Assembly: GCA_965248535.1 (NCBI GenBank)
Contig: CBDFJR010000002.1
Location: forward strand, 2,411,206-2,475,205
Origin: Phormidesmis sp.
GTDB lineage: Bacteria; Cyanobacteriota; Cyanobacteriia; Leptolyngbyales; Leptolyngbyaceae
Length of the DNA stretch: 64,000 nucleotides
Direction of reading: 5' to 3'
Shown here: positions 1-64,000 of the stretch, one piece after another
Layout: the number at the start of each line of letters is the position of its first letter
Position numbering within the stretch: the first letter of the stretch is position 1
Notes under the pieces: generated by a model
What the model saw: only the letters and a program-made list of their open reading frames with translations
The model's database searches: none
What the model was told of the DNA's origin: nothing
Program-made: the position numbers and the translations under genes

Positions 1-1428
1 GCCTCCAAACAGACTCTTGAGGTCGGTCTGAATCACGCTTGCCAAATCTCGCATCTTGGGACGATGACCAAAATGACTCAGCGCCAGGTAAACTAGCAAG
101 TCTTGGCGACGGCGATTGCTAATCTCATCCCATTCTTGCGGATTCGTGGCTTGCAAGACAATCTGAAACGCACGGCGGAGATTGCCAAACTCCGCGCTGA
201 GGGTTTCCGTTTCGGGCAATTCCTCCAGCGTGGGCAATCGTCCCCGCTCGGTGAAGAAAGTCATCAGTGGCGCGAGCTGATCCTTGTAATCTTCAAATCG
301 CTTGTTCTGAAGCTGCACTTTGGGGACGCTGACGCGCGATCGAAACCGAGCGGCGCGGAAATTCTGTGCTTGTGCCTCATCTCGAAAGACAAAATAAATC
401 CCTAGCGCAACCGGAACCGCGTCTACTCCTAGCACCTGGTCGATGTAAAGCTTGAGTTCTTCCTGGTCGTAATATTTCTGAAAGGTATTGCGGCTGGTGA
501 TAATGCCATCTCCATAGGCAATTTGGCTATTGCCCTGCGCGATCAATACCTGCGCTGCCACAATCAAAACTTGCTGGGTAAGTTCCCAAGCTTTAATTAG
601 AGCCTCTCGCCGCTCTGTTTGGGATTCAACTACATTAATGATGTAGCCCAAATTCACGACATCGGCTGTCACCAATTGGGTATCCGGTTGATAATAAGGG
701 TCCCAACCTGAACTGGGATAACCCAATTTGGCGATCCGCTCCAAATCGCCGCCCTGACCGCATCCATAGTCAAAGAATCTCGTCTCTTTCTGAAAAAGAC
801 TTGCTTCCAAGGCGAGACGGACAGGTTTAGAAAAGTCATTGCGGCTGATCGCAGCTTTGTGTCGATCGATCTTGACTTGAGAACTTTGAGAATTGAGGAG
901 CGATCGCTGAATCAGGGTATGTCCCTGAAACGCAACGCGAAACGCTGCTAATCGTTTTTCCCACGCCAAACGAGTGCCAATCCCACGCGAATTATCCAAC
1001 AACCCTAAAGCCTCTTCTTGACGAGTCAGAGCCGCAAACTGTTGGTAACGCGGATAATCTGGAGCAACGAACGTTTCCTTGCGATGCAAGATGAAAGGGT
1101 TCTCACTGCTGCTGTAGTCCCGGTGATTCACTTCCTGCTTGGCTAAATCAACCTGAAGGCTAGCGACCAGCGCTGGATGGGGATCGCTGTCAAATTCTGG
1201 ATAGGTTAAATACGAGAGGCTAGGTTTATCAAAACTAAATTTGACTAGCGTAACGGCTTCAGCAGAATCGAGGAGTTGACGCGCTTCAGCTTCGTATGTT
1301 TGTAAAAGCGGATCGAGAACTGGGACGGCTGAAATGTGAACGTAAAGCGCATCCGGCAAAAGTTTACCCACCCGACTTCGCTGGCAGGCACTGGTGATGG
1401 TGCTGAACTCATCAAGGCTACAAAACAT
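1..1428 (-). CDS. DNA phosphorothioation-associated putative methyltransferase (runs off left edge)
   Basis: Manual translation (absent from ORF track): ATG at 1428, MFCSLDEFSTITSACQRSRVGKLLPDALYVH...YPEFDSDPHPAL...NPFILHRKETFV...IDRHKAAISRNDFSKPVRLAL...FFDYGCGQGGD...GWDPYY...VVNLGYIINVVE...YGDGIITSRNTFQKYY. Open to base 1; SAM-binding motif present. Confidence 0.85.
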   Translation of the reverse strand, partial: MFCSLDEFSTITSACQRSRVGKLLPDALYVHISAVPVLDPLLQTYEAEARQLLDSAEAVTLVKFSFDKPSLSYLTYPEFDSDPHPALVASLQVDLAKQEVNHRDYSSSENPFILHRKETFVAPDYPRYQQFAALTRQEEALGLLDNSRGIGTRLAWEKRLAAFRVAFQGHTLIQRSLLNSQSSQVKIDRHKAAISRNDFSKPVRLALEASLFQKETRFFDYGCGQGGDLERIAKLGYPSSGWDPYYQPDTQLVTADVVNLGYIINVVESQTERREALIKAWELTQQVLIVAAQVLIAQGNSQIAYGDGIITSRNTFQKYYDQEELKLYIDQVLGVDAVPVALGIYFVFRDEAQAQNFRAARFRSRVSVPKVQLQNKRFEDYKDQLAPLMTFFTERGRLPTLEELPETETLSAEFGNLRRAFQIVLQATNPQEWDEISNRRRQDLLVYLALSHFGHRPKMRDLASVIQTDLKSLFGG

Positions 1429-1706
1429 TCAACACAGACTTTGGGTGACACGTCCGCCCTAACTGGAACTCATTATGCTACCGCTTGGCAAAAGTTGGTT
1501 AACTTGTACCGCTTCAGGGATCATCGTTCAGTCTATCGCTGTCGGGCTTCCTCAATCTTACCGCTATGGATGGAGTGATGAGAATTTCTTATGCGCTCCT
1601 TGAACGCTACCTGTAGTAAAATAAACCCGCTTCGATTATCTTGATCAGGATAATGTTCAATTAGCCTCGAATCATAGACAATAAATACATTAGTTCTATA
1701 TTAATT

Positions 1707-2615
1707 ATGGCAGTAGAGCAGATCACCCACAGCAATAGCGCCTCAAACCCAGTTGTGTTTGCGCGTCATGAGACCTTTCATCCCCGGTTCGGTTGGCTCA
1801 AGAAAGGGTTTGATCGCGCCTCTGCCGATTCGGAAATTTTCCTACGAGAGGATGCTCCTGTTCGCTTGGGCGTAGGAAAGAATATGGTGCGATCGATTCG
1901 CTATTGGTGTCAAGCCTTTAAGCTGCTGGAAGCTGATCAGCCCACAGAATTTGGCATTCAATTATTGGCAGAAGCAGGCTGGGACTCATTCTTAGAAGAT
2001 CCTGCCTCCTTGTGGTTACTGCATTGGAAACTACTGGAACCACCCTGTTACGCCACGACATGGGAGTTTGTCTTTAACCAGTTTCGCCCCGTCGAGTTTT
2101 CCGTTGAGGAATTGTTTAATCAGCTTTGTGAGTACCGCGATCGTATCGCTCCTCGGATGGCAGAGTCATCCTTGCGAAAGGATATTAGCTGCCTCCTGCG
2201 AACCTATACCCAACAGGTGAGCGGTAAGAATTCGGTCAGTGAAGACTCGCTAGATTGCCCCTTTTCCGAATTGGGGTTGCTCTATCCAGCAGGCAATTCT
2301 CGCACTTATGGATTTCGGATGGGGCAAAAGCCAACGTTACCCGCCGCTGTTGTCGTCTATGCCTGTTTACATTACGCCGCTCGATCGATGGAAGGACAAA
2401 AGCGAATTCCGATTGGCAAGCTGCTTTACGACCCCGGTAGCCCTGGGCAGGTGTTTCGTCTGACAGAAAGCGCCTTGGATGCTGCAATTACAGTATTCGC
2501 AGATGAGACTTCCTTGGGAATCAGCGATGCCGCCGGAAAACGAGAATTTTTCTTTAGCGATGAGCCGATCGATAAAGCAACGAATATCCTGAACACGTAT
2601 TACAGAGCGAGGTGA
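1707..2615 (+). CDS. DUF4007 family protein (SspB-like)
   Basis: FARHETFHPRFGWLKKG, LGVGKNMVRSIRYW, DPASLWLLHWKL and LDCPFSELGL are DUF4007 hallmark motifs; upstream of a large ATPase as in ssp loci. Confidence 0.85.
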   Translation: MAVEQITHSNSASNPVVFARHETFHPRFGWLKKGFDRASADSEIFLREDAPVRLGVGKNMVRSIRYWCQAFKLLEADQPTEFGIQLLAEAGWDSFLEDPASLWLLHWKLLEPPCYATTWEFVFNQFRPVEFSVEELFNQLCEYRDRIAPRMAESSLRKDISCLLRTYTQQVSGKNSVSEDSLDCPFSELGLLYPAGNSRTYGFRMGQKPTLPAAVVVYACLHYAARSMEGQKRIPIGKLLYDPGSPGQVFRLTESALDAAITVFADETSLGISDAAGKREFFFSDEPIDKATNILNTYYRAR

Positions 2616-2619
2616 GGCG

Positions 2620-5277
2620 ATGAAAAATCAATCTTTAGCAAGCTATTTCAGCCTGCATCGCCGCTACCATCGCTCTATTAATCTAGAGCGAGATTTTGAC
2701 AAGGTTGATGCGGTTGAGGGATATGTTCTGACAGAGCGATCGAGTGAAGCGCTCCAACGAATCGTGACGGCAATCGGTAATCCTAAAGCGCATCGTACCT
2801 GGACTCTCACTGGGACATATGGCTCAGGTAAATCAGCATTTGCGCTTTATCTAACTGCGCTCTGCGCTCCAGAAGACAGCTCATTCGATGAGGCGGCTTG
2901 GACGATCGCAGAACGGACACTGCCAAAAAATAGCCCTATTTTTCAGGCAATTAGAGAGTACTTGCCGACAGAAGGGTTGCTGCGGGCAGTCGTTGCGGGA
3001 GCCAGAGAGCCGCTTGGATGGACGATTATTCGAGCGCTTGCCAATGGAATAAGGCAAATCGGGTCGCGCAAGCGAAGATCAGCAGTGATACAGGCAATCC
3101 TGAATTGGGATAGTGAGGTGGCAGTGGGTCGCTGCCAGATTACAAATCAGCAAGTGTTGACGACACTCCAGCAGCTAGCCCAGATTGCAGGTATGGATAT
3201 TTTGCTGGTGATTGATGAGTTGGGCAAGAACTTAGAATATGCTTCTCATCATCGCAGCACTGAGGATTTGTACTTACTTCAGCAGATCGAAGAGTTGCGC
3301 CATCAGGATCATCAGGTCTATTTCCTGGGCTTGTTGCATCAGTCGTTTGTAGGCTACAGCGAACAGTTAACCGCGATCGAGCAAAATGAATGGACAAAAA
3401 TTCAGGGGCGGTTTGAAAATCTGCAACTAACTGAGTCTCCGAGTCAGATGACGCGGCTGATTGGCTTAGCGATCGAGCAATCTGATTCGATTTCATTAGT
3501 CTGTAATCAGCAGGCGAACCTTTGGTATCAAGCACTTCAAGCAACGTTAGTTGATCAAGAAGTATCTGCGAAAGTTTTAGCCTCAACGTATCCACTGCAT
3601 CCCATTACGGCGTTAGTCCTACCGCTGTTATGCACTCGCTATGCCCAAAATGATCGCTCGCTCTTCACCTTTTTAACGAGTGATGAACCTCACGCCTTGA
3701 CTCGATTCCTTCAAACTCACGAGCTAGAAGAAGATGAGTTTTCGACGCTTAAACTGCATCAGCTATATGATTATTTCGTGGAATCTGTTGCAGGGTTGGC
3801 TTCTCAAGTAAATCTTCAGCGCTGGGTTGAAATTCAGACTCTAATTCAGGATGCGCGATCGCAAGATGAAGACATTCTCAAGGTACTGAAAACCATCGGA
3901 ATTCTTAACCTAATTGCTTCAACAGGAACACTCAAGGCAACACCTGACTTGGTTTCATTGGCACTGTGCGATCGTCCAAATGATAAAACAGCGTTAAAGC
4001 ATTGGCGTAAACAAATTGACTTGCTGAAAAAACGCGGCACGATTATCTACCGCTCTCAGGCAGACGAACTGCGGATTTGGGAAGGATCAGATTTCGACGT
4101 AGAGGCAGAGATCGTTGAACACATTGAAAAGTCGCAGCGAGTCTCCCTTGCTGAGCTTTTGACGGCGACTCATCCGCTCAAGCCAATGGTGGCACAGCGC
4201 CACTACACAACAACCGGGAACCTTCGCTACTTTGAACAACGCTATGTGGATAGCCTGACTTCATTGGGGGATCTGCGAACGTCGCTACCTGGTACAGATG
4301 GGCTAATTCTTTATTGGCTTGATATTGATGCTCCACGAGAGATCCCTAATCAGACTGCTGATGGTAAACCTCTGATCTTAATCACAACGAACCAGCTTGA
4401 TCTACTTCGGATTCGATCGCAGCATTTGCAAGCGCTTAAAACAATTAAAGATGCACCAGAGTTAACGTCCGATGGTGTAGCAAAGCGAGAAGTGAGGCAT
4501 CGCCTAGTGTTGGCTGGTAGCTTGCTCAATGAGACCATGCAGCAAGCATTTAGTTGGGCAGAAAAACAGAATCGGTGTTGGGTCGATGGAGAACGACACA
4601 AGATTTGCAGTACTCGTGAGTTTCAAGCTGCTCTTTCTGAATTGTGCGATCGCACCTATCCGCTAGCTCTACGTCTCGACAATGAATTGATCAATCGTCG
4701 GGATTTAACGTCTCAAGGTGCAAAAGCGCGGCGAGAACTGATCGAAGAAATGCTGAAATCTGCTCATCTTGAAAGATTAGGGCTAGAAGGGTACGGTCCT
4801 GAAGTGGCGATGTACTACTCAGTTTTAGAGGCAACCGGAATTCATCGACAGGAAGCGGGTGAGTGGGATTTCTATCCGCCTCGTCTAGAGTCTGGAGTAG
4901 AAACAGTTTGGGAAAGAATAGAATCTTTTTGCATCGCATCAGTTGATCAACAGCGATCGCTAGATTTGCTCTATCGAGAATTAGAATATCCGCCCTATGG
5001 CGTGAAGGCAGGCGCAGTGCCGCTGCTGCTGGCGGCGTTCTTACTTCACCGAGCCGAGGATATTGGGGTTTACAAGGATGGAACGTTTATTCCTGTTCTT
5101 GGTCCTGAACATTTTGAATTGTTGGTGAAAGCGCCTGAGCGGTTCTCAGTTAAACATTTTGAGATTGCTGGACTGCGATCGCAGGTCTTCCAAAAGCTAG
5201 AGGTGGTGCTGAAGTCTCCCAATAGCAAAACTCCATCGGGAGTGCGGAATGCGTCTTTGTTAGCGATTGCGAGTTAG
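2620..5277 (+). pseudogene. SspC-like P-loop ATPase, probably C-terminally truncated
   Basis: RSINLERD, Walker A GTYGSGKS, Walker B LLVIDELGKNLE, EWTKIQGRF, YPLHP, QNDRSLFTFL. Ends abruptly at RNASLLAIAS* with its stop overlapping the stop of the convergent HNH gene. Truncation is inferred from my recollection that homologues are longer. Confidence 0.65.
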
Positions 5278-6719
5278 CTTCGAGAGTAAGCCCAGCCAGC
5301 TTCAAAGCCTAAGCTCGTAGCGAGAGACATCAAGGGTTGTATGGTAGAACTGTAAGCCTTGCTGAGTTTCTCAAAGTCAGTTAAATCATCTTTCGTATTC
5401 AGTCTCAAATCAGAAATATAGGAATCAATAAACTTGTTCCAGGTTCTATCTTTGCTCATCTTTTCTTTCCAGACGATTAAGCCAAGATGATGCACTCTCA
5501 CAAAGGAATCAAAATAGACTGACGAAGGAATTATTTTAGATTTTGAAGAATTAACATCGCCAAATGTTGGAATTAGATTCCAGATTTGATCATGTGCCAC
5601 GAATGACCAGGGAAGATAATGATCAAGAGAAAGTTTAGAATCTGCTCTCAAAGGGCGATTTGAGTAAATGCAGCTAATTTCGTCTGTATGCTCTAGAACT
5701 GCTTGCCAGTACTTTGTTTGGGAAGTTAAAGCGCCTCTTCTAATTTGAGGAAAAAGTTTATTTGAGATTGCAGGTGTACTTGGATTTCGGCTTTGCATAT
5801 ATTGCAGCCATTCCCAAGCAACCCATCCTCTTACAATGGAATAATTCATTCTAATGTAAGAAGTCCATTCGGGAGATAGGTAAATGGATTTGCATGAATT
5901 TGGGGAATCACCATCAAGTTTGTAAAGCGGTTTAGCTGTATCGAAATGCTGTTCAGCTAGAAGCATGATTATTTCATTTTCGATATGATCGTTTCTTACA
6001 GCGTCTCGGTTCTGGCTCTTGTAAGCTTTCAACTGCTGAGATAGAAAAGGTGTAATCAGTCGAAACGGTACATATCTCATTAACGAATCTTTCCCTATCA
6101 AAAGGCTGTCTAGGTTTCGTTTTGAGAGTTCTTCTCTAAGCAGTTCTTTCTCTGATTCGTCGAAAGCTGGCTTATCAAGATTTAGAGCAAGAGAGTCTAG
6201 CTTGATAGCAATTTTGTCTTGTGTGCCAAATGATAATTTGAAATAAGTATGCGGATACCAAGCATTGACTAATATTTCAATCAGCAACTCTCTAAAGCTG
6301 ATTGGCGACTCAGCATCAAAGTTTCGTCTTCTCAGAATGTCGAGCAAGGAGAGAAAGAAAACGTACTTATAAGAAGTGGTTGTTTTATCGAAAAGTCTGG
6401 AGAAAGCAGCAACGTTTAAGCCTTCGTTTTCAGGAAGCCACCCGAAGCCCTCACCGACAGGATTTGTCCATGTTTCTGATGAACTGGCTCCTATAGACAA
6501 ATCGGCGGCATATAGGCTGATAAACTCGTCGGCTGCATCAGGATTAATCGACCTGAGTGCTGCAATGATGCCTTGAACAGTTTCCGAGTTAGGATCTCTG
6601 ACTTCAGCGACCCATCGATGAACGTTAGACCGAGCAATACTAAGCTTTTCAGCCAATTTACCCTGGCTGATGCTGTGACTTGTCAAAACTTGCCCTAGAA
6701 CCTTGCCTGCTTTTCCCAT
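5274..6719 (-). CDS. XRE-family HTH fused to HNH endonuclease domain
   Basis: Likely start MGKAGKVL at 6719. N-terminal ISQGKLAEKLSIARSNVHRWVAEVRDP (XRE HTH); C-terminal CIYS...SLDHYLPWSFVAHDQIWNLIPTFGDVNSSKS (HNH). AT-rich with no GCGATCGC seen. Confidence 0.85.
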   Translation of the reverse strand: MGKAGKVLGQVLTSHSISQGKLAEKLSIARSNVHRWVAEVRDPNSETVQGIIAALRSINPDAADEFISLYAADLSIGASSSETWTNPVGEGFGWLPENEGLNVAAFSRLFDKTTTSYKYVFFLSLLDILRRRNFDAESPISFRELLIEILVNAWYPHTYFKLSFGTQDKIAIKLDSLALNLDKPAFDESEKELLREELSKRNLDSLLIGKDSLMRYVPFRLITPFLSQQLKAYKSQNRDAVRNDHIENEIIMLLAEQHFDTAKPLYKLDGDSPNSCKSIYLSPEWTSYIRMNYSIVRGWVAWEWLQYMQSRNPSTPAISNKLFPQIRRGALTSQTKYWQAVLEHTDEISCIYSNRPLRADSKLSLDHYLPWSFVAHDQIWNLIPTFGDVNSSKSKIIPSSVYFDSFVRVHHLGLIVWKEKMSKDRTWNKFIDSYISDLRLNTKDDLTDFEKLSKAYSSTIQPLMSLATSLGFEAGWAYSRS

Positions 6720-6757
6720 GCTTCTGATCGTGTCAGAGAAGTTTGTTTCCGTAAATA

Positions 6758-6808
6758 GAAGCCAATTGGCTTCCAACTCGTGTTATTGTGGAAACTAATT
6801 GGTTTCCA
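6758..6808. promoter_or_regulatory. Two related palindromes in the divergent promoter (candidate XRE operators)
   Basis: GAAGCCAATTGGCTTC (6758-6773, perfect) and TGGAAACTAATTGGTTTCCA (6789-6808, one mismatch); centres 33 bp apart. Confidence 0.6.
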
Positions 6809-6835
6809 TTTATTTAACCTTCAGGATGAACTTCG

Positions 6836-7027
6836 ATGCGATACGAAGACCTTCTGCACCCTTGGATAATCGTTCGTCACCTTCCAAATCTGCAAAATCT
6901 CACAGTGAAGCGGTTTCGCCGTCGGAATGATGCTGATGAGTGCCTGAAAGCCCTCCGCCGTCTTTCCCCTAACGGGGAATTCATCATCATGTTTGATGGT
7001 GCGGTTCAAACACAGGAGAAGCTCTAA
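6836..7027 (+). CDS. Small conserved cyanobacterial hypothetical protein (63 aa)
   Basis: LHPWIIVRHLPNLQ...RFRRRNDA resembles a small cyanobacterial family I associate with divergent XRE genes. Confidence 0.65.
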   Translation: MRYEDLLHPWIIVRHLPNLQNLTVKRFRRRNDADECLKALRRLSPNGEFIIMFDGAVQTQEKL

Positions 7028-7284
7028 TGACCAGAGTTAGACATTTTCAGGAGTTAGATTATGCTTTGACTCTGAGAATCCTTCATGATACGAGGGGCTG
7101 TGATAGAAGCACGATTCAAGTTAAAGACTTAACTGGTAAAGTGTTTGAGACGTGGCATCGTAGGTATAGGCTGTGGCGCAATCCAATTCATGGAACAGCT
7201 AAAAACCTTGCTGCAATCAAGACTATCTATAACGCGATCGACATTGACGATTACGTTAGAAAAAACGGTTACTACGATTATTAG
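7027..7284 (+). CDS. Hypothetical protein (85 aa)
   Basis: ATG overlaps the previous stop (TAATG coupling); no recognised motif. Confidence 0.45.
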   Translation: MTRVRHFQELDYALTLRILHDTRGCDRSTIQVKDLTGKVFETWHRRYRLWRNPIHGTAKNLAAIKTIYNAIDIDDYVRKNGYYDY

Positions 7285-7299
7285 CCTTTCTTCTCAGTC

Positions 7300-7551
7300 G
7301 ATCGCTGCACTCCTTGCTATTGATAGAGCGCTTCTTTCTACTGAAGAATTGCTCCTTTGCCATAGTGGACAGTTTCTTCGTGCTGATGGACAGTCTCTTC
7401 GTGCTGATGGACAGTTTCTTTGCAACGATGGACAGTTTCTTCGTACTGATAGATAGTTTCTTCATGACTGATAGATTGTTTCATGTCGCCGATCGAATAG
7501 CTCTTGCTGCTGATGCACTATTTCATTAGCCAGAAGAACGGCTCCTTTGGT
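7300..7551. repeat. Degenerate 21-nt tandem array (about 12 units, 4-6 well conserved)
   Basis: Core units: 7365 gtggacagtttcttcgtgctg, 7386 atggacagtctcttcgtgctg, 7407 atggacagtttctttgcaacg, 7428 atggacagtttcttcgtactg, 7449 atagatagtttcttcatgactg (22 nt), 7471 atagattgtttcatgtcgccg. Periodicity continues weakly on both sides. Confidence 0.85.
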
Positions 7552-7639
7552 AAAAAGAAACGTTCCTACCGTGAGATAGAAACGTTGTCTAATTAACCCG
7601 ATTGAAGCAAGTTGAACAAAGGTTGTCCGATTCAGGTAA

Positions 7640-8134
7640 TCAGGAAACCCCAGCAGGAATCGGTTGTGAGCTAGACTCAACCGTGTCTTTCTTGTTGCGA
7701 CGAGCAAACTGCTGCTTGAGTTGTTCCACAACAATCTTCATTCCTGGCATATCATCGTGAGCTTTGGCAGCATCGTATACTTTCAAAGAAGCGGTATACG
7801 CCTCACATTGAGCGGTGAAATAGGTGTCATCAACTAGGCTGTGCAGTTCAGTTAGAGCCATCAGCACCGGATAGAGATCTTCCATCAACTTCACGTCTTT
7901 CTGCATCTCTTCTACGTCAAACGATCGCGGTAAGCAATCGGTATGTTGTTGCGCGGCATCCAAACAATTGAGCATGAAACCACGACTGCGATCGCCAACT
8001 TTAGGCGCGGCTTTGCGATCGTCTACGGTCAAATGCACCAAAAAGGGCATGGCTTGCTTAATCGTGTCGATCGCTGCCATGACAGCTTTGCGATCTTCTG
8101 CGCTTAACGTGGCACTAATTCGGTTTGATGTCAT
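7640..8134 (-). CDS. Conserved hypothetical, likely helical protein (164 aa)
   Basis: NRISATLS...PFLVHLTVDDRK...GDRSRGF...LPRSFDVEEM...DDT...EAYTASLKVY pattern of a widespread uncharacterised family. Confidence 0.8.
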   Translation of the reverse strand: MTSNRISATLSAEDRKAVMAAIDTIKQAMPFLVHLTVDDRKAAPKVGDRSRGFMLNCLDAAQQHTDCLPRSFDVEEMQKDVKLMEDLYPVLMALTELHSLVDDTYFTAQCEAYTASLKVYDAAKAHDDMPGMKIVVEQLKQQFARRNKKDTVESSSQPIPAGVS

Positions 8135-8231
8135 ATAAATTACACAAAAAACAGCTTGTACTTAGACGGTACTGCTCCTGTTATATCGTTGGGAAAGTTA
8201 AAACCCCTGTGATCAAGCTCACTGCACTTGT

Positions 8232-8546
8232 GAAATCGGTTTATCTTTTAGCCGCCGCACTCGCTATGCACCTAATGACGCGCTTCTCAGAACGCTTGTG
8301 CTTGCATCTGTGTCAACTCGGATGGAGTTTCAAGAATTTTTAGCAAAATTGCATCAGAAATACGGCTTTATCATTGGCGATCGCCAAGCCGAAGCTCTGA
8401 TCAACTCCGGTGATGCCGATCGTGAAGACTTCGTGGCAAATGCCGAACGGCTCGAACGTCGCCTTGCCAGTATCGGGCTGCTCAAACGCCTCTCCGATGC
8501 CTGTGCCTACGTCCAAAACCCCTTTGCCTCAGAGGTGAAATCATGA
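8232..8546 (+). pseudogene. 3' remnant of an SspG/DptG-like gene
   Basis: Frame upstream of the 82-aa ORF reads EIGLSFSRRTRYAPNDALLRTLVLASVSTRMEFQEFLAKLHQKYGFIIGD...LERRLASIGLLKRLSDACAYVQNPF. This looks like a protein C-terminus coupled (ATGA overlap) to the FtsK-domain gene. Family identity inferred from position and the RLSD..AYV tail. Confidence 0.6.
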
Positions 8547-11500
8547 AAACTATCGAATTGATTGGTCAAGTCGCGGCTGACTTTCTCAAGCGATCGATTC
8601 AAACCGATGAAGCCAGCGAAGGGGTTGCACGATTCCTGCTCAATCGTCTAACTGCCCAACAGATCGCGGCAGTCTGCAAAACGATTCTGCAAGACTCCGA
8701 GCTTTCTCCGCTCATCAAAATTCAAATTCCGCGCGATTTAGTCGAAAGCTACAATTTACCTGAAGAAATTCTCACTGTTGAATCAACCGTTCACTTACGA
8801 CATTCAGCGTGCGATCGCCCTGCGCTCCTGCTAGTCAATATTAGTGACGACCAAGCCCAATCCCTAAAGGATATTACTTCAGTCGGCGCTCAAGAATTGA
8901 GAGGGCAAATTGACTGTTGGATTGACCTAGCCGCGAGGGATTTAGCAATTCCGTCTGAGCAAATCGAGTATTGGCGTAAAGCTCTCAACGGACTGCAAAA
9001 AGTTGGCACCCCTAGCTTAGAAAATTTTGCGGAATTCATTGTTCAGACGCGATCGCGCATTCTTGACCAAAGCCTTCCCGTCGTCGATGCGCTGGGCTGG
9101 GCACTTCCCGCGCTGCGCCTTCCTCGTGATTCTGGTTACTTTCGAGCGATTCCTGAAACCCAGTGGGGACAAACTCAGCGTTGGGAAAACCTATTTCAGC
9201 AAGCCTTCACAAAACGCGCTTGTCTATTGCTAAAGCAAACGCCTAACCGTAAACCGATCGATGAGCAAGAGCTACAAACTGCCTTCGATAAAGTAAAAGA
9301 TGATATCCCTGCGATCGCTCATCCCATTATTCAATCATTCATCGCGAGTTCCGCAGGCTGGAATCCTCATGCTGAAAATCTCGCTCAGTTCGAGTGGGAA
9401 TCTGAAAATATCAACACACTTTTCTCTGGCTTACAGGCACAGAAAACAGACATTGCTTCTCTCACGCTAGAGTTTTTCAATGATGAGTATCCCGATGTTC
9501 TGACTGAAGAGGAGTCGCAGTACATCAATGCACTCAAGAAGAAACGTAGTAAGCGTGAGGCACTAGACGAGGATCGGGAGTTCTATGATGCCCATCGTCC
9601 AGAGCTTGAAGATAATCCTAAACTTAAAGCCAAGTGGGATAAATTCGTCTACGGGCAACCCCTTGAATGCACAGATTTCATGATTGGGTTACTCCAAGCC
9701 TTTGAGCGCCTCTTTAACCAAGCAGAGACGGTTGATGGTGTTAAATCGCTCAAAATCGAGACGCAGAAGAAAGCTGGCAAAAGTAAATGGCTAGAACTGA
9801 ATGCTGATGTGGGTCGATATTTCTGCACCCGCTATCGAGGAATTGAACAACTAACTGCCGCACACATTGAATGGGACACTCACTGGCTATTTAAGTACGA
9901 AACCCTGCTCGAAGAAACTCAGAAAAAGCAGAAGTCGAAATATCGTGAGAATACCTCCGCTGCAAAAACCGCAACAGAAATTAAGTTCTACATAGAGATG
10001 CGGGATAGCGCTAAGACATTAATTGCAAAAACTCAACTCGTTTGGCGCTGTAACCCGAATGCGATCGGGATGGAGTTGAGCAGTGATTTAGCAAGGCTTC
10101 TGAATAAATCTCCCTTTCAGCTTTCAACAGTGGCGCGAGAGCTAGTTAGCAGAAAGGGGCGTTTGCAGGGAATTTCCCTATCTGATGTCGGAACTTTGAT
10201 GGCTACATACAGCAAAGATCGCGGTTCCTTAATCGGTAAATATGAAAATAAGGACGATCTCGCCAAGATTCTACCTAAACAACTTAAACAAGCCGTTGCA
10301 GAAGGTCGCCTCTCGAAGGAAGGGGCAGATGCGATCGCAGATGCTTGGAAAGCTTTTACAGATCGATATCGGGCTGCGATCGCAGGGTTTACATCCGCAG
10401 ACGGACGAGGCATCGCCAATCCAGAATTGCTACACCAGTGCGAAGCTTACAAGGCGCTGCTCAACACGATCCTCACTCATGTCAAAGGCGATCTCAATCG
10501 CATCAACTTGTACCAACCTGTGTTGCGTTTAGGCTGTATTCAAGTTGAACGCGGTAAACCTGCGGCGATCGTTGCGCCTTGGCATCCTCTGAGATTAGCC
10601 TCTCTAGCAATCAAGGTTCGTCAACTCGCAGGCTTGCTCCAATACATTATCTCCACCCCAGAAGTGAATTTTGGAGATTCTCGCCTATTCTTTGCCGACT
10701 TACGAAACGAACTCGATCACCCTTACTATCCCGAAGTCTGCGTCGGCTACCAAGGGCAGCAACCCGAACTTCTATCTGTCTCCGATACGCTCAATGACTA
10801 TAGTTTGATGGAGCGCCCGACACGAGACGAAAGCGATCGCACCACTAATGAGAACCCTGCCGAAGCAGCCGATCGATTACTTGGCATCATTCGTCGCTAT
10901 GTCGAACTAATGCCCCACGAGAAGGCTAATCTGAGCGTGGTGCTGTACCAAACCGACTCGATTAAACTGCCTCAAGCGATCGTCCATAAACTGAGCGAAG
11001 AACTTCAAGACGATCGTGAGGAAGTTCGCTGTCAGGTTATTCTGCGTCATCGAAATGGACAGAAACTCACTCAACTCTACGAGCAAATGCTAGAGAGTTC
11101 TGATGCTGACCCAGATGCGTTTATTGCTAGCGAAGTTTCTCAAGACTTTATGGCAAGACTTCGCATTTCAGTCATGTCTCATGATGTCCCGACCACTAAC
11201 CCTAGAGAAGGCAAGTTTGCTGACATCGTGTTTCTACAAGATGCAATTTCCCGGCAAGCGAAAGTTGTCTGGCAACCGTCTCCTTTCGATAGCGCCGCAG
11301 CCGATCTTCTAATTCACTCCCCTGCGCGTTGGTCGCGTAAGCGCCCTTCTGCGACAGATGAACTCAAGTCCACAGTTTACCTTACCTGCCCTAAGCAACC
11401 CGTAGTCGGACAGATCTACCTCGACCTCGTGTACAGCATTATTGAGGGCGAAGACTGCTCTCCTGAGCAACACTTTCTACCTGCTCGTCAGATTTCTTTT

Positions 11501-13873
11501 CAAGACGAAACCACAAAGACAACCTTTGATGAAAGTCATCGTTTAGGAGAATGGGTCGTCAACTACGATGATCTCTTAGAAAGGAGACAACTGGTTAATC
11601 AAGGCGTAAAGGTCATTCGCTACCAGCAGCATCGTACCGACGAACGCAATTTCTTAGTCTCTTCAGATGCGTCATTGAATGTTCTCAAAGTGCTAGTAAG
11701 GAAGCGACTCGGTGATCTCAATCTGGCACTGGAAAGTGATCGCATTGATAAACTTGTAGAGCGCTTGATTAACGATGCCAATGCAGTTTCTGGTGACATT
11801 GTGTTGCGAGCTGCGAAATGCGGCAGATTTGCGAGTGAACTGATGGGCGTTGTTCTTAGCAAGGCACTCATTACAGCAGAAATGGGAGCGCAAAATCCCA
11901 TCGGCTGGTACTTCCTGGATGACTATGCCTCCTGGCTCGGACAGAAAGAGGGGCAAATTGCTGACATGATGGCAATTTCACCGCAGTACATTGATGATGA
12001 GCCTGTTCTCAAAGTCATTGTTTCAGAAGCAAAATATGTTGATGTCGCTGGCTTAGCCGATGCCCGCAAGACTTCTCAGAATCAATTAAGGCAGACGGTC
12101 GATCGTATTGCCGATGCTCTGTTCATTAGTCCTGGTCGCCTCGATCGCGATCTTTGGCTTTCTCGTCTCAGCGATCTTCTCATTGATGGCATTGAGTTTA
12201 GCTCCAACAATAAAGTGAATATTGAGCAGTGGCGTGAACAGATTCGCTCAGGGACTCTTCGCATCGATTTATCTGGCTATTCACACGTTTTCGTCACGGG
12301 CACGAATGATAGCAATGCTGAAGGAGAACGATCGCCCATTCCCAAAGTGCAGCGATGTTTTCAAGAAGTCTTCGATCGTGAATCTGTTCGCAAGCTGGTT
12401 CTGGCTTACGAGTCGGGACAGTCGTTGTTTCCCACACGAGAGCAAATCGGCGATGACAAGCCGTGGACAGTGACTCAAGCCTTGCCACCTGCAGATCGAG
12501 TCACCTGGGTATTAGAGATTGAGAAAGTAGAAGCCGTAAATGCTACTCCCTTAGTAGCGGATGTTACTCCATTAGTAGGAAAGGAAGATAACCAGACAGA
12601 GAACCCTGACCAGCTAGTTCAGCTAACCCTTCCTGATGAGCCACTCCAACCTACACCCGCCGATTCTTCTATCGTTTCAAATGTTCAGGCTCTCCATAGT
12701 TGGGCAAGTCCGGCACTTGTTGCGTGGTGGCAGCAAGGACAAGCACAAAGCAATCAGAGTGATGCAGCAGCAGAAAAATGGCTAGAAGAAACTGCCGGAA
12801 AATTGCGGACGGCATTACTGGGATACAGCCTACAAGCCAAAATTGAAGGCAAGCGATTGACTCCCAATGCGGCGATCGTGCGATTCAAAGGTTCTGATCA
12901 TCTGAAGCTAGAGGACATTGAGAAGAAGCGATCGCAACTCTTAACCACTCATTCCCTAAACGTAATCAGCCTCTATGGTCAGCCAGGTGAAATTGTGGTT
13001 TCGGTTGCCCGTCCTCAGCGCCAAACCATCTCTCTACGTGAGGTGTGGGAGAAACGAAAAGTCAATCGCTCTTCTTCAGGAATTAACCTCAGTTTTGTCC
13101 TTGGAGTCAAAGAAATCGATGGCGAACTGCTCTACCTCAACCTAGATAGTAGCTTCGAGAATCTGGAGCAACACGCTCCTCACACCTTAATTGCTGGAGC
13201 AACGGGAAGCGGAAAATCAGTTCTGCTACAAAATCTCCTGCTCGATATTTGTGCAACCAACTCGCCTAAACTCGCCCAGATCTACCTCATTGATCCCAAG
13301 ATGGGTGTCGATTATGCCAATATTAGCGACCTTCCTCATCTCAAAGAAGGCATCATTATCGAGCAAGAACGCGCGATCGAGATTCTGGAATTTCTAGTCG
13401 AAGAAATGGACAATCGGTACCGTAAATTCCTTCCTCAGAAAGCAAAATCTTTGCAGGATTACAATTCCAAAATGCCTGAGCAGGATCGACTCCCGGTACT
13501 TTGGCTTGTTCACGATGAGTTTGCCGAGTGGATGCTGATCGATGAGTACAAAACGGCTGTATCTGCTGCTGTACAGAGATTAGGTGTGAAAGCGAGAGCC
13601 GCAGGAATTCATCTCATTTTTGCCGCACAGCGTCCTGATGCCAATGTGCTTCCAGTGCAGCTTAGAGATAATTTAGGCAATCGACTAATCCTAAGAGTCG
13701 AAAGTGTCGGCACTTCAGAAATCTCACTCGGACAAAAGGGTGCAGAGAACCTCTTGGGTAAAGGACATTTAGCGGCTCGTTTAACAAACCAATCCGATCT
13801 GATTTACGCTCAAGTTCCCTTCCTTGGGGATGAAGACATGGCTACAGTCGCAGAAATTATCAAACAGCAGTGA
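8543..13873 (+). CDS. Large FtsK/SpoIIIE-domain ATPase (SspH/DptH-like PT restriction component)
   Basis: 1776 aa. C-terminal PHTLIAGATGSGKS, LIDPK, LVHDEFAE, ARAAGIHLIFAAQRP, GAENLLGKGH. Internal IADMMAI...VSEAKY resembles a PD-(D/E)xK motif. Located in a PT locus. Confidence 0.8.
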   Translation: MKTIELIGQVAADFLKRSIQTDEASEGVARFLLNRLTAQQIAAVCKTILQDSELSPLIKIQIPRDLVESYNLPEEILTVESTVHLRHSACDRPALLLVNISDDQAQSLKDITSVGAQELRGQIDCWIDLAARDLAIPSEQIEYWRKALNGLQKVGTPSLENFAEFIVQTRSRILDQSLPVVDALGWALPALRLPRDSGYFRAIPETQWGQTQRWENLFQQAFTKRACLLLKQTPNRKPIDEQELQTAFDKVKDDIPAIAHPIIQSFIASSAGWNPHAENLAQFEWESENINTLFSGLQAQKTDIASLTLEFFNDEYPDVLTEEESQYINALKKKRSKREALDEDREFYDAHRPELEDNPKLKAKWDKFVYGQPLECTDFMIGLLQAFERLFNQAETVDGVKSLKIETQKKAGKSKWLELNADVGRYFCTRYRGIEQLTAAHIEWDTHWLFKYETLLEETQKKQKSKYRENTSAAKTATEIKFYIEMRDSAKTLIAKTQLVWRCNPNAIGMELSSDLARLLNKSPFQLSTVARELVSRKGRLQGISLSDVGTLMATYSKDRGSLIGKYENKDDLAKILPKQLKQAVAEGRLSKEGADAIADAWKAFTDRYRAAIAGFTSADGRGIANPELLHQCEAYKALLNTILTHVKGDLNRINLYQPVLRLGCIQVERGKPAAIVAPWHPLRLASLAIKVRQLAGLLQYIISTPEVNFGDSRLFFADLRNELDHPYYPEVCVGYQGQQPELLSVSDTLNDYSLMERPTRDESDRTTNENPAEAADRLLGIIRRYVELMPHEKANLSVVLYQTDSIKLPQAIVHKLSEELQDDREEVRCQVILRHRNGQKLTQLYEQMLESSDADPDAFIASEVSQDFMARLRISVMSHDVPTTNPREGKFADIVFLQDAISRQAKVVWQPSPFDSAAADLLIHSPARWSRKRPSATDELKSTVYLTCPKQPVVGQIYLDLVYSIIEGEDCSPEQHFLPARQISFQDETTKTTFDESHRLGEWVVNYDDLLERRQLVNQGVKVIRYQQHRTDERNFLVSSDASLNVLKVLVRKRLGDLNLALESDRIDKLVERLINDANAVSGDIVLRAAKCGRFASELMGVVLSKALITAEMGAQNPIGWYFLDDYASWLGQKEGQIADMMAISPQYIDDEPVLKVIVSEAKYVDVAGLADARKTSQNQLRQTVDRIADALFISPGRLDRDLWLSRLSDLLIDGIEFSSNNKVNIEQWREQIRSGTLRIDLSGYSHVFVTGTNDSNAEGERSPIPKVQRCFQEVFDRESVRKLVLAYESGQSLFPTREQIGDDKPWTVTQALPPADRVTWVLEIEKVEAVNATPLVADVTPLVGKEDNQTENPDQLVQLTLPDEPLQPTPADSSIVSNVQALHSWASPALVAWWQQGQAQSNQSDAAAEKWLEETAGKLRTALLGYSLQAKIEGKRLTPNAAIVRFKGSDHLKLEDIEKKRSQLLTTHSLNVISLYGQPGEIVVSVARPQRQTISLREVWEKRKVNRSSSGINLSFVLGVKEIDGELLYLNLDSSFENLEQHAPHTLIAGATGSGKSVLLQNLLLDICATNSPKLAQIYLIDPKMGVDYANISDLPHLKEGIIIEQERAIEILEFLVEEMDNRYRKFLPQKAKSLQDYNSKMPEQDRLPVLWLVHDEFAEWMLIDEYKTAVSAAVQRLGVKARAAGIHLIFAAQRPDANVLPVQLRDNLGNRLILRVESVGTSEISLGQKGAENLLGKGHLAARLTNQSDLIYAQVPFLGDEDMATVAEIIKQQ

Positions 13874-13880
13874 GTCAACC

Positions 13881-15074
13881 ATGCCCCACAGCAAGTTAGA
13901 GAATAATTCACCTCAAAAGCCCATCTATCTGGACTATCACGCGACTACGCCGACCGATCCGCGAGTTGCAAGTTTGATGCTGCACTACATGACTGAGGAA
14001 TTTGGCAATGCTAGCAGCACCGATCATGAATATGGCGATCGCGCTGAAGCTGCCATTAAACAAGCCGCCAAAAACGTTGCCGATTTAGTCGGAGCTTCAC
14101 CACGAGAAATCATCTGGACATCAGGCGCAACTGAAAGCATAAATCTTGCCATCCAAGGCAGTCTTTCTCCCAATCCGCAAAAGCCGCATCGAATCGCTCT
14201 GCCTCCGATCGAACATAAAGCCGTTCTCGACACCTGCCATGCTCTTGAAAAGCGCGGTTGGGCAGAGCTAATTTATTTGCGAGTCGATTCTAAAGGTAAG
14301 CTCGACCTCGACCATTTAGAGCAAGTTTGTGCTGAGGGAGTGTCTTTACTCTGCGTCATGGCTGCAAATAACGAGATTGGTAACATCTACCCAATTCAGG
14401 CGATCGGGCGAATTGCTCAACGTCACAATATTCCGTTTCTTTGCGATGCCTCCCAAGCCGTTGGTAAGATTCCAATTCAGTTTGAGGAGTGGGGCATTAC
14501 TTATCTCGCAATCTCTGGGCATAAGCTTTACGCTCCTAAAGGAGTTGGGGCGATCGTTGTGCGTAAAGGACATCATTTAGAGCCAATGATGTTTGGGGGC
14601 GGGCATCAGAAGGGAATGCGATCGGGGACGCTCAACGTTCCAGGAATTGTGGGATTGGGAGAGGCTTGTCGGCTGCGATCGCTAGAAATGGAAGCCGATG
14701 AACGTGCGATCGCGACCCAGCGTGACAGGCTCCAAGCTTTACTTCTAGAGAAGTTCTCCAATCTAGTCATCAATGGGGATGTAGAACACCGTTTAGCGGG
14801 CAATCTTCATCTTTCAATTCCTGGAATTCCTAACAGTGCCGTCATCGCTAGAATTCGTCACCAGTTGGCAATTTCAACGGGTTCGGCTTGTTCATCAGGC
14901 ATCGAGTCGCCTTCTCATGTGCTTCAAGCCTTACGCTTGCCAGAGGATATCGTCGAAGGCGCGTTCCGAATTGGACTCGGAAAATTTACGACGGATGATC
15001 AGGTTAACAAAGCATTTGAAGTTCTCTCTGATGCAATTACTCAGGTTCAGCAGGTTCTCTGTGCGATTTCTTAA
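13881..15074 (+). CDS. Cysteine desulfurase (IscS/DndA/SspA-like)
   Basis: IYLDYHATTP, TSGATES, NNEIG, SGHKLYAPKGVG (PLP lysine), RSGTLNVPG, STGSACSS (catalytic Cys). Start taken as ATG 13881. Confidence 0.93.
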   Translation: MPHSKLENNSPQKPIYLDYHATTPTDPRVASLMLHYMTEEFGNASSTDHEYGDRAEAAIKQAAKNVADLVGASPREIIWTSGATESINLAIQGSLSPNPQKPHRIALPPIEHKAVLDTCHALEKRGWAELIYLRVDSKGKLDLDHLEQVCAEGVSLLCVMAANNEIGNIYPIQAIGRIAQRHNIPFLCDASQAVGKIPIQFEEWGITYLAISGHKLYAPKGVGAIVVRKGHHLEPMMFGGGHQKGMRSGTLNVPGIVGLGEACRLRSLEMEADERAIATQRDRLQALLLEKFSNLVINGDVEHRLAGNLHLSIPGIPNSAVIARIRHQLAISTGSACSSGIESPSHVLQALRLPEDIVEGAFRIGLGKFTTDDQVNKAFEVLSDAITQVQQVLCAIS

Positions 15075-15157
15075 AGTCGGGGCGTTTACCCTTCGGGAAC
15101 TTGCAAAGCAAACCGCACCCGTCAGACATCCTGTAATCAGGGAATAAGTTACTCTTG

Positions 15158-15604
15158 TCAAGGCGAAGATAAGATCTCGTCCAAAAGCATGAGAGGTAAA
15201 TTAGGAACGTTGCGGAAGGCACGATCGTTGCTCAGGAAAACTGTACAGTTCGCACTTAAAGCAGTAGCTGCATGAATGGCATCAGGCGTTTTCAGATTGG
15301 TGGTCGCTCGCAGATTAGCGGCATCCCGTAAAATAGAACGCTGAATCGGAATCAGTTGAATGTCTGAGTTTTCCAGTAGCTGTTCGTAGTCGTTCGCAAG
15401 GACTGTATTTGTCTGTCTCAGAGGGAAGACGAGCGTTTCCATGAGAGTTAATTCACTGGTTACGATCTCAAGTTCGCTTGCCTGAAATTTTGCCCAGAGA
15501 GGTTGAAGCAGGTCAAAATAGGTTGGATTCGCTTCGACGGTGTAAATAATGATCTGAGTGTCGATATAAATACTGGCAGCAGTAGGTAGTGCTAGCGGTC
15601 CCAT
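15158..15604 (-). CDS. vapC: PIN-domain VapC-type toxin
   Basis: IYIDTQIIIY...TSELTLMETLV...LKTPDAIHAATAL...FLSNDRAF. Confidence 0.9.
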   Translation of the reverse strand: MGPLALPTAASIYIDTQIIIYTVEANPTYFDLLQPLWAKFQASELEIVTSELTLMETLVFPLRQTNTVLANDYEQLLENSDIQLIPIQRSILRDAANLRATTNLKTPDAIHAATALSANCTVFLSNDRAFRNVPNLPLMLLDEILSSP

Positions 15605-15831
15605 GAATTTCTTTCAGCAGCAAGGTCACGATCGAGGTCTTCTGTGGAGCGGTAAGGATGGCGACTGCGGATGTCTTCAAGGAGTTTCAGAACATTGCGC
15701 CGTCCAGTGGGAATGGTTTGAGGTAGCACGACGATGACTTCAACGTCTTCGCCAACAGAACCTTCAGGAACTTCAATTTCAATTTTGTTTCCTGGCAAAA
15801 CTTTAGTCATAATCCGAACGGTTTCTTGCAT
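15592..15831 (-). CDS. Putative antitoxin partner of VapC
   Basis: 79 aa, overlaps the toxin start; TKVLPGNKIEI...VEVIV beta-rich N-terminus and ERNSWD tail. Confidence 0.75.
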   Translation of the reverse strand: MQETVRIMTKVLPGNKIEIEVPEGSVGEDVEVIVVLPQTIPTGRRNVLKLLEDIRSRHPYRSTEDLDRDLAAERNSWDR

Positions 15832-15867
15832 CGTGATTTTCCTTTAAGGGTTCTTCATTTTACGGTT

Positions 15868-18800
15868 TTAATCCTCGATCGCGCCTAATGCTTTGAGAGT
15901 TGCTATTTCTGATTCTGTTAAGCCTTTTACTTCAGTAATATTCATACCTTCGTAAGGACGGTTAGCGAATGTTTTCAAGCATTTTCCAGTCTTCACATCC
16001 CAGAAGCGGACATCTGAACCACCGCTTATGATTTGCTGACCATCAGGACTGAAAGATACTGAAAAAGCGTGATGAGTGCTACCACAAATATCTTGAAGAA
16101 ATTCCCCCGTCCTAGCGTTCCATAATTTGATAATTCCGTCACTACTACCACTAGCTAATAATTGCCCGTCAGGGCTAAAGCAAACAGATTCTATCCACCC
16201 AGAATGACCATAGAGTGCCTTGACCAACTCACCTGTAACAGGATTCCATAGCCTGACGCTTAGGTCATCACCTCCACTAGCTATTATTTCTCCATCAGGG
16301 CTAAAAGAAACAGATTGAACCCAATCTGTATGCCCCTCCAGAGTCTGTAGACATTGCCCAGCAAGATTCCAGATTTTGATTGTCCGATCGGCGCTACTAC
16401 TCAATATCAACTGACCATTAGGACTAAAACACACTGATAAAACCTTGTCAGTGTGCCCTTCTAGGATACTTAAACATTGCTGGCTTTGGAAGTCCCATAC
16501 TCTGAGTGTGTCATCACTACTAGAACTCACGATGAGTGCATCGTCAGGACTAAATGCAAGGCTGTGAATTCGACTAGAATGTCCTCCTAAAGTACCAAGA
16601 TAATGACCACTATGCACATCCCATAATTTAATTACTCTGTCTCCTCCTGCACTAGCAATCACATTAGAATTGTTATTGAATTCGGCACAGCCAATCCAAC
16701 TTGTATGCCCTTTCAACGTATACAAGACTTTTTGAGTAGCGCGTTCCAGAATTTGTACTTCTCCATCATTAGAGCCAATGGCAAGAAAGTGCCCATCAGG
16801 ACTACTCGTGACTCTTATCAAAGACATGAATCCTCGAATGGTCTGAGAGCTAATGCCATGTTCAACATCCCAGACTTTGATAGACTGATCTCGACCTCCA
16901 CTAACGAGTGTGGAGCCATCTGAATTAAACACGACTGAGTAAACATAATCTGTATGCTCATTCAAAGTTTTCAGGCATTGTCCATCTAGAGACCAGAGTT
17001 TGATGGTCTTGTCTTGACTGCAACTAGCTAATGTTGTGCCATCTTGACTGAATGTTACTTTATTGACACGCCCCAAATGCCCGCTAATTGTCATCAAATG
17101 AGAGCCAGTTTCGGAGTTCCATAGCTTGACTGTTTTATCACGCCCACAACTTGCAAGAATCTGTTCTTTGGGACTAAACTCTACACCCAAAACCTTATCA
17201 GTATGCCCTTCAAGAGAAAATAGCAATCTACCAGTCTCAACGTCCCAGAGTTTGATAGTTTGATCGTCACTACAACTAGCTAACTTTTTACCATCTTGGC
17301 TAAAAGAGACTTCACGAACTCTACTACGCCCACTCAACACAAAAACACAGGTTTTGTGTTGGATATCCCATAATCGAACAGTGCCGTCACTTCCGCCGCT
17401 TGCAAGAAATCTACCATTAGGATGAAATTTAACACTATGGACTCTGCCACTGTGTTCTTCAAAAGAGCAGGCACACTCACCCGTTTGAACATCCCAAAGT
17501 TTAACTGTTGCGTCATGGCTGGCAGTTGCTAGAAATTGATTTGAAGGAGAAAAAGCAACTGAAGCAACAAGATTAAAATGAGAGAAATTGATGATTTCTT
17601 TTGATGTTCGGAGATGAAAAATACGAACCATGCCGCTGTATCCACCTGCCGCTAAGAGGTTATCATCTGAACTCAACGCAACAGAAGTTGTCCTTCCTAC
17701 TAAATTAGCTAGCTTTGACTCTGCTAAATTAGCTCCTGAAAAATTTGTCTGATGTAAGATGGCAAGTGAAAGGTCAGCGCCTTGAATATTAATTTGCTGC
17801 AAATCTCGGCATTTCAGCGCATTCTTATCCAACTGCATTATCACAGTAACTGCATTTCCTCCAGTGAATCTAGTTTTTTCGGGACTTTCGTTTCTTGTGC
17901 AGTAAATGAGTTCTATCAAACTGTCAGTAGTTGCGGAAGAAAGCATTGGTACTAACAAATCTACAATTGCTTTGGATAAAGGTACTTTCCCAAAACTTAA
18001 ACCCAAAATCTCCAAATTTTCTTGCCCCAGCTTTTTCAGTTGTCCAATGCAATTGCTTTGTTGTGCAAAGCATTCTGACCAAGTAGATTGTTGTGATAGA
18101 GTGCTGTAATCCAAGTTGAAATCTGTTTGTATCAATTCAAGAAAATCAGGCGCTAGTAAACCAAGCTCCGCTGCAAATTTATAGGCAACAAAAAACTCTA
18201 ACAGCGATCGATGTGCCGGACTATAATCACCGTCAGCATTCCGAATCAGCATCGTTTGCCCCATCATGTCGTAGTGCCAATGGTCAAGGTCTTTCTCTTC
18301 TTGCACCGCAGATCCAAACAAGCGACGAATGCGATCGGGGAACTCGCGATAGTTCAAACTCATGCGATCGCTCGACAACATCTCCCACGACAACTCGCAC
18401 AGAAAATACAGCTTATCGGCTAACGAGGTAAACGTGCGCTCTGCCTTGATATCCCGCTCCATCTTGCGTCGAACCGCATAGAGATACACCCGCGACATAT
18501 CTATAGGCTTTCCCGCCTCAATCTCTGGCAACGCTTCCAAAATCAACTCTGTCATCACCGGACGACGAGCGAGATCGAGTAATTGTGGATTGCTAATCAC
18601 TTGGTCCACTGTTGGCATCGATGCTTGAAATGACATCACCTGCCGAATTTGCTCATCGTTAAACTTTTCTAGCTCCAAGACTTCAAACTGTGGAGTTTCT
18701 CCGGTTAAGTTCGAGGTGGAGGCTTGCAGTTGAGCATTTAATAACGCTCGTCCTTCTCGCGCATCGGGAAAATGCTCCGTCCGACAGGTCAAGATCACCT

Positions 18801-20298
18801 TGGCTCCGGGAACGACGACTTTCGCCAATTCCCAGAAGTTGTTAATCATCTGCTGCTTATCGACTTTCGCCGCCATTTCATCAAAGCCATCGAAAATCAG
18901 CAACAGCTTGCCCATGCGGTTCAGTTGGTCAAAGACCTCGCTGTTAAGCCGAATATTATGCTGCGTAAAAAAGAAGCCTGCCAAAACATTCTCGACGTTC
19001 AGAGCTTTGGCATAATCGCGTAAGGTAATGACAAGCGGCAATCGTGGGCGCTGTACTCCGCGCTCTTTCGCTTCCTGGTAGCGTTGTAGAGCCGTCCAAG
19101 CGTAGTGGAACGCGACCCAAGTTTTTCCTGTGCCGAATTCGCCCAGGACTGAAATATGTTCTTTCGCGGGATCATCAAGCCAGCGATCGAGATAGCCATC
19201 AATTCAACCGTCGCGCTCATCGTATCGACTTACGCCTAACCGTTGTTGGGTATCCGGATCAATTTCTTCCTTCGTGCAGCCCAACGGAACATAGCGCGTG
19301 TCAATCTTGCGATGTTTAATTTCAGTCTCTAACCATTTGATATAGCCTGTGAAATCTGCGTCTAAATCAACTAACTCATCAAAGGTGTAGCAGTCGAGAT
19401 GTCGATTTTCGGGCTTTTCCACTTCATCACGGGCAGCACGACTAATCCGACGGGAAGTGACAAGCCAACCTTCATCGGTTTGCTGCGCCTCGACTGATTG
19501 CCGCAATGCCATCACATCCCGTAATTCTGCTTCGCCTTCAATGCCTCGGACTAAGATGCGATCGTATCTCCCCCGTCTGACCGGAATATTGAGAATCCAC
19601 TCAAACCCGTCCGCTTGCCACTGCTCATACGGCTCAAAGCGGTAGCCCAACGTTTCAAACCAACCGCGCATCTGTTGAGCGAGAGCAAACGCACGGCACT
19701 GCTCAGAAACTGAAGCCTCTGGCAAAGCGGGCAGCGATTGAGCCGCGAGTCTTGCCATCTCAGTGCGAATGCCTTCGATCGTGGGTAACCGTTCCAACCG
19801 ATCTTGCACCTGGGCAACTTGGCGATGAAGCGAGTTCAGTTGTTGAGTCGTCAAGATATCCCCCGGAGTGCGCGTGCGTTTCGCGATCGCGATAAACACC
19901 GCTGCAAACTGATAAAACTCTTGTCGCGCCTCGATTCCCAGCGCTCGAAGTTCATCGCCTAATGTGGCATTTTCAAGAAAGCTTTCTCCCGCTTTTGAGA
20001 GTACCGAGAAATTATCCTGCCCCCAGGCATCCTGAAACGCTTGACGAATTTCGGGCTGACGAAAGAGTTCCAACACGGCTTTGGGCTTTCCCACGCCATA
20101 CTCCACCAAGGTGTAGGCATAAACACCACCAAAATCCGCAGGGGGGCTATCAGGACTGAGGTTGAACTGTTTTAACAGCCGAATGATCGCTTCATTGCGC
20201 TCTAATTTGTCTCTCAGCAACGCAGTGGGATTGGCGATGCCAGTAATTGCTTGAATCAGGACGGTGAAATCGATCGGAATCACGGGGGCAGCCTCCAA
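15868..20298 (-). pseudogene. Helical N-term + restriction-endonuclease-like + NACHT NTPase + pentapeptide + WD40 protein, interrupted by in-frame TGA at 19204-19206
   Basis: The 364-aa and 1057-aa ORFs share a frame: ...YDERDG*IDGYLDRWLDDPAKEHISVLGEFGTGKTW...RPRLPLVITLRDY. Walker A lies in the gap between the two ORFs; Walker B LLIFDGFDEM; many GH...WD repeats. Joined length 1476 codons plus stop. Confidence 0.88.
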
Positions 20299-20443
20299 AC
20301 GGACGATTTCAAGCTAACTGTTTTGATGACGAGTTGCCAAGATCAAAACTATGAAATTTGATACCCGTACCACCTCTTTATGTCCACAACCCGTTCACCT
20401 ATTGAGAATTTATTGCCAGCGCTGATGAACTCAAGAAACCGGG

Positions 20444-20650
20444 TCAGACTTTGAACATCAGAATTGGGCACAGTCGATCGAAAACTTCCACCAATCCCGC
20501 TTGCACTTGGGTATCAATCACAGGTGTAGTTGGTTTGTAGGCAGGGGCTTTCTCAATCCGTCGTTCCTCTCGCAAGGTGATGCAAGCGATTCCTTCTAAT
20601 CCCAACGATTCTTCAGTTTCATTCGCACTCGCACGAGTCAGATCAAGGCA
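20444..20650 (-). pseudogene. 3' fragment of an RtcB-family RNA ligase gene
   Basis: Manual translation CLDLTRASANETEESLGLEGIACITLREERRIEKAPAYKPTTPVIDTQVQAGLVEVFDRLCPILMFKV* resembles the RtcB C-terminus (EEAPxAYK...LVEVVARLxPxxxFK). No upstream body. Confidence 0.55.
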
Positions 20651-20858
20651 AACAGTTCATCCAGTGGCGACTATAGATTTGATTTCCTATTCCATTCACG
20701 CTCTCCTCAGATTATTCAGCATGAATTCAGCAATAAAATAGGGTCAACACAAATATTTAAGCTATTTTTCAGCACAGGTTCAGAAAAATCTTTTACGATC
20801 GACATATTAATCTAGGCGCAACATCGTGAAGTGCCTCTAAAAGACTGAGGAGTTTCTG

Positions 20859-21125
20859 ATGATGAATATGTTTGTCGGTAAGCAGCAAGCCTGTCAGTTT
20901 CTCGATTTGAGCAATGACACTCTGAAGAAGTATCGACTTCAAGGCGAGTGGATTGAAGGCATTCATTGGGTGCGGATTAATCAGCGGTGTGTCCGCTACA
21001 ATCTGCCACTGATTCAAGACTGGATGCACAATCGCTGTAATCCTGCCGCGCATCGACGCGCGATTGTAACTTACGAAGCCACTCTTTTAAGCCATCAAAA
21101 GAAAGCCAAAAAAATTGCCCAATGA
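20859..21125 (+). CDS. Excisionase-like HTH DNA-binding protein
   Basis: KQQACQFLDLSNDTLKKYR...WIEGIHW...VRYNLPLIQDW; convergent with the integrase. Confidence 0.7.
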   Translation: MMNMFVGKQQACQFLDLSNDTLKKYRLQGEWIEGIHWVRINQRCVRYNLPLIQDWMHNRCNPAAHRRAIVTYEATLLSHQKKAKKIAQ

Positions 21126-21161
21126 GCTATTGAGCAATTAGCTTTATCAACCAGACAACAT

Positions 21162-22350
21162 TCAAGTCAGATCCGGTGGTCGAAGATTTGTGAAATTCGT
21201 TGCGCCGTAGTGCTTGTCGATCATCTTGGCACTCGTTCCCGTCCAACGTCCGATCGCGGTGCTGTTAATATGAGCCTCCACACATAGGCTGATGAAAGTG
21301 TGTCGGCATTGGTAGCTCTTTCGATAGGGAATGCCGCTCTTCGACATAATCGCCTGCCACGGGCGATTAGCAAAATTGTGCTGGTCAATAAATCTGTCTC
21401 TCGGACTTCTGAAAATGAAGGCTTCAGGATCAATCGTTTCAGCCTTCATACCGTCCAAAATTGTCTTGACTTCGGGGGTAATCGGAAAGTCGCGTTTATG
21501 CTGAGTCTTCAAGCCTTCTTTCAGAATCAGCCCTTTCTTAGACACCACCACCGCTTGCCGGAATCGGATCACGCTTTCGGTGACGTGTTTCCATTGCAGC
21601 CCAATCACTTCTGATGGACGTGCGCCTGTAAAGAACAAAAAGCGCACGTAATTGGTGTAGTGCTTGTATTGGTGATCCATTTCAAAGGTTTGAATAATCC
21701 GATCGCGCTCCTCTTTTGAAAATGGACTGACATCCTCATCTTCAGTCAACCCTTTAGGAGCTTTAAGCTTCATTGAGCTAAAAGGATTAATCTCGATGAT
21801 GCCGTCTTCAACTGCCCAATCACAGCACGCTTTCAGTTGAGTCACACACCGCTTCGCTGCATCCGGTGTCAAATTTGCTAAGAGATAATCTCGAATGGCG
21901 ATTGCATCATTCAAAGACTGACTTGGAAACCGACGAATGTGATTTTGCTGCTTTGTGTAGTCCTTGCAAAATGTACTGGGACTTACCTGCGGCTGTTTGA
22001 ATTCCATATAGCGCTCCCACAAGTCAGCGAGGGTTGGCTGCAATTTGGCTGGAGGATTGGGGGAAATTGGGGGAATGGAGGAAACGGTGGTCAGAGCCGC
22101 GTAGGGCTGATACTTGGCAAGGCTCAGATCCACCTCTCCGTAATCAATATCCCGTTGAAGCGTTCTTACCGTATCCCCAACTCGTTGCCGATTGATCGGT
22201 GTATCCTCGTGCCCAGTAGAAATATAGAACCGCTTCCGTTTGATCTCCCCGTTTTCTTGAATTGGGTAAGAAAAGACGATTTGCAACCGACCTCGCGTAT
22301 TTTTGAACTGAACCCTTGTTACCCTTGCCTTGTGATGATGACGAATACAT
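21162..22350 (-). pseudogene. Tyrosine recombinase/integrase with N-terminal arm-binding domain; apparent frameshift near 22300
   Basis: Catalytic motifs FFTGARPSE, LKTQ, YQCRHTF, IDKHY. The AGGAG-preceded ATG at 22350 (MYSSSSQGKGNKGSVQ) is out of frame with KNTRGRLQIVFSYP; the main frame has only a TTG at 22286. Confidence 0.75.
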
Positions 22351-22424
22351 CGGCAACTCCTGTTAGGGGAATCAGAGGAATATGCTGTTCAGTCTAACTT
22401 TGCTCTATTTTTCTTTTTACAACA

Positions 22425-22468
22425 ATTCCCCCAATTTTCCCCCAATTTTGCCTCTAAACCCCTCTAAA
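22425..22468. repeat. Direct repeats between integrase and tRNA (candidate arm-type binding sites)
   Basis: CCCCCAATTTT x2 followed by CCTCTAAA x2; an inverted copy of the first pair lies at 22056-22076 inside the integrase. Confidence 0.5.
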
Positions 22469-22514
22469 AATGCCTAACGTGAAGACACACCTTTGAGATG
22501 AGAGCGCCAAAAAC

Positions 22515-22546
22515 AAAGCCCACAGGCTAGTTGCAGTGGGCTTTTT
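22515..22546. terminator. Hairpin downstream of tRNA-Phe
   Basis: AAAGCCCAC...GTGGGCTTT stem with A/T-rich flanks. Confidence 0.6.
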
Positions 22547-22562
22547 GCTTGAGATATCTGAA

Positions 22563-22635
<73 letters not shown>

Positions 22636-22898
22636 AGATTTAATTACGTTTAGCGCTTAACTAAGGTAGCAAAAACAAATGCAATTTGCAAGTAGTTTTG
22701 GAAAATAGGATTGTGGAGTAATTCCACTCTAAAGTCGCATCTCAAAGTCTTCTCCTAACTTTCTCAACGTAGCCAGAGCAAACAAACTTCAACCCTTTCT
22801 CCTAAATTTGATCTGCCAACCGGGTGCTGATCGGTCAAAATGGGTGTGTGCTCATTAATGGGTCACAAATCTTTAGAGCTACTCTATCTAAAACGCTT

Positions 22899-23861
22899 AT
22901 GCGCCGACGTTCTACCCCGTGGATTCATCGCTGGTCACGCCCTTTGATTGGGTCGATCGCCGTCCTCGGAGCCATCAATACGGGTTATCTCACGATCAAC
23001 AAGTTTTTAGACAGCAGCCCAGTTTGCACGAGCAACTGTGAATCGGTGCTTAACAGCCCCTATGCCACGGTGTTGGGGTTGCCCCTGTCGCTGTTTGGGT
23101 TTTTAGCTTATGTGAGCATGGCGCTACTGGCGCTAGTTCCGTTAGCGGTGAATGCTGAAGAGCAGCGATCGCTGCGAACCACCCTAGAAAATCGAACTTG
23201 GCTGCTGCTATTTGCTGGCTCAACCGCTATGCTGCTCTTTAGCGGCTATTTGATGTATGTGTTAGCGTTCGACATCAAAACGGTTTGCTACTACTGCATC
23301 GCGTCAGCCACCTTTGCCACCGCGATGTTTGTCTTGACCCTGCTGGGTCGTACTTGGGATGATGTGGGGCAACTCTTTTTTACAGGCATTGTTGTGGCGG
23401 CGGTGACACTGGTCGGCACGTTGGGCATTTATGCACCCATTAATTCAGCCAATGCCGATGCGGGTAGCTCTTATAGTCTCGGCCCAGCCAGTGGGCAGGC
23501 TTACTTCACCATTACTGATACATCTGGCGATGCTGAGGTTGAACTGGCTCGGCATCTCAAAAATATTGGAGCCAAGATGTATAGTGCCTATTGGTGCCCT
23601 CACTGCTATGAGCAGAAGAAGATCTTTGGGGTCAAGGCGCTAAAAGACGTTCCTTCTGTGGAATGTGCGCCTGAGGGCAAAAATCCGCAGACGGCTTTGT
23701 GTCAAGAGGTTGCACCTAAGATTGAGAAGCAGACGGGTCAGAAGTTTGGGTTTCCAACCTGGGAGATTAACGGCAAGTTTTATTCGGGTCAAAAGCCGTT
23801 AGATGAGTTGGCAAAGATTTCTGGCTATCAAGGCCCTGCTAACTTTAAGAACAGCTTCTGA
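22899..23861 (+). CDS. Vitamin K epoxide reductase (VKOR) - thioredoxin-like fusion
   Basis: CTSNCESVLNSPYA, CYYC, YWCPHC, FPTWEING. Start taken at MRRRSTPWIHRWSR. Confidence 0.92.
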   Translation: MRRRSTPWIHRWSRPLIGSIAVLGAINTGYLTINKFLDSSPVCTSNCESVLNSPYATVLGLPLSLFGFLAYVSMALLALVPLAVNAEEQRSLRTTLENRTWLLLFAGSTAMLLFSGYLMYVLAFDIKTVCYYCIASATFATAMFVLTLLGRTWDDVGQLFFTGIVVAAVTLVGTLGIYAPINSANADAGSSYSLGPASGQAYFTITDTSGDAEVELARHLKNIGAKMYSAYWCPHCYEQKKIFGVKALKDVPSVECAPEGKNPQTALCQEVAPKIEKQTGQKFGFPTWEINGKFYSGQKPLDELAKISGYQGPANFKNSF

Positions 23862-24002
23862 TCAGCAGATTCAGGCACTTTGTTCTGCTGAATTTTAGGG
23901 TGAGGATGTACGAAATCACGTCATTCTTGCCCTATTTTATTTGAATTTTTATTGGCACCACGATCGCTCCAGCTAATCGGAGAACTGACTTGAAATATCT
24001 CA

Positions 24003-24091
24003 GCCAGATTGGCTACATAAACGGCAAGGAATCCCCCAGTCATTTGTGAGGGAAGATATCTTATACATAACAGCTTAAACAGAGTTGTTAA
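24003..24091 (+). promoter_or_regulatory. Conserved upstream module, copy 1
   Basis: GCCAGATTGGCTACATAAACGGCAA, then 44 nt from TTGG to AAGATATCTTATACATAACAGCTT. Confidence 0.75.
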
Positions 24092-24130
24092 TCAACAAAG
24101 CTACTCTATTACAAACCAAAGGAGACTACT

Positions 24131-24349
24131 ATGATTATCTCAGAACTTAGCTATCTCGAAGTTGCTACTGAAGCCAATGAGCTAGAAGGTGGGCTTGATT
24201 TATCGGTGACTTCTACTCACTTTGCACAACAATTAGCCGTGTTGCAATCTGGTTCATCGTCGGGCCCTGGAGGCAGCATTTCTTTTGCAAATGCACAGCA
24301 TTTAATCACTGACACGAGTAGTTTTAGCGCGATCGTGTTGGGCGCTTAA
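24131..24349 (+). CDS. Double-glycine-leader peptide 1 (CTB-family bacteriocin-like / EbfG-like)
   Basis: AAAGGAG RBS; MIISELSYLEVATEANELEGG leader; Ser/Gly/Ala-rich core with SGPGGS; paralogues adjacent. Confidence 0.85.
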   Translation: MIISELSYLEVATEANELEGGLDLSVTSTHFAQQLAVLQSGSSSGPGGSISFANAQHLITDTSSFSAIVLGA

Positions 24350-24453
24350 TCAATCAGTTCATTTTCTTTCTGATATCTCATCTATCAAACAGGGCATATT
24401 TGGCGCGTTTATTTATCATAGACGCGCTTTTCTTTAAGGCATAAGATATCGCC

Positions 24454-24530
24454 GCCATATTGGCTACATAAACTGCAATAGAGGCCATATAAACGGGTAA
24501 GTAAGATACGTTATAAAAAGCAGCTTGAAT
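24454..24530 (+). promoter_or_regulatory. Conserved upstream module, copy 2
   Basis: GCCATATTGGCTACATAAACTGCAA, then 43 nt from TTGG to AAGATACGTTATAAAAAGCAGCTT. Confidence 0.7.
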
Positions 24531-24575
24531 AAGCTTCTATCAATCTGACCGGATTAAATTAGAAAGGAGAGAATA

Positions 24576-24794
24576 ATGCTGATTACTGACCTAAATTATT
24601 TAGAAAGCGTTGACGAAGCCACAATCTTAGAAGGTGGAACTGACTGGGCGGCAACCTTAACTGCCTTTAGTCAAGCGCTTTCGATGCTGCAAACCGGAGC
24701 TACTTCAGGGCCTAATGGTAGTTCGGCGTTTGCGAATATTGGTCGCTTGAATATGGCGACACTCGGTTTAGGTGCCGTTTTTCTGGGAGTCTAA
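24576..24794 (+). CDS. Double-glycine-leader peptide 2
   Basis: AAAGGAG RBS; MLITDLNYLESVDEATILEGG leader; core with SGPNGS; 72 aa like its paralogues. Confidence 0.85.
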   Translation: MLITDLNYLESVDEATILEGGTDWAATLTAFSQALSMLQTGATSGPNGSSAFANIGRLNMATLGLGAVFLGV

Positions 24795-24916
24795 ATTAGA
24801 GGTCGATCGCTATCTTACAAAGTTACAAGCAACTGGCGCATTTATTCATTTAGGTGCGCCAGACTTGTGTTTTTTATTAGGGATTATTGTTCCGATCTCC
24901 ACTCTAAAATAACCCT

Positions 24917-25005
24917 GCCAGATTGGCTACACAAACTGCAAAAGAGCACCTATTCCTAAATCTAAGAAGATATCTTATACATAACAGCTTAAACAGAGTT
25001 GTTAA
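24917..25005 (+). promoter_or_regulatory. Conserved upstream module, copy 3
   Basis: GCCAGATTGGCTACACAAACTGCAA; 24966-25005 is identical over 40 nt to 24052-24091. Confidence 0.75.
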
Positions 25006-25037
25006 CAACTAAACCACTCATTTCAAAGGAGACTACT

Positions 25038-25256
25038 ATGATTATCTCAGAACTCAACTATCTAGAAATCGCGACCGAAGCAGCTAGCCTAGAAGGTGGC
25101 ATTGACCTGTCTGTAAACTTCACTCAGTTCAAACAACAAACTTCAGTGCTGCAAACTGCATCAACGTCTGGGCCAGGGGGCAGCACTTCTGTTGCCAATG
25201 GCGGCAGCTTGAAGATTGACACCTCTGGTTTTGGGGCGATTGTCTTGGGTGTCTAA
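25038..25256 (+). CDS. Double-glycine-leader peptide 3
   Basis: AAAGGAG RBS, ATG 25038; MIISELNYLEIATEAASLEGG leader; SGPGGS core; 72 aa. Confidence 0.85.
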   Translation: MIISELNYLEIATEAASLEGGIDLSVNFTQFKQQTSVLQTASTSGPGGSTSVANGGSLKIDTSGFGAIVLGV

Positions 25257-25301
25257 CGAGACAAACTCCCAAACAAATCGGGCAAGTTAGATGCTTATCA
25301 A

Positions 25302-25350
25302 TTCCTCTAGTCAAGAGCTTTTTCTTAACCTCACGCTTTGACTAGAGGAA
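25302..25350. terminator. Strong stem-loop after peptide 3
   Basis: TTCCTCTAGTCAA (25302-25314) pairs perfectly with TTGACTAGAGGAA (25338-25350). Confidence 0.6.
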
Positions 25351-25447
25351 AATCAAATTCGAGCTTATAAAGCTAATGCTGATTCTATTAGGGACATGGC
25401 ACTGCTATGCCCCTAGCAATCATTTTTTCGTTTATGAGGGCATACAA

Positions 25448-25756
25448 ATGATTATTTCTGATCTTGATTGTGTTGAAGAAATTGATGCACTATTGGAGAT
25501 AGAAGGTGGTGGAGTCTGGAGCGTCGGCTCTGAAGATGGCTATACAAGAGGAAGCAACCGTTCATGGTTCTCAATGATTCAACCCATTTTGCAATCTCTC
25601 AACATTTTTCCGGCGGCCTCTTCTACGGTGGCAAATTTGGGCGGAACCTCGATCGGGAACACCGCAATCTCAACCAATATATCGATGCCAATCTTTATTG
25701 TGATTAATCAATTTGGCTCAGGGAGAGGTGGAAATCGCAACTACTTCTCATTTTGA
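25448..25756 (+). CDS. Divergent double-glycine-leader peptide 4 (102 aa)
   Basis: GAGGG RBS, ATG 25448; MIISDLDCVEEIDALLEIEGG leader; different, longer core. Confidence 0.7.
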   Translation: MIISDLDCVEEIDALLEIEGGGVWSVGSEDGYTRGSNRSWFSMIQPILQSLNIFPAASSTVANLGGTSIGNTAISTNISMPIFIVINQFGSGRGGNRNYFSF

Positions 25757-25798
25757 TAACTAAAAATAGTCGCCTCACTCAAGTCAAGGATAAACCCG

Positions 25799-26530
25799 AT
25801 GACTATCTTTAAAGGAGAAGTAATTCAACCAGAGACTATCACGTTTGCATTAAGAAAAGAGATGCAGATTAAAGAAGTCTGCCGTAAGGTTTTTCATCAA
25901 AAGATTATCGATCAAGCCGTAGAATCACGCGGCATTTGCTTGATCCCTGATGAGATTCAAGCTGAAGCAGATCGAATGCGCTATGAAAACCGATTATTTC
26001 GATCGAGCGACACGCTAGCCTGGCTGTCTGATCAGTTAGTCACCGCCGATGATTGGGAGGCAGGCATTCGCGATCGCTTGATTGCTAAAAAGTTATCTCA
26101 AATTTTGTTTGCCAAGGAAGTCGAACGGTTTTTTGCTGAAAATCAGCTAGAGTTTGACCAGGTTTTACTCTATCGATTTGCCGTTCCTTATGAACAGTTT
26201 GCTCAAGAGATCTCCTATCAGATTCAGGAAGACGAAATCAGTTTTTACGAGGCGGCTCATCTCTATGATATTGACTGTCAGCGTCGATATCACTGTGGGT
26301 ATGAAGGTAAGCTTTATCGCCGCAGCCTCAAGCCAGATTTGTCGGCGATCGTGTTTAGCGCCACGCCGGGTCAGGTGATTGGCCCTCTGACCATGGATCA
26401 AGCAAGTCACTTGCTGATGGTTGAAGAATTTATTCCGGCTGAGTTAACGCCAGAGCGTCATCAAGAAATTCTCAACCGAATGTTTAGCGAATGGTTGACC
26501 TCAGAATTGAATTATTTATTAAATGTATAA
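25799..26530 (+). CDS. PpiC/parvulin-type peptidyl-prolyl isomerase-like foldase of peptide-secretion clusters
   Basis: IQAEADRMRYENRL, AQEISYQIQEDEISFYEAAHLY, VFSATPGQVIGP, EEFIPAELT; adjacent to GG peptides. Confidence 0.8.
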   Translation: MTIFKGEVIQPETITFALRKEMQIKEVCRKVFHQKIIDQAVESRGICLIPDEIQAEADRMRYENRLFRSSDTLAWLSDQLVTADDWEAGIRDRLIAKKLSQILFAKEVERFFAENQLEFDQVLLYRFAVPYEQFAQEISYQIQEDEISFYEAAHLYDIDCQRRYHCGYEGKLYRRSLKPDLSAIVFSATPGQVIGPLTMDQASHLLMVEEFIPAELTPERHQEILNRMFSEWLTSELNYLLNV

Positions 26531-26575
26531 GTTCTGATAAATGTATAAGTTCTGAGTTTTAGGTATAAGGTCTGA
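26525..26575. repeat. Three copies of GTATAAG(T/G)TCTGA
   Basis: Copies at 26525, 26543 and 26563; the first contains the PPIase stop codon. Confidence 0.7.
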
Positions 26576-26630
26576 GTTTTAGCGGGTCATGTTTTAGGCA
26601 GCGTTAGACCACTTGCACGCTGCTAGGCGA

Positions 26631-26658
26631 GTCCTCCAAAGGTTTCGATTTGGAGGAC
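26631..26658. terminator. Hairpin between convergent genes
   Basis: GTCCTCCAAA / TTTGGAGGAC 10-bp stem. Confidence 0.6.
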
Positions 26659-26668
26659 GTTTCACTGG

Positions 26669-28081
26669 TTAGCCCCTCTGTTGCTCGACTTTTCCAGCAC
26701 TCGCTTTTTGCGCTTGCACTAATTGCGTCCGCGCTGCCTCTAACTGAGGGCCCGGATCGAGGGTAAGCCAGCCCGAACCCTGCTGCTTTCTGGTTTCATA
26801 GTGCAGGTGCGGCCCGGTTGATAGCCCTGTGGTGCCCACTCGCCCAATGATCGTGCCCGGTTTGACCAAATCGCCGGGGTGCACAAACATCTCTGACATA
26901 TGAGCATAGAGCGTGTCTTGCTTGCCTTGAGCGTGCTGAAGCACCACGGCCAACCCATAGCCACCCATGCGATCGGCGACAGCAACTCGTCCGGTTCGCG
27001 TGGCTAAAATGGGCGTTCCCTGAGCGGCACCTAGATCAACGCCCGCATGAAATCGGCGAACGCCGCTAACCGGATGTACGCGCCAACCAAACTTAGAGGT
27101 GACGGGGGCTGGCAGGGGCAGCGGATACATAATCTGTTCACCCTTTAAGTTATTGGGAATAGACAGTCCCCGATAGGCTTGCAACCCTGAAGTGGTGCTG
27201 TAATCTGGGCTAGCGGTTCGCAGCCCTGATGAGTCGCTGCTGGCCGAACTGGCGATCGCAACTTGGCGATTGATTAACGGCTGGGGCAGAGTTTGAATGG
27301 CGATCGGCACCGACCCAAATCCCCGATTGACCGATGCTTGACGAACAGGGGTGGGCAGGGGTGGCAGGCTGGGCAACGATTTCAGCAGATCTTGCTGGCG
27401 CTGAGATTGGCGCTGGTTGAGCACGATTTTGATCGGCTCGGTGGCTTGGGCAACGCCTACTTTACGGCTTTTGGCTTCTAACGAATTGATGGTGTTCACC
27501 AGATCTGCCCGAACCGTTGCCGAAAGCGTGGGATCTTGCAGCAGTTGACGCGCCTGATCAAAGTTTCCTTGGCTGATGGATTCATAAGTGCGAGAAACTA
27601 CACTTTCTTGAGCTACTTTTTTAGCTGCGTCTTTAGCCACAATTTCTGCGAGGCGTTGCTTTAAAACTTGGCGGCGCTCTAACAACTGCTTTGACTGATT
27701 GGAGTCACCGTTTTGCACGGGCGATGGTTGCCCGATCGCCGGATTTGTGACCGGGCTGACTGCGGCTTGAGTTTGGACTGAAGGTTTGCCGATCGTAGGG
27801 GCAACTTGGGTCGAAAGTGGCATGGCCTTCGGACTTTGAAGCGGGGATGAAGCCGCAACATGAGGCGTTTGAATCGGGGCTACAGAGACGGCAACCGATG
27901 GGAGGTGACTTGGCGGTAATCGCTCTGATGGGAGTGACTCAGGCGGCGCGATCGGGGCGATCGTGGTCGGAACCACAGCCTCTCGTTGAAAGACAAGTTC
28001 AGTCCCTGTTGGCTGAACGTCATCAATAGCAGCCTTTTGGGTCGTGAGTTGTGATAATAGAGAAGGGATCAGGTCTAGCAT
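26669..28081 (-). CDS. M23 family metallopeptidase
   Basis: VTSKFGWRVHP, HAGVD, TLYAHM, TGLSTGPHLHYE; long Pro/Gln-rich N-terminus. Confidence 0.9.
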   Translation of the reverse strand: MLDLIPSLLSQLTTQKAAIDDVQPTGTELVFQREAVVPTTIAPIAPPESLPSERLPPSHLPSVAVSVAPIQTPHVAASSPLQSPKAMPLSTQVAPTIGKPSVQTQAAVSPVTNPAIGQPSPVQNGDSNQSKQLLERRQVLKQRLAEIVAKDAAKKVAQESVVSRTYESISQGNFDQARQLLQDPTLSATVRADLVNTINSLEAKSRKVGVAQATEPIKIVLNQRQSQRQQDLLKSLPSLPPLPTPVRQASVNRGFGSVPIAIQTLPQPLINRQVAIASSASSDSSGLRTASPDYSTTSGLQAYRGLSIPNNLKGEQIMYPLPLPAPVTSKFGWRVHPVSGVRRFHAGVDLGAAQGTPILATRTGRVAVADRMGGYGLAVVLQHAQGKQDTLYAHMSEMFVHPGDLVKPGTIIGRVGTTGLSTGPHLHYETRKQQGSGWLTLDPGPQLEAARTQLVQAQKASAGKVEQQRG

Positions 28082-28345
28082 CAGACTCCTAGTGGAGGGG
28101 ACACCTAGCTAATACGCAGACTCGTCTTGATTACAGGACAACTTTATCGACTTGCCAACAATTCACCAATCCAGATGAAAGCTTTATGTCAGCGCAGGCT
28201 GAGGGTCAGAAGATCCCCGTGATGTCTCGACCCAAACGCCAGTGCAGAGACCAATTCTGAGCTACTGAATTCACCATCAAAACTGAAGTGCTAAGGTAGA
28301 AATACTTACCCTCTCGCCCAGACCAGCAGGCTGCAATCACTCAGC

Positions 28346-29137
28346 ATGGCCAACCAAACCTTCACGGCTTTGAATGATCAGACCCCTCAAGACTCAAGTG
28401 CTTTGTCGTTTGCTTCACCCCTAGTTGGATGGAGCATTGCCTTGATTTTGTTAGGAGGCGTGGCGAGTTGGCAGGTGGCTCGTCAGCGTCGCTTACTCAA
28501 ACTGCCTCAAAGCGTGATCCCTAAGGGCACTGAGAGCGCAGCAATCTACCCGCGCTTTACGCAGGCTCTACAGTGGGTTGCCTACGCCAAAGAGCAAGGG
28601 CGATCGCAGGGTTATGAAGCAGCGATCGCTATTTATAACCGGGCCTTAAGCGACTATCCTGATGATTTTCGGCTGTGGCATGAGCGCGGCTTGGCGCTGG
28701 CCAAACTTCAGCGATTTGAGGCGGCGATCGCCAGCTACGATCGGGCCTATGCCCTGCAACCCAACCAGCGCGATCTGGCCCATGAACGCGGCGATGCCCT
28801 CTTGCAGCTAGGGCGCTATGAAGAAGCCATTGTCTCTCTCGACACATTTTTGCGCCATGACCCCGGCAATGCCCATGTTTTAACCGATCGGGGCTACGCC
28901 TGCTATCAACTTAATCGCCCCGAAGAAGCCCTGCGATCGCTCAACCAAGTGTTGCAAAATGAGCGCCGCGATCGTGCCTCCCTCGCTCGTGCTCACTACT
29001 ACCAGATCGAAGCCCTGCGTCAGATGAAACAGTTTGAGGCGGCGCTGCGATCGTCGCAAGCAGCCATCAAGCAACATTCTGAAGAAGTCTTCAAGGCTCA
29101 ACACGCTGCCCTGAAACGACAGATGGGTGGCCCTTAA
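28346..29137 (+). CDS. Membrane-anchored TPR protein
   Basis: One hydrophobic segment, then TPRs (WHERGLALAKLQRFEAAIASYDRA, HERGDALLQLGRYEEAI). Confidence 0.85.
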   Translation: MANQTFTALNDQTPQDSSALSFASPLVGWSIALILLGGVASWQVARQRRLLKLPQSVIPKGTESAAIYPRFTQALQWVAYAKEQGRSQGYEAAIAIYNRALSDYPDDFRLWHERGLALAKLQRFEAAIASYDRAYALQPNQRDLAHERGDALLQLGRYEEAIVSLDTFLRHDPGNAHVLTDRGYACYQLNRPEEALRSLNQVLQNERRDRASLARAHYYQIEALRQMKQFEAALRSSQAAIKQHSEEVFKAQHAALKRQMGGP

Positions 29138-29296
29138 TAAGGGAATTGCTCTGGGTCAGTCAACCCGATCGAACGCTAGTCAACCCGCAAAACCTAAGAA
29201 ATCAGGGGAGTCCTAAAATCGCCCCCTTCGATGAATTACAGTGATAAAAGGTAGATAAAATTACCGATCACATACATTCCTAAGGATATTCCCGGT

Positions 29297-31189
29297 ATGC
29301 ATCTGAGTGAACTGACCCACCCAAACCAGTTGCATGGTCTGTCGATCTATCAGCTTCAGCAAATGGCTCGTCAGATTCGTGAAAAGCATCTACAAACGGT
29401 TGCAACCATTGGGGGGCACCTCGGCCCAGGATTAGGTGTCGTCGAGCTAACCCTGGCCCTTTATCAAACGTTGGATCTCGATCGCGACAAAGTAATCTGG
29501 GATGTCGGGCACCAAGCCTATCCCCACAAGCTGATCACCGGGCGATATGCCAACTTTGACACGCTACGTCAAAAAGAGGGCATTGCGGGTTATCTCAAGC
29601 GCGGTGAAAGCAAGTTTGACCATTTTGGTGCAGGTCACGCCTCGACCAGCATCTCGGCAGGTCTCGGAATGGCGCTAGCCCGCGATGCCAAAGGTGAAAA
29701 CTTTAAAGTCGTCTCAGTGATTGGCGATGGAGCGCTCACGGGCGGCATGGCCCTCGAAGCGATCAATCACGCGGGTCATTTGCCCAAAACCAATCTGCTG
29801 GTCGTGTTGAACGATAACGAGATGTCGATTTCGCCCAACGTCGGCGCGATTCCTCGCTATCTAAACAAAATGCGCCTCAGTCCGCCTGTGCAGTTTCTCA
29901 CCGACAACCTAGAGGAACAGTTCAAAAATATGCCCTTCTCGCCCGAACTGTCGCGGCTCAAAGAAGGCATGAAGCGGCTGGCCGTCCCTAAAGTGGGCGC
30001 GGTGTTTGAAGAATTGGGCTTTACCTATATGGGCCCGATCGACGGTCACAATCTTGAAGAACTGATTGCCACCTTTAAGCAGGCTCACCAGCATCCCGGC
30101 CCGGTTTTGGTGCACGTCGCGACAGTGAAAGGCAAAGGCTATGCGATCGCCGAAAACGATCAGGTCGGCTATCACGCCCAAACGCCTTTTAACCTGGCCA
30201 CAGGCAAAGCGAATCCTTCTAGCAAGCCCAAGCCGCCCAGCTACTCAAAGGTGTTTGGTGAAACGTTGAGCACGATCGCCGAAAACGATCCGCGAGTCAT
30301 TGGCATCACCGCCGCCATGGCCACCGGAACAGGATTGGATATCTTTCAAAAGCGGGTGCCTAAGCAATATGTCGATGTCGGCATTGCCGAACAGCACGCC
30401 ATCACTCTCGCCGCCGGACTGGCCTGTGAAGGAATGCGCCCCGTGGCTACGATTTACTCAACCTTTTTGCAGCGCGCCTTTGATCAGATTATCCATGACG
30501 TTTGCATTCAAAATCTGCCCGTGTTTTTCTGCCTCGATCGCGCCGGAATCGTCGGTTCAGACGGCCCCACTCACCAGGGTATGTACGACATTGCCTATCT
30601 TCGCCTCATTCCCAATATGGTGCTGATGGCTCCCAAAGACGAAGCCGAATTGCAGCGCATGATTGTGACAGGAATTCAGCACACGAGTGGCCCGATCGCC
30701 ATGCGATATCCCAGAGGCAACGGCTACGGAGTGCCCCTGATGGAAGAAGGTTGGGAAGAACTGCCGATCGGGAAGGGTGAAATTCTCCGTCAAGGCGATG
30801 ACCTCCTATTGCTCGGCTATGGTTCGATGGTCTATCCCTCGATGCAGGTGGCTGAGATTTTGAGCGAGCACGGCATCGAAGCCACGGTGATCAACGCCCG
30901 ATTTGCCAAACCGCTTGACACCGAATTGATTTTGCCACTGGCAGAAAAAATTGGCCGAGTGGTGACCCTTGAGGAAGGCTGTCTGCCTGGTGGGTTTGGC
31001 TCTGCGGTGGTCGAAGCCTTGATGGATGCGGATATCACGGTTCCCGTCAAGCGGATCGGCGTTCCTGACATTTTGGTTGACCACGCCACGCCCGACGAGT
31101 CGAAAGCCGACCTGGGCTTGACTTCGCCGCAAATGGCCGAGCAAATTCTCAAATTGTTTAGCCGTCAGCCGTCAGCCGTCAGCGTCTAA
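29297..31189 (+). CDS. dxs: 1-deoxy-D-xylulose-5-phosphate synthase
   Basis: [54 protein letters not shown]. Confidence 0.98.
31160..31186. repeat. Heptamer tandem repeat (STRR-like) AGCCGTC x3 at the dxs 3' end
   Basis: agccgtc agccgtc agccgtc agcgtc. Confidence 0.6.
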
Positions 31190-31260
31190 GCGATCGGGGT
31201 CTTAAAAGGCTGGCGGTGGGACGACAATCTAGCTGCCAGTCTATCTTTGGAAGAACGATC

Positions 31261-31917
31261 ATGAATCAAATCGCCTCAACAGTTCCCACGATCGAGACAG
31301 ACACCTGGGTAAAAGCTAGCTGGGAAACCTTGTCTGCTTTGGCGGATGATCCGGCTTATGAAAATGGGCGACTTTATTACGATCGTGGAAACTTAAGAAT
31401 CGAAATGGCAGCCCTCGGATCAGCACATGGTCAAGACAATACCGTGCTTTCTAACGTCGTCGCTATCTTTGCAGCCCTTAAGAATCTTCGGACTAAAGGA
31501 TTGACCAATGCAAGTTTTTGGAAAACGGGAGTCAGAGGGTGTCAGCCTGATCTCGCGTTTTATATTGGAACAGAATTTGGACAACTCCCCCGCAACAATT
31601 CTCCTGTAAATGTCGATGAGTTTGGCGCGCCAAGTTTGGTGATTGAGATTGGAGCCTCCTCCTTTCAAGATGACTTGGGAAATAAGCGCCTACTGTATGA
31701 GCAGCTTGGGATTCAAGAATATTGGGTTGTAAACGTTGAGACGAGCGAAGTGTTTGCCTTTAAGGTCAATCAGGGATCGAGCGGTCGAATTCACGAATCG
31801 CTGGTCTTGCCCAGATTGAAGATTTCCCTCGTCGAAGAAGCATTACAGCGCAGTCAGGTAGAGGATGATGGCACAATTAACCGTTGGTTACTGCAAACCT
31901 TCACAGATCTTTCTTAA
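31261..31917 (+). CDS. Uma2 family endonuclease
   Basis: [34 protein letters not shown]. Start taken at ATG 31261. Confidence 0.9.
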
Positions 31918-31934
31918 CTCAATCCCTAGCTTTT

Positions 31935-32996
31935 ATGTCTCTCAAAAACCAGGTTTTTCCCGTAGTTTGGCAAGACGATCGAGTCTTGCTGATCGATCAA
32001 ACCCGTCTCCCTGGCGAATATGCGCTGGTGGATATTCATCGCTGTGATGACATGGTGCAGGCGATTAAAACGATGATTGTGCGAGGGGCCCCCGCGATCG
32101 GAGTCGCTGCCGCCTATGGGATGTATCTCGGCGCACGCGAAATTGAAACCAGCGATCGTGACCACTTTCTCACCCAACTCGAAGACGTTGCCAAGACCCT
32201 GCGCGCCACTCGCCCCACGGCAGTGAATTTATTTTGGGCGATCGAGCGAATGCTCAAAACCGCCCGCCAAACCCTGGGCAGCGTGGACTATTTGAAGCAA
32301 GTCATGCTCAAAACGGCAAAGATGATTAACGCCGACGACATTGAGACGTGCAAAGCGATCGGCGATCATGGGTTGGCGACTCTGCCCTCTGCGCCGGGCA
32401 AACTGCGGCTGTTGACTCACTGCAACGCTGGCGCACTGGCGACGGCAGGCTATGGCACCGCTCTGGGAGTGGTGCGATCGGCGTGGCAAGCTGATCGGCT
32501 AGAGCGAGTTTATGCTGACGAAACCCGACCTCGGCTGCAAGGCGCAAAACTCACCGCCTGGGAATGTGTGCAGGAGGGCATTCCCGTCACGGTGATCACC
32601 GACAACATGGCGGCCCACTGTATGCAGCGCGGCATGATTGATGCAGTGGTCGTCGGAGCCGATCGCATCGCTGCTAATGGCGACACTGCCAATAAAATCG
32701 GCACTTATAGCGTGGCACTGATTGCCAAGGCGCACAAAATTCCGTTTTTTGTCGCGGCTCCGCTGTCCACGATCGACTTCGAGATTAGCGATGGCAGTCA
32801 GATTCCGATCGAAGAACGCGATCCGTCTGAAATCTATCGGGTCGGAGAAACCCTGCTCTGTCCGCCCGGAGTTGATTATTACAATCCCGCTTTTGATGTC
32901 ACCCCGGCAGATTTGATTGCGGCGATCGTCACCGAGCATGGAGCGTTTGCCCCTAGTCAACTCCACGGCGAGTTGCATGAAAAAAGAGTTCTCTAA
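31935..32996 (+). CDS. mtnA: S-methyl-5-thioribose-1-phosphate isomerase
   Basis: [62 protein letters not shown]. Confidence 0.97.
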
Positions 32997-33028
32997 CTTG
33001 GCGAGAGGCAAACCCCGCCTGAACCCGC

Positions 33029-33049
33029 GTAGGGCATGGCAATGCCCAC
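33029..33049. repeat. REP-like palindrome (shortened copy)
   Basis: GTAGGGCATGGCAATGCCCAC; related to copies at 38250, 43767 and 63210. Confidence 0.5.
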
Positions 33050-33133
33050 TAGTGTCAACTTAACACAATCAGTTCCTGATCTATACCAGGCAATAGATTG
33101 ATCTAAGCAATGGATATCAGAATTCGATCGCCG

Positions 33134-34120
33134 CTAATTTCGCAAGCGATCGAGTTCTGTTTGCATTTCTGCTCTGAGATCTTCGGCTTGATGATAGGTG
33201 TGCGATCGCGCCGACTCATGATGCAGTGAATGTGTCCAGGGATGCTGAACTGGCTGAAAATAATAACGCAGCCGCGTTCTCACGGCCCACACTCCCATTG
33301 ATGGGAAAAACACAAACAAAACTACCAACGGTGACACAGGAAGTAATGGCAGCTTGAACCATCGTGCCAATCGTTTGCTGTTAACCGCCCAAGGGTGCAA
33401 ATATTCACTGCCGAGGCAAACCACGGGCAAAATCTGCACCTGATGCTGAACGCTAAGACGAATAAAACTTGGATCAAACGTGGCTAAATTATAGCGATCG
33501 TGCCATCCCTTAACGAGACCTCGCCAGCTTTCGGGCGCATAGAGCAGCAGGTTTTTTTGCGAAACGGCCGCTTCAAAGCTCTGTTTTTCGGCTCTGACTC
33601 CCCCCAAGATCTGCGCCCAGCCGCGAGGCACCCACCACACTAGCCAGGGATGATCAAAAAAGAGCGCGTGCGCTACGGGCTGCACATACCAGCCTTTTTT
33701 TTGACTTAAGAGAACGCCCAGGCACAAAAAATCCCATGGAAAACACATGCCTGCGTGGTTAAGGATCACGATCGCAGGGGGCTGATCCGGCAGGTTTTCT
33801 AACTGGTGCAACTCGGCTCGAAAAAATCGGGTCGCGATCGGGGTCAAAATCTCCTCGCGAAACGCCTGCTGATAGTGTAGGTCGGGCTGAGTAGCGGGCG
33901 ATTGCGGCGCTCTAAACCCCAGCCTCATCCACCGCAGCAGCAGCGCCACATAAAACCCACCCGGAATCAAAAACAGCAGATATTCCAACCAGTTCCAGCC
34001 GTCAGGATCAGGCTTATAGTGTTGCCAATGGCGATTAAACAGAATCAACCAACCAGGCGGATACCACAGGCAAAGCCAATCAAACCAACCAAACTGATAG
34101 GAGCCATCGGTCTTATTCAC
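33134..34120 (-). CDS. Lysophospholipid/glycerol acyltransferase family protein
   Basis: NHAGMCFPWD (HX4D-like), LYAPES, FIRLS...ILPVVCLGSE. Confidence 0.8.
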   Translation of the reverse strand: MNKTDGSYQFGWFDWLCLWYPPGWLILFNRHWQHYKPDPDGWNWLEYLLFLIPGGFYVALLLRWMRLGFRAPQSPATQPDLHYQQAFREEILTPIATRFFRAELHQLENLPDQPPAIVILNHAGMCFPWDFLCLGVLLSQKKGWYVQPVAHALFFDHPWLVWWVPRGWAQILGGVRAEKQSFEAAVSQKNLLLYAPESWRGLVKGWHDRYNLATFDPSFIRLSVQHQVQILPVVCLGSEYLHPWAVNSKRLARWFKLPLLPVSPLVVLFVFFPSMGVWAVRTRLRYYFQPVQHPWTHSLHHESARSHTYHQAEDLRAEMQTELDRLRN

Positions 34121-34188
34121 AGCAAGATTCAGCGATTCACAGCCAATCTAGTTATATCAATTTGAAGAAGATCCTCCCAAAATTTATC

Positions 34189-35608
34189 TCATTTCACCAG
34201 TTCTGCTTGCTTTTCGGGCTTTGGCTCTTCGAGCGGCAATCCCAACACTTGGCGATAGAGCTTGATGTATTCGATCGCTGATTTGTCCCAGCTAAAGTTT
34301 TGTTTCATGCCGCGCTGCTGAAGTTCTTGCCACTGAGGTTTAAATCTAAACGCCTCCCACGCCCGCACCAGACAGGTATAGAGGTCAAGCGGCTCATAGC
34401 GATCGAAGCAGTAGCCCGTTCCGGCATGGTTCATCGGGTCGTGGTGCGTGACCGTATCGACTAAGCCCACCTGTGCGGCGCACGATCGGGACACACCCAT
34501 AGCGCAACGCCAGCATTTGGCTAATCCCACAGGGTTCAAATCGCGACGGCATCAAAAAGGTGTCTGCTCCAGCATAAATGCGTCTCGCTAGGGCATCGTT
34601 GTAGAGCAAATAGACGGCCATCCGTCCCGGATATCGACCTGCGAGTTGCCACATTTGGGTTTCATAATAGCGATCGCCCGTTCCTAATAAGATGAACTGA
34701 GCATCGCTGTAGGCCATGAAGCGATCGAGCATTTGAATCACGAGATCCAATCCTTTTTGCTCGACTAATCGCGACACCATGCCCAAGACCAACGCCTTTG
34801 AGTTGACTTCTAAGCCGACTTCTTCTTGGAGGGCAATTTTGTTTTTAACGCGCTGATCAATGGTCTCGATCGTGAAGGGCTGTGCCAGACTCTTATCCAC
34901 CGCCGGATCGTAGGCCTCGGTGTCAATGCCGTTAAGAATGCCGGACAGTTTGCTGCCAATAAACGACAGCAATCCCTCTAGGGTTTCACCATAGGCAGGG
35001 GTTTTAATCTGGTCAGCATAGGTGGGCGAAACGGTGTTGACGCGATCGGCAAACTGCACCGCCGCCGCCATCACGTTATGACCCTGCATATACCACGGGC
35101 ACCAGGTCATCTTTTCTAGCTTCCAGCGCCACGGCCCTTGATAAGCCAGGTTGTGAATCGTGAACACTGTTGAAATATCGGGGTCTTGGTGCATCCACAC
35201 CGGAATCATGCCCGTGTGCCAGTCGTGACAATGGACGATTTCAGGCTTCCAATAATTCCAACAAAATTCTGCGGCCCCGTTAGAAAAGAAGGTAAACCGC
35301 CAATCTTCATCGTCTCCGCCATAGACGCGACGCGGATCAAACACCGGATGCCCAAATAGATAAAGGGGAACATCAGAGCCGGGCAACACCGCTTCATAGA
35401 CTGCGAACTGATTAAACATGGCGCTGCCCTTCCAAATTGGGTCAGCGGGGATGTCAATTTTGTCTGACAAAAACCCATAGTAGGGCATAAAAATCCGCAC
35501 GTCGTGCCCCATGTCTCTCAGCACTTTGGGCAGCGCACCGACCACATCCCCCATTCCACCGACTTTAGCGATCGGCGCAGCTTCGGCAGCAACTATCAAA
35601 ATTCGCAT
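34189..35608 (-). CDS. glgA: Glycogen synthase, split by an apparent +1 frameshift at 34466-34468
   Basis: [37 protein letters not shown]. The sequence ACA GGT GGG CTT AGT gives the expected TGGLVDTV if one G is removed, continuing in the 116-aa ORF frame. Confidence 0.93.
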
Positions 35609-35754
35609 CTTAGCTCTCGTGTCCCCTTAGAGTGGTCAGCATTGTGATCATACCGATTAAGGGGCACGGTTCAACGGCTTGGCGCGATCGCATGTTTCCG
35701 ATCGCACCTTCTCGTCTGTGACAGAATGAAATCACCCATCGTGAGCCAAGTCCC

Positions 35755-36435
35755 ATGCTGAAACGTTCCTCAGTCTCAGTGCCACGGTTAGAGAATGGCG
35801 ATCGACTGTCTCGCGTCGAATTTGAGCGTCGCTATGCAGAGACTCCTGAAAAATTTAAGGCAGAACTCATTGAAGGAACTGTTTACGTGGCATCTCCAGT
35901 TCGAGTCAAAAATCACGGTAGACCTCACGCCTACGTCATGGGCTGGCTGGCTTTTTATGTTTCAGCAACGCCAAGAGTCGATATTGCAGACAACTCAACC
36001 GTCAGATTAGATCTCGACAACGAACCTCAGCCCGATGCCTTGCTGCGAATTGAGCCAGAGTTTGGCGGCAAGTCTCGCATCACCGAAGACGATTACATTG
36101 AGGGTTCTCCAGAACTCGTAATCGAAATCGCGGCAAGTAGTGCTTCTGTGGATATGAACGCCAAACTCAACGCTTATCGCCGCAACGGAGTGCAAGAGTA
36201 TCTGGTTTGGCAAGTTTACGAAAATCAAATCGCCTGGTTTTGCCTACAAGATGGTGAGTATATCCGTTTACAACCCGATGCGATAGGAATGATTAGGAGT
36301 CGAGTTTTCCCAGGACTTTGGTTAGCCGTGGACGCACTTTTGAGGGGAGAGTTAGCAACGGTTCTCACAGAGTTGCAAACCGGATTAGCAACACCAGAAC
36401 ATGGGGAATTTGTCGATCGACTCAGCAAAAAATAG
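35755..36435 (+). CDS. Uma2 family endonuclease
   Basis: LENGDRLSRVEFERRY, EPQPDALL, PELVIEIA, YRRNGVQEYLVW. Confidence 0.92.
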   Translation: MLKRSSVSVPRLENGDRLSRVEFERRYAETPEKFKAELIEGTVYVASPVRVKNHGRPHAYVMGWLAFYVSATPRVDIADNSTVRLDLDNEPQPDALLRIEPEFGGKSRITEDDYIEGSPELVIEIAASSASVDMNAKLNAYRRNGVQEYLVWQVYENQIAWFCLQDGEYIRLQPDAIGMIRSRVFPGLWLAVDALLRGELATVLTELQTGLATPEHGEFVDRLSKK

Positions 36436-36524
36436 AAAGTTTGTTCCTTGCGTTTTCGTTGAATTAGTTATCGAGAATCAATTCGCCAGAGCAATGCACC
36501 AAATCAATTTAAAATAGCTTCGAT

Positions 36525-37202
36525 TCACGGGGTGGCCATAACTTCCTTGATTACTTCCAAAACTTCTTTGGGGTGCGAAATCATTGGAAAATGGCTTGAT
36601 TCCACAATAATTGTTTTTGCACTCATTCTCTGAGACAAGTCACGCTGTAAATCAGGCGGAACAGATTTATCGTTCGTCGCTAAGATATACCAGCTTGGTT
36701 TATCTTTCCAAGCGGGTAAACCTGCCTTAACTTCCATTAATGATGTTGAGGGTGGCGTTTGAGTCGCATGGATTATTACCTTTCTTTCTTCGGAGAGATC
36801 GTTTGCCAAAACTTCATCTACACCTTCTTTAGAAATCCAAACAAAACCATTTTGTTCTTGAAAATGTGGTGAAGGTTTTCCATATTTACTCATTAGATCA
36901 ATCATAGACTCGCCAGCATCGGGAGCCAGCGCCGCAATATACACTAAACCAGAAACTCGTTCGTCATTGCCGACTTCAGTAATGACAAAACCGCCCCACG
37001 AATGACCAACCAGAATACATTTTCCCTCGGTGCGATCCAAAGCACGTCTTGTCGCAGCAATATCGTCCGTCAGAGATGTTAGCGGGTTTTGAACTGCAAT
37101 AACGTTGTAGCCTTCTGCCAACAGCGTCGGAATAATTTCGTTGTAACAAGAGCCATCTGCCCAAAAACCGTGAACCAATAGAATGTTTTTAACTTCGCTC
37201 AT
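36525..37202 (-). CDS. Alpha/beta hydrolase (abhydrolase_6-like)
   Basis: LVHGFWADG, VGHSWGG nucleophile motif, SSHFPMISHP; AT-rich. Confidence 0.9.
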   Translation of the reverse strand: MSEVKNILLVHGFWADGSCYNEIIPTLLAEGYNVIAVQNPLTSLTDDIAATRRALDRTEGKCILVGHSWGGFVITEVGNDERVSGLVYIAALAPDAGESMIDLMSKYGKPSPHFQEQNGFVWISKEGVDEVLANDLSEERKVIIHATQTPPSTSLMEVKAGLPAWKDKPSWYILATNDKSVPPDLQRDLSQRMSAKTIIVESSHFPMISHPKEVLEVIKEVMATP

Positions 37203-37368
37203 AAATATTTCTGCAACTGCAAATTAGCCATAGAGCATCTGCGATAGCGTTGCCAAAAGCTGTCGAACTATTGTTTCTGCCGTTTTGACTCCTCTTAATC
37301 AGGATAATATGCTTTACGGGGAACTACGCTGTCTAAGTTCAAACCACGATCGCACCACCTAACAAACT

Positions 37369-38211
37369 ATGGCAACCAACGAAAACTGGGTAGATGTAGG
37401 GTCACTGGGTTGGTTTTATCGAGAGGCTGAGGCGATCGGGCGCAGCGATCGCTCACCCGTTTTGCTCCTGCATGGGTTGATCTCTCAAAGCTATAGCTGG
37501 CGAAAGGTGATGCCCGTTTTAGCAGAACAGGGATTTCGCACGATCGCCCCTGATTGGGTGGGCTGCGGCTATTCAGATAAGCCCGATCGTCGAGAGTTTG
37601 CCTACACGCCAGAGCGTCTGCTCACCGCGCTCACAGACCTGATTTCTGAGTTGAAGCTAGAGACGTTTTCGCTAGTGGCGCAAGGATTTTTGGGGTCGGT
37701 TGGCGTTCAATATGCGCTGCGGCATCCTCAGCAGGTTGAGCGGCTTGCTATTCTCAATGCGCCGCTTAGTCAAACGGTTAAGCTTCCCTGGAAGCTCCAG
37801 CAGATGGGCATTCCATTAGTTGGCGATATGTTGACCCAAAACCCGCTGCTGGTCGATCGCCTTCTTGAAGGCGCAGGCGGCTATCGCATTAACGATCAGG
37901 ATATGGATATTTATCGCCGCCCTTGGATCAAGAGTTCTGATGCGGGTCGGGCCTTAATGGCGCTGCTGCAAAATTTGCAGCTTCCGCAAGTGACCGCAGA
38001 AATTGAGACGGGCTTAACCCAGTGGGATCAGCCGCTGCTGTTGGCTTGGGGAGCGCGTGACCCTTGGCTGCCGATGGCGATCGCGCAAACGATCGCGCAA
38101 TCTCACAAAACCGCCGAGTTTGTCGCCCTTGAAGAAGTCGGCCACTACCCCCAAGAAGATTGGCACGAAAAAGTCAGCGAAGCGCTAGTAACGTTTTTGC
38201 GACGACGTTAA
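37369..38211 (+). CDS. Alpha/beta fold hydrolase
   Basis: LLHGLISQSYSW, APDWVGCGYSDKP, WGARDPW, GHYPQED. Confidence 0.9.
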   Translation: MATNENWVDVGSLGWFYREAEAIGRSDRSPVLLLHGLISQSYSWRKVMPVLAEQGFRTIAPDWVGCGYSDKPDRREFAYTPERLLTALTDLISELKLETFSLVAQGFLGSVGVQYALRHPQQVERLAILNAPLSQTVKLPWKLQQMGIPLVGDMLTQNPLLVDRLLEGAGGYRINDQDMDIYRRPWIKSSDAGRALMALLQNLQLPQVTAEIETGLTQWDQPLLLAWGARDPWLPMAIAQTIAQSHKTAEFVALEEVGHYPQEDWHEKVSEALVTFLRRR

Positions 38212-38217
38212 AAAAAT

Positions 38218-38247
38218 CGGGACTGAGTTATTGCTAACCTAGTCCCC
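38218..38247. terminator. Hairpin between convergent genes
   Basis: GGGACTGAGTTA...TAACCTAGTCCC imperfect stem preceded by an A run. Confidence 0.5.
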
Positions 38248-38249
38248 GT

Positions 38250-38273
38250 GTGGGCGTGGCGTTGCTGTGCCCT
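38250..38273. repeat. REP-like palindrome
   Basis: GTGGGCGTGGCGTTGCTGTGCCCT. Confidence 0.5.
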
Positions 38274-38317
38274 CTGAGAAATCTGCCGTGTCTCGTTGGA
38301 TCTGTACAAACCAATCT

Positions 38318-39127
38318 TTATAAATCAGAAGCAGACGATTTGCTAAACATCGGGGCCAAAAATGCCACCAGCGCCCCTAACGCAAACCCTGACACATTGC
38401 GAAATAGCGGCAGCCAATCAGACGTGCGCGTCACCACCGGGCCCACCCCAAACGCGAGAAATAAAATGCCCCAAAGCGGCGAAAAGATCAGCGCCCACTG
38501 CCACGAAAAGCCCTTTCCTTCTTGACCTTTGCGAGGCTGCCCTGCAAACCCAAAAATCACGCCCCCGATCGTAGAAGTCACCAGCGTGAGCACCCATTGT
38601 TCTCTAGGCAAGCCCGGCACAACGCTGCAACCGTTTTGACGCAGACAGAGTTTGACCGCATCTAGAGCTTGAATGATGGACTGGTCTTCACCATTTTCAC
38701 GGACAAAAAACTGGTTGCCAAATCGGGTCTGTAGCTCGATCCAAAAAGTCCGAGAGAGCAGGGGATAGAAATCATCTCCCACACTGAAGTTAAGAATGTT
38801 GCCGCCTCGTTGATCAGCAACCAGCATCACACTTTTTTTATCAAGCCCCCAAAATTGTTTAACGGCAGTGCCCGGAGTGCGATCGAACTGGGTCAGCACT
38901 CGCAGCTTCCAGCCTGTTTCGGCTTCAAACTCTCCCAGATTCTTAGAGAGCGTCTCTTCTTGAACGGCGGTTAATATCTTGGCCAGATCAATCACGTTAG
39001 TAGGCTGGTCGGGCAATAGATCTGGGTTGTTGTAGGCCTGCGCTGCGGGCGCGATCGTCCAGATCGATAGCGTTAGACAACAGACAGTGACTGCCTTCCA
39101 AAAAGGGCGACTCAAAAAATGGTGCAT
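38318..39127 (-). CDS. TPM-domain membrane protein
   Basis: Signal peptide (AAQA), ETGWKLRVLTQFDRTPG, FWIELQTRFGNQF, C-terminal transmembrane helices. Confidence 0.85.
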   Translation of the reverse strand: MHHFLSRPFWKAVTVCCLTLSIWTIAPAAQAYNNPDLLPDQPTNVIDLAKILTAVQEETLSKNLGEFEAETGWKLRVLTQFDRTPGTAVKQFWGLDKKSVMLVADQRGGNILNFSVGDDFYPLLSRTFWIELQTRFGNQFFVRENGEDQSIIQALDAVKLCLRQNGCSVVPGLPREQWVLTLVTSTIGGVIFGFAGQPRKGQEGKGFSWQWALIFSPLWGILFLAFGVGPVVTRTSDWLPLFRNVSGFALGALVAFLAPMFSKSSASDL

Positions 39128-39541
39128 TGACGTTTGAGATAGGGGTGATTAAACGAGATGGGCAGATATCTGAAGCGGCCGGCGTGATCAGGCTTACTTT
39201 TCTTTACATTTGTTTACTCTAATCTAATATTAGGAGCCTAAGGGGAACTGAGTCAATTTGCTGAGTGAAGTTTGCCCAAAAAAGGCACCCCTTGCGGGCG
39301 CTGATCGTCAATGAGGCTAAAAAAGGGCTAGAAATTATTGCTCTCACTGCGAGGAGGGGGGTTAACGTCACCCCGATCGCTGGGGTCTCTGAGTGCGTCG
39401 CGGAAGCCATTTCTAGGCACCTCTGACGAGTGGGAGTCTAGCTCTGAGTTGCCCAAGTCCTCGACTTCAGGGTAAGCAAGATAGCTAGGAGAGACGTAGG
39501 AGCGATCGTGGGGTTCGCCAGAGCGCTCAGAGCGGCGAGAT

Positions 39542-39970
39542 TCATTCACCTCGATCGGGGCTGCGGGGCGACGAACTCAGGCGATCAGCCCGCCTCGCCT
39601 TAGCAGCAGGCTGAGTCAGCGTTTTCCAAGCTGCTTTGGCTCCCGCAAACACGCTGCGACTGGTGGTTTGGGCTTTCTGGACTTGCTGCTTGACCCCGCT
39701 GATGCTCTGGTCAACTTGCTTGACAACCTGCCCCGCGCTTTGCACGCCCTGACTCATATCGTCTGTCAGTTCACTAATCTCTAGCCCCGTCAGCCTAATC
39801 GCCTCCAACGTGGGAGGAAGCTCACGGTTGAGGGTGTCAAACAGCTTTTCGGCACTGCGAGCAGCGCGGCTCAGTTCTTGAATCGCGGGCACCATGACCA
39901 CCAAGACGGCAGTCAGGCTAACTGCCACCAATAGAATCGAGAGTCCTAACCAAAAGAGGGGATCAATCAC
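39542..39970 (-). CDS. DUF948 family protein (may extend to 39328 through a frameshift)
   Basis: MIDPLFWLGLSILLVAVSLTAVL...RAARSAEKLFDTLNRELPPTLEAIRLTGLEI. Confidence 0.85.
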   Translation of the reverse strand: MIDPLFWLGLSILLVAVSLTAVLVVMVPAIQELSRAARSAEKLFDTLNRELPPTLEAIRLTGLEISELTDDMSQGVQSAGQVVKQVDQSISGVKQQVQKAQTTSRSVFAGAKAAWKTLTQPAAKARRADRLSSSPRSPDRGE

Positions 39971-39980
39971 CAGATTTCGC

Positions 39981-40334
39981 CTATAGCAAACGATCGCGGA
40001 GAGGGGTTTGAGGGTCAGTGGGTGGCTCTAGGTCGGTGCGATTGAGCAGTTGGTGTTCGCGCTGAGTGGCATCTAGCCCCGCAGATACGGCTTCACGTAA
40101 CCGTCCTAGGGTGCCGTCCCAGTTTCGCAAAGCGGTTTCTGAAAGTCTATCTGCCTGAAGTTGCACGGTCGTTGAGAGATCTTCTGCCAACTCTGGGAGC
40201 GCGTCAGCAGATTTTTTGATTAGCTGTCGAGTCTCACGTCCGGTACGAGGGGCAACCAGCAGACCTGCGATCGCTCCAAAGGCGGCCCCGATGATCATTC
40301 CTCCCAAAAAAGCTCCAGAACGATTGTTTGACAT
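39981..40334 (-). CDS. YtxH domain-containing protein
   Basis: FLGGMIIGAAFGAIAGLLVAPRTGRETR. Confidence 0.9.
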   Translation of the reverse strand: MSNNRSGAFLGGMIIGAAFGAIAGLLVAPRTGRETRQLIKKSADALPELAEDLSTTVQLQADRLSETALRNWDGTLGRLREAVSAGLDATQREHQLLNRTDLEPPTDPQTPLRDRLL

Positions 40335-40622
40335 ATCCTCGCACTAATCCTTTGTTAACGCCTGCTCAGACTTTGCATTTGGGCAAGTTAACCCCATTCT
40401 GCCAGAATCTTGCTGAATCCTTCCAGACTATGGGACAGATCTCAGAAGCTTAGGCAGATCTGCAAACTCGTCTGTCTTCTCTAAGTATCTCAAGGATTAA
40501 AAGCTAGAGACGTTGCAAAAGGAAAGTTTGGTGAGGAGTTGTCCATCCGGTTCTCTTGGCAGACCCTAAATTTTGTGAGAGGGTTTAGATCTGAACTGGG
40601 CTTTTAGCCTGTCCGATCGGAA

Positions 40623-40979
40623 TTATTTTCTCAATTTGTTGGGTGATTTTCTAACCGCCTGCTGAGATGGGGTTGAGAAAGGCAAAAATCGGGTGCGTTG
40701 CCACACTGTTTGTCCTAGACTCAACAGTGCTAGGGCCTGTCTGGCTTGCTGATAGTGAGGCTCTAGCTGCTGATAGCGCTGTCGAAGCTGGCGCGTTTTG
40801 ATCTGACCCTTGAGAATTGCGTCAGGGGCACCGTGGAGTGCAGCATGGGTGTTTTTTTCAGCGATCGTCAACACATCGGCCGCGTGGGCGATCGCTCGTC
40901 TAAACTGCCCCACCTTCCACGCGACATAAAAGCCGCCGAGCGCCAAGAGCAGATTGACCGTCACAACCAATGTCAGCAT
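40623..40979 (-). CDS. Conserved hypothetical membrane-anchored protein
   Basis: N-terminal hydrophobic helix, AEKNTHAALHGAP, RQLRQRYQQL. Confidence 0.7.
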   Translation of the reverse strand: MLTLVVTVNLLLALGGFYVAWKVGQFRRAIAHAADVLTIAEKNTHAALHGAPDAILKGQIKTRQLRQRYQQLEPHYQQARQALALLSLGQTVWQRTRFLPFSTPSQQAVRKSPNKLRK

Positions 40980-41072
40980 TTTTGTGTCTTTGCAGCAGCG
41001 GTTTGCAAGGTTGACCCATTTTCAGCATCATAGCGCCATCTGTTAAAAGCGCGGGTCTGAGATTGAAGGAGA

Positions 41073-41882
41073 TCAGGATCTTGATTTCCGTTTAAGTAGT
41101 GTTTTGGCGCTCAAAGTCGCGATCGCCACTAAACTGATGGCTGACGTTGATTCTGGAACCGATTTGATCGGCACGGCGCTGCTGCCGTTGGCGCGCAATA
41201 GCCAATAGCCCGCTGTATAGACATCGCTATCGGTTAACTTAGGAGGCTGGGGAAGCGGATTGATCCCGCGGGTGGAGTCGCTAAACACGAGCCAAGACTT
41301 GCCGCCTCTAGCAACTTTGTCAGTCGGGTTAGGAATGTCAAGCGCCGCCGGAAATTGTCCTTCTTTTTGGTTGGGAAACAGAGCGGCTATGTAGAACGTT
41401 CCCTCGACTGGCTGACGCTGCTTAAACACGATTCTAGAAAAAACATCAGAGCGGTCAGGCCGCGTCGTATCGGGGGGCTGAACGATCGTGTCTTCTTCGG
41501 CTAAAAGCTCTAACTGCTGGTCATTATTCGTGTCGGCGTATAGAAAAACTTTTGCGGGTTCGTTAGAGAGTCCGGCGGTGAGTAAGGGAGTTTGAGTGCA
41601 GGGATCGGTGACTCGCGCACCCCAAACGATGTCGATCGAGTCAATAAACTCGCCCCCGGCTCTAGCGTTAAAAGAATTGAGCCACATCAAATCGCCCAAA
41701 ACGCGGGGAGGAGTGGGTTGAGCAGGTGGCTGAGAAGCCCGATTGCAGGTGGTCAGCCCTACGGCTGCGTTGCTCTCTCCATCGTCAAGCTGATAGACCG
41801 TGGCGGCCCTCGCCGCAGACGGCAGAGAGAGGGTGGCGATCGCGCTCAGGGTGACAAGTCTAGTAGTGAATTGCTGAAACAT
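41073..41882 (-). CDS. Secreted PEP-CTERM-like sorting-domain protein
   Basis: Signal peptide (ARA); C-terminal VPESTS + hydrophobic stretch + KRKSRS. Confidence 0.75.
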   Translation of the reverse strand: MFQQFTTRLVTLSAIATLSLPSAARAATVYQLDDGESNAAVGLTTCNRASQPPAQPTPPRVLGDLMWLNSFNARAGGEFIDSIDIVWGARVTDPCTQTPLLTAGLSNEPAKVFLYADTNNDQQLELLAEEDTIVQPPDTTRPDRSDVFSRIVFKQRQPVEGTFYIAALFPNQKEGQFPAALDIPNPTDKVARGGKSWLVFSDSTRGINPLPQPPKLTDSDVYTAGYWLLRANGSSAVPIKSVPESTSAISLVAIATLSAKTLLKRKSRS

Positions 41883-42358
41883 GGGGCTACTTCCTAGACG
41901 GAATGGTGATCGATAGTCAGGAACGAAAGATTCAAGAACAAATTAAAGAATAGGAAGGACGGTTCCAGATAACTCATCCGTATTTTGCGAGTTATTACTT
42001 ACTGGTTACTACCGAGTGATTAACGGATTCCCCGGAGAAACCGCCATAAGTTACGTAGTTTTGCGGAGGAACTTCAACAACTTTGTCAAAGCTTTTTAGA
42101 AAGCGTCGGTAGGTCGAAGGTTTTGGGGGAAGTCTCATGGTTTAAGGGATTGCGTAAATTAACGATCGTCTGGTTTGCCTGATTATTTTGTTAGCTGAAT
42201 CCAAGGTATAAGCAGTGAGTTAAAACTGCACAAAGGCAAGCGAGAATTCATAGATTTTTCTTAAATGAGTGATCTGAGGAGCATTTCTAACGTCTACAAA
42301 GCGATCTTTCGCTGTCAGCAGTGATACGCTGGTTGCGATTCACTTCGCACGCAACTCT

Positions 42359-43690
42359 ATGGCACCGTCTAAACTCTCTAAGCGAGTCTCTACTGCTTTA
42401 ATCAACGCATTAGGGGCAGGAGTTGTTCCCCGCTTGGGGCTAGAGCAAATTGCTGTAGGAAGAGAAAAAGAAGTGGCAACGCTGCTGCAAGACTTCACTA
42501 ACATTGCGGCGGGCGGGGCGGCGTTTCGACTGGTGATTGGGCGTTATGGAGCCGGAAAAAGCTTTATGCTGCAACTGCTTCGCAGCCATGCGATCGAGCA
42601 AGGGTTTGTGGTAGCAGATGCCGATATCACGCCCGATCGTCGCCTCGCCGGAACCAACGGGTCTAGCCTCGCGACCTATCGAGAACTGATGTGCAATCTC
42701 ACAACCAAAAGCCGACCTGATGGCGGAGCGTTGACGACGATTTTAGAGCGCTGGATTGCGGGCATTCAAACTCAGGTGGCTCAGGAGACGGGCTTAAAGT
42801 CCAGCGATCAGGGGTTTGATGCTCAGGTGGAAGCCAAAATTAGAGAAGTGACTCAAGATGTCACCGATTTGGTGAATGGGTTTGAGTTTGCCACTGTGAT
42901 CATTGCCTACTGGTCTGGCTATCGCAGCGATGATGATTTTAAGAAAGAGTCGGCGCTGCGCTGGCTTCGAGGCGAATTTTCGACTAAAACAGAGGCAAAA
43001 GCGGCGCTGGGAGTGCGGGTGATTATTGACGATGACAATTGGTATGACTACATCAAGCTGTTGGCTCGATTTGTGGCAGACATTGGCTACAAGGGTCTGA
43101 TCATTGTGCTAGATGAGGTGATTCACCTGCTCAAAATCACCACTACGGTGTCTCGTCAAAACAATTATGACAAGCTGTTGGCGATGTTTAACGATGTGAT
43201 GCAGGGCAGAGTCGCTCATCTGGGCATTGTGATTGGCGGCACGCCGCAATTTTTAGAAGATCCGCGACGGGGGCTTTATAGTGACCCGGCTTGGCAGCGG
43301 CGCACGGCTCAGAGTGCGTTGGTCAGTCAGAGCGGCATGGTAGATACGATCGCGCCTGTGATTCGTCTAGAGCCGTTGAGTCAAGCTGAGGTTTTGCAAC
43401 TGCTGCAACGATTGGCGGAAATGCACAAGCACCACTATGAGTATGGCAAGATGCTTTCGCCGCCGGAGTTGAAAGAATTTTTGAGGCTGATCAGCGATCG
43501 GGTGGGGGCTGATAAATTATTGACTCCGGGGGAGATTGTGCGCGACTTTATGAGTGTGCTCAATATCTTGCATCAAAATCCTCAGTTGTCTATGGGTCAG
43601 CTTTTGCAGCGGTCAGATTTTCAGCCGAGTCGGGTGAATAAGGTTGGACAAGCGGAATCCAATGGGGAGTTTGCAGAGTTTACGCTTTAG
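42359..43690 (+). CDS. DUF2791 P-loop ATPase (Shango SngB-like)
   Basis: ALGAGVVPRLGL...VGREKE, GRYGAGKSF, ALRWLRGE, IDDDNWYDYIKL, IIVLDE. Confidence 0.85.
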   Translation: MAPSKLSKRVSTALINALGAGVVPRLGLEQIAVGREKEVATLLQDFTNIAAGGAAFRLVIGRYGAGKSFMLQLLRSHAIEQGFVVADADITPDRRLAGTNGSSLATYRELMCNLTTKSRPDGGALTTILERWIAGIQTQVAQETGLKSSDQGFDAQVEAKIREVTQDVTDLVNGFEFATVIIAYWSGYRSDDDFKKESALRWLRGEFSTKTEAKAALGVRVIIDDDNWYDYIKLLARFVADIGYKGLIIVLDEVIHLLKITTTVSRQNNYDKLLAMFNDVMQGRVAHLGIVIGGTPQFLEDPRRGLYSDPAWQRRTAQSALVSQSGMVDTIAPVIRLEPLSQAEVLQLLQRLAEMHKHHYEYGKMLSPPELKEFLRLISDRVGADKLLTPGEIVRDFMSVLNILHQNPQLSMGQLLQRSDFQPSRVNKVGQAESNGEFAEFTL

Positions 43691-43766
43691 ATCTGGGTGA
43701 AAGAGGGGTTGGATGATATGGGTTGTTTGCGTGGAAATGGGTACGGTGATGTTTTTGCGTTGGGGT

Positions 43767-43791
43767 GGGGCACGGCGGTGCCATGCCCGTA
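43767..43791. repeat. REP-like palindrome
   Basis: GGGGCACGGCGGTGCCATGCCCGTA. Confidence 0.55.
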
Positions 43792-43864
43792 TGGTTATTT
43801 TGGGGTTTAAATTTATGATTCTAAATATTACAAATGGGTTTATCGTTGGCATTTAACGTTATTT

Positions 43865-46057
43865 ATGCAAAATTCTTTTCAGCGTCTTGCACCGTTTATT
43901 CAAGACTATATCTATAGCAATGGCTGGACTGATCTTAGACAGGCGCAAATTGAAGCCTGCCGCGTTATTTTTGATAGCGATGATCATTTATTGATTGCCG
44001 CAGGAACGGCTGCTGGAAAAACAGAGGCAGCGTTTCTTCCGGTGTTGACGTTGCTATATGAAAATCCGTCTAAGACCGTAGGCGCGATGTATATCGGCCC
44101 GATTAAGGCACTGATTAATGATCAGTTCGATCGCTTGAATGATCTCTTAAAACACGCAGACATTCCCGTCTGGGCGTGGCATGGTGATGTGACGCAAAGC
44201 CGCAAAAAAAAGCTGTTGACTCAGCCCCAGGGCATTTTGCAAATCACTCCAGAGTCTCTAGAAAGTTTGCTGATTAATAAAAGTGCCGATCTCGATCGCG
44301 TCTTTGGCGATTTGCGGTTCATCGTAATTGATGAGATTCATGCGTTTATTGGCAGCGATCGGGGCGCGCAGATTCTCTGTCAGCTATCTCGGCTGGCTCA
44401 CCTCACTCACAATCAGCCGCGCAGAATTGGACTTTCTGCCACGTTAGGCGATTACAGTTTGGCAGAAGACTGGCTGCGATCGGGCACGACTCGATCGGTG
44501 AGCACTCCCAAAATCGAAGGCGGACAGCGCAATATTCAGCTTTCGTTAGAGCATTTTTATGATCCTGGGCTGGTGGTGAGAGCGATCGGGGAAACCAAAG
44601 ATTCGGCGTTTAACCCCTATCATTTGCATCTGTTTAATCAGAGTCAGGGGCGCAAATGTCTGATCTTTGCCAACGGTCGCACCGCCACTGAGGACGCGAT
44701 CGCCGCCCTGCGAGATATTGCCCGCGCTAAAGGGTTTCCTGATATCTATCACGTCCATCACGGCAGCATCTCGGCCGCGTTGCGAGAAACCGCAGAAACG
44801 GCGATGCGAAAACCCGATACGCCTGCTGTGACTGCCGCGACGGTGACCTTTGAAATGGGCATCGATTTGGGACAACTCGATCGCGTCATTCAGCTTGAGG
44901 CTCCGGCTGGGGTGGCGAGTTTTTTGCAGCGATTGGGGCGATCGGGCAGACGGGGCGGCGCGGCTGAGATGCGGTTTATCTGTGCCGAAGATCGACCCAC
45001 GGGTGAAGAACCCTTGCCCGAACAGGTGCCCTGGCAGCTTTTGCAAAGCATTGCCGTGATTCAGCTATATCTCGAAGAGAAGTGGATCGAGCCAGCCCGA
45101 TCGCTGCAATATCCCTTTAGTTTGCTCTATCACCAAACGATCAGCGTCTTGGCTTCAAGAGGTGAGCTTTCCCCCTCGGCGCTGGCAGAACAAGTCCTCA
45201 CCCTGCCGCCGTTTCACGCCATTTCACAGGCTGATTTTCGGCAGCTATTGCGGCACTTGATCGAAATTGATCACCTCGAAAAAACGCCTGAAGGCGGACT
45301 GATCATCGGCTTGCAGGGTGAGAAAATTGCCCGCAACTTTAAGTTCTACGCGATTTTTCCCGATGTTGAAGATTATGTGGTTAAGCGCGACGGCAAAGCG
45401 ATCGGCAGCATAGTTGTGCCGCCCGGAGAGGGCGATCTCATCTCGCTAGCAGGTCGAGTTTGGGAAGTGCTAGAAGTCGATGCCAAGCGAAAAGTGATCG
45501 CGGTGCAGGCGAGTCAAAATCCCGCAACCGCTAGTTCTTGGCGAGGCAGTGCAGGCGAGATCCACGATCGGGTGCTGCAACGAATGCGGCAAGTTTTGCA
45601 AGAGTCTACTGATTATTCCTATTTGCAGGCGGGGGCAAAGCAGCGATTGCAGTTAGCCCGCGAGATGGCACGCAAAACGGGATTATTTAGTCAGCCGATC
45701 GTGCTGCTTGATGAAGAGCTTTGCTGCATTTTTCCCTGGGCTGGCACGATCGCGTTTCGCACCTTAGAGCGGTTTTTGCGGGTCTATTGCAAAGGGGCGT
45801 TAGGTCTAAAAGGGATTAAAGCCCGATCGCCCTATTTCCTGACCGTGAGACTCGGCAAATGCAAGCTAGAAAGTCTGGACTATGAGATGCGATCGCTGAC
45901 TGAAAGACGACTGAATGCTGATGAATTGCTGAATGTGGACGACGTTCCGCACCTGCAAAAATATGATGAATTCATTCCCACTGAGCTACTTCAAAAAAGC
46001 TTTGTCGGGGATCATCTCAACCTGAAAGCCTTGGCAGATGCGATTCAGCGCTGGTAA
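43865..46057 (+). CDS. Lhr-like DEAD/DEAH-box helicase (Shango SngC-like)
   Basis: AGTAAGKTEAA, PIKALINDQ, TPESLE, IDEIH, GLSAT, HHGS, EMGIDLG, QRLGRSGRR. Confidence 0.88.
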   Translation: MQNSFQRLAPFIQDYIYSNGWTDLRQAQIEACRVIFDSDDHLLIAAGTAAGKTEAAFLPVLTLLYENPSKTVGAMYIGPIKALINDQFDRLNDLLKHADIPVWAWHGDVTQSRKKKLLTQPQGILQITPESLESLLINKSADLDRVFGDLRFIVIDEIHAFIGSDRGAQILCQLSRLAHLTHNQPRRIGLSATLGDYSLAEDWLRSGTTRSVSTPKIEGGQRNIQLSLEHFYDPGLVVRAIGETKDSAFNPYHLHLFNQSQGRKCLIFANGRTATEDAIAALRDIARAKGFPDIYHVHHGSISAALRETAETAMRKPDTPAVTAATVTFEMGIDLGQLDRVIQLEAPAGVASFLQRLGRSGRRGGAAEMRFICAEDRPTGEEPLPEQVPWQLLQSIAVIQLYLEEKWIEPARSLQYPFSLLYHQTISVLASRGELSPSALAEQVLTLPPFHAISQADFRQLLRHLIEIDHLEKTPEGGLIIGLQGEKIARNFKFYAIFPDVEDYVVKRDGKAIGSIVVPPGEGDLISLAGRVWEVLEVDAKRKVIAVQASQNPATASSWRGSAGEIHDRVLQRMRQVLQESTDYSYLQAGAKQRLQLAREMARKTGLFSQPIVLLDEELCCIFPWAGTIAFRTLERFLRVYCKGALGLKGIKARSPYFLTVRLGKCKLESLDYEMRSLTERRLNADELLNVDDVPHLQKYDEFIPTELLQKSFVGDHLNLKALADAIQRW

Positions 46058-46096
46058 AGATTGCTCTATGCCCTCCTGACTGCATAAGCACGTTGG

Positions 46097-46345
46097 TTAC
46101 GACTTTTTTGATTTTGTCTCACAGCCTATACCGTCTTTGTCACGATCGAATCGATGTGGGTCGGGAGGCAGCACTTTAAAGTTTCGATAAGGAATGTCTT
46201 TGCAATCTAGATCAGGTGGCGGAGAAGGAATGCAAACACTCGGATAAGCAGGGTCACAGTTTTTTGTTGTAGAAGATAAAGCAGCCAACAAAAAAGGTGA
46301 CAACATCAGTGAGGTTAAAGTGCAGGTGATGGCGAACGATTTCAT
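46097..46345 (-). CDS. Small secreted Excalibur-like calcium-binding protein
   Basis: Signal peptide + CDPAYPSVCIPSPPPDLDCKDI...DPHRFDRDKDGIGCE. Confidence 0.85.
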   Translation of the reverse strand: MKSFAITCTLTSLMLSPFLLAALSSTTKNCDPAYPSVCIPSPPPDLDCKDIPYRNFKVLPPDPHRFDRDKDGIGCETKSKKS

Positions 46346-46494
46346 TCGGTAATCAAAGCCATGATTTAAGTGTCAAAAATATAACCTACTTCTAGAGGAG
46401 GATGACATGGGCTGGTTTTCTTCGTCAAAACAACACAATTTAGCTCTTCACCTGATATGCTATCCCATAACAAACTCAGCTAAGAGAAAAACGA

Positions 46495-46743
46495 GTGAAT
46501 AGTCAGCCCCTAATTGTCGATTTGGGTATGTCTGATGCAGAGTATTTGGAGCTTTTGGCGATCGGGAGAAATCCTGCACGAGACTGTAGCTATGAGCGAG
46601 AATTAACAAGCTATGGCGTTATGCTAGATGAGGCTCGACGAGTTGCGCCACTGCTAGACAAACGAGACTGCACGATCGCTGAAAAGATTCTTGTTAACCA
46701 AGCGCTGAGACAGATTTGGAAACGGCTAATTCGCAGCCTCTAA
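46495..46743 (+). CDS. Hypothetical protein
   Basis: 82-aa ORF with GTG start filling an intergenic gap; no recognised motif. Confidence 0.55.
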   Translation: MNSQPLIVDLGMSDAEYLELLAIGRNPARDCSYERELTSYGVMLDEARRVAPLLDKRDCTIAEKILVNQALRQIWKRLIRSL

Positions 46744-46765
46744 AAAACTTCATTGTTCAAACCTT

Positions 46766-47848
46766 GTGACCCGATTCAACCATCCCCTCAAGTTATTGTT
46801 GCTGTCTACATCAGTGGGGGCTTTGGGGTCGGGTCTGGGGGGCGGCGTAGAACTGACGCTCAAAAATATTGCTCAAGCCCTAAAACAGCAGGGACACGAG
46901 GTCACGATCGTGGCTCCTTCTGACTCTGTGCTTGAAGGTGCGTCTCTAGTGACGATCGCCGGAGACTTGCAGATCACCGCTCAAACTCAAGGGCGCGATG
47001 CTGCGATCGTGCTGCCTCCAAACTCAGTGCTGGGCAATATGTGGGGCTATGCGCGTCAGGTTCACCATGACTACGATTTGCTGATTAACTTCGCCTACGA
47101 TTGGCTGCCGTTTTATTTGACTCCGTTTTTTCGTCGCCCGATCGCGCATCTGGTCAGCATGGGTTCGTTGACTGACGCAATGGATCAGGTGATTGAACAG
47201 ATTGCGGTTGAGTTTCCGGGCACGATCGCGGTGCACAGTCGCGCTCAGGCAGAAACGTTTCGGTTTGGCGATCGCTGTCGCAATATTCAAAACGGCTTTG
47301 ACTTGTCGCTCTATGAGTTTTGCGCTCAACCTCAACAACAGCTTGCCTGGGTCGGACGCATTGCCCCCGAAAAAGGGCTAGAAGATGCAGTGGCGGCGGC
47401 TCAAATTGTTGGCATTCCGCTTAAGATTTGGGGTGTGATTCAAGATAAAGACTACTGGGATCAGATCTGTGCAGAGTATCCCGATGCGCCGATCGAGTAT
47501 TGCGGATTTTTGCCCACCTCAGACTTACAGCAAAAACTGGGACAATCCCAAGCTCTTTTAATGACTCCGCGCTGGGTCGAAGCCTTTGGCAATGTGGCGA
47601 TCGAAGCCCTTGCCTGCGGCGTGCCCGTCATTGCCTACCGTCGCGGCGGCCCCGCCGAAATTGTTCGTGATGGTGAGACGGGTTGGTTAGTGGAACCGGA
47701 CAACGTTGACGGATTGGTGAGCGCGATCGGGCAGTTAGATCACCTCGATCGTCAAGCCTGTCGCCGCCAAGCCGAAGCCGAATATTCTCTAGAAGCGATG
47801 AGCGATCGCCTAGAAGCTTGGTTTGAAACGATCTTAAAAAAAGGTTGA
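46766..47848 (+). CDS. GT4 glycosyltransferase (pteridine glucosyltransferase-like)
   Basis: STSVGALGSGLGGGVELT, FAYDWLPFYLTPF, GRIAPEKG, EAFGNVAIEALACGVPVI. Confidence 0.85.
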   Translation: MTRFNHPLKLLLLSTSVGALGSGLGGGVELTLKNIAQALKQQGHEVTIVAPSDSVLEGASLVTIAGDLQITAQTQGRDAAIVLPPNSVLGNMWGYARQVHHDYDLLINFAYDWLPFYLTPFFRRPIAHLVSMGSLTDAMDQVIEQIAVEFPGTIAVHSRAQAETFRFGDRCRNIQNGFDLSLYEFCAQPQQQLAWVGRIAPEKGLEDAVAAAQIVGIPLKIWGVIQDKDYWDQICAEYPDAPIEYCGFLPTSDLQQKLGQSQALLMTPRWVEAFGNVAIEALACGVPVIAYRRGGPAEIVRDGETGWLVEPDNVDGLVSAIGQLDHLDRQACRRQAEAEYSLEAMSDRLEAWFETILKKG

Positions 47849-47851
47849 GAC

Positions 47852-48751
47852 ATGAAACGCTGCCAGCCTCCAGCCCCGCTTAAACCAGGTGATTTGCTGC
47901 GGGTAATCTCTCCGAGCGGCACCTTGAGAGAACTGAGTGCCTTTGAGCAAGGGTTGAATGTTTGGCGCGATCGCGGCTATCGAGTCGAGCTAACCCCCGG
48001 ATTTGACGATCGCCACGGCTATCTCGCCGGAACGGATGCAAACCGCCGCACCCAGCTAGACATTGCTCTCAAAGACTCTGAGTGCAAAGGCATTCTCTGC
48101 GCTAGAGGCGGCTATGGCGGAGCCAGACTGCTCGAAGATTGGACGTTTCCGGTCACCGAACCGAAGTGGCTGATCGGATTTTCTGACATCACTAGCCTGC
48201 TGTGGAGCTTTGCCAATCAGGGCATTTCGGGGGTTCATGCGCCTTTGTTGACTACGATCGCCGCCGAGCCAGAGTGGTCAAAAGCACGGCTGTTTGATTG
48301 GGTCGAAGGTCGGACGCTACGATCGCTCACAGGCTCAGGTTGGGGGGGTGGACAGGCAACCGGATTGTTACTTCCCGCTAATCTGACGGTTGCGACTCAT
48401 CTTCTCAACACACCATTACAGCCTGATCTATCAGGTGTCATTTTAGCGTTTGAGGATGTGAGTGAAGCGCCTTATCGCATTGACCGAATGTTGACTCAGT
48501 GGCGCTTATCGGGTGCATTTAAGAATGTGTGTGCGATCTTGTTGGGAAGATTTAGCCAATGTGATCCGCCTAGCAATATTCCTAGCTTTACCGTTAGCGA
48601 AGTCTTGCGTGATCGTCTTAGTGATTTAGGAATTCCGATCGTTTCTGATCTGCCGTTTGGTCACGATGGCGAAAATGCTGCTCTACCCGTAGGAGTTTCG
48701 GTTTGGATCGACGGCGATCGGGGAATTCTTAGTTTTGAGCCATTGCGTTAA
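47852..48751 (+). CDS. ldcA: LD-carboxypeptidase (S66)
   Basis: RGGYG, IGFSDIT, FEDVSEAPYRIDRML, PFGH. Confidence 0.9.
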   Translation: MKRCQPPAPLKPGDLLRVISPSGTLRELSAFEQGLNVWRDRGYRVELTPGFDDRHGYLAGTDANRRTQLDIALKDSECKGILCARGGYGGARLLEDWTFPVTEPKWLIGFSDITSLLWSFANQGISGVHAPLLTTIAAEPEWSKARLFDWVEGRTLRSLTGSGWGGGQATGLLLPANLTVATHLLNTPLQPDLSGVILAFEDVSEAPYRIDRMLTQWRLSGAFKNVCAILLGRFSQCDPPSNIPSFTVSEVLRDRLSDLGIPIVSDLPFGHDGENAALPVGVSVWIDGDRGILSFEPLR

Positions 48752-48779
48752 CGTTGACTATTCCCTCATCCTAACTGCT

Positions 48780-50264
48780 ATGCCGATCGAAGTGTCTAAC
48801 TTCTATAATCCAGAACATTGCCACAATGAATCTGAAGTTGAAAGTAAATTCATTGTTCACTATTTACTTCCAGCGTTAGGATATTCTCCTCAGAGTTGGC
48901 GGCAAGAAGTCACTTTTGGCAATATTCGACTCGATTTTTTAGCGGTTGCTGTCAATATTTTTGGGCATCGAAGCCATCTGCAACTGATTATAGAAGCTAA
49001 ACATCCTCGACAAAACCTCGATCGTCACACCCGAAAATTTCGTCGCTATCTCACCCTTCTCAACGTTCGCTATGGCATCTTAACCAACGGTCGCTTCTTA
49101 AGAATCTACGAACAAATTAACGGAGAACTCGCCCTCTTACTGCAAGTTTCCGGACACGCCATTCCTCAGCATCTAAATGAGATTCAGCAACTTGTGAGCC
49201 GAGAGGCACTACACACGCGAGTCCAAGAAATAAAACTATCTGCACATCGTTCTCCAATTTCAGACGCTCAAAGTCATCTAGATTTAGCATATTCAGAGAG
49301 TTCTCAGGATCTAGGCACCCGATCGGGGGATTCTCCCATACAATCAATGGCAGCGACACCCAAAACCATTCTTCAGATTTCTCAGACCCCCTCTCGTTTG
49401 GAGTCAACTATGCAAGTTATCGCGATTTATCACAATAAAGGTGGTGTTGGAAAGACAACCACTGTTATCAACCTTGCAGCCGCTTTAAGTAAGTTAGGGA
49501 AACGTATCTTAGTCATCGATTTAGACAGTCAAGCCAACACAACCTATGCTACAGGATTAGTAAAATTCGAGGACGAACTCACAGACACCATTCGAGAAAG
49601 TTATATCTATCACGTCTTAAGAGAGCGCAATAAATTTTTTATTCCTGAAGTGGTTCGACGATCGAGTTTTACGTCACCTGAATTTGATGTCGTACCCAGT
49701 CACATTGATCTGATGGAACGAGAGCAAGAATTTGTGCAAACTGAACAGGCTCGCACTCGACTATTTAGAAAGCTACAGGATGTCAAAGATCGCTACGATA
49801 TTGTTTTAATCGACACGCCTCCATCGCTCAACATCTATGCTCGTATCGCCTTAATTGCTGCCGATTATGTAATTATTCCATCTGACCTTAAACCCTTTGC
49901 AAACCAGGGCTTACGGAACGTCAGCAAATTTGTAGAAGACATCAATTCTTTTCGGGAAGAGATGAATCGAGAGGCATTAAACATCTTAGGGATTCTGCCC
50001 TCTAAAATCTCAACAGCCACTAAGTTTGTGCAATATACCCTACCTAAAATGGAAGCGATCGTGAAAGATCAATATGGATTTCCACTCTTCAAAACGCGAA
50101 TTTTTGAACGTCGTCCGATTTCAGCCGCAGTCGAAGAAACCCTTGATGTAGGCGACTTATCAATTCCTAACCCGCGCTCGATCTTAGATTTTGCACCCAA
50201 CTCCGACGCGGCTGCCGAATTTGAACAATTAGCCGACGAAGTTTTGGCGCGTCTCAGTGCTTAA
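48780..50264 (+). CDS. HsdR-N-like endonuclease domain fused to ParA/Soj ATPase
   Basis: N-term NESEVESKFIVHYLLPALGY...RLDFL...IIEAKHP...GILTNG; C-term NKGGVGKTT, IDLDSQAN, IDTPPS. Start taken at ATG 48780. Confidence 0.85.
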   Translation: MPIEVSNFYNPEHCHNESEVESKFIVHYLLPALGYSPQSWRQEVTFGNIRLDFLAVAVNIFGHRSHLQLIIEAKHPRQNLDRHTRKFRRYLTLLNVRYGILTNGRFLRIYEQINGELALLLQVSGHAIPQHLNEIQQLVSREALHTRVQEIKLSAHRSPISDAQSHLDLAYSESSQDLGTRSGDSPIQSMAATPKTILQISQTPSRLESTMQVIAIYHNKGGVGKTTTVINLAAALSKLGKRILVIDLDSQANTTYATGLVKFEDELTDTIRESYIYHVLRERNKFFIPEVVRRSSFTSPEFDVVPSHIDLMEREQEFVQTEQARTRLFRKLQDVKDRYDIVLIDTPPSLNIYARIALIAADYVIIPSDLKPFANQGLRNVSKFVEDINSFREEMNREALNILGILPSKISTATKFVQYTLPKMEAIVKDQYGFPLFKTRIFERRPISAAVEETLDVGDLSIPNPRSILDFAPNSDAAAEFEQLADEVLARLSA

Positions 50265-50281
50265 CCTAATTTAGAATCCCT

Positions 50282-51007
50282 ATGAGTTTATTAACATCCA
50301 TCGTCGATCTTGACAGCATTCAGCTAAATTCTGCTCCCTTTGCTCCCACCGATCGACAGGCAGAAATCGAAACTCTGGCACACGCGATCGTCGAGCTTCG
50401 AGGCTTGCTAAAAATTCCTGTAGTCCGAGAACTCGGCATTGATGACTACGAATTAGTATCGGGACATTTAGAGTATTATGCCTTTCTCAAAGCACGAGAA
50501 ATCGATGATCAATTGCCCGATCGTCTAACAGTATTTATTCTCAAACCCAACAACGAGGAAGCGATTCTCAAACAACTTGAAGCCAGCCAAGCCATTCAAC
50601 AGGCTACTACATCTTCAAACAATTCACCTCAGTCAGACGCGACTCTAGCCTTAAAAGTCAATAATTTGGAGTCGAGACTTGATCAAAACGCTAAACAAAC
50701 CAGTGCTGAACTTGCTCAATTCAAGGCAGAAGTGTTGGCAGCGATCGACACCAAATTACCACAACCATTACCTGCCCTGGAAGCATTTAATCAAATACAA
50801 GATCCGGTAATTAAAGTGCAAGTTGTTAGCAAGTTAACATTCTTGGGCAAGAAAAAGGCAGAAACGATTGTAGCCTTGCTTCAGGAATATAAAACAAACA
50901 ATAATAATGCAGAATTTCGGCAGTTTAGTGAGGTTAGGAAAGCATTAGGGACGGGTATATTGTCCCCCGAAAAAATGCTAGAAGTGATTGATCAATGGAA
51001 CAGTTAA
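50282..51007 (+). CDS. ParB-N-like domain protein with coiled coil and possible HhH-like tail
   Basis: IETLAHAIVELRGLLKIPVVRELGIDDYELVSGHLEYYA; downstream of the ParA fusion. Confidence 0.7.
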   Translation: MSLLTSIVDLDSIQLNSAPFAPTDRQAEIETLAHAIVELRGLLKIPVVRELGIDDYELVSGHLEYYAFLKAREIDDQLPDRLTVFILKPNNEEAILKQLEASQAIQQATTSSNNSPQSDATLALKVNNLESRLDQNAKQTSAELAQFKAEVLAAIDTKLPQPLPALEAFNQIQDPVIKVQVVSKLTFLGKKKAETIVALLQEYKTNNNNAEFRQFSEVRKALGTGILSPEKMLEVIDQWNS

Positions 51008-51031
51008 ATCAAATCAATTTGGAGAAGTCCA

Positions 51032-51697
51032 ATGATTAGCACTGACGAAGCGATCGCTCCTCAAGTTCTTGCCGAAAAACGAATCTCACTCTACAACATC
51101 AGTTGGCAGACCTATGAAACTATCTCAAACGCGCTTGGCGATCGCAGTTCTCCCCGCTTAACTTACTACAGAGATACTTTAGAAATTACGACTTTCTCAG
51201 AACTCCATGAAACTGCAAGCGAATTGATCGGCGACTTCGTTGAGATCTTAGTCGAGGAAGCAGATTTGAATATCAAAAGCATGGGATCGACTACACTCAA
51301 CCGACCCGATTTAAGAGCCGGAGCCGAACCTGATAGATGTTATTACATTCAAAACGAGCCATTGGTGAGAGGTCGAACCGTTAATTTAGAAACCGATCCG
51401 CCCCCTGATTTAGTGATCGAAGTTGATATTACCCACACAGATATCAATAAAAAAGCCCTCTATCAACAGATGGGAGTCCGAGAATTTTGGCGCTATAACG
51501 GCAGGACCTTGACGCTCTATCATCTCCAAGACAACCAATATCAAGAAGTGCAGACCAGTCCCACGTTTGCTTGGGTGCAGAAAGAAACGCTCTATCGGTT
51601 TTTGAAAGACTGCGCCGAACAGGGCGAAACTCAAGCAAAACGAACCTTTCGGAACTGGGTGCAAGAACAAATTTTGCTAGTGGAGACCGATCGCTAA
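51032..51697 (+). CDS. Uma2 family endonuclease
   Basis: ISWQTYE, AEPDRCYYIQN, PPPDLVIEVD, GVREFWRYNG. Confidence 0.92.
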   Translation: MISTDEAIAPQVLAEKRISLYNISWQTYETISNALGDRSSPRLTYYRDTLEITTFSELHETASELIGDFVEILVEEADLNIKSMGSTTLNRPDLRAGAEPDRCYYIQNEPLVRGRTVNLETDPPPDLVIEVDITHTDINKKALYQQMGVREFWRYNGRTLTLYHLQDNQYQEVQTSPTFAWVQKETLYRFLKDCAEQGETQAKRTFRNWVQEQILLVETDR

Positions 51698-52942
51698 CCC
51701 GGTTTCAAAATTAAAGAGATGAATTTTTTCAAGGGCGATCGCTAACCAAAGCTCTTCACCCAGTCTCACAGGGCGATCGGGTTCCACCCTCGCTTGCATC
51801 ATCTCGCCCGCCAAACTCACCGCCAAAAAGGTCTCATTTCCTAGCGCTTCGACGACCTCAACCTGCACAGGCAAATGGTCAGGAGCCTCACCATCCACCT
51901 TCAAATGTTCAGGACGGATGCCCAATAAAACGGTGTCGCCCTCAGAGGATTGCAGGGCCAAAGCCCAGCGATCGGGCAACGTCAGCCGAAACTGAGGATG
52001 ACTCAGACCTAACCCTTTGACCTGGACGGGCAAAAAATTCATCGGCGGCGACCCGATAAACTCGGCAACAAAACGGTTTGCTGGATAGTTATAGAGTTCG
52101 AGCGGCGTAGCAAGTTGTTGAATCTGTCCAGCATTCATCACGGCAATGCGATCGCCCATGGTCATCGCCTCGGTTTGATCGTGCGTAACGTAAATCGTCG
52201 TGGTTCCCAACTGGCGCTGAAGTTTGACAATTTGGGCGCGAGTTTCTGCCCGCAGTTTGGCATCAAGATTTGAGAGCGGCTCATCCATCAAAAACACTTG
52301 AGGGTTGCGGGCCATTGCCCGACCCAAGGCAACTCGCTGCTTTTGCCCGCCTGACAGTTGTTTGGGCAACCGTTCGAGAAGTGGCTCGATTTGCAGCATC
52401 TGAGCCACCATTTTGACTCGCCGATCGACAGATTTTTCGCGATCGCTCTGATAGCGCCACCGCTTCGGAAACTTGCGAGTAGCGCCGACTAAAAGATTTT
52501 GGCTCCAGTTAGGCATGGAGGTTTCAGACTCGTCTTGACTCGCAAACGTCGTGCGTCGCAGCCCAAAGGCAAGATTGTCGTAGACCGTCATGTGAGGATA
52601 GAGCGCGTAATTTTGAAACACCATCGCAATGTCGCGCTCTTTAGGCGGCAGATCGTTGACTAAGCGATCGCCCACGCGAATGGTTCCGGCTGTGAGGTCT
52701 TCTAGCCCCGCAATCAGGCGCAGCAGGGTGCTTTTGCCGCAGCCAGAGGGGCCAACTAACACCATAAACTCGCCATTGTGGACGGTCAGATTAATCGATC
52801 GCAACACGGCAGCAGAGGCTTGAGGTTTAGAAGTTGAGAGTTGAGGAGTCTCTAATTCAGCACTCAAAACCAAACTCGGCGTTTCCGGTTTTGTGCCCTT
52901 TTGGAAGCTTTTGTAGATGTTTTCGAGTTCGACCTGAGCCAC
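51677..52942 (-). CDS. Carbohydrate ABC transporter ATP-binding protein (MalK/UgpC-like)
   Basis: GPSGCGKS, VFQNYALYPHM, LSGGQKQR, MDEPLSNLDAKLR, TOBE-like C-terminus. Confidence 0.93.
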   Translation of the reverse strand: MAQVELENIYKSFQKGTKPETPSLVLSAELETPQLSTSKPQASAAVLRSINLTVHNGEFMVLVGPSGCGKSTLLRLIAGLEDLTAGTIRVGDRLVNDLPPKERDIAMVFQNYALYPHMTVYDNLAFGLRRTTFASQDESETSMPNWSQNLLVGATRKFPKRWRYQSDREKSVDRRVKMVAQMLQIEPLLERLPKQLSGGQKQRVALGRAMARNPQVFLMDEPLSNLDAKLRAETRAQIVKLQRQLGTTTIYVTHDQTEAMTMGDRIAVMNAGQIQQLATPLELYNYPANRFVAEFIGSPPMNFLPVQVKGLGLSHPQFRLTLPDRWALALQSSEGDTVLLGIRPEHLKVDGEAPDHLPVQVEVVEALGNETFLAVSLAGEMMQARVEPDRPVRLGEELWLAIALEKIHLFNFETGLAIGLH

Positions 52943-53011
52943 GATCGTTCTATCCTTTAATCGTAGATGCCCTTCAGCTTATCGGGTTATTACACCGTCG
53001 GCAATTAAGAT

Positions 53012-54283
53012 TTAAAGGGCGCGATAGACCGTCTCTGCTACTTCGGCCAGTCGCTGCATGGCAGTTTCGAGATCGCGATCGCTGCCCGTTAAACTAATTC
53101 GCAAACACTGCTGTTTGTGGGCCCATTCGTCTCGCAGTCCGGGAAAAAAGGTGCTGCCCGGAACCACAATCACGTCTACGTCTTTGAGCTTTTGATAAAA
53201 CTCCCAATCGGTAATCGGCAAATCTTGCAGCCAGAGCCAGGCAAAGATCGCACCTTCGCCGCGATGCAAAAACCAGGGTAGATCAGGCGGCATTTCACGA
53301 TCGAGGGTTGCTTCGACGATCGCGATCTTCTGCTGATAAAACGGACGAATCACCGACTCAGAAATCTCTGCCAAGCGACCTGACCGGATGGCACGAGCGG
53401 CGATCGCTTGCCCATATCTCGGCGAGTGAATGCACAGATTGGTTTGAAAACATTCCAGCACTTGAATGAGCGACTCATCACCGATCGCAATGCCGATGCG
53501 CTCTCCGGGCAACCCGGCTTTTGACAAACTCATGCAGTGCAGCACGTTGCCCCCAAATCGGGGAGTCATCTCAGTAAAGTTGAGGGCTGGAAACGGCGGC
53601 GCATAGGCAGAATCGATCAACACAGGCACGTCATGGGCGGCTGCTAGCGTAACAATCTTGCTCACTTCATCGTCATTTAAAACGTTGCCCGTCGGATTGC
53701 AAGGGCGTGAAAACAGCACGCAGCCCGTCGTTTCGGTGATCTGCAATTGACTAAAGTCGGGTCGATATTTGAAGCGGTGCGTCGCCCGATCGAGATCAAG
53801 TTCTGGCTTATAGGCAATCAGCGCTTCAGGAGTCAAGGTCACGCCGCCATAGCCCGTGTAGTCTGGGCTAAGAGGCAAAACAATCTGACGCAGTGCGCCC
53901 GTTGCAGTGTAGCCACCAAACGCGTTAGCCGCATAAAAATAGAGACTTTGGCTGCCTGGGGTGATTAAAATATTGCGATCGGTCAGGGTTAACCCATAGC
54001 GCTGATTAAAATCTTCTACGATCGCCTCGATCAGGGGCTGATAGCCTTGACTGGCTCCATAGCGGCCGACGACTTCGCCATAGTCAGGGCTGGCTAACAG
54101 ATCGGTGGTGCAGTCGCGCCAGAGTTGTTCGACTTCGGGCAAGATCACCGGGTTTCCGGCACTGAGATTAATGAAGGTGCGATCGCTGCCCGATCGCAGC
54201 GTTTCGATAATGTCTTTCATGATTGCCCGCACCCCAGACAGGCGAGACATTTCTACACCAAGTTGGCTGAGGATAGGATTCAT
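53012..54283 (-). CDS. avtA: Valine-pyruvate transaminase
   Basis: INLSAGNP, SRPCNPTGN, IDSAY, SLSKAGLPGERIG. Confidence 0.9.
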   Translation of the reverse strand: MNPILSQLGVEMSRLSGVRAIMKDIIETLRSGSDRTFINLSAGNPVILPEVEQLWRDCTTDLLASPDYGEVVGRYGASQGYQPLIEAIVEDFNQRYGLTLTDRNILITPGSQSLYFYAANAFGGYTATGALRQIVLPLSPDYTGYGGVTLTPEALIAYKPELDLDRATHRFKYRPDFSQLQITETTGCVLFSRPCNPTGNVLNDDEVSKIVTLAAAHDVPVLIDSAYAPPFPALNFTEMTPRFGGNVLHCMSLSKAGLPGERIGIAIGDESLIQVLECFQTNLCIHSPRYGQAIAARAIRSGRLAEISESVIRPFYQQKIAIVEATLDREMPPDLPWFLHRGEGAIFAWLWLQDLPITDWEFYQKLKDVDVIVVPGSTFFPGLRDEWAHKQQCLRISLTGSDRDLETAMQRLAEVAETVYRAL

Positions 54284-54601
54284 AGCGACGGCTTAGAGTT
54301 GAAACAGCGTTTTGATATTAACCGAGATCTAACACCGATTTCATCGTACCAATTGACTGCTGTTTATCGTCCACGATCGCGAGTTTCAAAAAGCGGGAGT
54401 AGGTTCCCGTTCACAGAAAATGGGATTGCGATCGTTGCCGCCATGGTTTAAACCCTCGGAGATCTCAAACTAACTACCGAGTTCATTTTACTGAAGGTTA
54501 ACGTTCGCTTACCCACCTATTAAAGACAAATCTGATAGTCTGTTCACAGATGAGGGCAGACCGCTGCTATTTCTCAATCCCATCACCCTGAGCGATGCTG
54601 A

Positions 54602-55618
54602 ATGTCCTTAACCGTCGATCGATTCCCTACCCCTAAATCCTCCGCTTTGCGCCCTTGCTACTGTGGCTATCTGCATTCAGAAAACCCCAGAAAAAAAGTG
54701 CAAACGGTCAGCTTGGCGCTCGTTCTGTTAAGCAGTCTTTTTGCTAGCGAACTGATTATTGGCGCATTTAGCCACAGCCTCTCGCTGCTGGCAGACGCAG
54801 GGCATTTATTTGCAGACATCGCTGCCTTGGGCATGACGCTCATTGCCGTGTGGGTTGCTCAACGCCCTGCCACGGGGCGATCGACCTTTGGGCACAAACG
54901 AGTAGAGATTCTCGCTGCCCTGCTAAATGGGCTGAGTCTGTTGGCGATCGCCGCCTTTGTGATTTGGGAAAGTGTCGATCGCTTCCACACGCCGCAGACG
55001 GTTTTGGGCTTGCCGATGCTGATCGGTGCCACGATCGGGCTGGGGATAAACAGCCTCAATCTGGTGCTGCTCCACCAGCGCCAACAAGACGACTTAAATC
55101 TAAAAGCTGCCTTCCTGCACGTTTTAGCCGATGCCGCTAGCTCAGTGGGCGTAATCGCAGCCAGTCTGACCATCTATTTTTGGCATTGGATGTGGATGGA
55201 TGCCACCGCTAGCCTTTTAGTCGCAGGTTTGACCAGTTTAAGCGCGCTGCCCTTGATTAAAGAAAGCTTAGAAATTCTGCTGGAATATGCACCAAGCTCT
55301 ATAGAACCCGCCGACGTTGAAACCGCCCTGATGACCTTTGAGCCAATCATCCAAGTCGATAACCTGCGAATCTGGAGCATCACATCGGGTCATTTAGCGC
55401 TCAATGCTCATTTAAAGGTTTCAGCAACGCTAGACAACCGCGATCGCGATCAGTTATTAGAACGCATTAAGAATCAATTATCTCAACAGTTTCTCATTCA
55501 AGAAGTGACGCTGCAAATGATCAGCGAACCATCCATTGATAAACCCCAACTGCACCCATTGTTCACCCAAAGCTTAACCTCTCATGTATTGGGGGCAACA
55601 CGGAGTTTAACGAACTAA
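54602..55618 (+). CDS. Cation diffusion facilitator (CzcD/ZitB-like)
   Basis: SLSLLADAGHLFAD, TFGHKRVEILAALLN, NLKAAFLHVLAD. Confidence 0.92.
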   Translation: MSLTVDRFPTPKSSALRPCYCGYLHSENPRKKVQTVSLALVLLSSLFASELIIGAFSHSLSLLADAGHLFADIAALGMTLIAVWVAQRPATGRSTFGHKRVEILAALLNGLSLLAIAAFVIWESVDRFHTPQTVLGLPMLIGATIGLGINSLNLVLLHQRQQDDLNLKAAFLHVLADAASSVGVIAASLTIYFWHWMWMDATASLLVAGLTSLSALPLIKESLEILLEYAPSSIEPADVETALMTFEPIIQVDNLRIWSITSGHLALNAHLKVSATLDNRDRDQLLERIKNQLSQQFLIQEVTLQMISEPSIDKPQLHPLFTQSLTSHVLGATRSLTN

Positions 55619-55876
55619 GTATTAATCTGGTAGAGAGATTTGTGAACACCCAGTCATTTATTCAAGCTATCTATGCCCAGCAGGAACTGACCTCGGTTTG
55701 ACAGGTTCTCAGCTAAGAACTGCAAGACTCGTGGCCCACAAAATTCCTGAACCCGCTTCATGGTGAGATTTTTCACCGTCATCGGGACGGCCTAGCCGCA
55801 AACCGGGATCACCCAGCCCCAAAAACTTAAGCTGGCAGCCTAGCCAGATAGCCCCTTTCTCTAAGTTGGAGCGTTT

Positions 55877-56089
55877 ATGATGTCAAACTTTTCTCGCTTT
55901 CTGCGTCCCTTGACCTATTTTCTTGTGGGGCTTTGTGGAGCCTTGGCGATGGCGATCGTCTCGTTTTCTGCCCCGCAGGTTGCACCCGCACAGAGCGCTC
56001 CTGTGATTCAATCCCAGGTTCAAGCGCCCATCAGCGAGTTTGCCCTCGAAACCGCAGCCAGCCACCGAGCACCCAACTTCTATCAGTAA
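55877..56089 (+). CDS. Small secreted hypothetical protein
   Basis: GGAG RBS; basic N-terminus + hydrophobic helix + APA cleavage-like site. Confidence 0.5.
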   Translation: MMSNFSRFLRPLTYFLVGLCGALAMAIVSFSAPQVAPAQSAPVIQSQVQAPISEFALETAASHRAPNFYQ

Positions 56090-56285
56090 GACTGCACCTT
56101 AAATCTGGGTGAACTCTGCTGTTCAACCCTACTCAAACTGAGGTGGTTGAGAAGACGGCAGCCTTGACAGGCAGAGTCATCTATCGATTTAGCCATTGAC
56201 CGATCGCCGAGATTCGCCCCGCGTGAACCTCACGATTTTTAGTGTTTACCCATCCACCGGAAGCTCACTGCTAAAGGAATCCGCA

Positions 56286-58247
56286 ATGACAAACTTTCTT
56301 CAGACTATCAATAGGCATCTGTCTATCTTCATGGCGTGTCTTTTCTGCGCCGTTTCAGTGAATTTTGTGCCTCTCGCTACGCCCTCGGCCCTGGCTGATC
56401 AGCAATCAGGCAATGGGGTGAATGTGATCCTAATGATCGGCGACGGCATGGGCTGGAATATGGCTCGTGCGGCCGCTGTCGCGGATGGCGCACCCTACTA
56501 TAAAGCTGGCAAAGGGCGGGGTCTGAACTTTCAAAAGCTCAAGGGCTACACCTACGCCACCACTTATGGAACTACGATCGCTGGCTCAACGGGCAACAGT
56601 GCCCTAGATGCCGCCGCCACAACCTGCAAATCGACCGCAAATCCTACAGGTATTGACTGTGCAGTCACCGGAGCGGCTCCAGTGAGGGCTGGCTTTAAAT
56701 TTAACCCGGCTCTCAACCCCGGCACCCCTGCCCGCAACCTCTCTGCCACAGCCAATCAGCCGTGCAGACTGGGGGGCGACCCAACGGGCGGCAATATTGT
56801 TGGATTTGAGCCTGCCAAAGGCGGCCCCAACCCCTGGACTCCCTTAAACCCAGCCACTCCGGGCAACGCTGATCCTGAATATATCAAGTGCAGCTATCCC
56901 GACTCGGCTAACACTGCTTCGACGCTTTACACCGGGGTCAAGAGCTACAACAATGCCATGGCTGTCAACATCTATGAGCGCAGTTCGGTGAAAACCATTC
57001 TGCAAGATGCTAGAGCCTTGGGCAAATCGACGGGTTTGGTTACATCGGTGCCGATTACCCACGCCACGCCCGGAGCGGCCGCTTCAAGCGTCAACCGTCG
57101 CAGCAAATATGACAACGATTTTCCAGCACTTGATAACATCTTGCAAGAAGCGATTCGAGAAGATGAAGGCTATTTACCAACCGTGCTAATTGGCGGCGGA
57201 CACCCCCTCGACTTTGAGAACACCACCGCTGCAACCACCGGAACGCCTGCTGGCTTCACCTACATCAAAAAGTCTACCTATGAGGAACTGAAGTCAAAGC
57301 CGACCAGCAACCGATATGGCTACACGTTCTTAGAACGCGATACAAAAGTCACGACGACAAATGATTTAGGCGCGATCGTCGATGGTGGTCAAACCCTGCT
57401 GTCCACCGCCAAAAAAATTAACCCTAACGCGGGCGAAAGGCTCCTAGGGCTATATGGCGCACGCGGTCAGAATGGCAACATTCCCATTCAGGGGTCAACG
57501 GGCGACTATAGCACGACCGGGTTAGACAACTTTGCGCTTTACGCCACGGCCGCTGCCTCGACCGCTCCGGCCGGGTCTCCGATCAATAACGGCACTCAAA
57601 TTCCTAAACCGGATGTCACTCGTCCGTTGGCTGCGGGTGAGACCGCCAGCCAATTTATCGCCAAAGAAGTCAAAGCGAACCCGACCTTAGCCCAAATGAG
57701 CCGCGCTGCTCTAGAAGTGCTGGGCAAAGATAAAGACGGCTTTTGGCTAATGATTGAAGGCGGCGATGTAGACTGGGCTGCCCACGATAACAACCTCGAT
57801 AATCTGGTCGGAACCGTGCGATCGTTTGACACTGCCGTCAGCGAAGTTGTTAGCTGGATCGGCAAAAACGGTGGCTGGAAGAAAAACGTGCTGATTGTCA
57901 CCGCTGACCACGACCACTATTTGACCCTCAATGACAATTATGCTCAACTGGTTCGGTCAAGTGGGGCAAAAGACCTGACCTATAGCAAGCACACGCCCGC
58001 AACCGCAGGCCACTTTTGGGGGTCTGACCCATCGGTTAAATATGGCTGGGGCAACCACAGTAACCGCATGGTGCCTGTTTATTTCCAGGGCGAAGCACTG
58101 GAGTTGGCAGAGTTTATCGGTCAGGACGTGAACTTTGTAGATGGCCCTCCGGGAGGAAAGCGGAAGCGCTACAAGATTCAAGGTGTGCCAAATGCAGTAG
58201 ACCAGAGTCATATCCATCAAGCGATGCTCAACGCGCTCAAGTTTTAG
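56286..58247 (+). CDS. phoA: Alkaline phosphatase (PhoA family)
   Basis: NVILMIGDGMG, PDSANTAS (catalytic Ser), ITHATP, IEGGDVDWAAH, TADHDH. Signal peptide after ATG 56286 with AAGGA RBS. Confidence 0.9.
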   Translation: MTNFLQTINRHLSIFMACLFCAVSVNFVPLATPSALADQQSGNGVNVILMIGDGMGWNMARAAAVADGAPYYKAGKGRGLNFQKLKGYTYATTYGTTIAGSTGNSALDAAATTCKSTANPTGIDCAVTGAAPVRAGFKFNPALNPGTPARNLSATANQPCRLGGDPTGGNIVGFEPAKGGPNPWTPLNPATPGNADPEYIKCSYPDSANTASTLYTGVKSYNNAMAVNIYERSSVKTILQDARALGKSTGLVTSVPITHATPGAAASSVNRRSKYDNDFPALDNILQEAIREDEGYLPTVLIGGGHPLDFENTTAATTGTPAGFTYIKKSTYEELKSKPTSNRYGYTFLERDTKVTTTNDLGAIVDGGQTLLSTAKKINPNAGERLLGLYGARGQNGNIPIQGSTGDYSTTGLDNFALYATAAASTAPAGSPINNGTQIPKPDVTRPLAAGETASQFIAKEVKANPTLAQMSRAALEVLGKDKDGFWLMIEGGDVDWAAHDNNLDNLVGTVRSFDTAVSEVVSWIGKNGGWKKNVLIVTADHDHYLTLNDNYAQLVRSSGAKDLTYSKHTPATAGHFWGSDPSVKYGWGNHSNRMVPVYFQGEALELAEFIGQDVNFVDGPPGGKRKRYKIQGVPNAVDQSHIHQAMLNALKF

Positions 58248-58422
58248 ACACCCAGAGACTCAACGCGCTGAGTTTGACGAATCGATTCTTTAAACGCAAT
58301 TGCGATGGCTGAAACGATCGCGGGAGTTCACATCCTCTCGCGATTTTTCTGTTGGTGCGAGTTTATGCGATCTAGTGGGTCAGTGATTCTGAATCAAGTC
58401 TGGTTTGATCGAGTCTCCGGTT

Positions 58423-60045
58423 TCAACTGAGTACCGCAGGCACTCCTAAAACAGGGAGTAGTTTGATGCCATACTCCGTCTCAAAAATGCCCTTCTTATA
58501 GTCCAAGCTCCACAACTCCAGCGCGCAATCATCCATCGGTTGGCGACTGTCGATCGTGAGACGCATAGCTTGCTGCTCTGGTATATATTGACACTGCACT
58601 GAGCGAATTGCGCCAATCTGTCGGCGATCGAGGGCCACGGCCAGCCGCAATAGAGAACTCAGTTGTTCGACGAGTTTGCGATGCTTTTTGCTGGTTAAAT
58701 TGCGATAGCATTCGTGGCGTTTTTTAGGGCCGCTCTTGCGGTGATAGCGGGCTAAATTAGCGATCGTTTCAATCTCGATCTCGTTGTAGCCCAACAATTC
58801 AGCGTGACGAATTAAATAATAAGAGTGTTTATGGTGAGACGAATGGCCGACATGGTGCCCACAGTTGTGCAAAATCGCCGCCGCCCAGAGCAGTTCTCGC
58901 TCTTCGCTACCCCAGTTGTGCAACACGCCTTGAGTTTGATCAAATAAACTCAGCGCAAACTCAGCCACCTGTCGGCTGTGGTCGAGATTGACCTGATATT
59001 TTTGAGCCGTTTTCAAGACGCTGCGCTGCCGCACCGAACTTTGATAGCGCAACCGATCTTCGATTAGCCCGTGGGCCAGCATCCAATCAACCACTACGCC
59101 TTCTCGCAGCGATCGCTCACAGATCATGATCGACTCAGTGCCTAGCAAGGTCATGGCTTCTTGTAAAATCAGCGCCCCGGCCAAAATAATTTCTGCCCGC
59201 CGATCGTTCATGCCGGGAATTAATAGGCGATCGGCGTAGCTCAGTTTTCGCAGACGGTTGACCCATTCGCGCAGGTCTTTGAGACTGAACTCATAGCCGT
59301 TTAGCGGAGCCGGAACCGTGCCAAATTTGTCGCGGGAGTGCAGAATGGCCAAGGTCTCGATCGTGCCAGATGTGCCCACCATGCGGGGCTGTTCACCCGG
59401 TTTAAGCTGCGATCGCACCTCGTCGATCGGGCGCTCCCACATGCCCTGAATGTAGGCTTGCAGATGCTGAAACTCTGCATTGCTGATCGGGTCGGTGGTG
59501 ATCAACTGCGAGGTGAGGCGCACGGCTCCAACTTTGGTGCTGCTGAGAGTGCGCGGCTCATGCCCGTCGCCCAAGATCAACTCGGTCGAGCCACCGCCAA
59601 TGTCAATGATGATGTGGGGCTGATGGTTGAGATTCATCCCCGACAAAACGCCTAAATAGATTCTGCGGGCTTCTTCGGTGCCTGAAATTAGATTTACCCA
59701 TAGCCCCAATTCGGCTTCGATCTGCTGCAAAAATTCTTGCCCGTTGGGGGCTTCTCGCACCGCGCTCGTGGCAACCGCGATGATTTGTTCGGCATTGAGG
59801 CTTTTTGCAATCTCTTGGCATCGTTTGAGGGCTACGATCGCTCGCTGCATCGCCTCTGGGGTTAATCGCCCAGTTTGCTTGCAGCGATCGCCGAGACGCA
59901 CCGTTGTTTTATTTCTCTCAATGACCGTAAAGGCAGGCAGCAACGGCTGAATCTGCGCCACGACCATGTGAATTGAGTTGGTTCCGACATCGATCGCGGC
60001 CAGAATGCGCGCTCGATCGGCGGGCAGGGTTGAGCTATTCACCAC
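58423..60045 (-). CDS. ppx: Exopolyphosphatase Ppx/GppA
   Basis: AAIDVGTNSIH, ATSAVREA, IDIGGGSTE, LREG, HD-like C-terminal domain. Confidence 0.95.
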   Translation of the reverse strand: MVNSSTLPADRARILAAIDVGTNSIHMVVAQIQPLLPAFTVIERNKTTVRLGDRCKQTGRLTPEAMQRAIVALKRCQEIAKSLNAEQIIAVATSAVREAPNGQEFLQQIEAELGLWVNLISGTEEARRIYLGVLSGMNLNHQPHIIIDIGGGSTELILGDGHEPRTLSSTKVGAVRLTSQLITTDPISNAEFQHLQAYIQGMWERPIDEVRSQLKPGEQPRMVGTSGTIETLAILHSRDKFGTVPAPLNGYEFSLKDLREWVNRLRKLSYADRLLIPGMNDRRAEIILAGALILQEAMTLLGTESIMICERSLREGVVVDWMLAHGLIEDRLRYQSSVRQRSVLKTAQKYQVNLDHSRQVAEFALSLFDQTQGVLHNWGSEERELLWAAAILHNCGHHVGHSSHHKHSYYLIRHAELLGYNEIEIETIANLARYHRKSGPKKRHECYRNLTSKKHRKLVEQLSSLLRLAVALDRRQIGAIRSVQCQYIPEQQAMRLTIDSRQPMDDCALELWSLDYKKGIFETEYGIKLLPVLGVPAVLS

Positions 60046-60433
60046 GTTTCCTTAAATTGAGCGGTTGAATCCAGCATGGGAGGGCAGGCAGAGCAGAACC
60101 CTGACGCAAGTCTTTGACAAATTTGACAAACGACCTAGATTAAAGAACGCAGACGCTGTAGAGCAGTTCCCCATTCTAGAGGTCACCGCTTGATCTTAAG
60201 GGTTCTTGGAGTTAGTTTTTACACCAATTTCTCGACCAGCGAACCGAGGGACGATCGGCGCTGATGGAAGACTCTGCATCTAGAAAAACTTATCGATCGC
60301 CCAGGTTTGTAACATAATGTAAATAGTCAGATAACCGCTCGTGATCTCGCCCTTTTAATCAAAATCTCAACGAGTCGGGTGAGACTCGCTAACGACTGTG
60401 GCTGCCCAAACCAGATCTATGTTTTGAGTTGAA

Positions 60434-61222
60434 ATGTCTGACGTTCCTGCAACGCCTGAGGATGGGGAAGCTGTTTTAACCCACGAGAGTCTTGACTCAC
60501 CCCTGACTCAGACCTTTTTTGAAGACAAAAAGCTGCTCCAGCAGCAGGTTGAAGACCAAACCCAGTTTATTCACTTGCTTTTGCATCAGCTTGCAACTCC
60601 GCTCACGTCTCTGCAAGGCTCGGTGCATCTGCTGGGTGAAGGGTGTCTGAGCGCCGAGCAGCGCCGAGAGTTTTTAGATCTGGTTCAGCAGCAAGTCCGG
60701 CATCTTCAAGCCTTGCTTCAAAGTTTGGTTGAGCTTCGAGATCTTGAAGCGGGTATATTGGGTGCCCGCCCGATCGCCTTTGGTCTAAAAAATCTGGTCG
60801 AAGAAGTGAAGGGCACCTTTCACAGTCGTTTAATTGTCAATCACATTTCGGCAGAGTTGCCCGATCTGTGGGGCGATCGCTGGCAGGTGTCTCAAATTTT
60901 GATTAATCTTTTGTCGAATGCTATTAAATATTCGCCCATCGATGCCGCGATCGAGATTGGGGCAACGCCCAAGTCTGAAGGCTTAGTGGAAGTGTGGGTG
61001 CACGATCACGGCTTAGGCATTCCCACAGAGGCCCAAGCGCATTTGTTTGAGCGGTTTTATCGAGTTCGGCACTCCGATCGCTCCAATATCTCAGGCACGG
61101 GGTTGGGGCTATCTCTGTGTAAACTACTGGTAGAAAACCAGGGCGGACATATTGGCTTTGAATCTGTCCATGGTGAAGGAAGCCGATTTTATTTCACGCT
61201 GTCGATTGCCCAACCTGTTTAA
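60434..61222 (+). CDS. Soluble histidine kinase without an evident sensor domain
   Basis: H-box LHQLATPLTSL, N-box NLLSNAIKYS, DHGLGI, FERFYR, GTGLGL. Confidence 0.9.
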   Translation: MSDVPATPEDGEAVLTHESLDSPLTQTFFEDKKLLQQQVEDQTQFIHLLLHQLATPLTSLQGSVHLLGEGCLSAEQRREFLDLVQQQVRHLQALLQSLVELRDLEAGILGARPIAFGLKNLVEEVKGTFHSRLIVNHISAELPDLWGDRWQVSQILINLLSNAIKYSPIDAAIEIGATPKSEGLVEVWVHDHGLGIPTEAQAHLFERFYRVRHSDRSNISGTGLGLSLCKLLVENQGGHIGFESVHGEGSRFYFTLSIAQPV

Positions 61223-61230
61223 AAACTTCC

Positions 61231-62127
61231 ATGCTGCCCGACTCTGAACAGAATTTAGCTCAATCTAACAGGATCTCGATCGTGCGCTTATTGCGGTGGG
61301 ATAAGCCTGAAGGACGGTTAATTTTGATGATTCCGGCCCTGTGGGCGGTCTTTTTAGCGGCACGGGGCACCCCTCCCTGGCTGCTGGTTGGCATCGTCAT
61401 TTTAGGCACCCTGGCAACGAGTGCGGCGGGCTGTGTGGTGAACGATTTGTGGGATCGTGATATCGATCCACAGGTGCAGCGCACGCGCAGTCGTCCGTTG
61501 GCATCTCGTGCGCTCTCGGTCAGAGTTGGGTTAGTCGTTGCCCTAGTGGGATTCGCCTGTGCCTATGGGTTGGCTGCTTATCTGAATCCGTTAACGTTTT
61601 GGCTGTGTGTTGCGGCAGTGCCGATTATTGGGCTATATCCCGGTGCCAAGCGAGTGTTTCCGGTGCCGCAGTTGGTGCTCTCGATCGCGTGGGGGTTTGC
61701 GGTTTTAATTAGCTGGAGTGCGGTTAGTTGTTCGGCGATTCCGGCAGCTACGTCTTGCTTGGGGCGAGAAACTTGGCTGCTGTGGGGCGCAACCGTGCTG
61801 TGGACTCTAGCGTTTGACACGGTTTATGCGATTCCCGATCGAGACGACGATCGCCGGATTGGTATCCATTCCAGTGCGCTGTTTTTTGGCAAATTTGCCC
61901 CTCAAGCGATCGCGGTTTTCTACACGGGCACGATCGTGCTTCTAGCAAAGCTGGGCGAAGTGATGCAACTGCACTGGACGTTCTGGATCGCTTTGGGAGT
62001 GGCCGCGATCGCGTGGGCGTGGCAATATTACACGCTGAATCGGGGTGGGTTGCCTCCCTCTCCTGCTCTCAGATTGGATGTGTTAGTTGGGTTTATTCTG
62101 CTGGCTGGAATGATCGCGGGAATCTAA
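61231..62127 (+). CDS. plqA: 4-hydroxybenzoate solanesyltransferase (UbiA/PlqA)
   Basis: LLRWDKPEGRLILMIPALW, NDLWDRDID...RTRSRPLAS, DTVYA...DD. Confidence 0.9.
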   Translation: MLPDSEQNLAQSNRISIVRLLRWDKPEGRLILMIPALWAVFLAARGTPPWLLVGIVILGTLATSAAGCVVNDLWDRDIDPQVQRTRSRPLASRALSVRVGLVVALVGFACAYGLAAYLNPLTFWLCVAAVPIIGLYPGAKRVFPVPQLVLSIAWGFAVLISWSAVSCSAIPAATSCLGRETWLLWGATVLWTLAFDTVYAIPDRDDDRRIGIHSSALFFGKFAPQAIAVFYTGTIVLLAKLGEVMQLHWTFWIALGVAAIAWAWQYYTLNRGGLPPSPALRLDVLVGFILLAGMIAGI

Positions 62128-62137
62128 AGGTGAGGGT

Positions 62138-63208
62138 TTGAACTTTATGTTTTCAACTGATCGCATCGCTGTTCTGCTCCACGAAGGCATTCGCGGCCCG
62201 CAAGGAAAAACCGGGCTGGCGCTGCTGCGCTATCGACCTGACACGATCGCGGCCGTCATCGATCGCCAATCTGCCGGAGAATCCTTAACGCCTCTCACCG
62301 GAATTGATTGTCAAGCCCCGATCGTGGCTTCGGTGTCTGAGGCGTTGGACTATCGGCCCACCGTGTTAGCGATCGGCATTGCCCCCTCTGGCGGAGCCTT
62401 ACCCGACGCTTGGCTAGCCGAACTCAAGCAAGCCGCCGCCGCCGGACTGTCGATTATGAATGGACTGCACACGCAACTGTCCACGATTCCCGACCTTAAA
62501 AAATTGCTCAAACCAGAGCAGTGGATCTGGGATATCCGGCAAGAGCCGCCGGGTCTAAAGGTCGGCAGTGGTGCGGCGCGGATGCTGCCCGGTCTGCGAA
62601 TTTTGACCGTGGGCACTGACATGGGCGTAGGCAAAATGGCGACGACTTTGGAACTCGATCGCGCTGCTCAAAGACGAGGCATCCGATCAAAGTTTCTCGG
62701 CACGGGTCAGGCAGGCATCATGATCGCGGGTGATGGCATTCCGTTAGACGCAATTCGGGTTGATTTTGCCGCAGGGGCCGTTGAGCAACTCGTGATGCGC
62801 TATGGATCTGACTATGAACTCTTGCTGATCGAAGGCCAGGGTTCGCTGATGAATCCAGCTTCGACGGCGACGCTGCCTTTAATTCGCGGTAGTCAGCCGA
62901 CGCAGTTGATTCTTGTGCATCGCGCTGGACAGACTCACCTGCGCACCTTTCCTGATGTGCCGATTCCGTCCCTACCAAATGTGGTTCACGTCTATGAAAC
63001 CGTGGCCGCCGCTGGAGGCTCATTTGCCCCTGCTCCTGTGGTTGGTGTTGCCCTCAACACGGCTCATTTGGATGATGAGGCTGCTAGAGCGGCGATCGCC
63101 CACGCCCAACAGCAAACCGGACTTCCTTGCACCGATCCCGTTCGGTTTGGGGCTGATCTCCTCCTAGACGCAATCCTAAAGCCGATCGCCCAAAAACCAT
63201 CCAGATGA
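62138..63208 (+). CDS. DUF1611 domain-containing protein
   Basis: GKTGLALLRY, NGLH, VGTDMGVGKM, TGQAGIMI, EGQGSL. Confidence 0.9.
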   Translation: MNFMFSTDRIAVLLHEGIRGPQGKTGLALLRYRPDTIAAVIDRQSAGESLTPLTGIDCQAPIVASVSEALDYRPTVLAIGIAPSGGALPDAWLAELKQAAAAGLSIMNGLHTQLSTIPDLKKLLKPEQWIWDIRQEPPGLKVGSGAARMLPGLRILTVGTDMGVGKMATTLELDRAAQRRGIRSKFLGTGQAGIMIAGDGIPLDAIRVDFAAGAVEQLVMRYGSDYELLLIEGQGSLMNPASTATLPLIRGSQPTQLILVHRAGQTHLRTFPDVPIPSLPNVVHVYETVAAAGGSFAPAPVVGVALNTAHLDDEAARAAIAHAQQQTGLPCTDPVRFGADLLLDAILKPIAQKPSR

Positions 63209-63209
63209 T

Positions 63210-63235
63210 GTAAGGGCATGGCATCGCCGTGCCCC
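63210..63235. repeat. REP-like palindrome
   Basis: GTAAGGGCATGGCATCGCCGTGCCCC between convergent genes. Confidence 0.55.
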
Positions 63236-63244
63236 CCATCCCCT

Positions 63245-64000
63245 CTAACTCAGCGCATCTGACAAATAATCTGCCGTCGCTTCCACTAAAGCGATCGTAT
63301 CTTCATAAACCATCCGCGTCGGCCCCAAAACCCCTACACTCCCCACTGCCGCAGACCCGCGATTATAGGTTGCAGAAATCAGCGTGCAGGTGCGAATCGG
63401 CTCTAAAGGATTCTCAGACCCGATGCGAACGGTGACTCGTCGCCCCTCTGAGTCAGGCTGATCAAAAATCAGCGGCATTAGCTGGTGCTGTTCTTCTTCG
63501 AGCAGGTGCATGATCGTCTTGATGTGACGCAGTTCTGAAAATTCGGGCTGTCTCAGCACCTCTGAAACCCCACTAATCAAAATTTGCGTCGGCACCGCAG
63601 ACGACTGTGAAAAACGCCGTGTCAGATCGGTGAGCAGTGTCGTGAGCGAATGGCTATAGCGCTCAAACTCGCGCCCCAACTCGCTCCAATCGAGGGTGGC
63701 AAGATCGGCGAGAGCGTGCCCCTTGAGTTGCTCATTGAGAAAGTTTGACAGAATTTGAAGCTCACGATCGACCCGTTCAGCATCGATTTCAACCCCGTCT
63801 TGAAGGTTGGGCACATCCATCAGCACCGATCGCGTCTCATAAGAGTCGGTGACCACAATCAGCATGACTCGCTCAGGGTCAATCTGCACTAGCTGCAAGT
63901 GACGTAGCTCGGTCGTGCGGGTCAGGGGCATCGTGATCAGCGTGATATAGCCGCTCAGAGTCGAGAGAATCTGGGCCGCCCCTCTCAACAGCGCCTCAAA
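63245..64000 (-). CDS. hrcA: Heat-inducible transcriptional repressor (5' part outside window)
   Basis: [37 protein letters not shown]. Confidence 0.93.

Follow-up and report, generated by a model that had tools for sequence, protein, structure and literature searches.

To our knowledge, Hga carries the only sulfur-binding domain (SBD) reported to read the Ssp-type phosphorothioate (PT) mark CpsCA. SBD nucleases restrict PT-DNA, and Hga restricts this Ssp-type mark too (available part of PMC10602919). In ScoMcrA, the sulfur-cavity residues are H116-R117 (Lys in most homologues) and Y164-P165, as given in the available part of PMC6224610, and the genes of canonical SBD-HNH enzymes are described as 'rarely coupled' to dnd loci in the text available from PMC7461809. 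SspE and DndI, which combine a DUF262 NTPase with a DUF1524 HNH-like nickase, have a hydrophobic PT-sensing site (PMC11662687, sections available). Here we analysed a window (the whole stretch of 64,000 nucleotides from Phormidesmis sp.) in which an HNH nuclease gene stands within an ssp locus. Throughout the cyanobacteria, ssp loci are home to the family of this nuclease, which in most cases survives there after the writer genes are lost. The features of the locus are collected in Table 1.

Table 1. Features of the ssp locus in the window, with strand and basis of assignment.
Feature	Position	Strand	Basis or remark
DNA phosphorothioation-associated putative methyltransferase	1..1428	-	Runs past window start; NCBIfam TIGR04096 E 3.3e-186
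sspB (DUF4007)	1707..2615	+	Pfam DUF4007 E 8.7e-95; PADLOC SspB E 1.3e-116
sspC, 3'-cut, 885 aa, ~290 aa missing	2620..5277	+	PADLOC SspC PDLC02781
Replacement segment, 2,961 bp	5271..8231		blastn against L012
HTH / SBD-like / HNH nuclease gene, 481 aa	5274..6719	-	Start ATG 6719; stop 5274-5276
HNH catalytic core, residues 350-398	5526..5672	-	Pfam HNH_4 E 2.5e-9
Winged-helix domain resembling SBDs, residues ~97-326	5742..6431	-	Predicted structure
XRE / C-protein-like HTH, residues 1-77	6489..6719	-	VIA-align
Proximal operator-like palindrome GAAGCCAATTGGCTTC	6758..6773		Starts 54 nt upstream of nuclease ATG
Distal operator-like palindrome TGGAAACCAATTAGTTTCCA	6789..6808		Starts 89 nt upstream of nuclease ATG
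o63, small conserved protein	6836..7027	+	Divergent from nuclease gene
o85, small ORF	7027..7284	+	Start overlaps o63 stop
Tandem repeat, 21 bp x 5	7366..7472		Tandem Repeats Finder score 135
o164, conserved hypothetical protein	7640..8134	-	
SspG C-terminal 82 aa, own ORF	8298..8546	+	PADLOC SspG E 4.9e-33; stop overlaps sspH start
sspH (FtsK-like), full length, 1776 aa	8543..13873	+	PADLOC SspH; Pfam FtsK_SpoIIIE
sspA / dndA-type cysteine desulfurase	13824..15074	+	PADLOC SspA E 1.1e-140, DndA E 6e-141; Pfam Aminotran_5

The replacement segment and the genes around it

When aligned by blastn with the intact, annotated locus L012 of the same genus, similarity ends at position 5270 and restarts at 8232. 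The 7,207 bp that hold the 3' end of sspC, sspD, sspE, sspF and the 5' end of sspG in this congener correspond to only 2,961 bp here. The first-pass annotation had drawn the segment at 5274-8231, at most 4 bases off these edges, and it was also right about the overlapping stops: TAG at 5275-5277 terminates the sspC-like ORF and TAA the minus-strand ORF, so that TTAG is shared. Its near-HIP1 GCGATTGC is present at 5263-5270, but it does not mark the junction, because the alignment finds the same letters in the conserved coding sequence of the intact sspC of congener G006. Within the segment neither a transposase nor terminal repeats were found, as had been claimed, and the repeats seen were short and at chance level only. 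The small ORFs had no match in PHROG, and an Rfam search gave no match.

The genes left on both sides are not decaying remnants. In sspC, residues 18-884 correspond to positions 2-873 of the 1104 in profile PDLC02781 (a congener SspC has 1172 aa), and dN/dS of the stump is 0.079 against L022 over 208 codons. Residues 2-76 of the SspG remnant match positions 424-498 of the 498 in the PADLOC SspG profile, with dN/dS 0.028-0.075 at dS ~1 between genomes that all have the truncation. The sspH product matches its PADLOC profile from end to end (1-1774 against 1-1766 of 1766; dN/dS 0.04). The description of the PT operon as broken was therefore not borne out: SspH and the remnants of SspG and SspC have dN/dS values of 0.03-0.08. 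From the purifying selection on the HNH gene, SspH and the 82-aa SspG remnant we conclude that the locus has been rewired.

The PT writer is nevertheless gone: searches of the whole genome, which is 99.76% complete, found neither SspD (PADLOC model) nor DndC. No SspD match was found in genomes G000 and G185 or in those of L022 and L023. The same sspG junction and the same inverted HNH-o63-o85 order exist in L022, L023 and L120, the last belonging to another GTDB family (G185). In the four genomes with this arrangement, the nuclease gene has dN/dS 0.056-0.065 at dS 1.2-1.8, and such dS among sharers of the junction indicates that the replacement event is old. Congener G006 has the whole operon, with SspE at the operon place of the nuclease; identity to it is 63-66% over sspB-sspC and 81-85% over sspH-sspA, and we account for these unequal flanks by a mosaic locus. 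The methyltransferase gene adjoins ssp loci in most relatives.

The small ORFs differ in their distribution. Homologues of o63 occur in about 30 ssp loci, including intact loci that lack the HNH gene and in which an SF2 helicase comes next, and its dN/dS is 0.20-0.29. The o85 ORF is shared by L022, L120 and, as two copies, L023, with dN/dS 0.11-0.16. Neither o63 nor o85 belongs to a Pfam, PADLOC or PHROG family. The o164 gene (dN/dS 0.17) is shared with L022 only and missing in L023 and L120 despite the otherwise same arrangement; together with the repeat, it has a 77% DNA match at an unrelated place in G009. It is a later addition. Repeats resembling the 21-bp tandem repeat were also seen at several places in G009.

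Domains and promoter of the nuclease

The nuclease starts at the ATG listed in Table 1 and not, as first annotated, at TTG 6776, since all 37 aligned homologues (alignment A1) begin with MGKAG. The model of the whole protein has a pLDDT of 80.5. Its gene is AT-rich as noted before (GC 0.407, compared with 0.475-0.503 for sspB, sspC, sspH, sspA and the methyltransferase gene). Low GC characterises the whole family and does not signal recent arrival, because the gene lies below its flanks, by a median of 8.4 points, in all 78 homologous loci that have 4 kb or more of flanking DNA. The gene (1,446 bp) also contains no GCGATCGC, which had been observed correctly and is unremarkable: with 59 sites in the 64-kb window (0.92 per kb), about 1.3 would be expected in the gene, and sspB (909 bp) has none either.

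By VIA-align, the N-terminal HTH reaches Z 9.4 to C.BclI (2b5a, 70 aligned, rmsd 3.0) and Z 8.3-8.5 to C.AhdI, C.Esp1396I and C.Kpn2I, the latter amid many XRE regulators. Pfam HTH_3 scores 20 bits, under the cut-off of 23. In the HNH core, D366, H367, N381 and N390 are invariant in alignment A1. Its profile matches the HNH domain of Cas9 (6o56_A, E 6.4e-5), and the H-to-N and N-to-N spacings (14 and 9) are equal in the nuclease and the aligned Cas9 segment. Judged from sequence, the domain is a predicted Cas9-type HNH with its catalytic residues intact.

The central domain, folded alone (pLDDT 87.8), was compared with 48,161 chains by VIA-align. Rank 1 was 8h0l_B, the SBD of Hga with PT-DNA (Z 7.4, rmsd 3.7, 123 of 146 aligned), so the guess of a sulfur reader in the first-pass annotation was matched at a moderate Z. 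The ScoMcrA SBD followed with Z 6.3-6.6 and that of SprMcrA with Z 5.8, and all three solved SBD types were within the top 8. Values of 5.8-7.4 are in the range that VIA-align calls common, and the SBD match is graded moderate; winged helices of Cdc6/ORC match equally (Z 7.2). Foldseek gave no match, and profiles A1 and A2 found no SBD chain among PDB sequences. The motifs S-Y-K and W-Y-P-H are invariant in alignment A1. The invariant Y117-K118 and Y155-P156 recall the two residue pairs of the ScoMcrA cavity, a likeness by pattern only. We infer that the domain probably reads PT, and likewise in which direction the nuclease depends on it.

Both operator-like palindromes are kept in L022, L023 and L120, with GAAGCCAATTGGCTTC at the same position; in the window, TGGAAACCAATTAGTTTCCA is 28 bp upstream of the o63 start. 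Of 60 fused-HTH loci, 45 have boxes of the form GTTATC-N6-GATAAC at the same two positions, where shuffled sequences would lead one to expect 0.55. They are found in none of the six loci with an RSNV[HY]RW helix, five of which have perfect palindromes of their own in those places. At the level of sequence, the putative operator boxes thus co-vary with the recognition helix of the HTH, which presumably binds the two palindromes and regulates its own gene. In 10 loci of a shorter form, a separate 79-aa XRE gene is directly upstream on the same strand, and in L104 it has its own palindrome pair.

Family distribution and possible roles

Relatives of the nuclease are encoded in 191 GTDB species genomes. 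Among the best 80 homologous loci, 68 contain ssp or methyltransferase genes or fragments, and in 64 of these 68 the nuclease is on the ssp strand; an ssp locus is the normal home of the family. Among genomes with the fused-HTH form, SspD was found in 1 of 13 when classes were sampled evenly and in 4 of 50 when the genomes of related loci were taken, compared with 44 of 52 SspC-positive genomes without the nuclease. The fused-HTH form is thus strongly linked to a lack of SspD, as the first-pass annotation had guessed for the nuclease, but the contrast is overstated because related genomes are not independent. For the separate-HTH form, an SspD match exists in 9 of 17 genomes and is full length in 8. 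SspA-D are all whole in L090, L104 and L105, and likewise in L084 save for SspB, which is cut by a contig edge; L109 is a fused-HTH locus with a seemingly whole SspABCD. L104 and L105 show the canonical layout with all genes whole, in the order methyltransferase, sspB, sspC, sspD (o63 on the opposite strand), HTH gene, HNH, sspA. Intact PT loci accompany the separate-HTH form routinely, and also one fused-HTH locus, L109; the first-pass annotation had named such co-occurrence as refuting its reading. The earlier idea that acquisition selects for loss of PT cannot hold family-wide, since whole SspABCD accompanies the nuclease in L090, L104, L105 and L109. The proposed defence-system swap stands in that the PT-writer core was replaced, but the nuclease is no stranger breaking into a PT operon, and the view of a foreign cassette is only partly supported.

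In the explanation that we prefer, with about an even chance, the gene encodes a solitary PT-reading nuclease and belongs to the effector module of a different kind of cyanobacterial Ssp locus. In the distant past this module, the 3-kb segment, would have entered an SspE/FGH-type locus by recombination, in inverted orientation, and removed the PT writer SspD. The C-protein-like HTH would dimerise on the two palindromic boxes in the nuclease promoter, which may be shared with the divergent o63-o85 genes, and tune its own level. The winged-helix domain, most like SBDs, would dock on PT-DNA and the Cas9-type HNH would cut. The nuclease would be a type IV-like, modification-reading enzyme against incoming PT-bearing DNA in a host without PT writer, and would act beside the kept C-terminal piece of SspG, SspH, SspB, SspA and the methyltransferase. 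A nuclease that kills CpsCA DNA is unexpected beside a whole SspABCD; another PT context, restraint, or PT as a self mark are possible there.

Controllers of the C-protein type are typical of nucleases dangerous to unmodified DNA. The controller-like HTH counts against PT targeting, as such control fits nucleases that harm unmodified DNA, and so does the residence of the family in ssp loci, which sets it apart from canonical SBD-HNH genes. More doubtfully, the nuclease could be the restriction arm of a PT-based RM system, analogous to SspE and DndI, with host PT marking self, the reader domain sensing it and the HNH hitting unmarked phage DNA. Its controller HTH would delay expression, and the orphan here would, just as tentatively, survive the loss of the writer by being kept low through the fused HTH or gated by other partners. 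The whole operons with the nuclease on the common strand, the separate upstream XRE gene, the palindrome pair in L104 and the SspD matches in shorter-form genomes all suit such a role, as does the place of the HNH gene beside o63, where SspE or a helicase stands elsewhere. SspE and DndI are themselves PT-sensing single-protein nickases (PMC11662687, sections available). Against this, full-length SspD is missing in 46 of the 50 and 12 of the 13 fused-HTH genomes although the nuclease gene is intact, and the clade of the window has strong purifying selection without a writer. There, a PT-needing effector would be useless and a cutter of unmarked DNA lethal.

It is unlikely that the central domain is a plain winged-helix DNA binder without sulfur reading in a selfish or homing-type HNH gene that persists in ssp loci because deletions of dead ssp genes end at its borders. 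The Cdc6/ORC scores and the missing SBD sequence link agree with such a gene. So does a 5'-cut ssp gene less than 150 bp from the HNH stop in 15 loci, with at least 12 different cut points, and the family is often found next to LAGLIDADG_2, Rpn-like (DUF4351) and Uma2 genes. However, the three solved SBD types stand together atop the list, and the invariant Y-K and Y-P are in keeping with the residue pattern of the SBD cavity. The link with ssp loci is also far tighter than expected from defence-island clustering, with conserved strand and a fixed place in whole operons. Finally, it is very improbable that a recent, foreign AT-rich cassette broke a working PT operon of this strain, as first annotated: the SBD-like and HNH parts have no DNA-level match in 7 same-genus genomes, the G006 operon is whole, GC is 0.41 against 0.48-0.50 and the locus is a mosaic against G006, but this reading is already largely refuted by the diverged junctions common to four genomes, where dS > 1 excludes a very recent locus exchange, and it conflicts with the low GC in all 78 loci, the selection on the remaining genes and a search that found neither mobility genes nor terminal repeats.

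Comparison with known systems

Like the nuclease, ScoMcrA, SprMcrA and EcoWI (SBD-HNH, type IV / IIM) carry their HNH at the C-terminus, behind a reader domain. The SBDs of the first two are among the best structural matches of the central domain, whose Tyr-Lys and Tyr-Pro pairs resemble the sulfur-cavity residues (PMC6224610, available part). In contrast to these enzymes, the nuclease has no SBD sequence similarity, an extra N-terminal HTH, an HNH_4 core and an activity that is predicted, and unlike the canonical ones it is embedded in ssp loci. Hga, the top structural match, would give a precedent for Ssp-type PT reading (PMC10602919, available part), but its nuclease is of the PD-(D/E)XK type, it lacks an HTH, and identity in the aligned part is 14%.

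Like the nuclease, SspE and DndI are effectors that consist of one protein encoded in a PT locus, contain a His-Me finger nuclease and occupy the same operon place. The nuclease differs by lacking DUF262/NTPase, by another reader fold, by its HTH controller and by persisting without a writer. With the RM systems of C.BclI, C.AhdI and C.Esp1396I it shares the HTH fold and two upstream palindromic boxes, and many relatives have a small HTH gene standing by itself ahead of the nuclease gene. Here controller and nuclease form one protein, binding and regulation by the controller are predicted, and XRE repressors generally score nearly as well. When compared to MADS, SspG and SspH match mad7 and mad8 weakly, and the other proteins tested have no match. 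Compared with SspABCD-SspFGH, this locus lacks SspD, SspF and the greater part of SspG, but sspH and the 3' end of sspG are kept under selection, with a PT-associated methyltransferase at the flank.

Gene order at the locus and the replaced segment

The window starts inside the gene of a PT-associated methyltransferase (TIGR04096), followed by sspB (DUF4007), a cut sspC, the minus-strand nuclease gene, small ORFs, a piece of sspG, sspH and the sspA/dndA cysteine desulfurase gene. According to PADLOC, SspA and SspB are whole in the window, SspC ends at profile position 873 of 1104, SspE and SspF are not found in the window, and SspFGH is represented only by a full-length SspH and an 82-aa C-terminal piece of SspG, an ORF that covers the last 75 profile positions. 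Weak matches to mad7 and mad8 were seen as well, but the much higher scores of the PADLOC Ssp models led to rejection of MADS membership.

The congener G006 has SspE, SspF, SspG and SspH all present, with a methyltransferase gene and then sspB, sspC (1172 aa), sspD, sspE, sspF, sspG, sspH and sspA in this order, and all PADLOC models matched end to end. When the two DNA sequences are aligned, 2,961 bp of the window replace 7,207 bp of G006, and the losses are about 290 last codons of sspC, the whole of sspD, sspE and sspF, and about 440 first codons of sspG. The replacement in the PT operon proposed in the first-pass annotation is therefore real and its edges are exact, and the stops of sspC and the nuclease gene do overlap as described there (see the table). 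A near-HIP1 octamer next to the left junction was rejected as a recombination mark since it is ordinary, conserved sspC coding sequence that G006 also carries. Repeats at the segment ends are short chance-level pairs only. Rfam gave no family at the gathering score on window positions 1-16000, PHROGs gave no match for the small ORFs o63, o85 and o164 and only weak HTH matches for the nuclease, and the promoter and terminator scan gave the same counts as in shuffled sequences.

Positions in the window and pairwise NG86 rates for features of the locus
Feature	Position	Strand	dN/dS	dS	Remark
Near-HIP1 octamer GCGATTGC	5263-5270				
Alignment with G006, left part	up to 5270				
Overlapping stops, sspC and nuclease gene	5274-5277				TTAG
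HNH nuclease	6719 to 5274	minus	0.056-0.065	1.2-1.8	481 aa
Proximal palindrome GAAGCCAATTGGCTTC	6758-6773				perfect 16-mer, upstream of nuclease ATG
Distal palindrome TGGAAACCAATTAGTTTCCA	6789-6808				upstream of nuclease ATG
o63			0.20-0.29		
o85			0.11-0.16		
Tandem repeat, 21 bp x 5	7366-7472				
o164 with tandem repeat	7366-8134		0.17		dN/dS of o164
Alignment with G006, right part	from 8232				
sspC stump			0.079		versus L022
SspG stump, 81 codons			0.028-0.075	about 1	all compared genomes carry the truncation
SspH			0.040-0.046		
PIN-domain protein and 79-aa ORF	15158-15831	minus			
WD40-repeat and NNH5/NA-iREase1 proteins	15868-20298	minus			

The operon is not freshly broken, as three other genomes show. 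Both its sspG junction and its inverted gene order, HNH-o63-o85, recur in a Pseudanabaenaceae isolate (L022), in Egbenema (L023) and in G185 of another GTDB family (L120), where sspC is cut at residue 884 (approximately), 415 and 141, respectively. In a quick IQ-TREE tree, the nucleases of all four genomes group as a single, fully supported clade. Since junction and gene order are shared among such diverged genomes and the dN/dS values are low, in the remnants as well as in the nuclease, the locus is a stable derived arrangement, old and under selection. The 82-aa SspG stump, which is under selection, and SspH are suggestive of a minimal functional sub-module of SspFGH.

Within the segment, o164 (164 aa, no family) and the tandem repeat behave as a separate unit, with 77% DNA identity to an unrelated place in G009, a genome that also has further repeat copies. 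The window and L022 have this unit, L023 and L120 lack it, and it is therefore a later addition.

Some features of the surroundings were also recorded. Right after sspA lies a gene for a 148-aa protein with a PIN domain (Pfam PIN, E 4.3e-20), and the end of a 79-aa ORF just upstream overlaps its start; the two are probably a VapBC-type toxin-antitoxin pair. They are followed by a 1057-aa WD40-repeat protein and a 364-aa protein with the NACHT-associated domains NNH5 and NA-iREase1, which places the locus within a wider conflict-system island. In most ssp loci, the gene of the PT-associated methyltransferase has as its immediate neighbour another gene, with about 42% identity to the first ~175 residues of the methyltransferase (for example, L023 15563-16087). 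The otherwise whole ssp locus L018 (G039) contains two 437-aa DDE_5 transposase ORFs, at 4807-6120 (+) and 8728-10041 (-), the assignment coming from a scan of one of the two. A separate observation is that the sspC match of this locus is split into two pieces, with about 1.1 kb between them.

The nuclease and its control region

The MGKAG start is common to 37 of 37 aligned homologues, which fixes the gene as a 481-aa frame with HTH_3 and HNH_4 matches. The AlphaFold model of the whole protein has a pLDDT of 80.5. Residues 1-77 form an XRE helix-turn-helix whose best structural match is C.BclI, a restriction-modification controller (Z 9.4, 70 aligned, rmsd 3.0); four further C-proteins score Z 8.3-8.5 amid many XRE regulators. 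At the C-terminus, HNH_4 is matched at E 2.5e-9 (37.4 bits, cut-off 22), and the HNH core, with D366, H367, N381 and N390 invariant in 37 sequences, aligns to the Cas9 HNH domain.

The middle domain (residues ~97-326) was folded alone with 50 homologues (pLDDT 87.8) and aligned to 48,161 PDB chains. Rank 1 is the sulfur-binding domain (SBD) of Hga with PT-DNA, 8h0l_B (Z 7.4, rmsd 3.7, 123 of 146 residues), and the top 8 also contains the SBDs of ScoMcrA (three entries, Z 6.3-6.6) and SprMcrA (Z 5.8), the rest being Cdc6/ORC winged helices with Z up to 7.2. On the other hand, Foldseek against PDB gave nothing at E <= 0.001, whether with the whole model or with the middle domain. The sequence profiles A1 and A2, run against the complete set of PDB sequences with a limit of E = 10, matched no SBD chain but only the Cas9 HNH domain and XRE repressors. 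The ranking is the outcome hoped for from the comparison with sulfur-binding readers proposed in the first-pass annotation, but the matches are middling. S116-Y117-K118 and W154-Y155-P156-H157 are invariant in the nuclease alignment. In the cited part of the ScoMcrA study, the cavity residues are Pro165, His116, Arg/Lys117 (Lys in most homologues) and Tyr164 (PMC6224610); judged from the sequence, Y117-K118 and Y155-P156 would recall H116-R117 and Y164-P165 of that protein, in the same order.

The middle domain also occurs by itself or with other partners. Taken alone, it matches 1,563 clusters of proteins (50% identity level). Most of these proteins are ~375 aa long, some have a C-terminal S24 peptidase and some consist of the domain only. 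In the distant SBD-like/HNH proteins P0155 and P0181, the C-terminal Peptidase_S24 (LexA/CI-type, self-cleaving) hints that these members may be switched by damage or RecA. Nine genomes of the class sample described below (G304, G328, G352, G233, G098, G438, G229, G239 and G333) have HNH-less ORFs of ~221-256 aa with the SBD-like domain only. The closest ESM Atlas clusters are unnamed proteins of 243-256 aa, and look-alikes of this length are also present in Bacillota and Pseudomonadota.

Upstream of the start codon lie two palindromic boxes, which are kept at equal distances in the three closest relatives despite saturated synonymous sites in the coding sequence. When 60 loci with fused HTH were searched with up to 2 mismatches, GTTATC-N6-GATAAC boxes were found in 45, compared with 0.55 loci in shuffles, and the hits form two clusters, 38 that begin 83-93 nt and 23 that begin 50-54 nt before the start codon. 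Where the recognition helix reads RSNV[HY]RW instead of RP[IV]VFRW, none of the 6 loci has this box, and 5 of them, the window included, have perfect palindromes of their own at these positions; the boxes therefore co-vary with the recognition helix. In 10 loci, the HTH-less nuclease gene is immediately preceded by a separate XRE gene of 79 aa in the same orientation, and the one such upstream region that was read (L104) contains a pair of TAGAAAAGTTTTCTA-type boxes. BLASTP gave no alignment between the fused HTH and the separate 79-aa HTH of L104. C-protein-controlled restriction genes are arranged in this manner, with paired palindromes ahead of a gene for an XRE-type HTH; we infer that the HTH binds the boxes as operators.

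HTH domains related to that of the nuclease are also found alone. The genome of the window has two stand-alone ORFs of 100-109 aa, L002 (C5:2097011-2097247) and L003 (C2:456580-456825), which are 46-53% identical to the nuclease in the HTH domain only, and in G028 (L015) an HTH-only gene lies beside an o63 homologue.

Distribution of the family and of the PT writer

Among 8,000 candidates scored, at least 619 relatives of the nuclease were found at E <= 0.001. All named relatives among the best 120 are cyanobacterial, and 191 GTDB species genomes encode a relative. In the 80 best loci, ssp or methyltransferase genes or fragments flank the nuclease in 68, of which 64 have it on the same strand as the ssp genes, its usual place being between sspC/D and sspA. 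PADLOC 2.0.0 has no model for it, and a full-text literature search, covering listings, abstracts and cited passages, returned no description of an Ssp-linked nuclease of this kind. The AT-richness and the lack of HIP1 noted in the first-pass annotation both stand. In 78 of 78 loci the GC of the nuclease gene is lower than that of its flanks, with a median difference of -8.4 points, so AT-richness is a family trait. Lack of HIP1 was rejected as a sign of foreignness, since with about 1.3 sites expected in 1.4 kb, zero is not unusual.

The ssp genes beside the nuclease are often cut right at its borders. In 15 loci a 5'-truncated sspA or sspF begins within 150 bp of the nuclease stop, with at least 12 different cut points, and near-complete B, C, D and A were found in only 1 of the 80 best loci (L090). 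In the simplest view, dead ssp genes are gradually eroded, while deletions that reach into the nuclease gene are eliminated by selection. Independent replacements of sspD and its neighbours by the nuclease also occur in the FGH-type loci L116 (G321), L067, L079 and L114, with the other cut points SspC941/SspH50, SspC942/SspF140, SspF83 and an SspH 72-107 scrap. Nostocales loci have a helicase fragment and a 615-aa GHKL (MORC-like) ATPase after the nuclease. Homologues of o63 lie beside an SF2 helicase in whole loci that have no HNH gene (L017, L018), so binding of o63 to the nuclease is not claimed here. Directly upstream of the nuclease in nine loci (L029, L034, L035, L047, L060, L066, L067, L075 and, as a fragment, L036), there is an opposite-strand 318-aa ORF that combines LAGLIDADG_2 with a ROS/MUCR-like zinc finger and may encode a homing-type endonuclease carried along with the gene.

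The genome of the window is 99.76% complete. SspD was found neither in it nor in the window (single-protein query and PADLOC PDLC02782), and DndC was not found anywhere in it, so this genome has no known PT writer. Among the 50 genomes behind the fused-HTH loci L022-L072 (L059 left out as its genome is that of L058), SspD is matched at E <= 1e-10 in 10, at full length in 4 only; the other 6 are three fragments and three weak partial matches in longer ORFs. An even class sample of 401 genomes contains SspD in 55 (PDLC02782), SspC in 68 and the middle domain in 49. Within this sample, SspD is found in 44 of 52 SspC-positive genomes without an intact nuclease, in 9 of 17 genomes with the shorter form (371-411 aa; 8 at full length) and in 1 of 13 with the fused-HTH form (open frame 461-516 aa), contrasts that are indicative only because related genomes are not independent. 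A further 19 middle-domain matches, being domain-only or broken ORFs, were excluded from the form counts. On the tree the fused and the unfused form are intermixed, and the supported branches require at least 6 changes.

In relatives, 7 of 7 ssp loci that lack the nuclease have a full SspD. B, C, D and A are also whole beside the nuclease in L090, L104 and L105. The same is true of L084 except for SspB, which is truncated by the contig end, and in L109 a whole ssp locus has a fused-HTH nuclease. From these loci and the counts by form, the nuclease family as such is compatible with the writer, and only the fused-HTH form is tied, indicatively, to writer absence.

Possible roles: solitary reader or restriction arm

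Taking domains and control region together, the HTH would set the level of its own gene through the two upstream boxes, the middle domain would dock on the DNA backbone, probably at PT, and the HNH domain would cut DNA. This joint reading is our best one, and we give it an even chance. In a writer-less host, a conserved enzyme of such build would most simply be a solitary PT-reading nuclease directed against PT-bearing invaders. According to the cited parts of two reports, SBD-HNH enzymes and Hga act on PT-bearing DNA in this way (PMC10602919, PMC7461809).

As the main alternative, the nuclease may be a normal restriction arm of Ssp, comparable to SspE or DndI as these are presented in the cited part of PMC11662687, with orphans tolerated through tight control. 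We consider this possible though rather improbable: the whole ssp loci that carry the nuclease favour it, while the conserved writer-less orphans favour a solitary PT-reading nuclease instead. The two readings would be compatible if the reader domain recognised a PT context different from that of the host. A further reading, the most novel one and likewise rather improbable, is that a controller-regulated SBD-like/HNH nuclease forms a so far unnamed third Ssp restriction arm beside SspE and SspFGH, common in cyanobacteria, which HTH fusion would make autonomous and able to survive or even drive the loss of the PT writer.

If so, the window would hold a stable writer-less hybrid of nuclease, SspG C-terminal piece, SspH, SspB, SspA and methyltransferase that still defends the cell. 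Its self/non-self logic would have changed, either to the reading of foreign PT or to methylation as the self mark, which is the role methylation serves in MADS. Whether PT is the on- or the off-switch of the nuclease decides self versus non-self in these systems, and such switching would also explain the many half-dismantled cyanobacterial ssp loci in which the nuclease is intact. The operators that co-vary with the recognition helix provide a ready test of the controller function.

In PT-based immunity three kinds of effectors are known, namely DndFGH/SspFGH, SspE/DndI and PbeABCD, and one kind of antagonist, the SBD nucleases that attack PT-DNA. The present family, which is represented in about 190 species genomes of cyanobacteria, seems to combine both concepts, with an SBD-like reader and an HNH domain placed inside the writer's operon under control like that of a restriction gene.

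Follow-up and report, generated by a model that had tools for sequence, protein, structure and literature searches.

Four GG-leader peptide genes and a SurA/PrsA-like gene in Phormidesmis as the probable cargo half of a split type I secretion cluster

A group of five genes within a 64-kb stretch of Phormidesmis sp. DNA (64,000 nucleotides, referred to below as the window) probably makes up one half (cargo plus chaperone) of a split cluster for type I peptide secretion, of the long-PCAT/HlyD/HetP/‘SurA’ type, served by an exporter that is encoded on a different contig (C5) of the same genome. We give this reading, which is based on sequence comparison, a probability of about 0.72; the figure applies to the system as a whole (the identity of the cassette and of the exporter that serves it) and is separate from the role of the peptides outside the cell. 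In itself the finding is an ordinary one: the peptide family already bears a name, and a catalogue of 2011 covers this type of cluster. The cassette offers a small, clean example of the commonest and least studied cluster type (long PCAT, HlyD, HetP and SurA-like protein). Its peptides fall into three conserved subtypes, no modifying enzyme is encoded with them, the chaperone is a dedicated one, a single exporter can be identified, and a unique cis element precedes three of the four peptide genes. It is therefore suited to experiments on the function of such peptides and on the contribution of a cytoplasmic SurA-like protein to type I secretion.

The cassette is located on contig C2 (positions 24131–26530 of the window; Table 1), flanked by genes encoding a VKOR and an M23 peptidase, and consists of three paralogous genes for 72-residue peptides, a fourth gene for a 102-residue peptide, and a parvulin-type gene. 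The four peptide genes lie within 1.6 kb, and two to four tandem copies are found in other genomes of the order. The open reading frames and their translations agree with the original prediction for the three paralogues, each of which comprises a 21-residue leader and a 51-residue core that lacks cysteine, carries SGP(G/N)GS at its middle and ends in (V/F)LG(A/V). Two of the frames as called are longer than the peptides considered here: that of peptide 3 (24999–25256) contains an in-frame ATG at 25038 that yields the 72-residue form and has the same Shine-Dalgarno context as peptide 1, and that of peptide 4 (25376–25756) contains an ATG at 25448 that yields 102 residues. Peptide 1 is 47%, 67% and 30% identical to peptides 2, 3 and 4, respectively. 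The peptide homologues (n = 64) group into subtypes A, B and C, with the order A, B, A, C in the window. Given those 64 homologues and the presence of the same gene set in other genomes, the cassette is not a chance pattern.

As had been predicted, no transporter or modifying enzyme is encoded nearby: a Pfam search of the 43 larger open reading frames found no C39 peptidase, PCAT, HlyD or modifying enzyme within the 64-kb window, and all four PF03412 matches in the genome fall outside it. We also considered, and rejected, the assignment of the cassette to an integrase/tRNA-Phe island, because the integrase is on the far side of the tRNA, with the VKOR gene intervening, and because the VKOR gene, cassette and M23 gene are syntenic in P. 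priestleyi ULC007.

Table 1. Features of the peptide cassette, with positions given in the window.
Feature	Position	Strand	Description
Conserved upstream element 1	23991..24039	+	Palindrome GCCA-N3-TGGC, then TACAYAAAC-N-GCAA; ~115 nt upstream of peptide 1
CTB peptide 1 (type A), 72 aa	24131..24349	+	21-aa leader ending LEGG and 51-aa core; NF038167 33.5 bits; strong AAGGAG ribosome-binding site
Terminator-like hairpin after peptide 1	24402..24428	+	11-pair stem, then T run
Conserved upstream element 2	24442..24490	+	Direct-repeat family D3
CTB peptide 2 (type B, TDWAATLTAF...SGPNGS), 72 aa	24576..24794	+	Open reading frame; NF038167 25.6 bits, below cut-off
Terminator-like hairpin after peptide 2	24833..24862	+	12-pair stem, then T run
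Conserved upstream element 3	24905..24953	+	Direct-repeat family D3
CTB peptide 3 (type A), 72 aa	25038..25256	+	Open reading frame, Shine-Dalgarno context; NF038167 37.5 bits
Peptide 4 (type C), 102 aa	25448..25756	+	Leader as in peptides 1–3; core with near-invariant GGTSIGNTAISTNISMPIFIVIN block and aromatic C-terminus
SurA/PrsA-like parvulin chaperone gene, 243 aa	25799..26530	+	PF00639 32.8 bits; AF2 pLDDT 92.2; Foldseek; 77 related loci

All four peptides begin with M(I/L)I(S/T)(E/D)L and have a Gly-Gly pair at positions 20–21, preceded by LE in peptides 1–3 and by IE in peptide 4. A double-glycine leader is defined here as a stretch of roughly 15–30 residues that closes with GG (or GA/GS) and in which position −4 is hydrophobic and position −8 acidic; in the window leaders −4 is L or I and −8 is E or A, and the original reading of all four as GG leaders therefore stands. 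The classical leader follows the pattern LSxxELxxIxGG, with hydrophobic residues at −7, −12 and −15. (This spacing is quoted in part by Wang 2011, PMC3140520.) A set of 95 related peptides does not follow that spacing: −7 is mostly E, A, S or T, −12 is mostly E, and the conserved leucines are found at −13 and −16. Of the same 95, 81 have GG and 14 AG, 83 have V, I or L at −4, and 55 have E at −8. Judged by these residues, the MIISDLxYLE-type leader is a variant double-glycine leader type. A pattern search of the whole genome found it at the start of the four window peptides only, while the HetP-like protein of this genome carries the motif internally.

The relatives of the PpiC-like gene define 77 loci. 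In 29 of them the PCAT, HlyD, HetP-family and PpiC-like genes are arranged in that order on one strand; a further 20 contain some of the PCAT, HlyD and HetP parts, and the remaining 28 contain none in the fetched flank (which for 15 of these 28 is shorter than 7 kb upstream). MIISDL-type GG peptides, 95 in number (61 with a 21-residue leader), are found in 40 of 78 loci when the window is included. In Leptolyngbya sp. AN10, a set of A, B, A and C peptides and a PpiC-like gene is positioned directly behind PCAT, HlyD and HetP. Clusters of a long PCAT, an HlyD protein and a rotamase termed ‘SurA’ were described by Wang, Fewer and Sivonen in 2011 (PMC3140520), and the passages of that paper used here also report HetP proteins that carry KIxDLxYLEx10GG; the same motif is internal to 26 of the 43 HetP-family proteins that neighbor the loci collected here. 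By those published cluster descriptions, the PpiC-like gene is what the 2011 catalogue of long-PCAT/HlyD/HetP clusters terms ‘SurA’. This genome shares with groups I and II of that scheme a long PCAT, HlyD, ‘SurA’, a HetP-like protein with the motif, and arrays of GG precursors, but differs in that its precursors and SurA-like gene are on C2 and its PCAT, HlyD and HetP genes on C5, whereas the two halves are contiguous in Leptolyngbya AN10. Neither half is accompanied by a gene for an M16 peptidase or by any of the other ‘modification’ genes of group II.

Contig C5 encodes a 1050-residue PCAT, a 520-residue HlyD protein and a 131-residue HetP-family protein (104.9 bits) that are 72.8%, 66.6% and 62.9% identical to their AN10 counterparts, whereas the genome's two remaining ABC proteins of the C39 type reach only 32–39% in the same comparison. 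The PCAT contains a C39 domain at residues 340–467 (139 bits) together with ABC membrane and ABC ATPase domains, and is of the long type as defined by Wang 2011 (an N-terminal extension of ~300 residues, CAP_ED); a cNMP_binding match at residues 79–153 scores 23.6 bits, below the cut-off of 27.5. On the basis of these sequence identities, the C5 long PCAT, HlyD and HetP-like genes are orthologues of those in the complete Leptolyngbya cluster. The genome search for PCAT and HlyD genes that had been proposed thus recovered a cognate set, and its position outside the window supports the proposed export in trans. Orthology and leader type together point to the C5 PCAT as the probable exporter of the window peptides, and synteny with long PCATs in 29–49 of the 77 loci suggests that its C39 domain would cleave them after GG and that they would be exported. 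A second PCAT system of this genome (group V type, with a 764-residue PCAT, also on C5) adjoins four other CTB-type peptides with classical leaders, and may be used by the window peptides as well.

The NCBIfam model NF038167 (‘CTB family bacteriocin’, curated cut-off 32 bits) is passed by two of the four window peptides, peptide 1 (33.5 bits) and peptide 3 (37.5 bits), and covers only their cores (residues 19–70 and 20–69). Precomputed labels assign PF28158 to the type B orthologues, while a Pfam profile search with the window peptides gave chance-level matches (E 0.07–0.08) and no PF28158. The suggested search against the CTB family was therefore positive for peptides 1 and 3, and by profile and orthologue labels peptides 1–3 are members of that named family (NF038167/PF28158), which the original prediction had not recognized. 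They share with it tandem genes, GG leaders and cyanobacterial hosts, although the tandem arrangement, present here, is a defining trait of the family only as its name is read. The cores of the CTB peptides in the second array on C5 resemble those of the window, but their leaders are of the classical type (LSxxELxxVxGG) and distinct from the MIISDLxYLE leader; the window further departs from the family in that peptide 2 does not reach the cut-off and peptide 4 is unmatched.

Peptide 4, the type C peptide, had been predicted to combine a leader of the same type with an unrelated core. The first part of that description holds, whereas the core belongs to a conserved third subtype: an hhalign comparison of type C with the A/B profile gave a probability of 96.5% over 56 columns, extending from the leader through a ...P..S..VAN.GG stretch, with much of the score supplied by the leader. 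It has no NCBIfam or Pfam match, and a search of 1.84 billion proteins returned only 14 representatives at E ≤ 0.001. Its best score in a protein atlas (0.89, to a cluster named ‘cyanobacterial tandem bacteriocin domain-containing protein’) is below the accepted level and serves as a lead only.

The three copies of direct-repeat family D3 precede peptides 1, 2 and 3. The core motif of this upstream element occurs three times in the 5.03-Mb genome, each time in the cassette, and is also found 5′ of homologous peptide genes at three other loci (three copies in L014, two in the AN10 locus, L016, and one in L034). In comparison with the AN10 locus, conservation within the cassette is confined to the peptide genes with their upstream elements and to the PpiC-like gene. 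A look-up of sequencing runs that contain this stretch listed two DNA-type runs, both from one study, and no RNA run.

These features suggest a working model. Peptides 1–3, each with its own upstream element and with terminators following the first two, would together with peptide 4 provide three precursor subtypes (A, B, A, C) that share a 21-residue MIISDLxYLE...GG leader. A cytoplasmic SurA/PrsA-like protein, whose binding to the peptides is suggested by gene neighborhood, would hold the aggregation-prone, unmodified precursors in an export-competent state, and the 1050-residue cNMP-C39-ABC exporter and its HlyD partner (on C5, beside the HetP-family gene) would cleave behind the GG pair and secrete the 51- and 81-residue cores. 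Outside the cell the Cys-free cores, rich in Ser, Thr, Gly, Ala and Asn, would most likely self-assemble as long beta-hairpins. The original proposal of a hairpin with a central Gly-Pro turn is supported by the best AF2 model (strands 24–43 and 50–69 around the SGPGGS turn, pLDDT 74.3), but not by the other four (pLDDT 50–52), such that the long hairpin appears in one model of five. The predicted strands are weakly amphipathic (lag-2 autocorrelation −0.07 and 0.19), which argues neither for nor against a membrane beta-barrel.

The closest functional precedent is the EbfG1–4/PteB system of Synechococcus elongatus PCC 7942, in which four small GG-motif proteins are encoded in a row and exported by a C39 ABC exporter, with EbfG1–3 forming amyloid fibrils and EbfG4 occurring on the cell surface as well as in the matrix (as described in the portions of PMC4997328, PMC9981879 and PMC12267927 consulted). 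The present system resembles it in both its four consecutive small GG proteins and its C39 ABC exporter. The gene order of that system (precursors, PteB, HlyD and a separate peptidase, EbfE; PMC12267927) suggests that its PCAT is of the short type, and the parts of that source drawn upon mention neither a SurA-like nor a HetP-like partner, both of which are present here. A search of the S. elongatus control genome with NF038167 gave nothing at E ≤ 1; EbfG was compared by way of the CTB model alone. In the literature, EbfG was the only case found of a tested function for unmodified cyanobacterial GG peptides; hundreds of GG-leader arrays in cyanobacterial genomes are annotated as bacteriocins, while the only tested ones are biofilm matrix proteins. 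By this analogy a surface or matrix role similar to that of EbfG is a tentative assignment, to which we would give somewhat less than even odds.

An antimicrobial role is somewhat less likely again, though a serious candidate, and roles of other kinds make up the remaining probability. In its explicit form the peptides would be true bacteriocins, A, B and C acting together as an unmodified multi-peptide antimicrobial against related cyanobacteria, and we regard that as an unlikely account, weighed as follows. The family name (CTB, for ‘cyanobacterial tandem bacteriocin’, in both NCBIfam and Pfam), the GG leaders and PCAT/HlyD exporter, and the co-conserved peptide subtypes, which are reminiscent of two-peptide bacteriocins, are all in its favor, as is the pattern of inheritance: the peptides are patchy in distribution, vary in copy number and diverge faster than the flanking genes. 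within the order, A/B peptides are found in 16 of 90 genomes and 6 of 27 genera, and within the genus in 4 of 8 genomes (this one included); copy number is five in ULC007, four here and three in a metagenome-assembled genome (MAG); and the peptides are 66–80% identical to those of ULC007, as compared to 92–93% for the VKOR and PpiC-like genes (tblastx). Such patchy spread and fast divergence are no less in keeping with competition factors than with matrix proteins. CTB-annotated genes of Nodularia are also induced under phosphate starvation and are discussed, in the portion of that study drawn on here, as allelopathic (PMC9846622). However, a literature search found no CTB peptide with demonstrated activity and no tested function for any member (nor ‘tandem bacteriocin’ or PF28158 as terms), and the family name is an annotation rather than a test. 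In addition, comparison with the AN10 locus revealed no conserved extra open reading frame that might encode immunity, no immunity-type gene is evident beside the C5 exporter, and the cores are near-neutral, of low complexity and predicted to be beta.

The most specific version of the polymer reading is more doubtful than the bacteriocin account. It holds that A, B and C are not antibiotics but co-assembling beta-hairpin subunits of an extracellular amyloid-like surface or matrix polymer, that the SurA/PrsA-like protein is their dedicated cytoplasmic holdase and keeps them soluble ahead of export, and that the exporter also cuts the HetP-like protein at the leader copy inside it, coupling secretion load to a HetP-type regulatory output. 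If it were true, the ‘CTB bacteriocins’ would be a second, widespread class of cyanobacterial matrix protein unrelated to EbfG, and the HetP family would have a role outside heterocyst formation.

The HetP connection raises another reading, in which the peptides would serve as signals between cells, or as regulators, linked to HetP/HetC-type developmental circuitry, and would be neither structural nor antimicrobial. The cognate exporter, a long PCAT, is HetC-like and shows the weak cNMP-binding match noted above, it is encoded with a HetP-family gene, and since the leader motif is shared with so many of the neighboring HetP-family proteins, secretion and HetP processing could be coupled. Against this, three or four highly similar copies encoding 51- and 81-residue cores behind strong ribosome-binding sites have the look of a bulk product, no receptor gene is linked, and the close relatives by sequence bear the names Phormidesmis and Leptolyngbya, which to our knowledge form no heterocysts. 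We consider a signaling function improbable.

The fifth gene was correctly predicted to be of the PpiC type (Rotamase PF00639, 32.8 bits versus a cut-off of 21.7). The AF2 model of its 243-residue product (pLDDT 92.2) shows a helical N/C chaperone module into which a parvulin domain is inserted. The top Foldseek match is a modelled B. subtilis YrvJ-YacD complex (9a7d), ahead of PrsA (4wo7, 6vj4, 5htf), SurA (1m5y, 2pv3, 9hga_F), 3rfw (PEB4/Cj1289) and HP0175 (E 3e-10 to 1e-7); sequence identity to the SurA/PrsA-type structures is 12–18%, and a sequence search of the PDB gave weak parvulin matches only (E 0.04). The putative peptide maturation system model TIGR04500 scores 50.0 bits of the 180 needed, indicative of a distant relative only. 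The helical N/C module with a single inserted parvulin domain is that of the SurA/PrsA/PEB4 family, which acts outside the cytoplasm and whose SurA and PrsA members have chaperone action independent of isomerase activity. Unlike that family, the window protein has no signal peptide, hydrophobic segment or lipobox in its first 45 residues (by sequence and AF2 model, without a dedicated predictor), which are polar and modelled as two short strands and helices; because a signal peptide and lipobox are missing, its location is predicted to be cytoplasmic. It also appears to be dedicated to a T1SS/PCAT cluster, whereas SurA and PrsA serve general envelope protein folding. In a quick tree, the PpiC-like genes beside A/B/C peptides form a clade (five rows, SH-aLRT 97).

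The original prediction had this protein acting on the conserved proline, and in its fullest form that idea would make isomerization of the proline in the SGP(G/N)GS turn a required step in the maturation of a fibre subunit. Pro46 is near-invariant in the A/B alignment (26 of 27 rows) and is placed in the hairpin turn by the best AF2 model, and the gene passes the Rotamase model. However, proline is absent from 24 of the 95 cargo cores adjoining orthologous PpiC-like genes; eight of nine examined gaps in Calothrix/Nostoc-type loci (mostly from heterocystous lineages) have the order PCAT-HlyD-HetP-PpiC-like and lack a GG peptide in the interval from HetP to the PpiC-like gene; and in other loci RTX-repeat proteins adjoin that gene. 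The fold further includes the N/C chaperone module of SurA/PrsA, and in a weak alignment with HP0175 (E 0.04) the first active-site histidine is replaced by a family-conserved glutamine (Gln121) and GGDLG by CGYEG. Because the PpiC-like gene also accompanies Pro-free cargo, a proline-specific role is not supported, and the isomerization step is about as improbable as the signaling function. The ninth of the Calothrix/Nostoc-type gaps (L025) has a single GG peptide, far upstream.

The separation of cassette and exporter is shared across Phormidesmis relatives. In P. priestleyi ULC007 the PCAT orthologue (87% identity) is on a contig other than that of the cassette, and in a Phormidesmis MAG it is ~200 kb away; in one Phormidesmis MAG it reads as two frames of 882 and 202 residues. 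The least probable of the readings considered, that the cassette is an orphan (either exported by the group V PCAT on C5 or a decaying remnant), draws on its physical separation from every exporter, on the two-frame PCAT of one MAG and on the CTB-type cores with classical leaders served by the group V cluster, but is opposed by five intact genes with conserved upstream elements, by the same split in at least two other Phormidesmis genomes, by intact matching PCAT, HlyD and HetP genes here and in ULC007, by a window leader type unlike that of the group V cargo, and by ~12 other loci with at least 7 kb of upstream flank that also have no linked exporter genes, so that detachment is evidently common and tolerated. 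The gene order in ULC007 is VKOR, peptides, PpiC-like gene and then M23, with a 5-kb insert of unrelated genes (DUF7453, PPTase, O-methyltransferase and acyltransferase) between the last two.

The four small GG-leader ORFs and the PpiC-like gene described in the original prediction are real on both ORF and Pfam evidence (together the cassette; see table). Each of peptides 1–4 begins M(I/L)I(S/T)(E/D)L and carries GG at positions 20–21. Peptides 1–3 are 47–67% identical to one another, and their cores lack Cys, share a central SGP(G/N)GS and end in (V/F)LG(A/V). Pfam scans of the 43 larger ORFs in the window found no C39 peptidase, C39-peptidase ABC transporter (PCAT), HlyD adaptor or peptide-modifying enzyme, the sole ABC protein being a MalK-type ATPase; all four PF03412 matches in the genome lie elsewhere. 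The G+C content at 24001–26000 is 0.417, lower than in the neighbouring stretches (0.476 and 0.525).

Features of the window and C39-type ABC systems of the genome (C2, the contig holding the window; C5, another contig)
Feature	Position	Strand	Description
SspB	1707–2615		387 bits (PADLOC)
SspC	2620–5277		1133 bits (PADLOC)
HNH protein	5274–6776	opposite	between SspC and SspH
SspH	8543–13873		2402 bits (PADLOC)
SspA/DndA-like cysteine desulfurase	13824–15074		467 bits (PADLOC)
PIN protein	15158–15604
WD40 protein	15868–19041	minus	1057 aa
NACHT-N-terminal/inactive-REase protein	19204–20298	minus
Tyrosine integrase	21162–22286	minus	adjoins tRNA-Phe
tRNA-Phe	22562–22636	minus
Peptide 1	24131–24349		72 aa; type A
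Peptide 2	24576–24794		72 aa; type B
Peptide 3	ORF 24999–25256		in-frame ATG at 25038 gives 72 aa, with AAGGAG context as before peptide 1; type A
Peptide 4	ORF 25376–25756		ATG at 25448 gives 102 aa; type C
PpiC-like protein	25799–26530		243 aa; Pfam Rotamase, 32.8 bits (cut-off 21.7)
269-aa ORF	41073–41882	opposite	upstream of SngB; no match
SngB	42359–43690		574 bits (PADLOC)
SngC	43865–46057		824 bits (PADLOC)
MalK-type ATPase	51677–52942
System 1	C5 near 2.20 Mb		1050-aa PCAT (C39 139 bits; weak cNMP match 79–153), 520-aa HlyD, 131-aa HetP-family gene (104.9 bits)
System 2	C5 near 2.29 Mb		764-aa PCAT, 974-aa ABC protein lacking a peptidase domain, HlyD, double-cNMP protein
System 3	C2:396229–399604 (near 0.40 Mb; locus L094 6229–9604)		855-aa ABC protein, degenerate C39-like domain (36.5 bits)

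A search with the CTB-family model, suggested alongside the original prediction, gave a divided result: peptides 1 and 3 exceed the cut-off of 32 bits for NCBIfam NF038167 ‘CTB family bacteriocin’ (33.5 and 37.5 bits), while peptide 2 narrowly misses it (25.6 bits) and peptide 4 is not matched at all. CTB stands for ‘cyanobacterial tandem bacteriocin’ (Pfam PF28158) in the protein atlas and precomputed labels. The cassette belongs to a known kind, already named and catalogued, and the detail added here is modest: a split cluster with a nameable exporter, a set of three peptide subtypes, a genome-unique cis element, a SurA/PrsA-like predicted fold in a protein predicted to be cytoplasmic, and a leader common to cargo and HetP-like proteins.

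Side-by-side reading of 64 peptide homologues from a profile search distinguished three conserved subtypes: A (LDLS...SGPGGS...GFGAIVLG), B (TDWAATLTAF...SGPNGS) and C (90–113 aa, with an aromatic C-terminus and an almost invariant GGTSIGNTAISTNISMPIFIVIN block). The type C family is very small: among 1.84 billion proteins, 14 representatives reach E ≤ 0.001. Its core had been called unrelated to the others, which is too simple: hhalign aligns it with A/B at 96.5% probability over 56 columns spanning leader into core, although much of that score comes from the leader. Phormidesmis priestleyi ULC007 has the full set in the order A, A, B, A, C, Leptolyngbya sp. AN10 has it as A, B, A, C and a Phormidesmis MAG as B, A, C. 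In the host's order, 16 of 90 genomes and 6 of 27 genera have A/B peptides; in the genus, four of eight genomes do, this one counted.

Among the three C39-type ABC systems of this genome, system 1 is predicted, with fair confidence, to export the cassette peptides. The exporter beside the A/B/A/C peptides of AN10 matches system 1 at 72.8% (PCAT), 66.6% (HlyD) and 62.9% (HetP-like) identity, against just 32–39% for the other two C39-type ABC proteins; by these identities system 1 is the only apparent orthologue. A genome-wide pattern search found ORFs starting with a MIISDLxYLE...GG-type leader only in the four window peptides, the HetP-like protein carrying the motif internally. The same split is seen within the genus: the PCAT orthologue lies on a different contig in ULC007 (87% identity) and ∼200 kb from the cassette in the Phormidesmis MAG, where it reads as two frames. 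The proposal of export in trans, with PCAT and HlyD to be sought elsewhere in the genome, is therefore supported, and the exporter can be named with fair confidence. The gene order in ULC007 is VKOR, peptides, PpiC-like, M23 and TPR, with a 5-kb unrelated insert behind the PpiC-like gene. In a quick tree, PpiC-like genes adjoining A/B/C peptides form a five-row clade (SH-aLRT 97) that includes the unsplit Leptolyngbya cluster.

The layout of system 2 is that of group V in Wang 2011, and a second CTB array adjoins it (C5:2288362–2297674; locus L013 4362–13674), comprising four peptides with classical LSxxELxxVxGG leaders (NF038167 22.5–43 bits). CTB-type cores thus stand behind two different leader types in this genome. 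System 3 is flanked by a distant PpiC-like paralogue (252 aa, 26% identity, TIGR04500 71 bits) and might, as a group I-type system, serve non-GG (RTX-like) cargo. A further C39 peptidase match (C5:121592–121975, 48 bits) lies in a 350-aa open frame that has no ABC part and could encode an EbfE-like stand-alone peptidase.

Relatives of the PpiC-like protein were found at 77 loci across cyanobacteria. Clustering of neighbouring ORFs of at least 90 aa, with annotation of representatives, gave four recurring partners: a long ABC exporter (∼1000–1100 aa) with cNMP-binding, C39 and ABC domains, an HlyD-type adaptor, a HetP-family protein (NF037966, 119.9 bits) and, in many loci, RTX-repeat proteins. 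The same-strand order PCAT, HlyD, HetP, cargo where present, PpiC-like is found at 29 loci and part of the PCAT/HlyD/HetP set at 20 more; the other 28 have no such parts within the fetched flank, which for 15 of them is <7 kb upstream, and one (L090) holds a PpiC-like fragment only. This is the cluster type described, in the sections of Wang, Fewer and Sivonen 2011 used here (PMC3140520), for groups I and II, in which HlyD and a rotamase ‘SurA’ accompany a long-type PCAT extended by CAP_ED. The same sections find HetP-like proteins, with the motif KIxDLxYLEx10GG, skewed towards group II. Of 43 HetP-family proteins encoded in the neighbourhoods examined here (ORFs in L016–L088), 26 carry this motif, followed by a tail of 12–48 aa; proteins with such an internal leader copy may be substrates or competitors of the C39 domain. 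The HetP-family gene of system 1 (C5:2206816–2207211; L095 12817–13212) also has a copy (I.DL.YLE-x10-GG) with such a tail.

A pattern search recovered 95 MIISDLxYLE...GG peptides in 40 of 78 loci, the window included. Almost all precede the PpiC-like gene and share its strand, and 61 have a 21-aa leader. Their cores are hypervariable across lineages yet alike in composition (Ser 14.8%, Ala 12.9%, Thr 9.2%, Gly 8.7%, Asn 7.0%), with no Cys in 86 and no Pro in 24. Of nine HetP-to-PpiC-like gaps examined in loci of Calothrix, Tolypothrix, Nostoc and relatives, eight contain no such peptide; at the ninth locus (L025) one is encoded a long way upstream of the PCAT. Arrays of up to ten such peptides with widely differing low-complexity cores occur at L026, L032, L044, L048, L070 and other loci, examples being Tyr-rich GYYGYY tails (Oscillatoria), DxYxD repeats (Xenococcaceae) and an AFAEADA...G motif recurring in ∼18 loci. 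A conserved leader with hypervariable cargo across cyanobacteria merits a separate survey.

The AF2 model of the PpiC-like protein (46 sequences) has a pLDDT of 92.2. Its top Foldseek match is a B. subtilis YrvJ-YacD complex model (9a7d), followed at E 3e-10 to 1e-7 by PrsA (4wo7, 6vj4, 5htf), SurA (1m5y, 2pv3, 9hga_F), 3rfw (titled PEB4/Cj1289) and HP0175. On the strength of the PrsA, SurA, 3rfw and HP0175 matches, the modelled fold is a helical N/C chaperone module with one parvulin domain. PrsA/SurA-type proteins are envelope proteins, whereas the window protein has no hydrophobic N-terminal segment and is therefore predicted to be cytoplasmic. It scores below the TIGR04500 cut-off (50 versus 180 bits). 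In the only alignment to a solved parvulin, a weak one to HP0175 (E 0.04), the first active-site His is replaced by a family-conserved Gln121 and GGDLG by CGYEG, and the second His (H204) is retained. The notion of a foldase directed at the conserved Pro is unsupported: since its orthologues also occur with Pro-free cargo, with RTX-repeat proteins and without any peptide, the protein is unlikely to act specifically on the SGPGGS proline. A role as holdase for unfolded type I secretion cargo would fit better.

Each of peptides 1–3 is preceded by a conserved ∼49-nt element beginning ∼90–140 nt upstream of the start codon, in which a palindrome, GCCA-N3-TGGC, is followed by TACAYAAAC-N-GCAA. Its core occurs three times in the 5.03-Mb genome, always at this cassette, and precedes homologous genes in ULC007 (three copies), AN10 (two) and the MAG (one). 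Hairpins with T runs follow peptides 1 (11 pairs) and 2 (12 pairs). Conservation with the more distant AN10 is limited to the peptide genes, upstream elements and PpiC-like gene; the two loci share no additional ORF, and hence no candidate immunity gene.

The best of five AF2 models of peptide 3 (27 sequences; pLDDT 74.3, core 81–86) has strands at 24–43 and 50–69 around the SGPGGS turn, possibly the two-stranded beta-hairpin originally proposed, but the remaining four reach just 50–52. If that model is right, a hairpin with 20-residue strands could not stand alone, implying oligomers, which could take the form of a fibre, sheet or pore; the hydrophobic periodicity of the predicted strands is too weak to discriminate among these. 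Our literature search found no CTB peptide with a tested function; the family name occurs in two papers, and the terms ‘tandem bacteriocin’ and PF28158 in none. In the part used of one of the two, PMC9846622, Nodularia genes annotated as CTB are induced under phosphate starvation. Within the literature searched, EbfG1–4 are the only unmodified cyanobacterial GG peptides with a tested function, described in the parts of PMC9981879 and PMC12267927 consulted as matrix and cell-surface proteins, three of the four forming amyloid fibrils. Their cluster type, as given there, differs from that of the window peptides, which show no kinship to EbfG1–4 detectable with the CTB model: it has no match in the S. 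elongatus control genome.

We put the probability that the secreted cores are structural, self-assembling matrix or surface components at about 0.4. Consistent with this are their composition, the predicted hairpin, the three co-conserved subtypes, strong ribosome-binding sites, promoter-like elements of their own before peptides 1–3, terminators after peptides 1 and 2, the lack of an immunity gene and the putative dedicated holdase. The preference for fibre over bacteriocin in the original prediction is nevertheless unsupported. An antimicrobial or competition role, somewhat less probable in our view, would suit the patchy distribution, the changes in copy number among close relatives and the divergence of the peptides (66–80% identity to ULC007, against 92–93% for VKOR and the PpiC-like protein). 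Signalling seems improbable.

The window also encodes an Ssp-type DNA phosphorothioation defence system (1707–15074; PADLOC). What looks like an integrated island, with the PIN, WD40, NACHT-N-terminal/inactive-REase and integrase genes, lies left of the tRNA-Phe (region 15868–22636), with the cassette outside it. SngB and SngC (region 41073–46057) are components of a PADLOC defence system, besides matching the BREX models BrxD and BrxHI. Uma2-family genes (putative restriction endonuclease fold) are dispersed through the window, at 31216–31917, 35755–36435 and 51032–51697, and the genome (L094 10694–11392).
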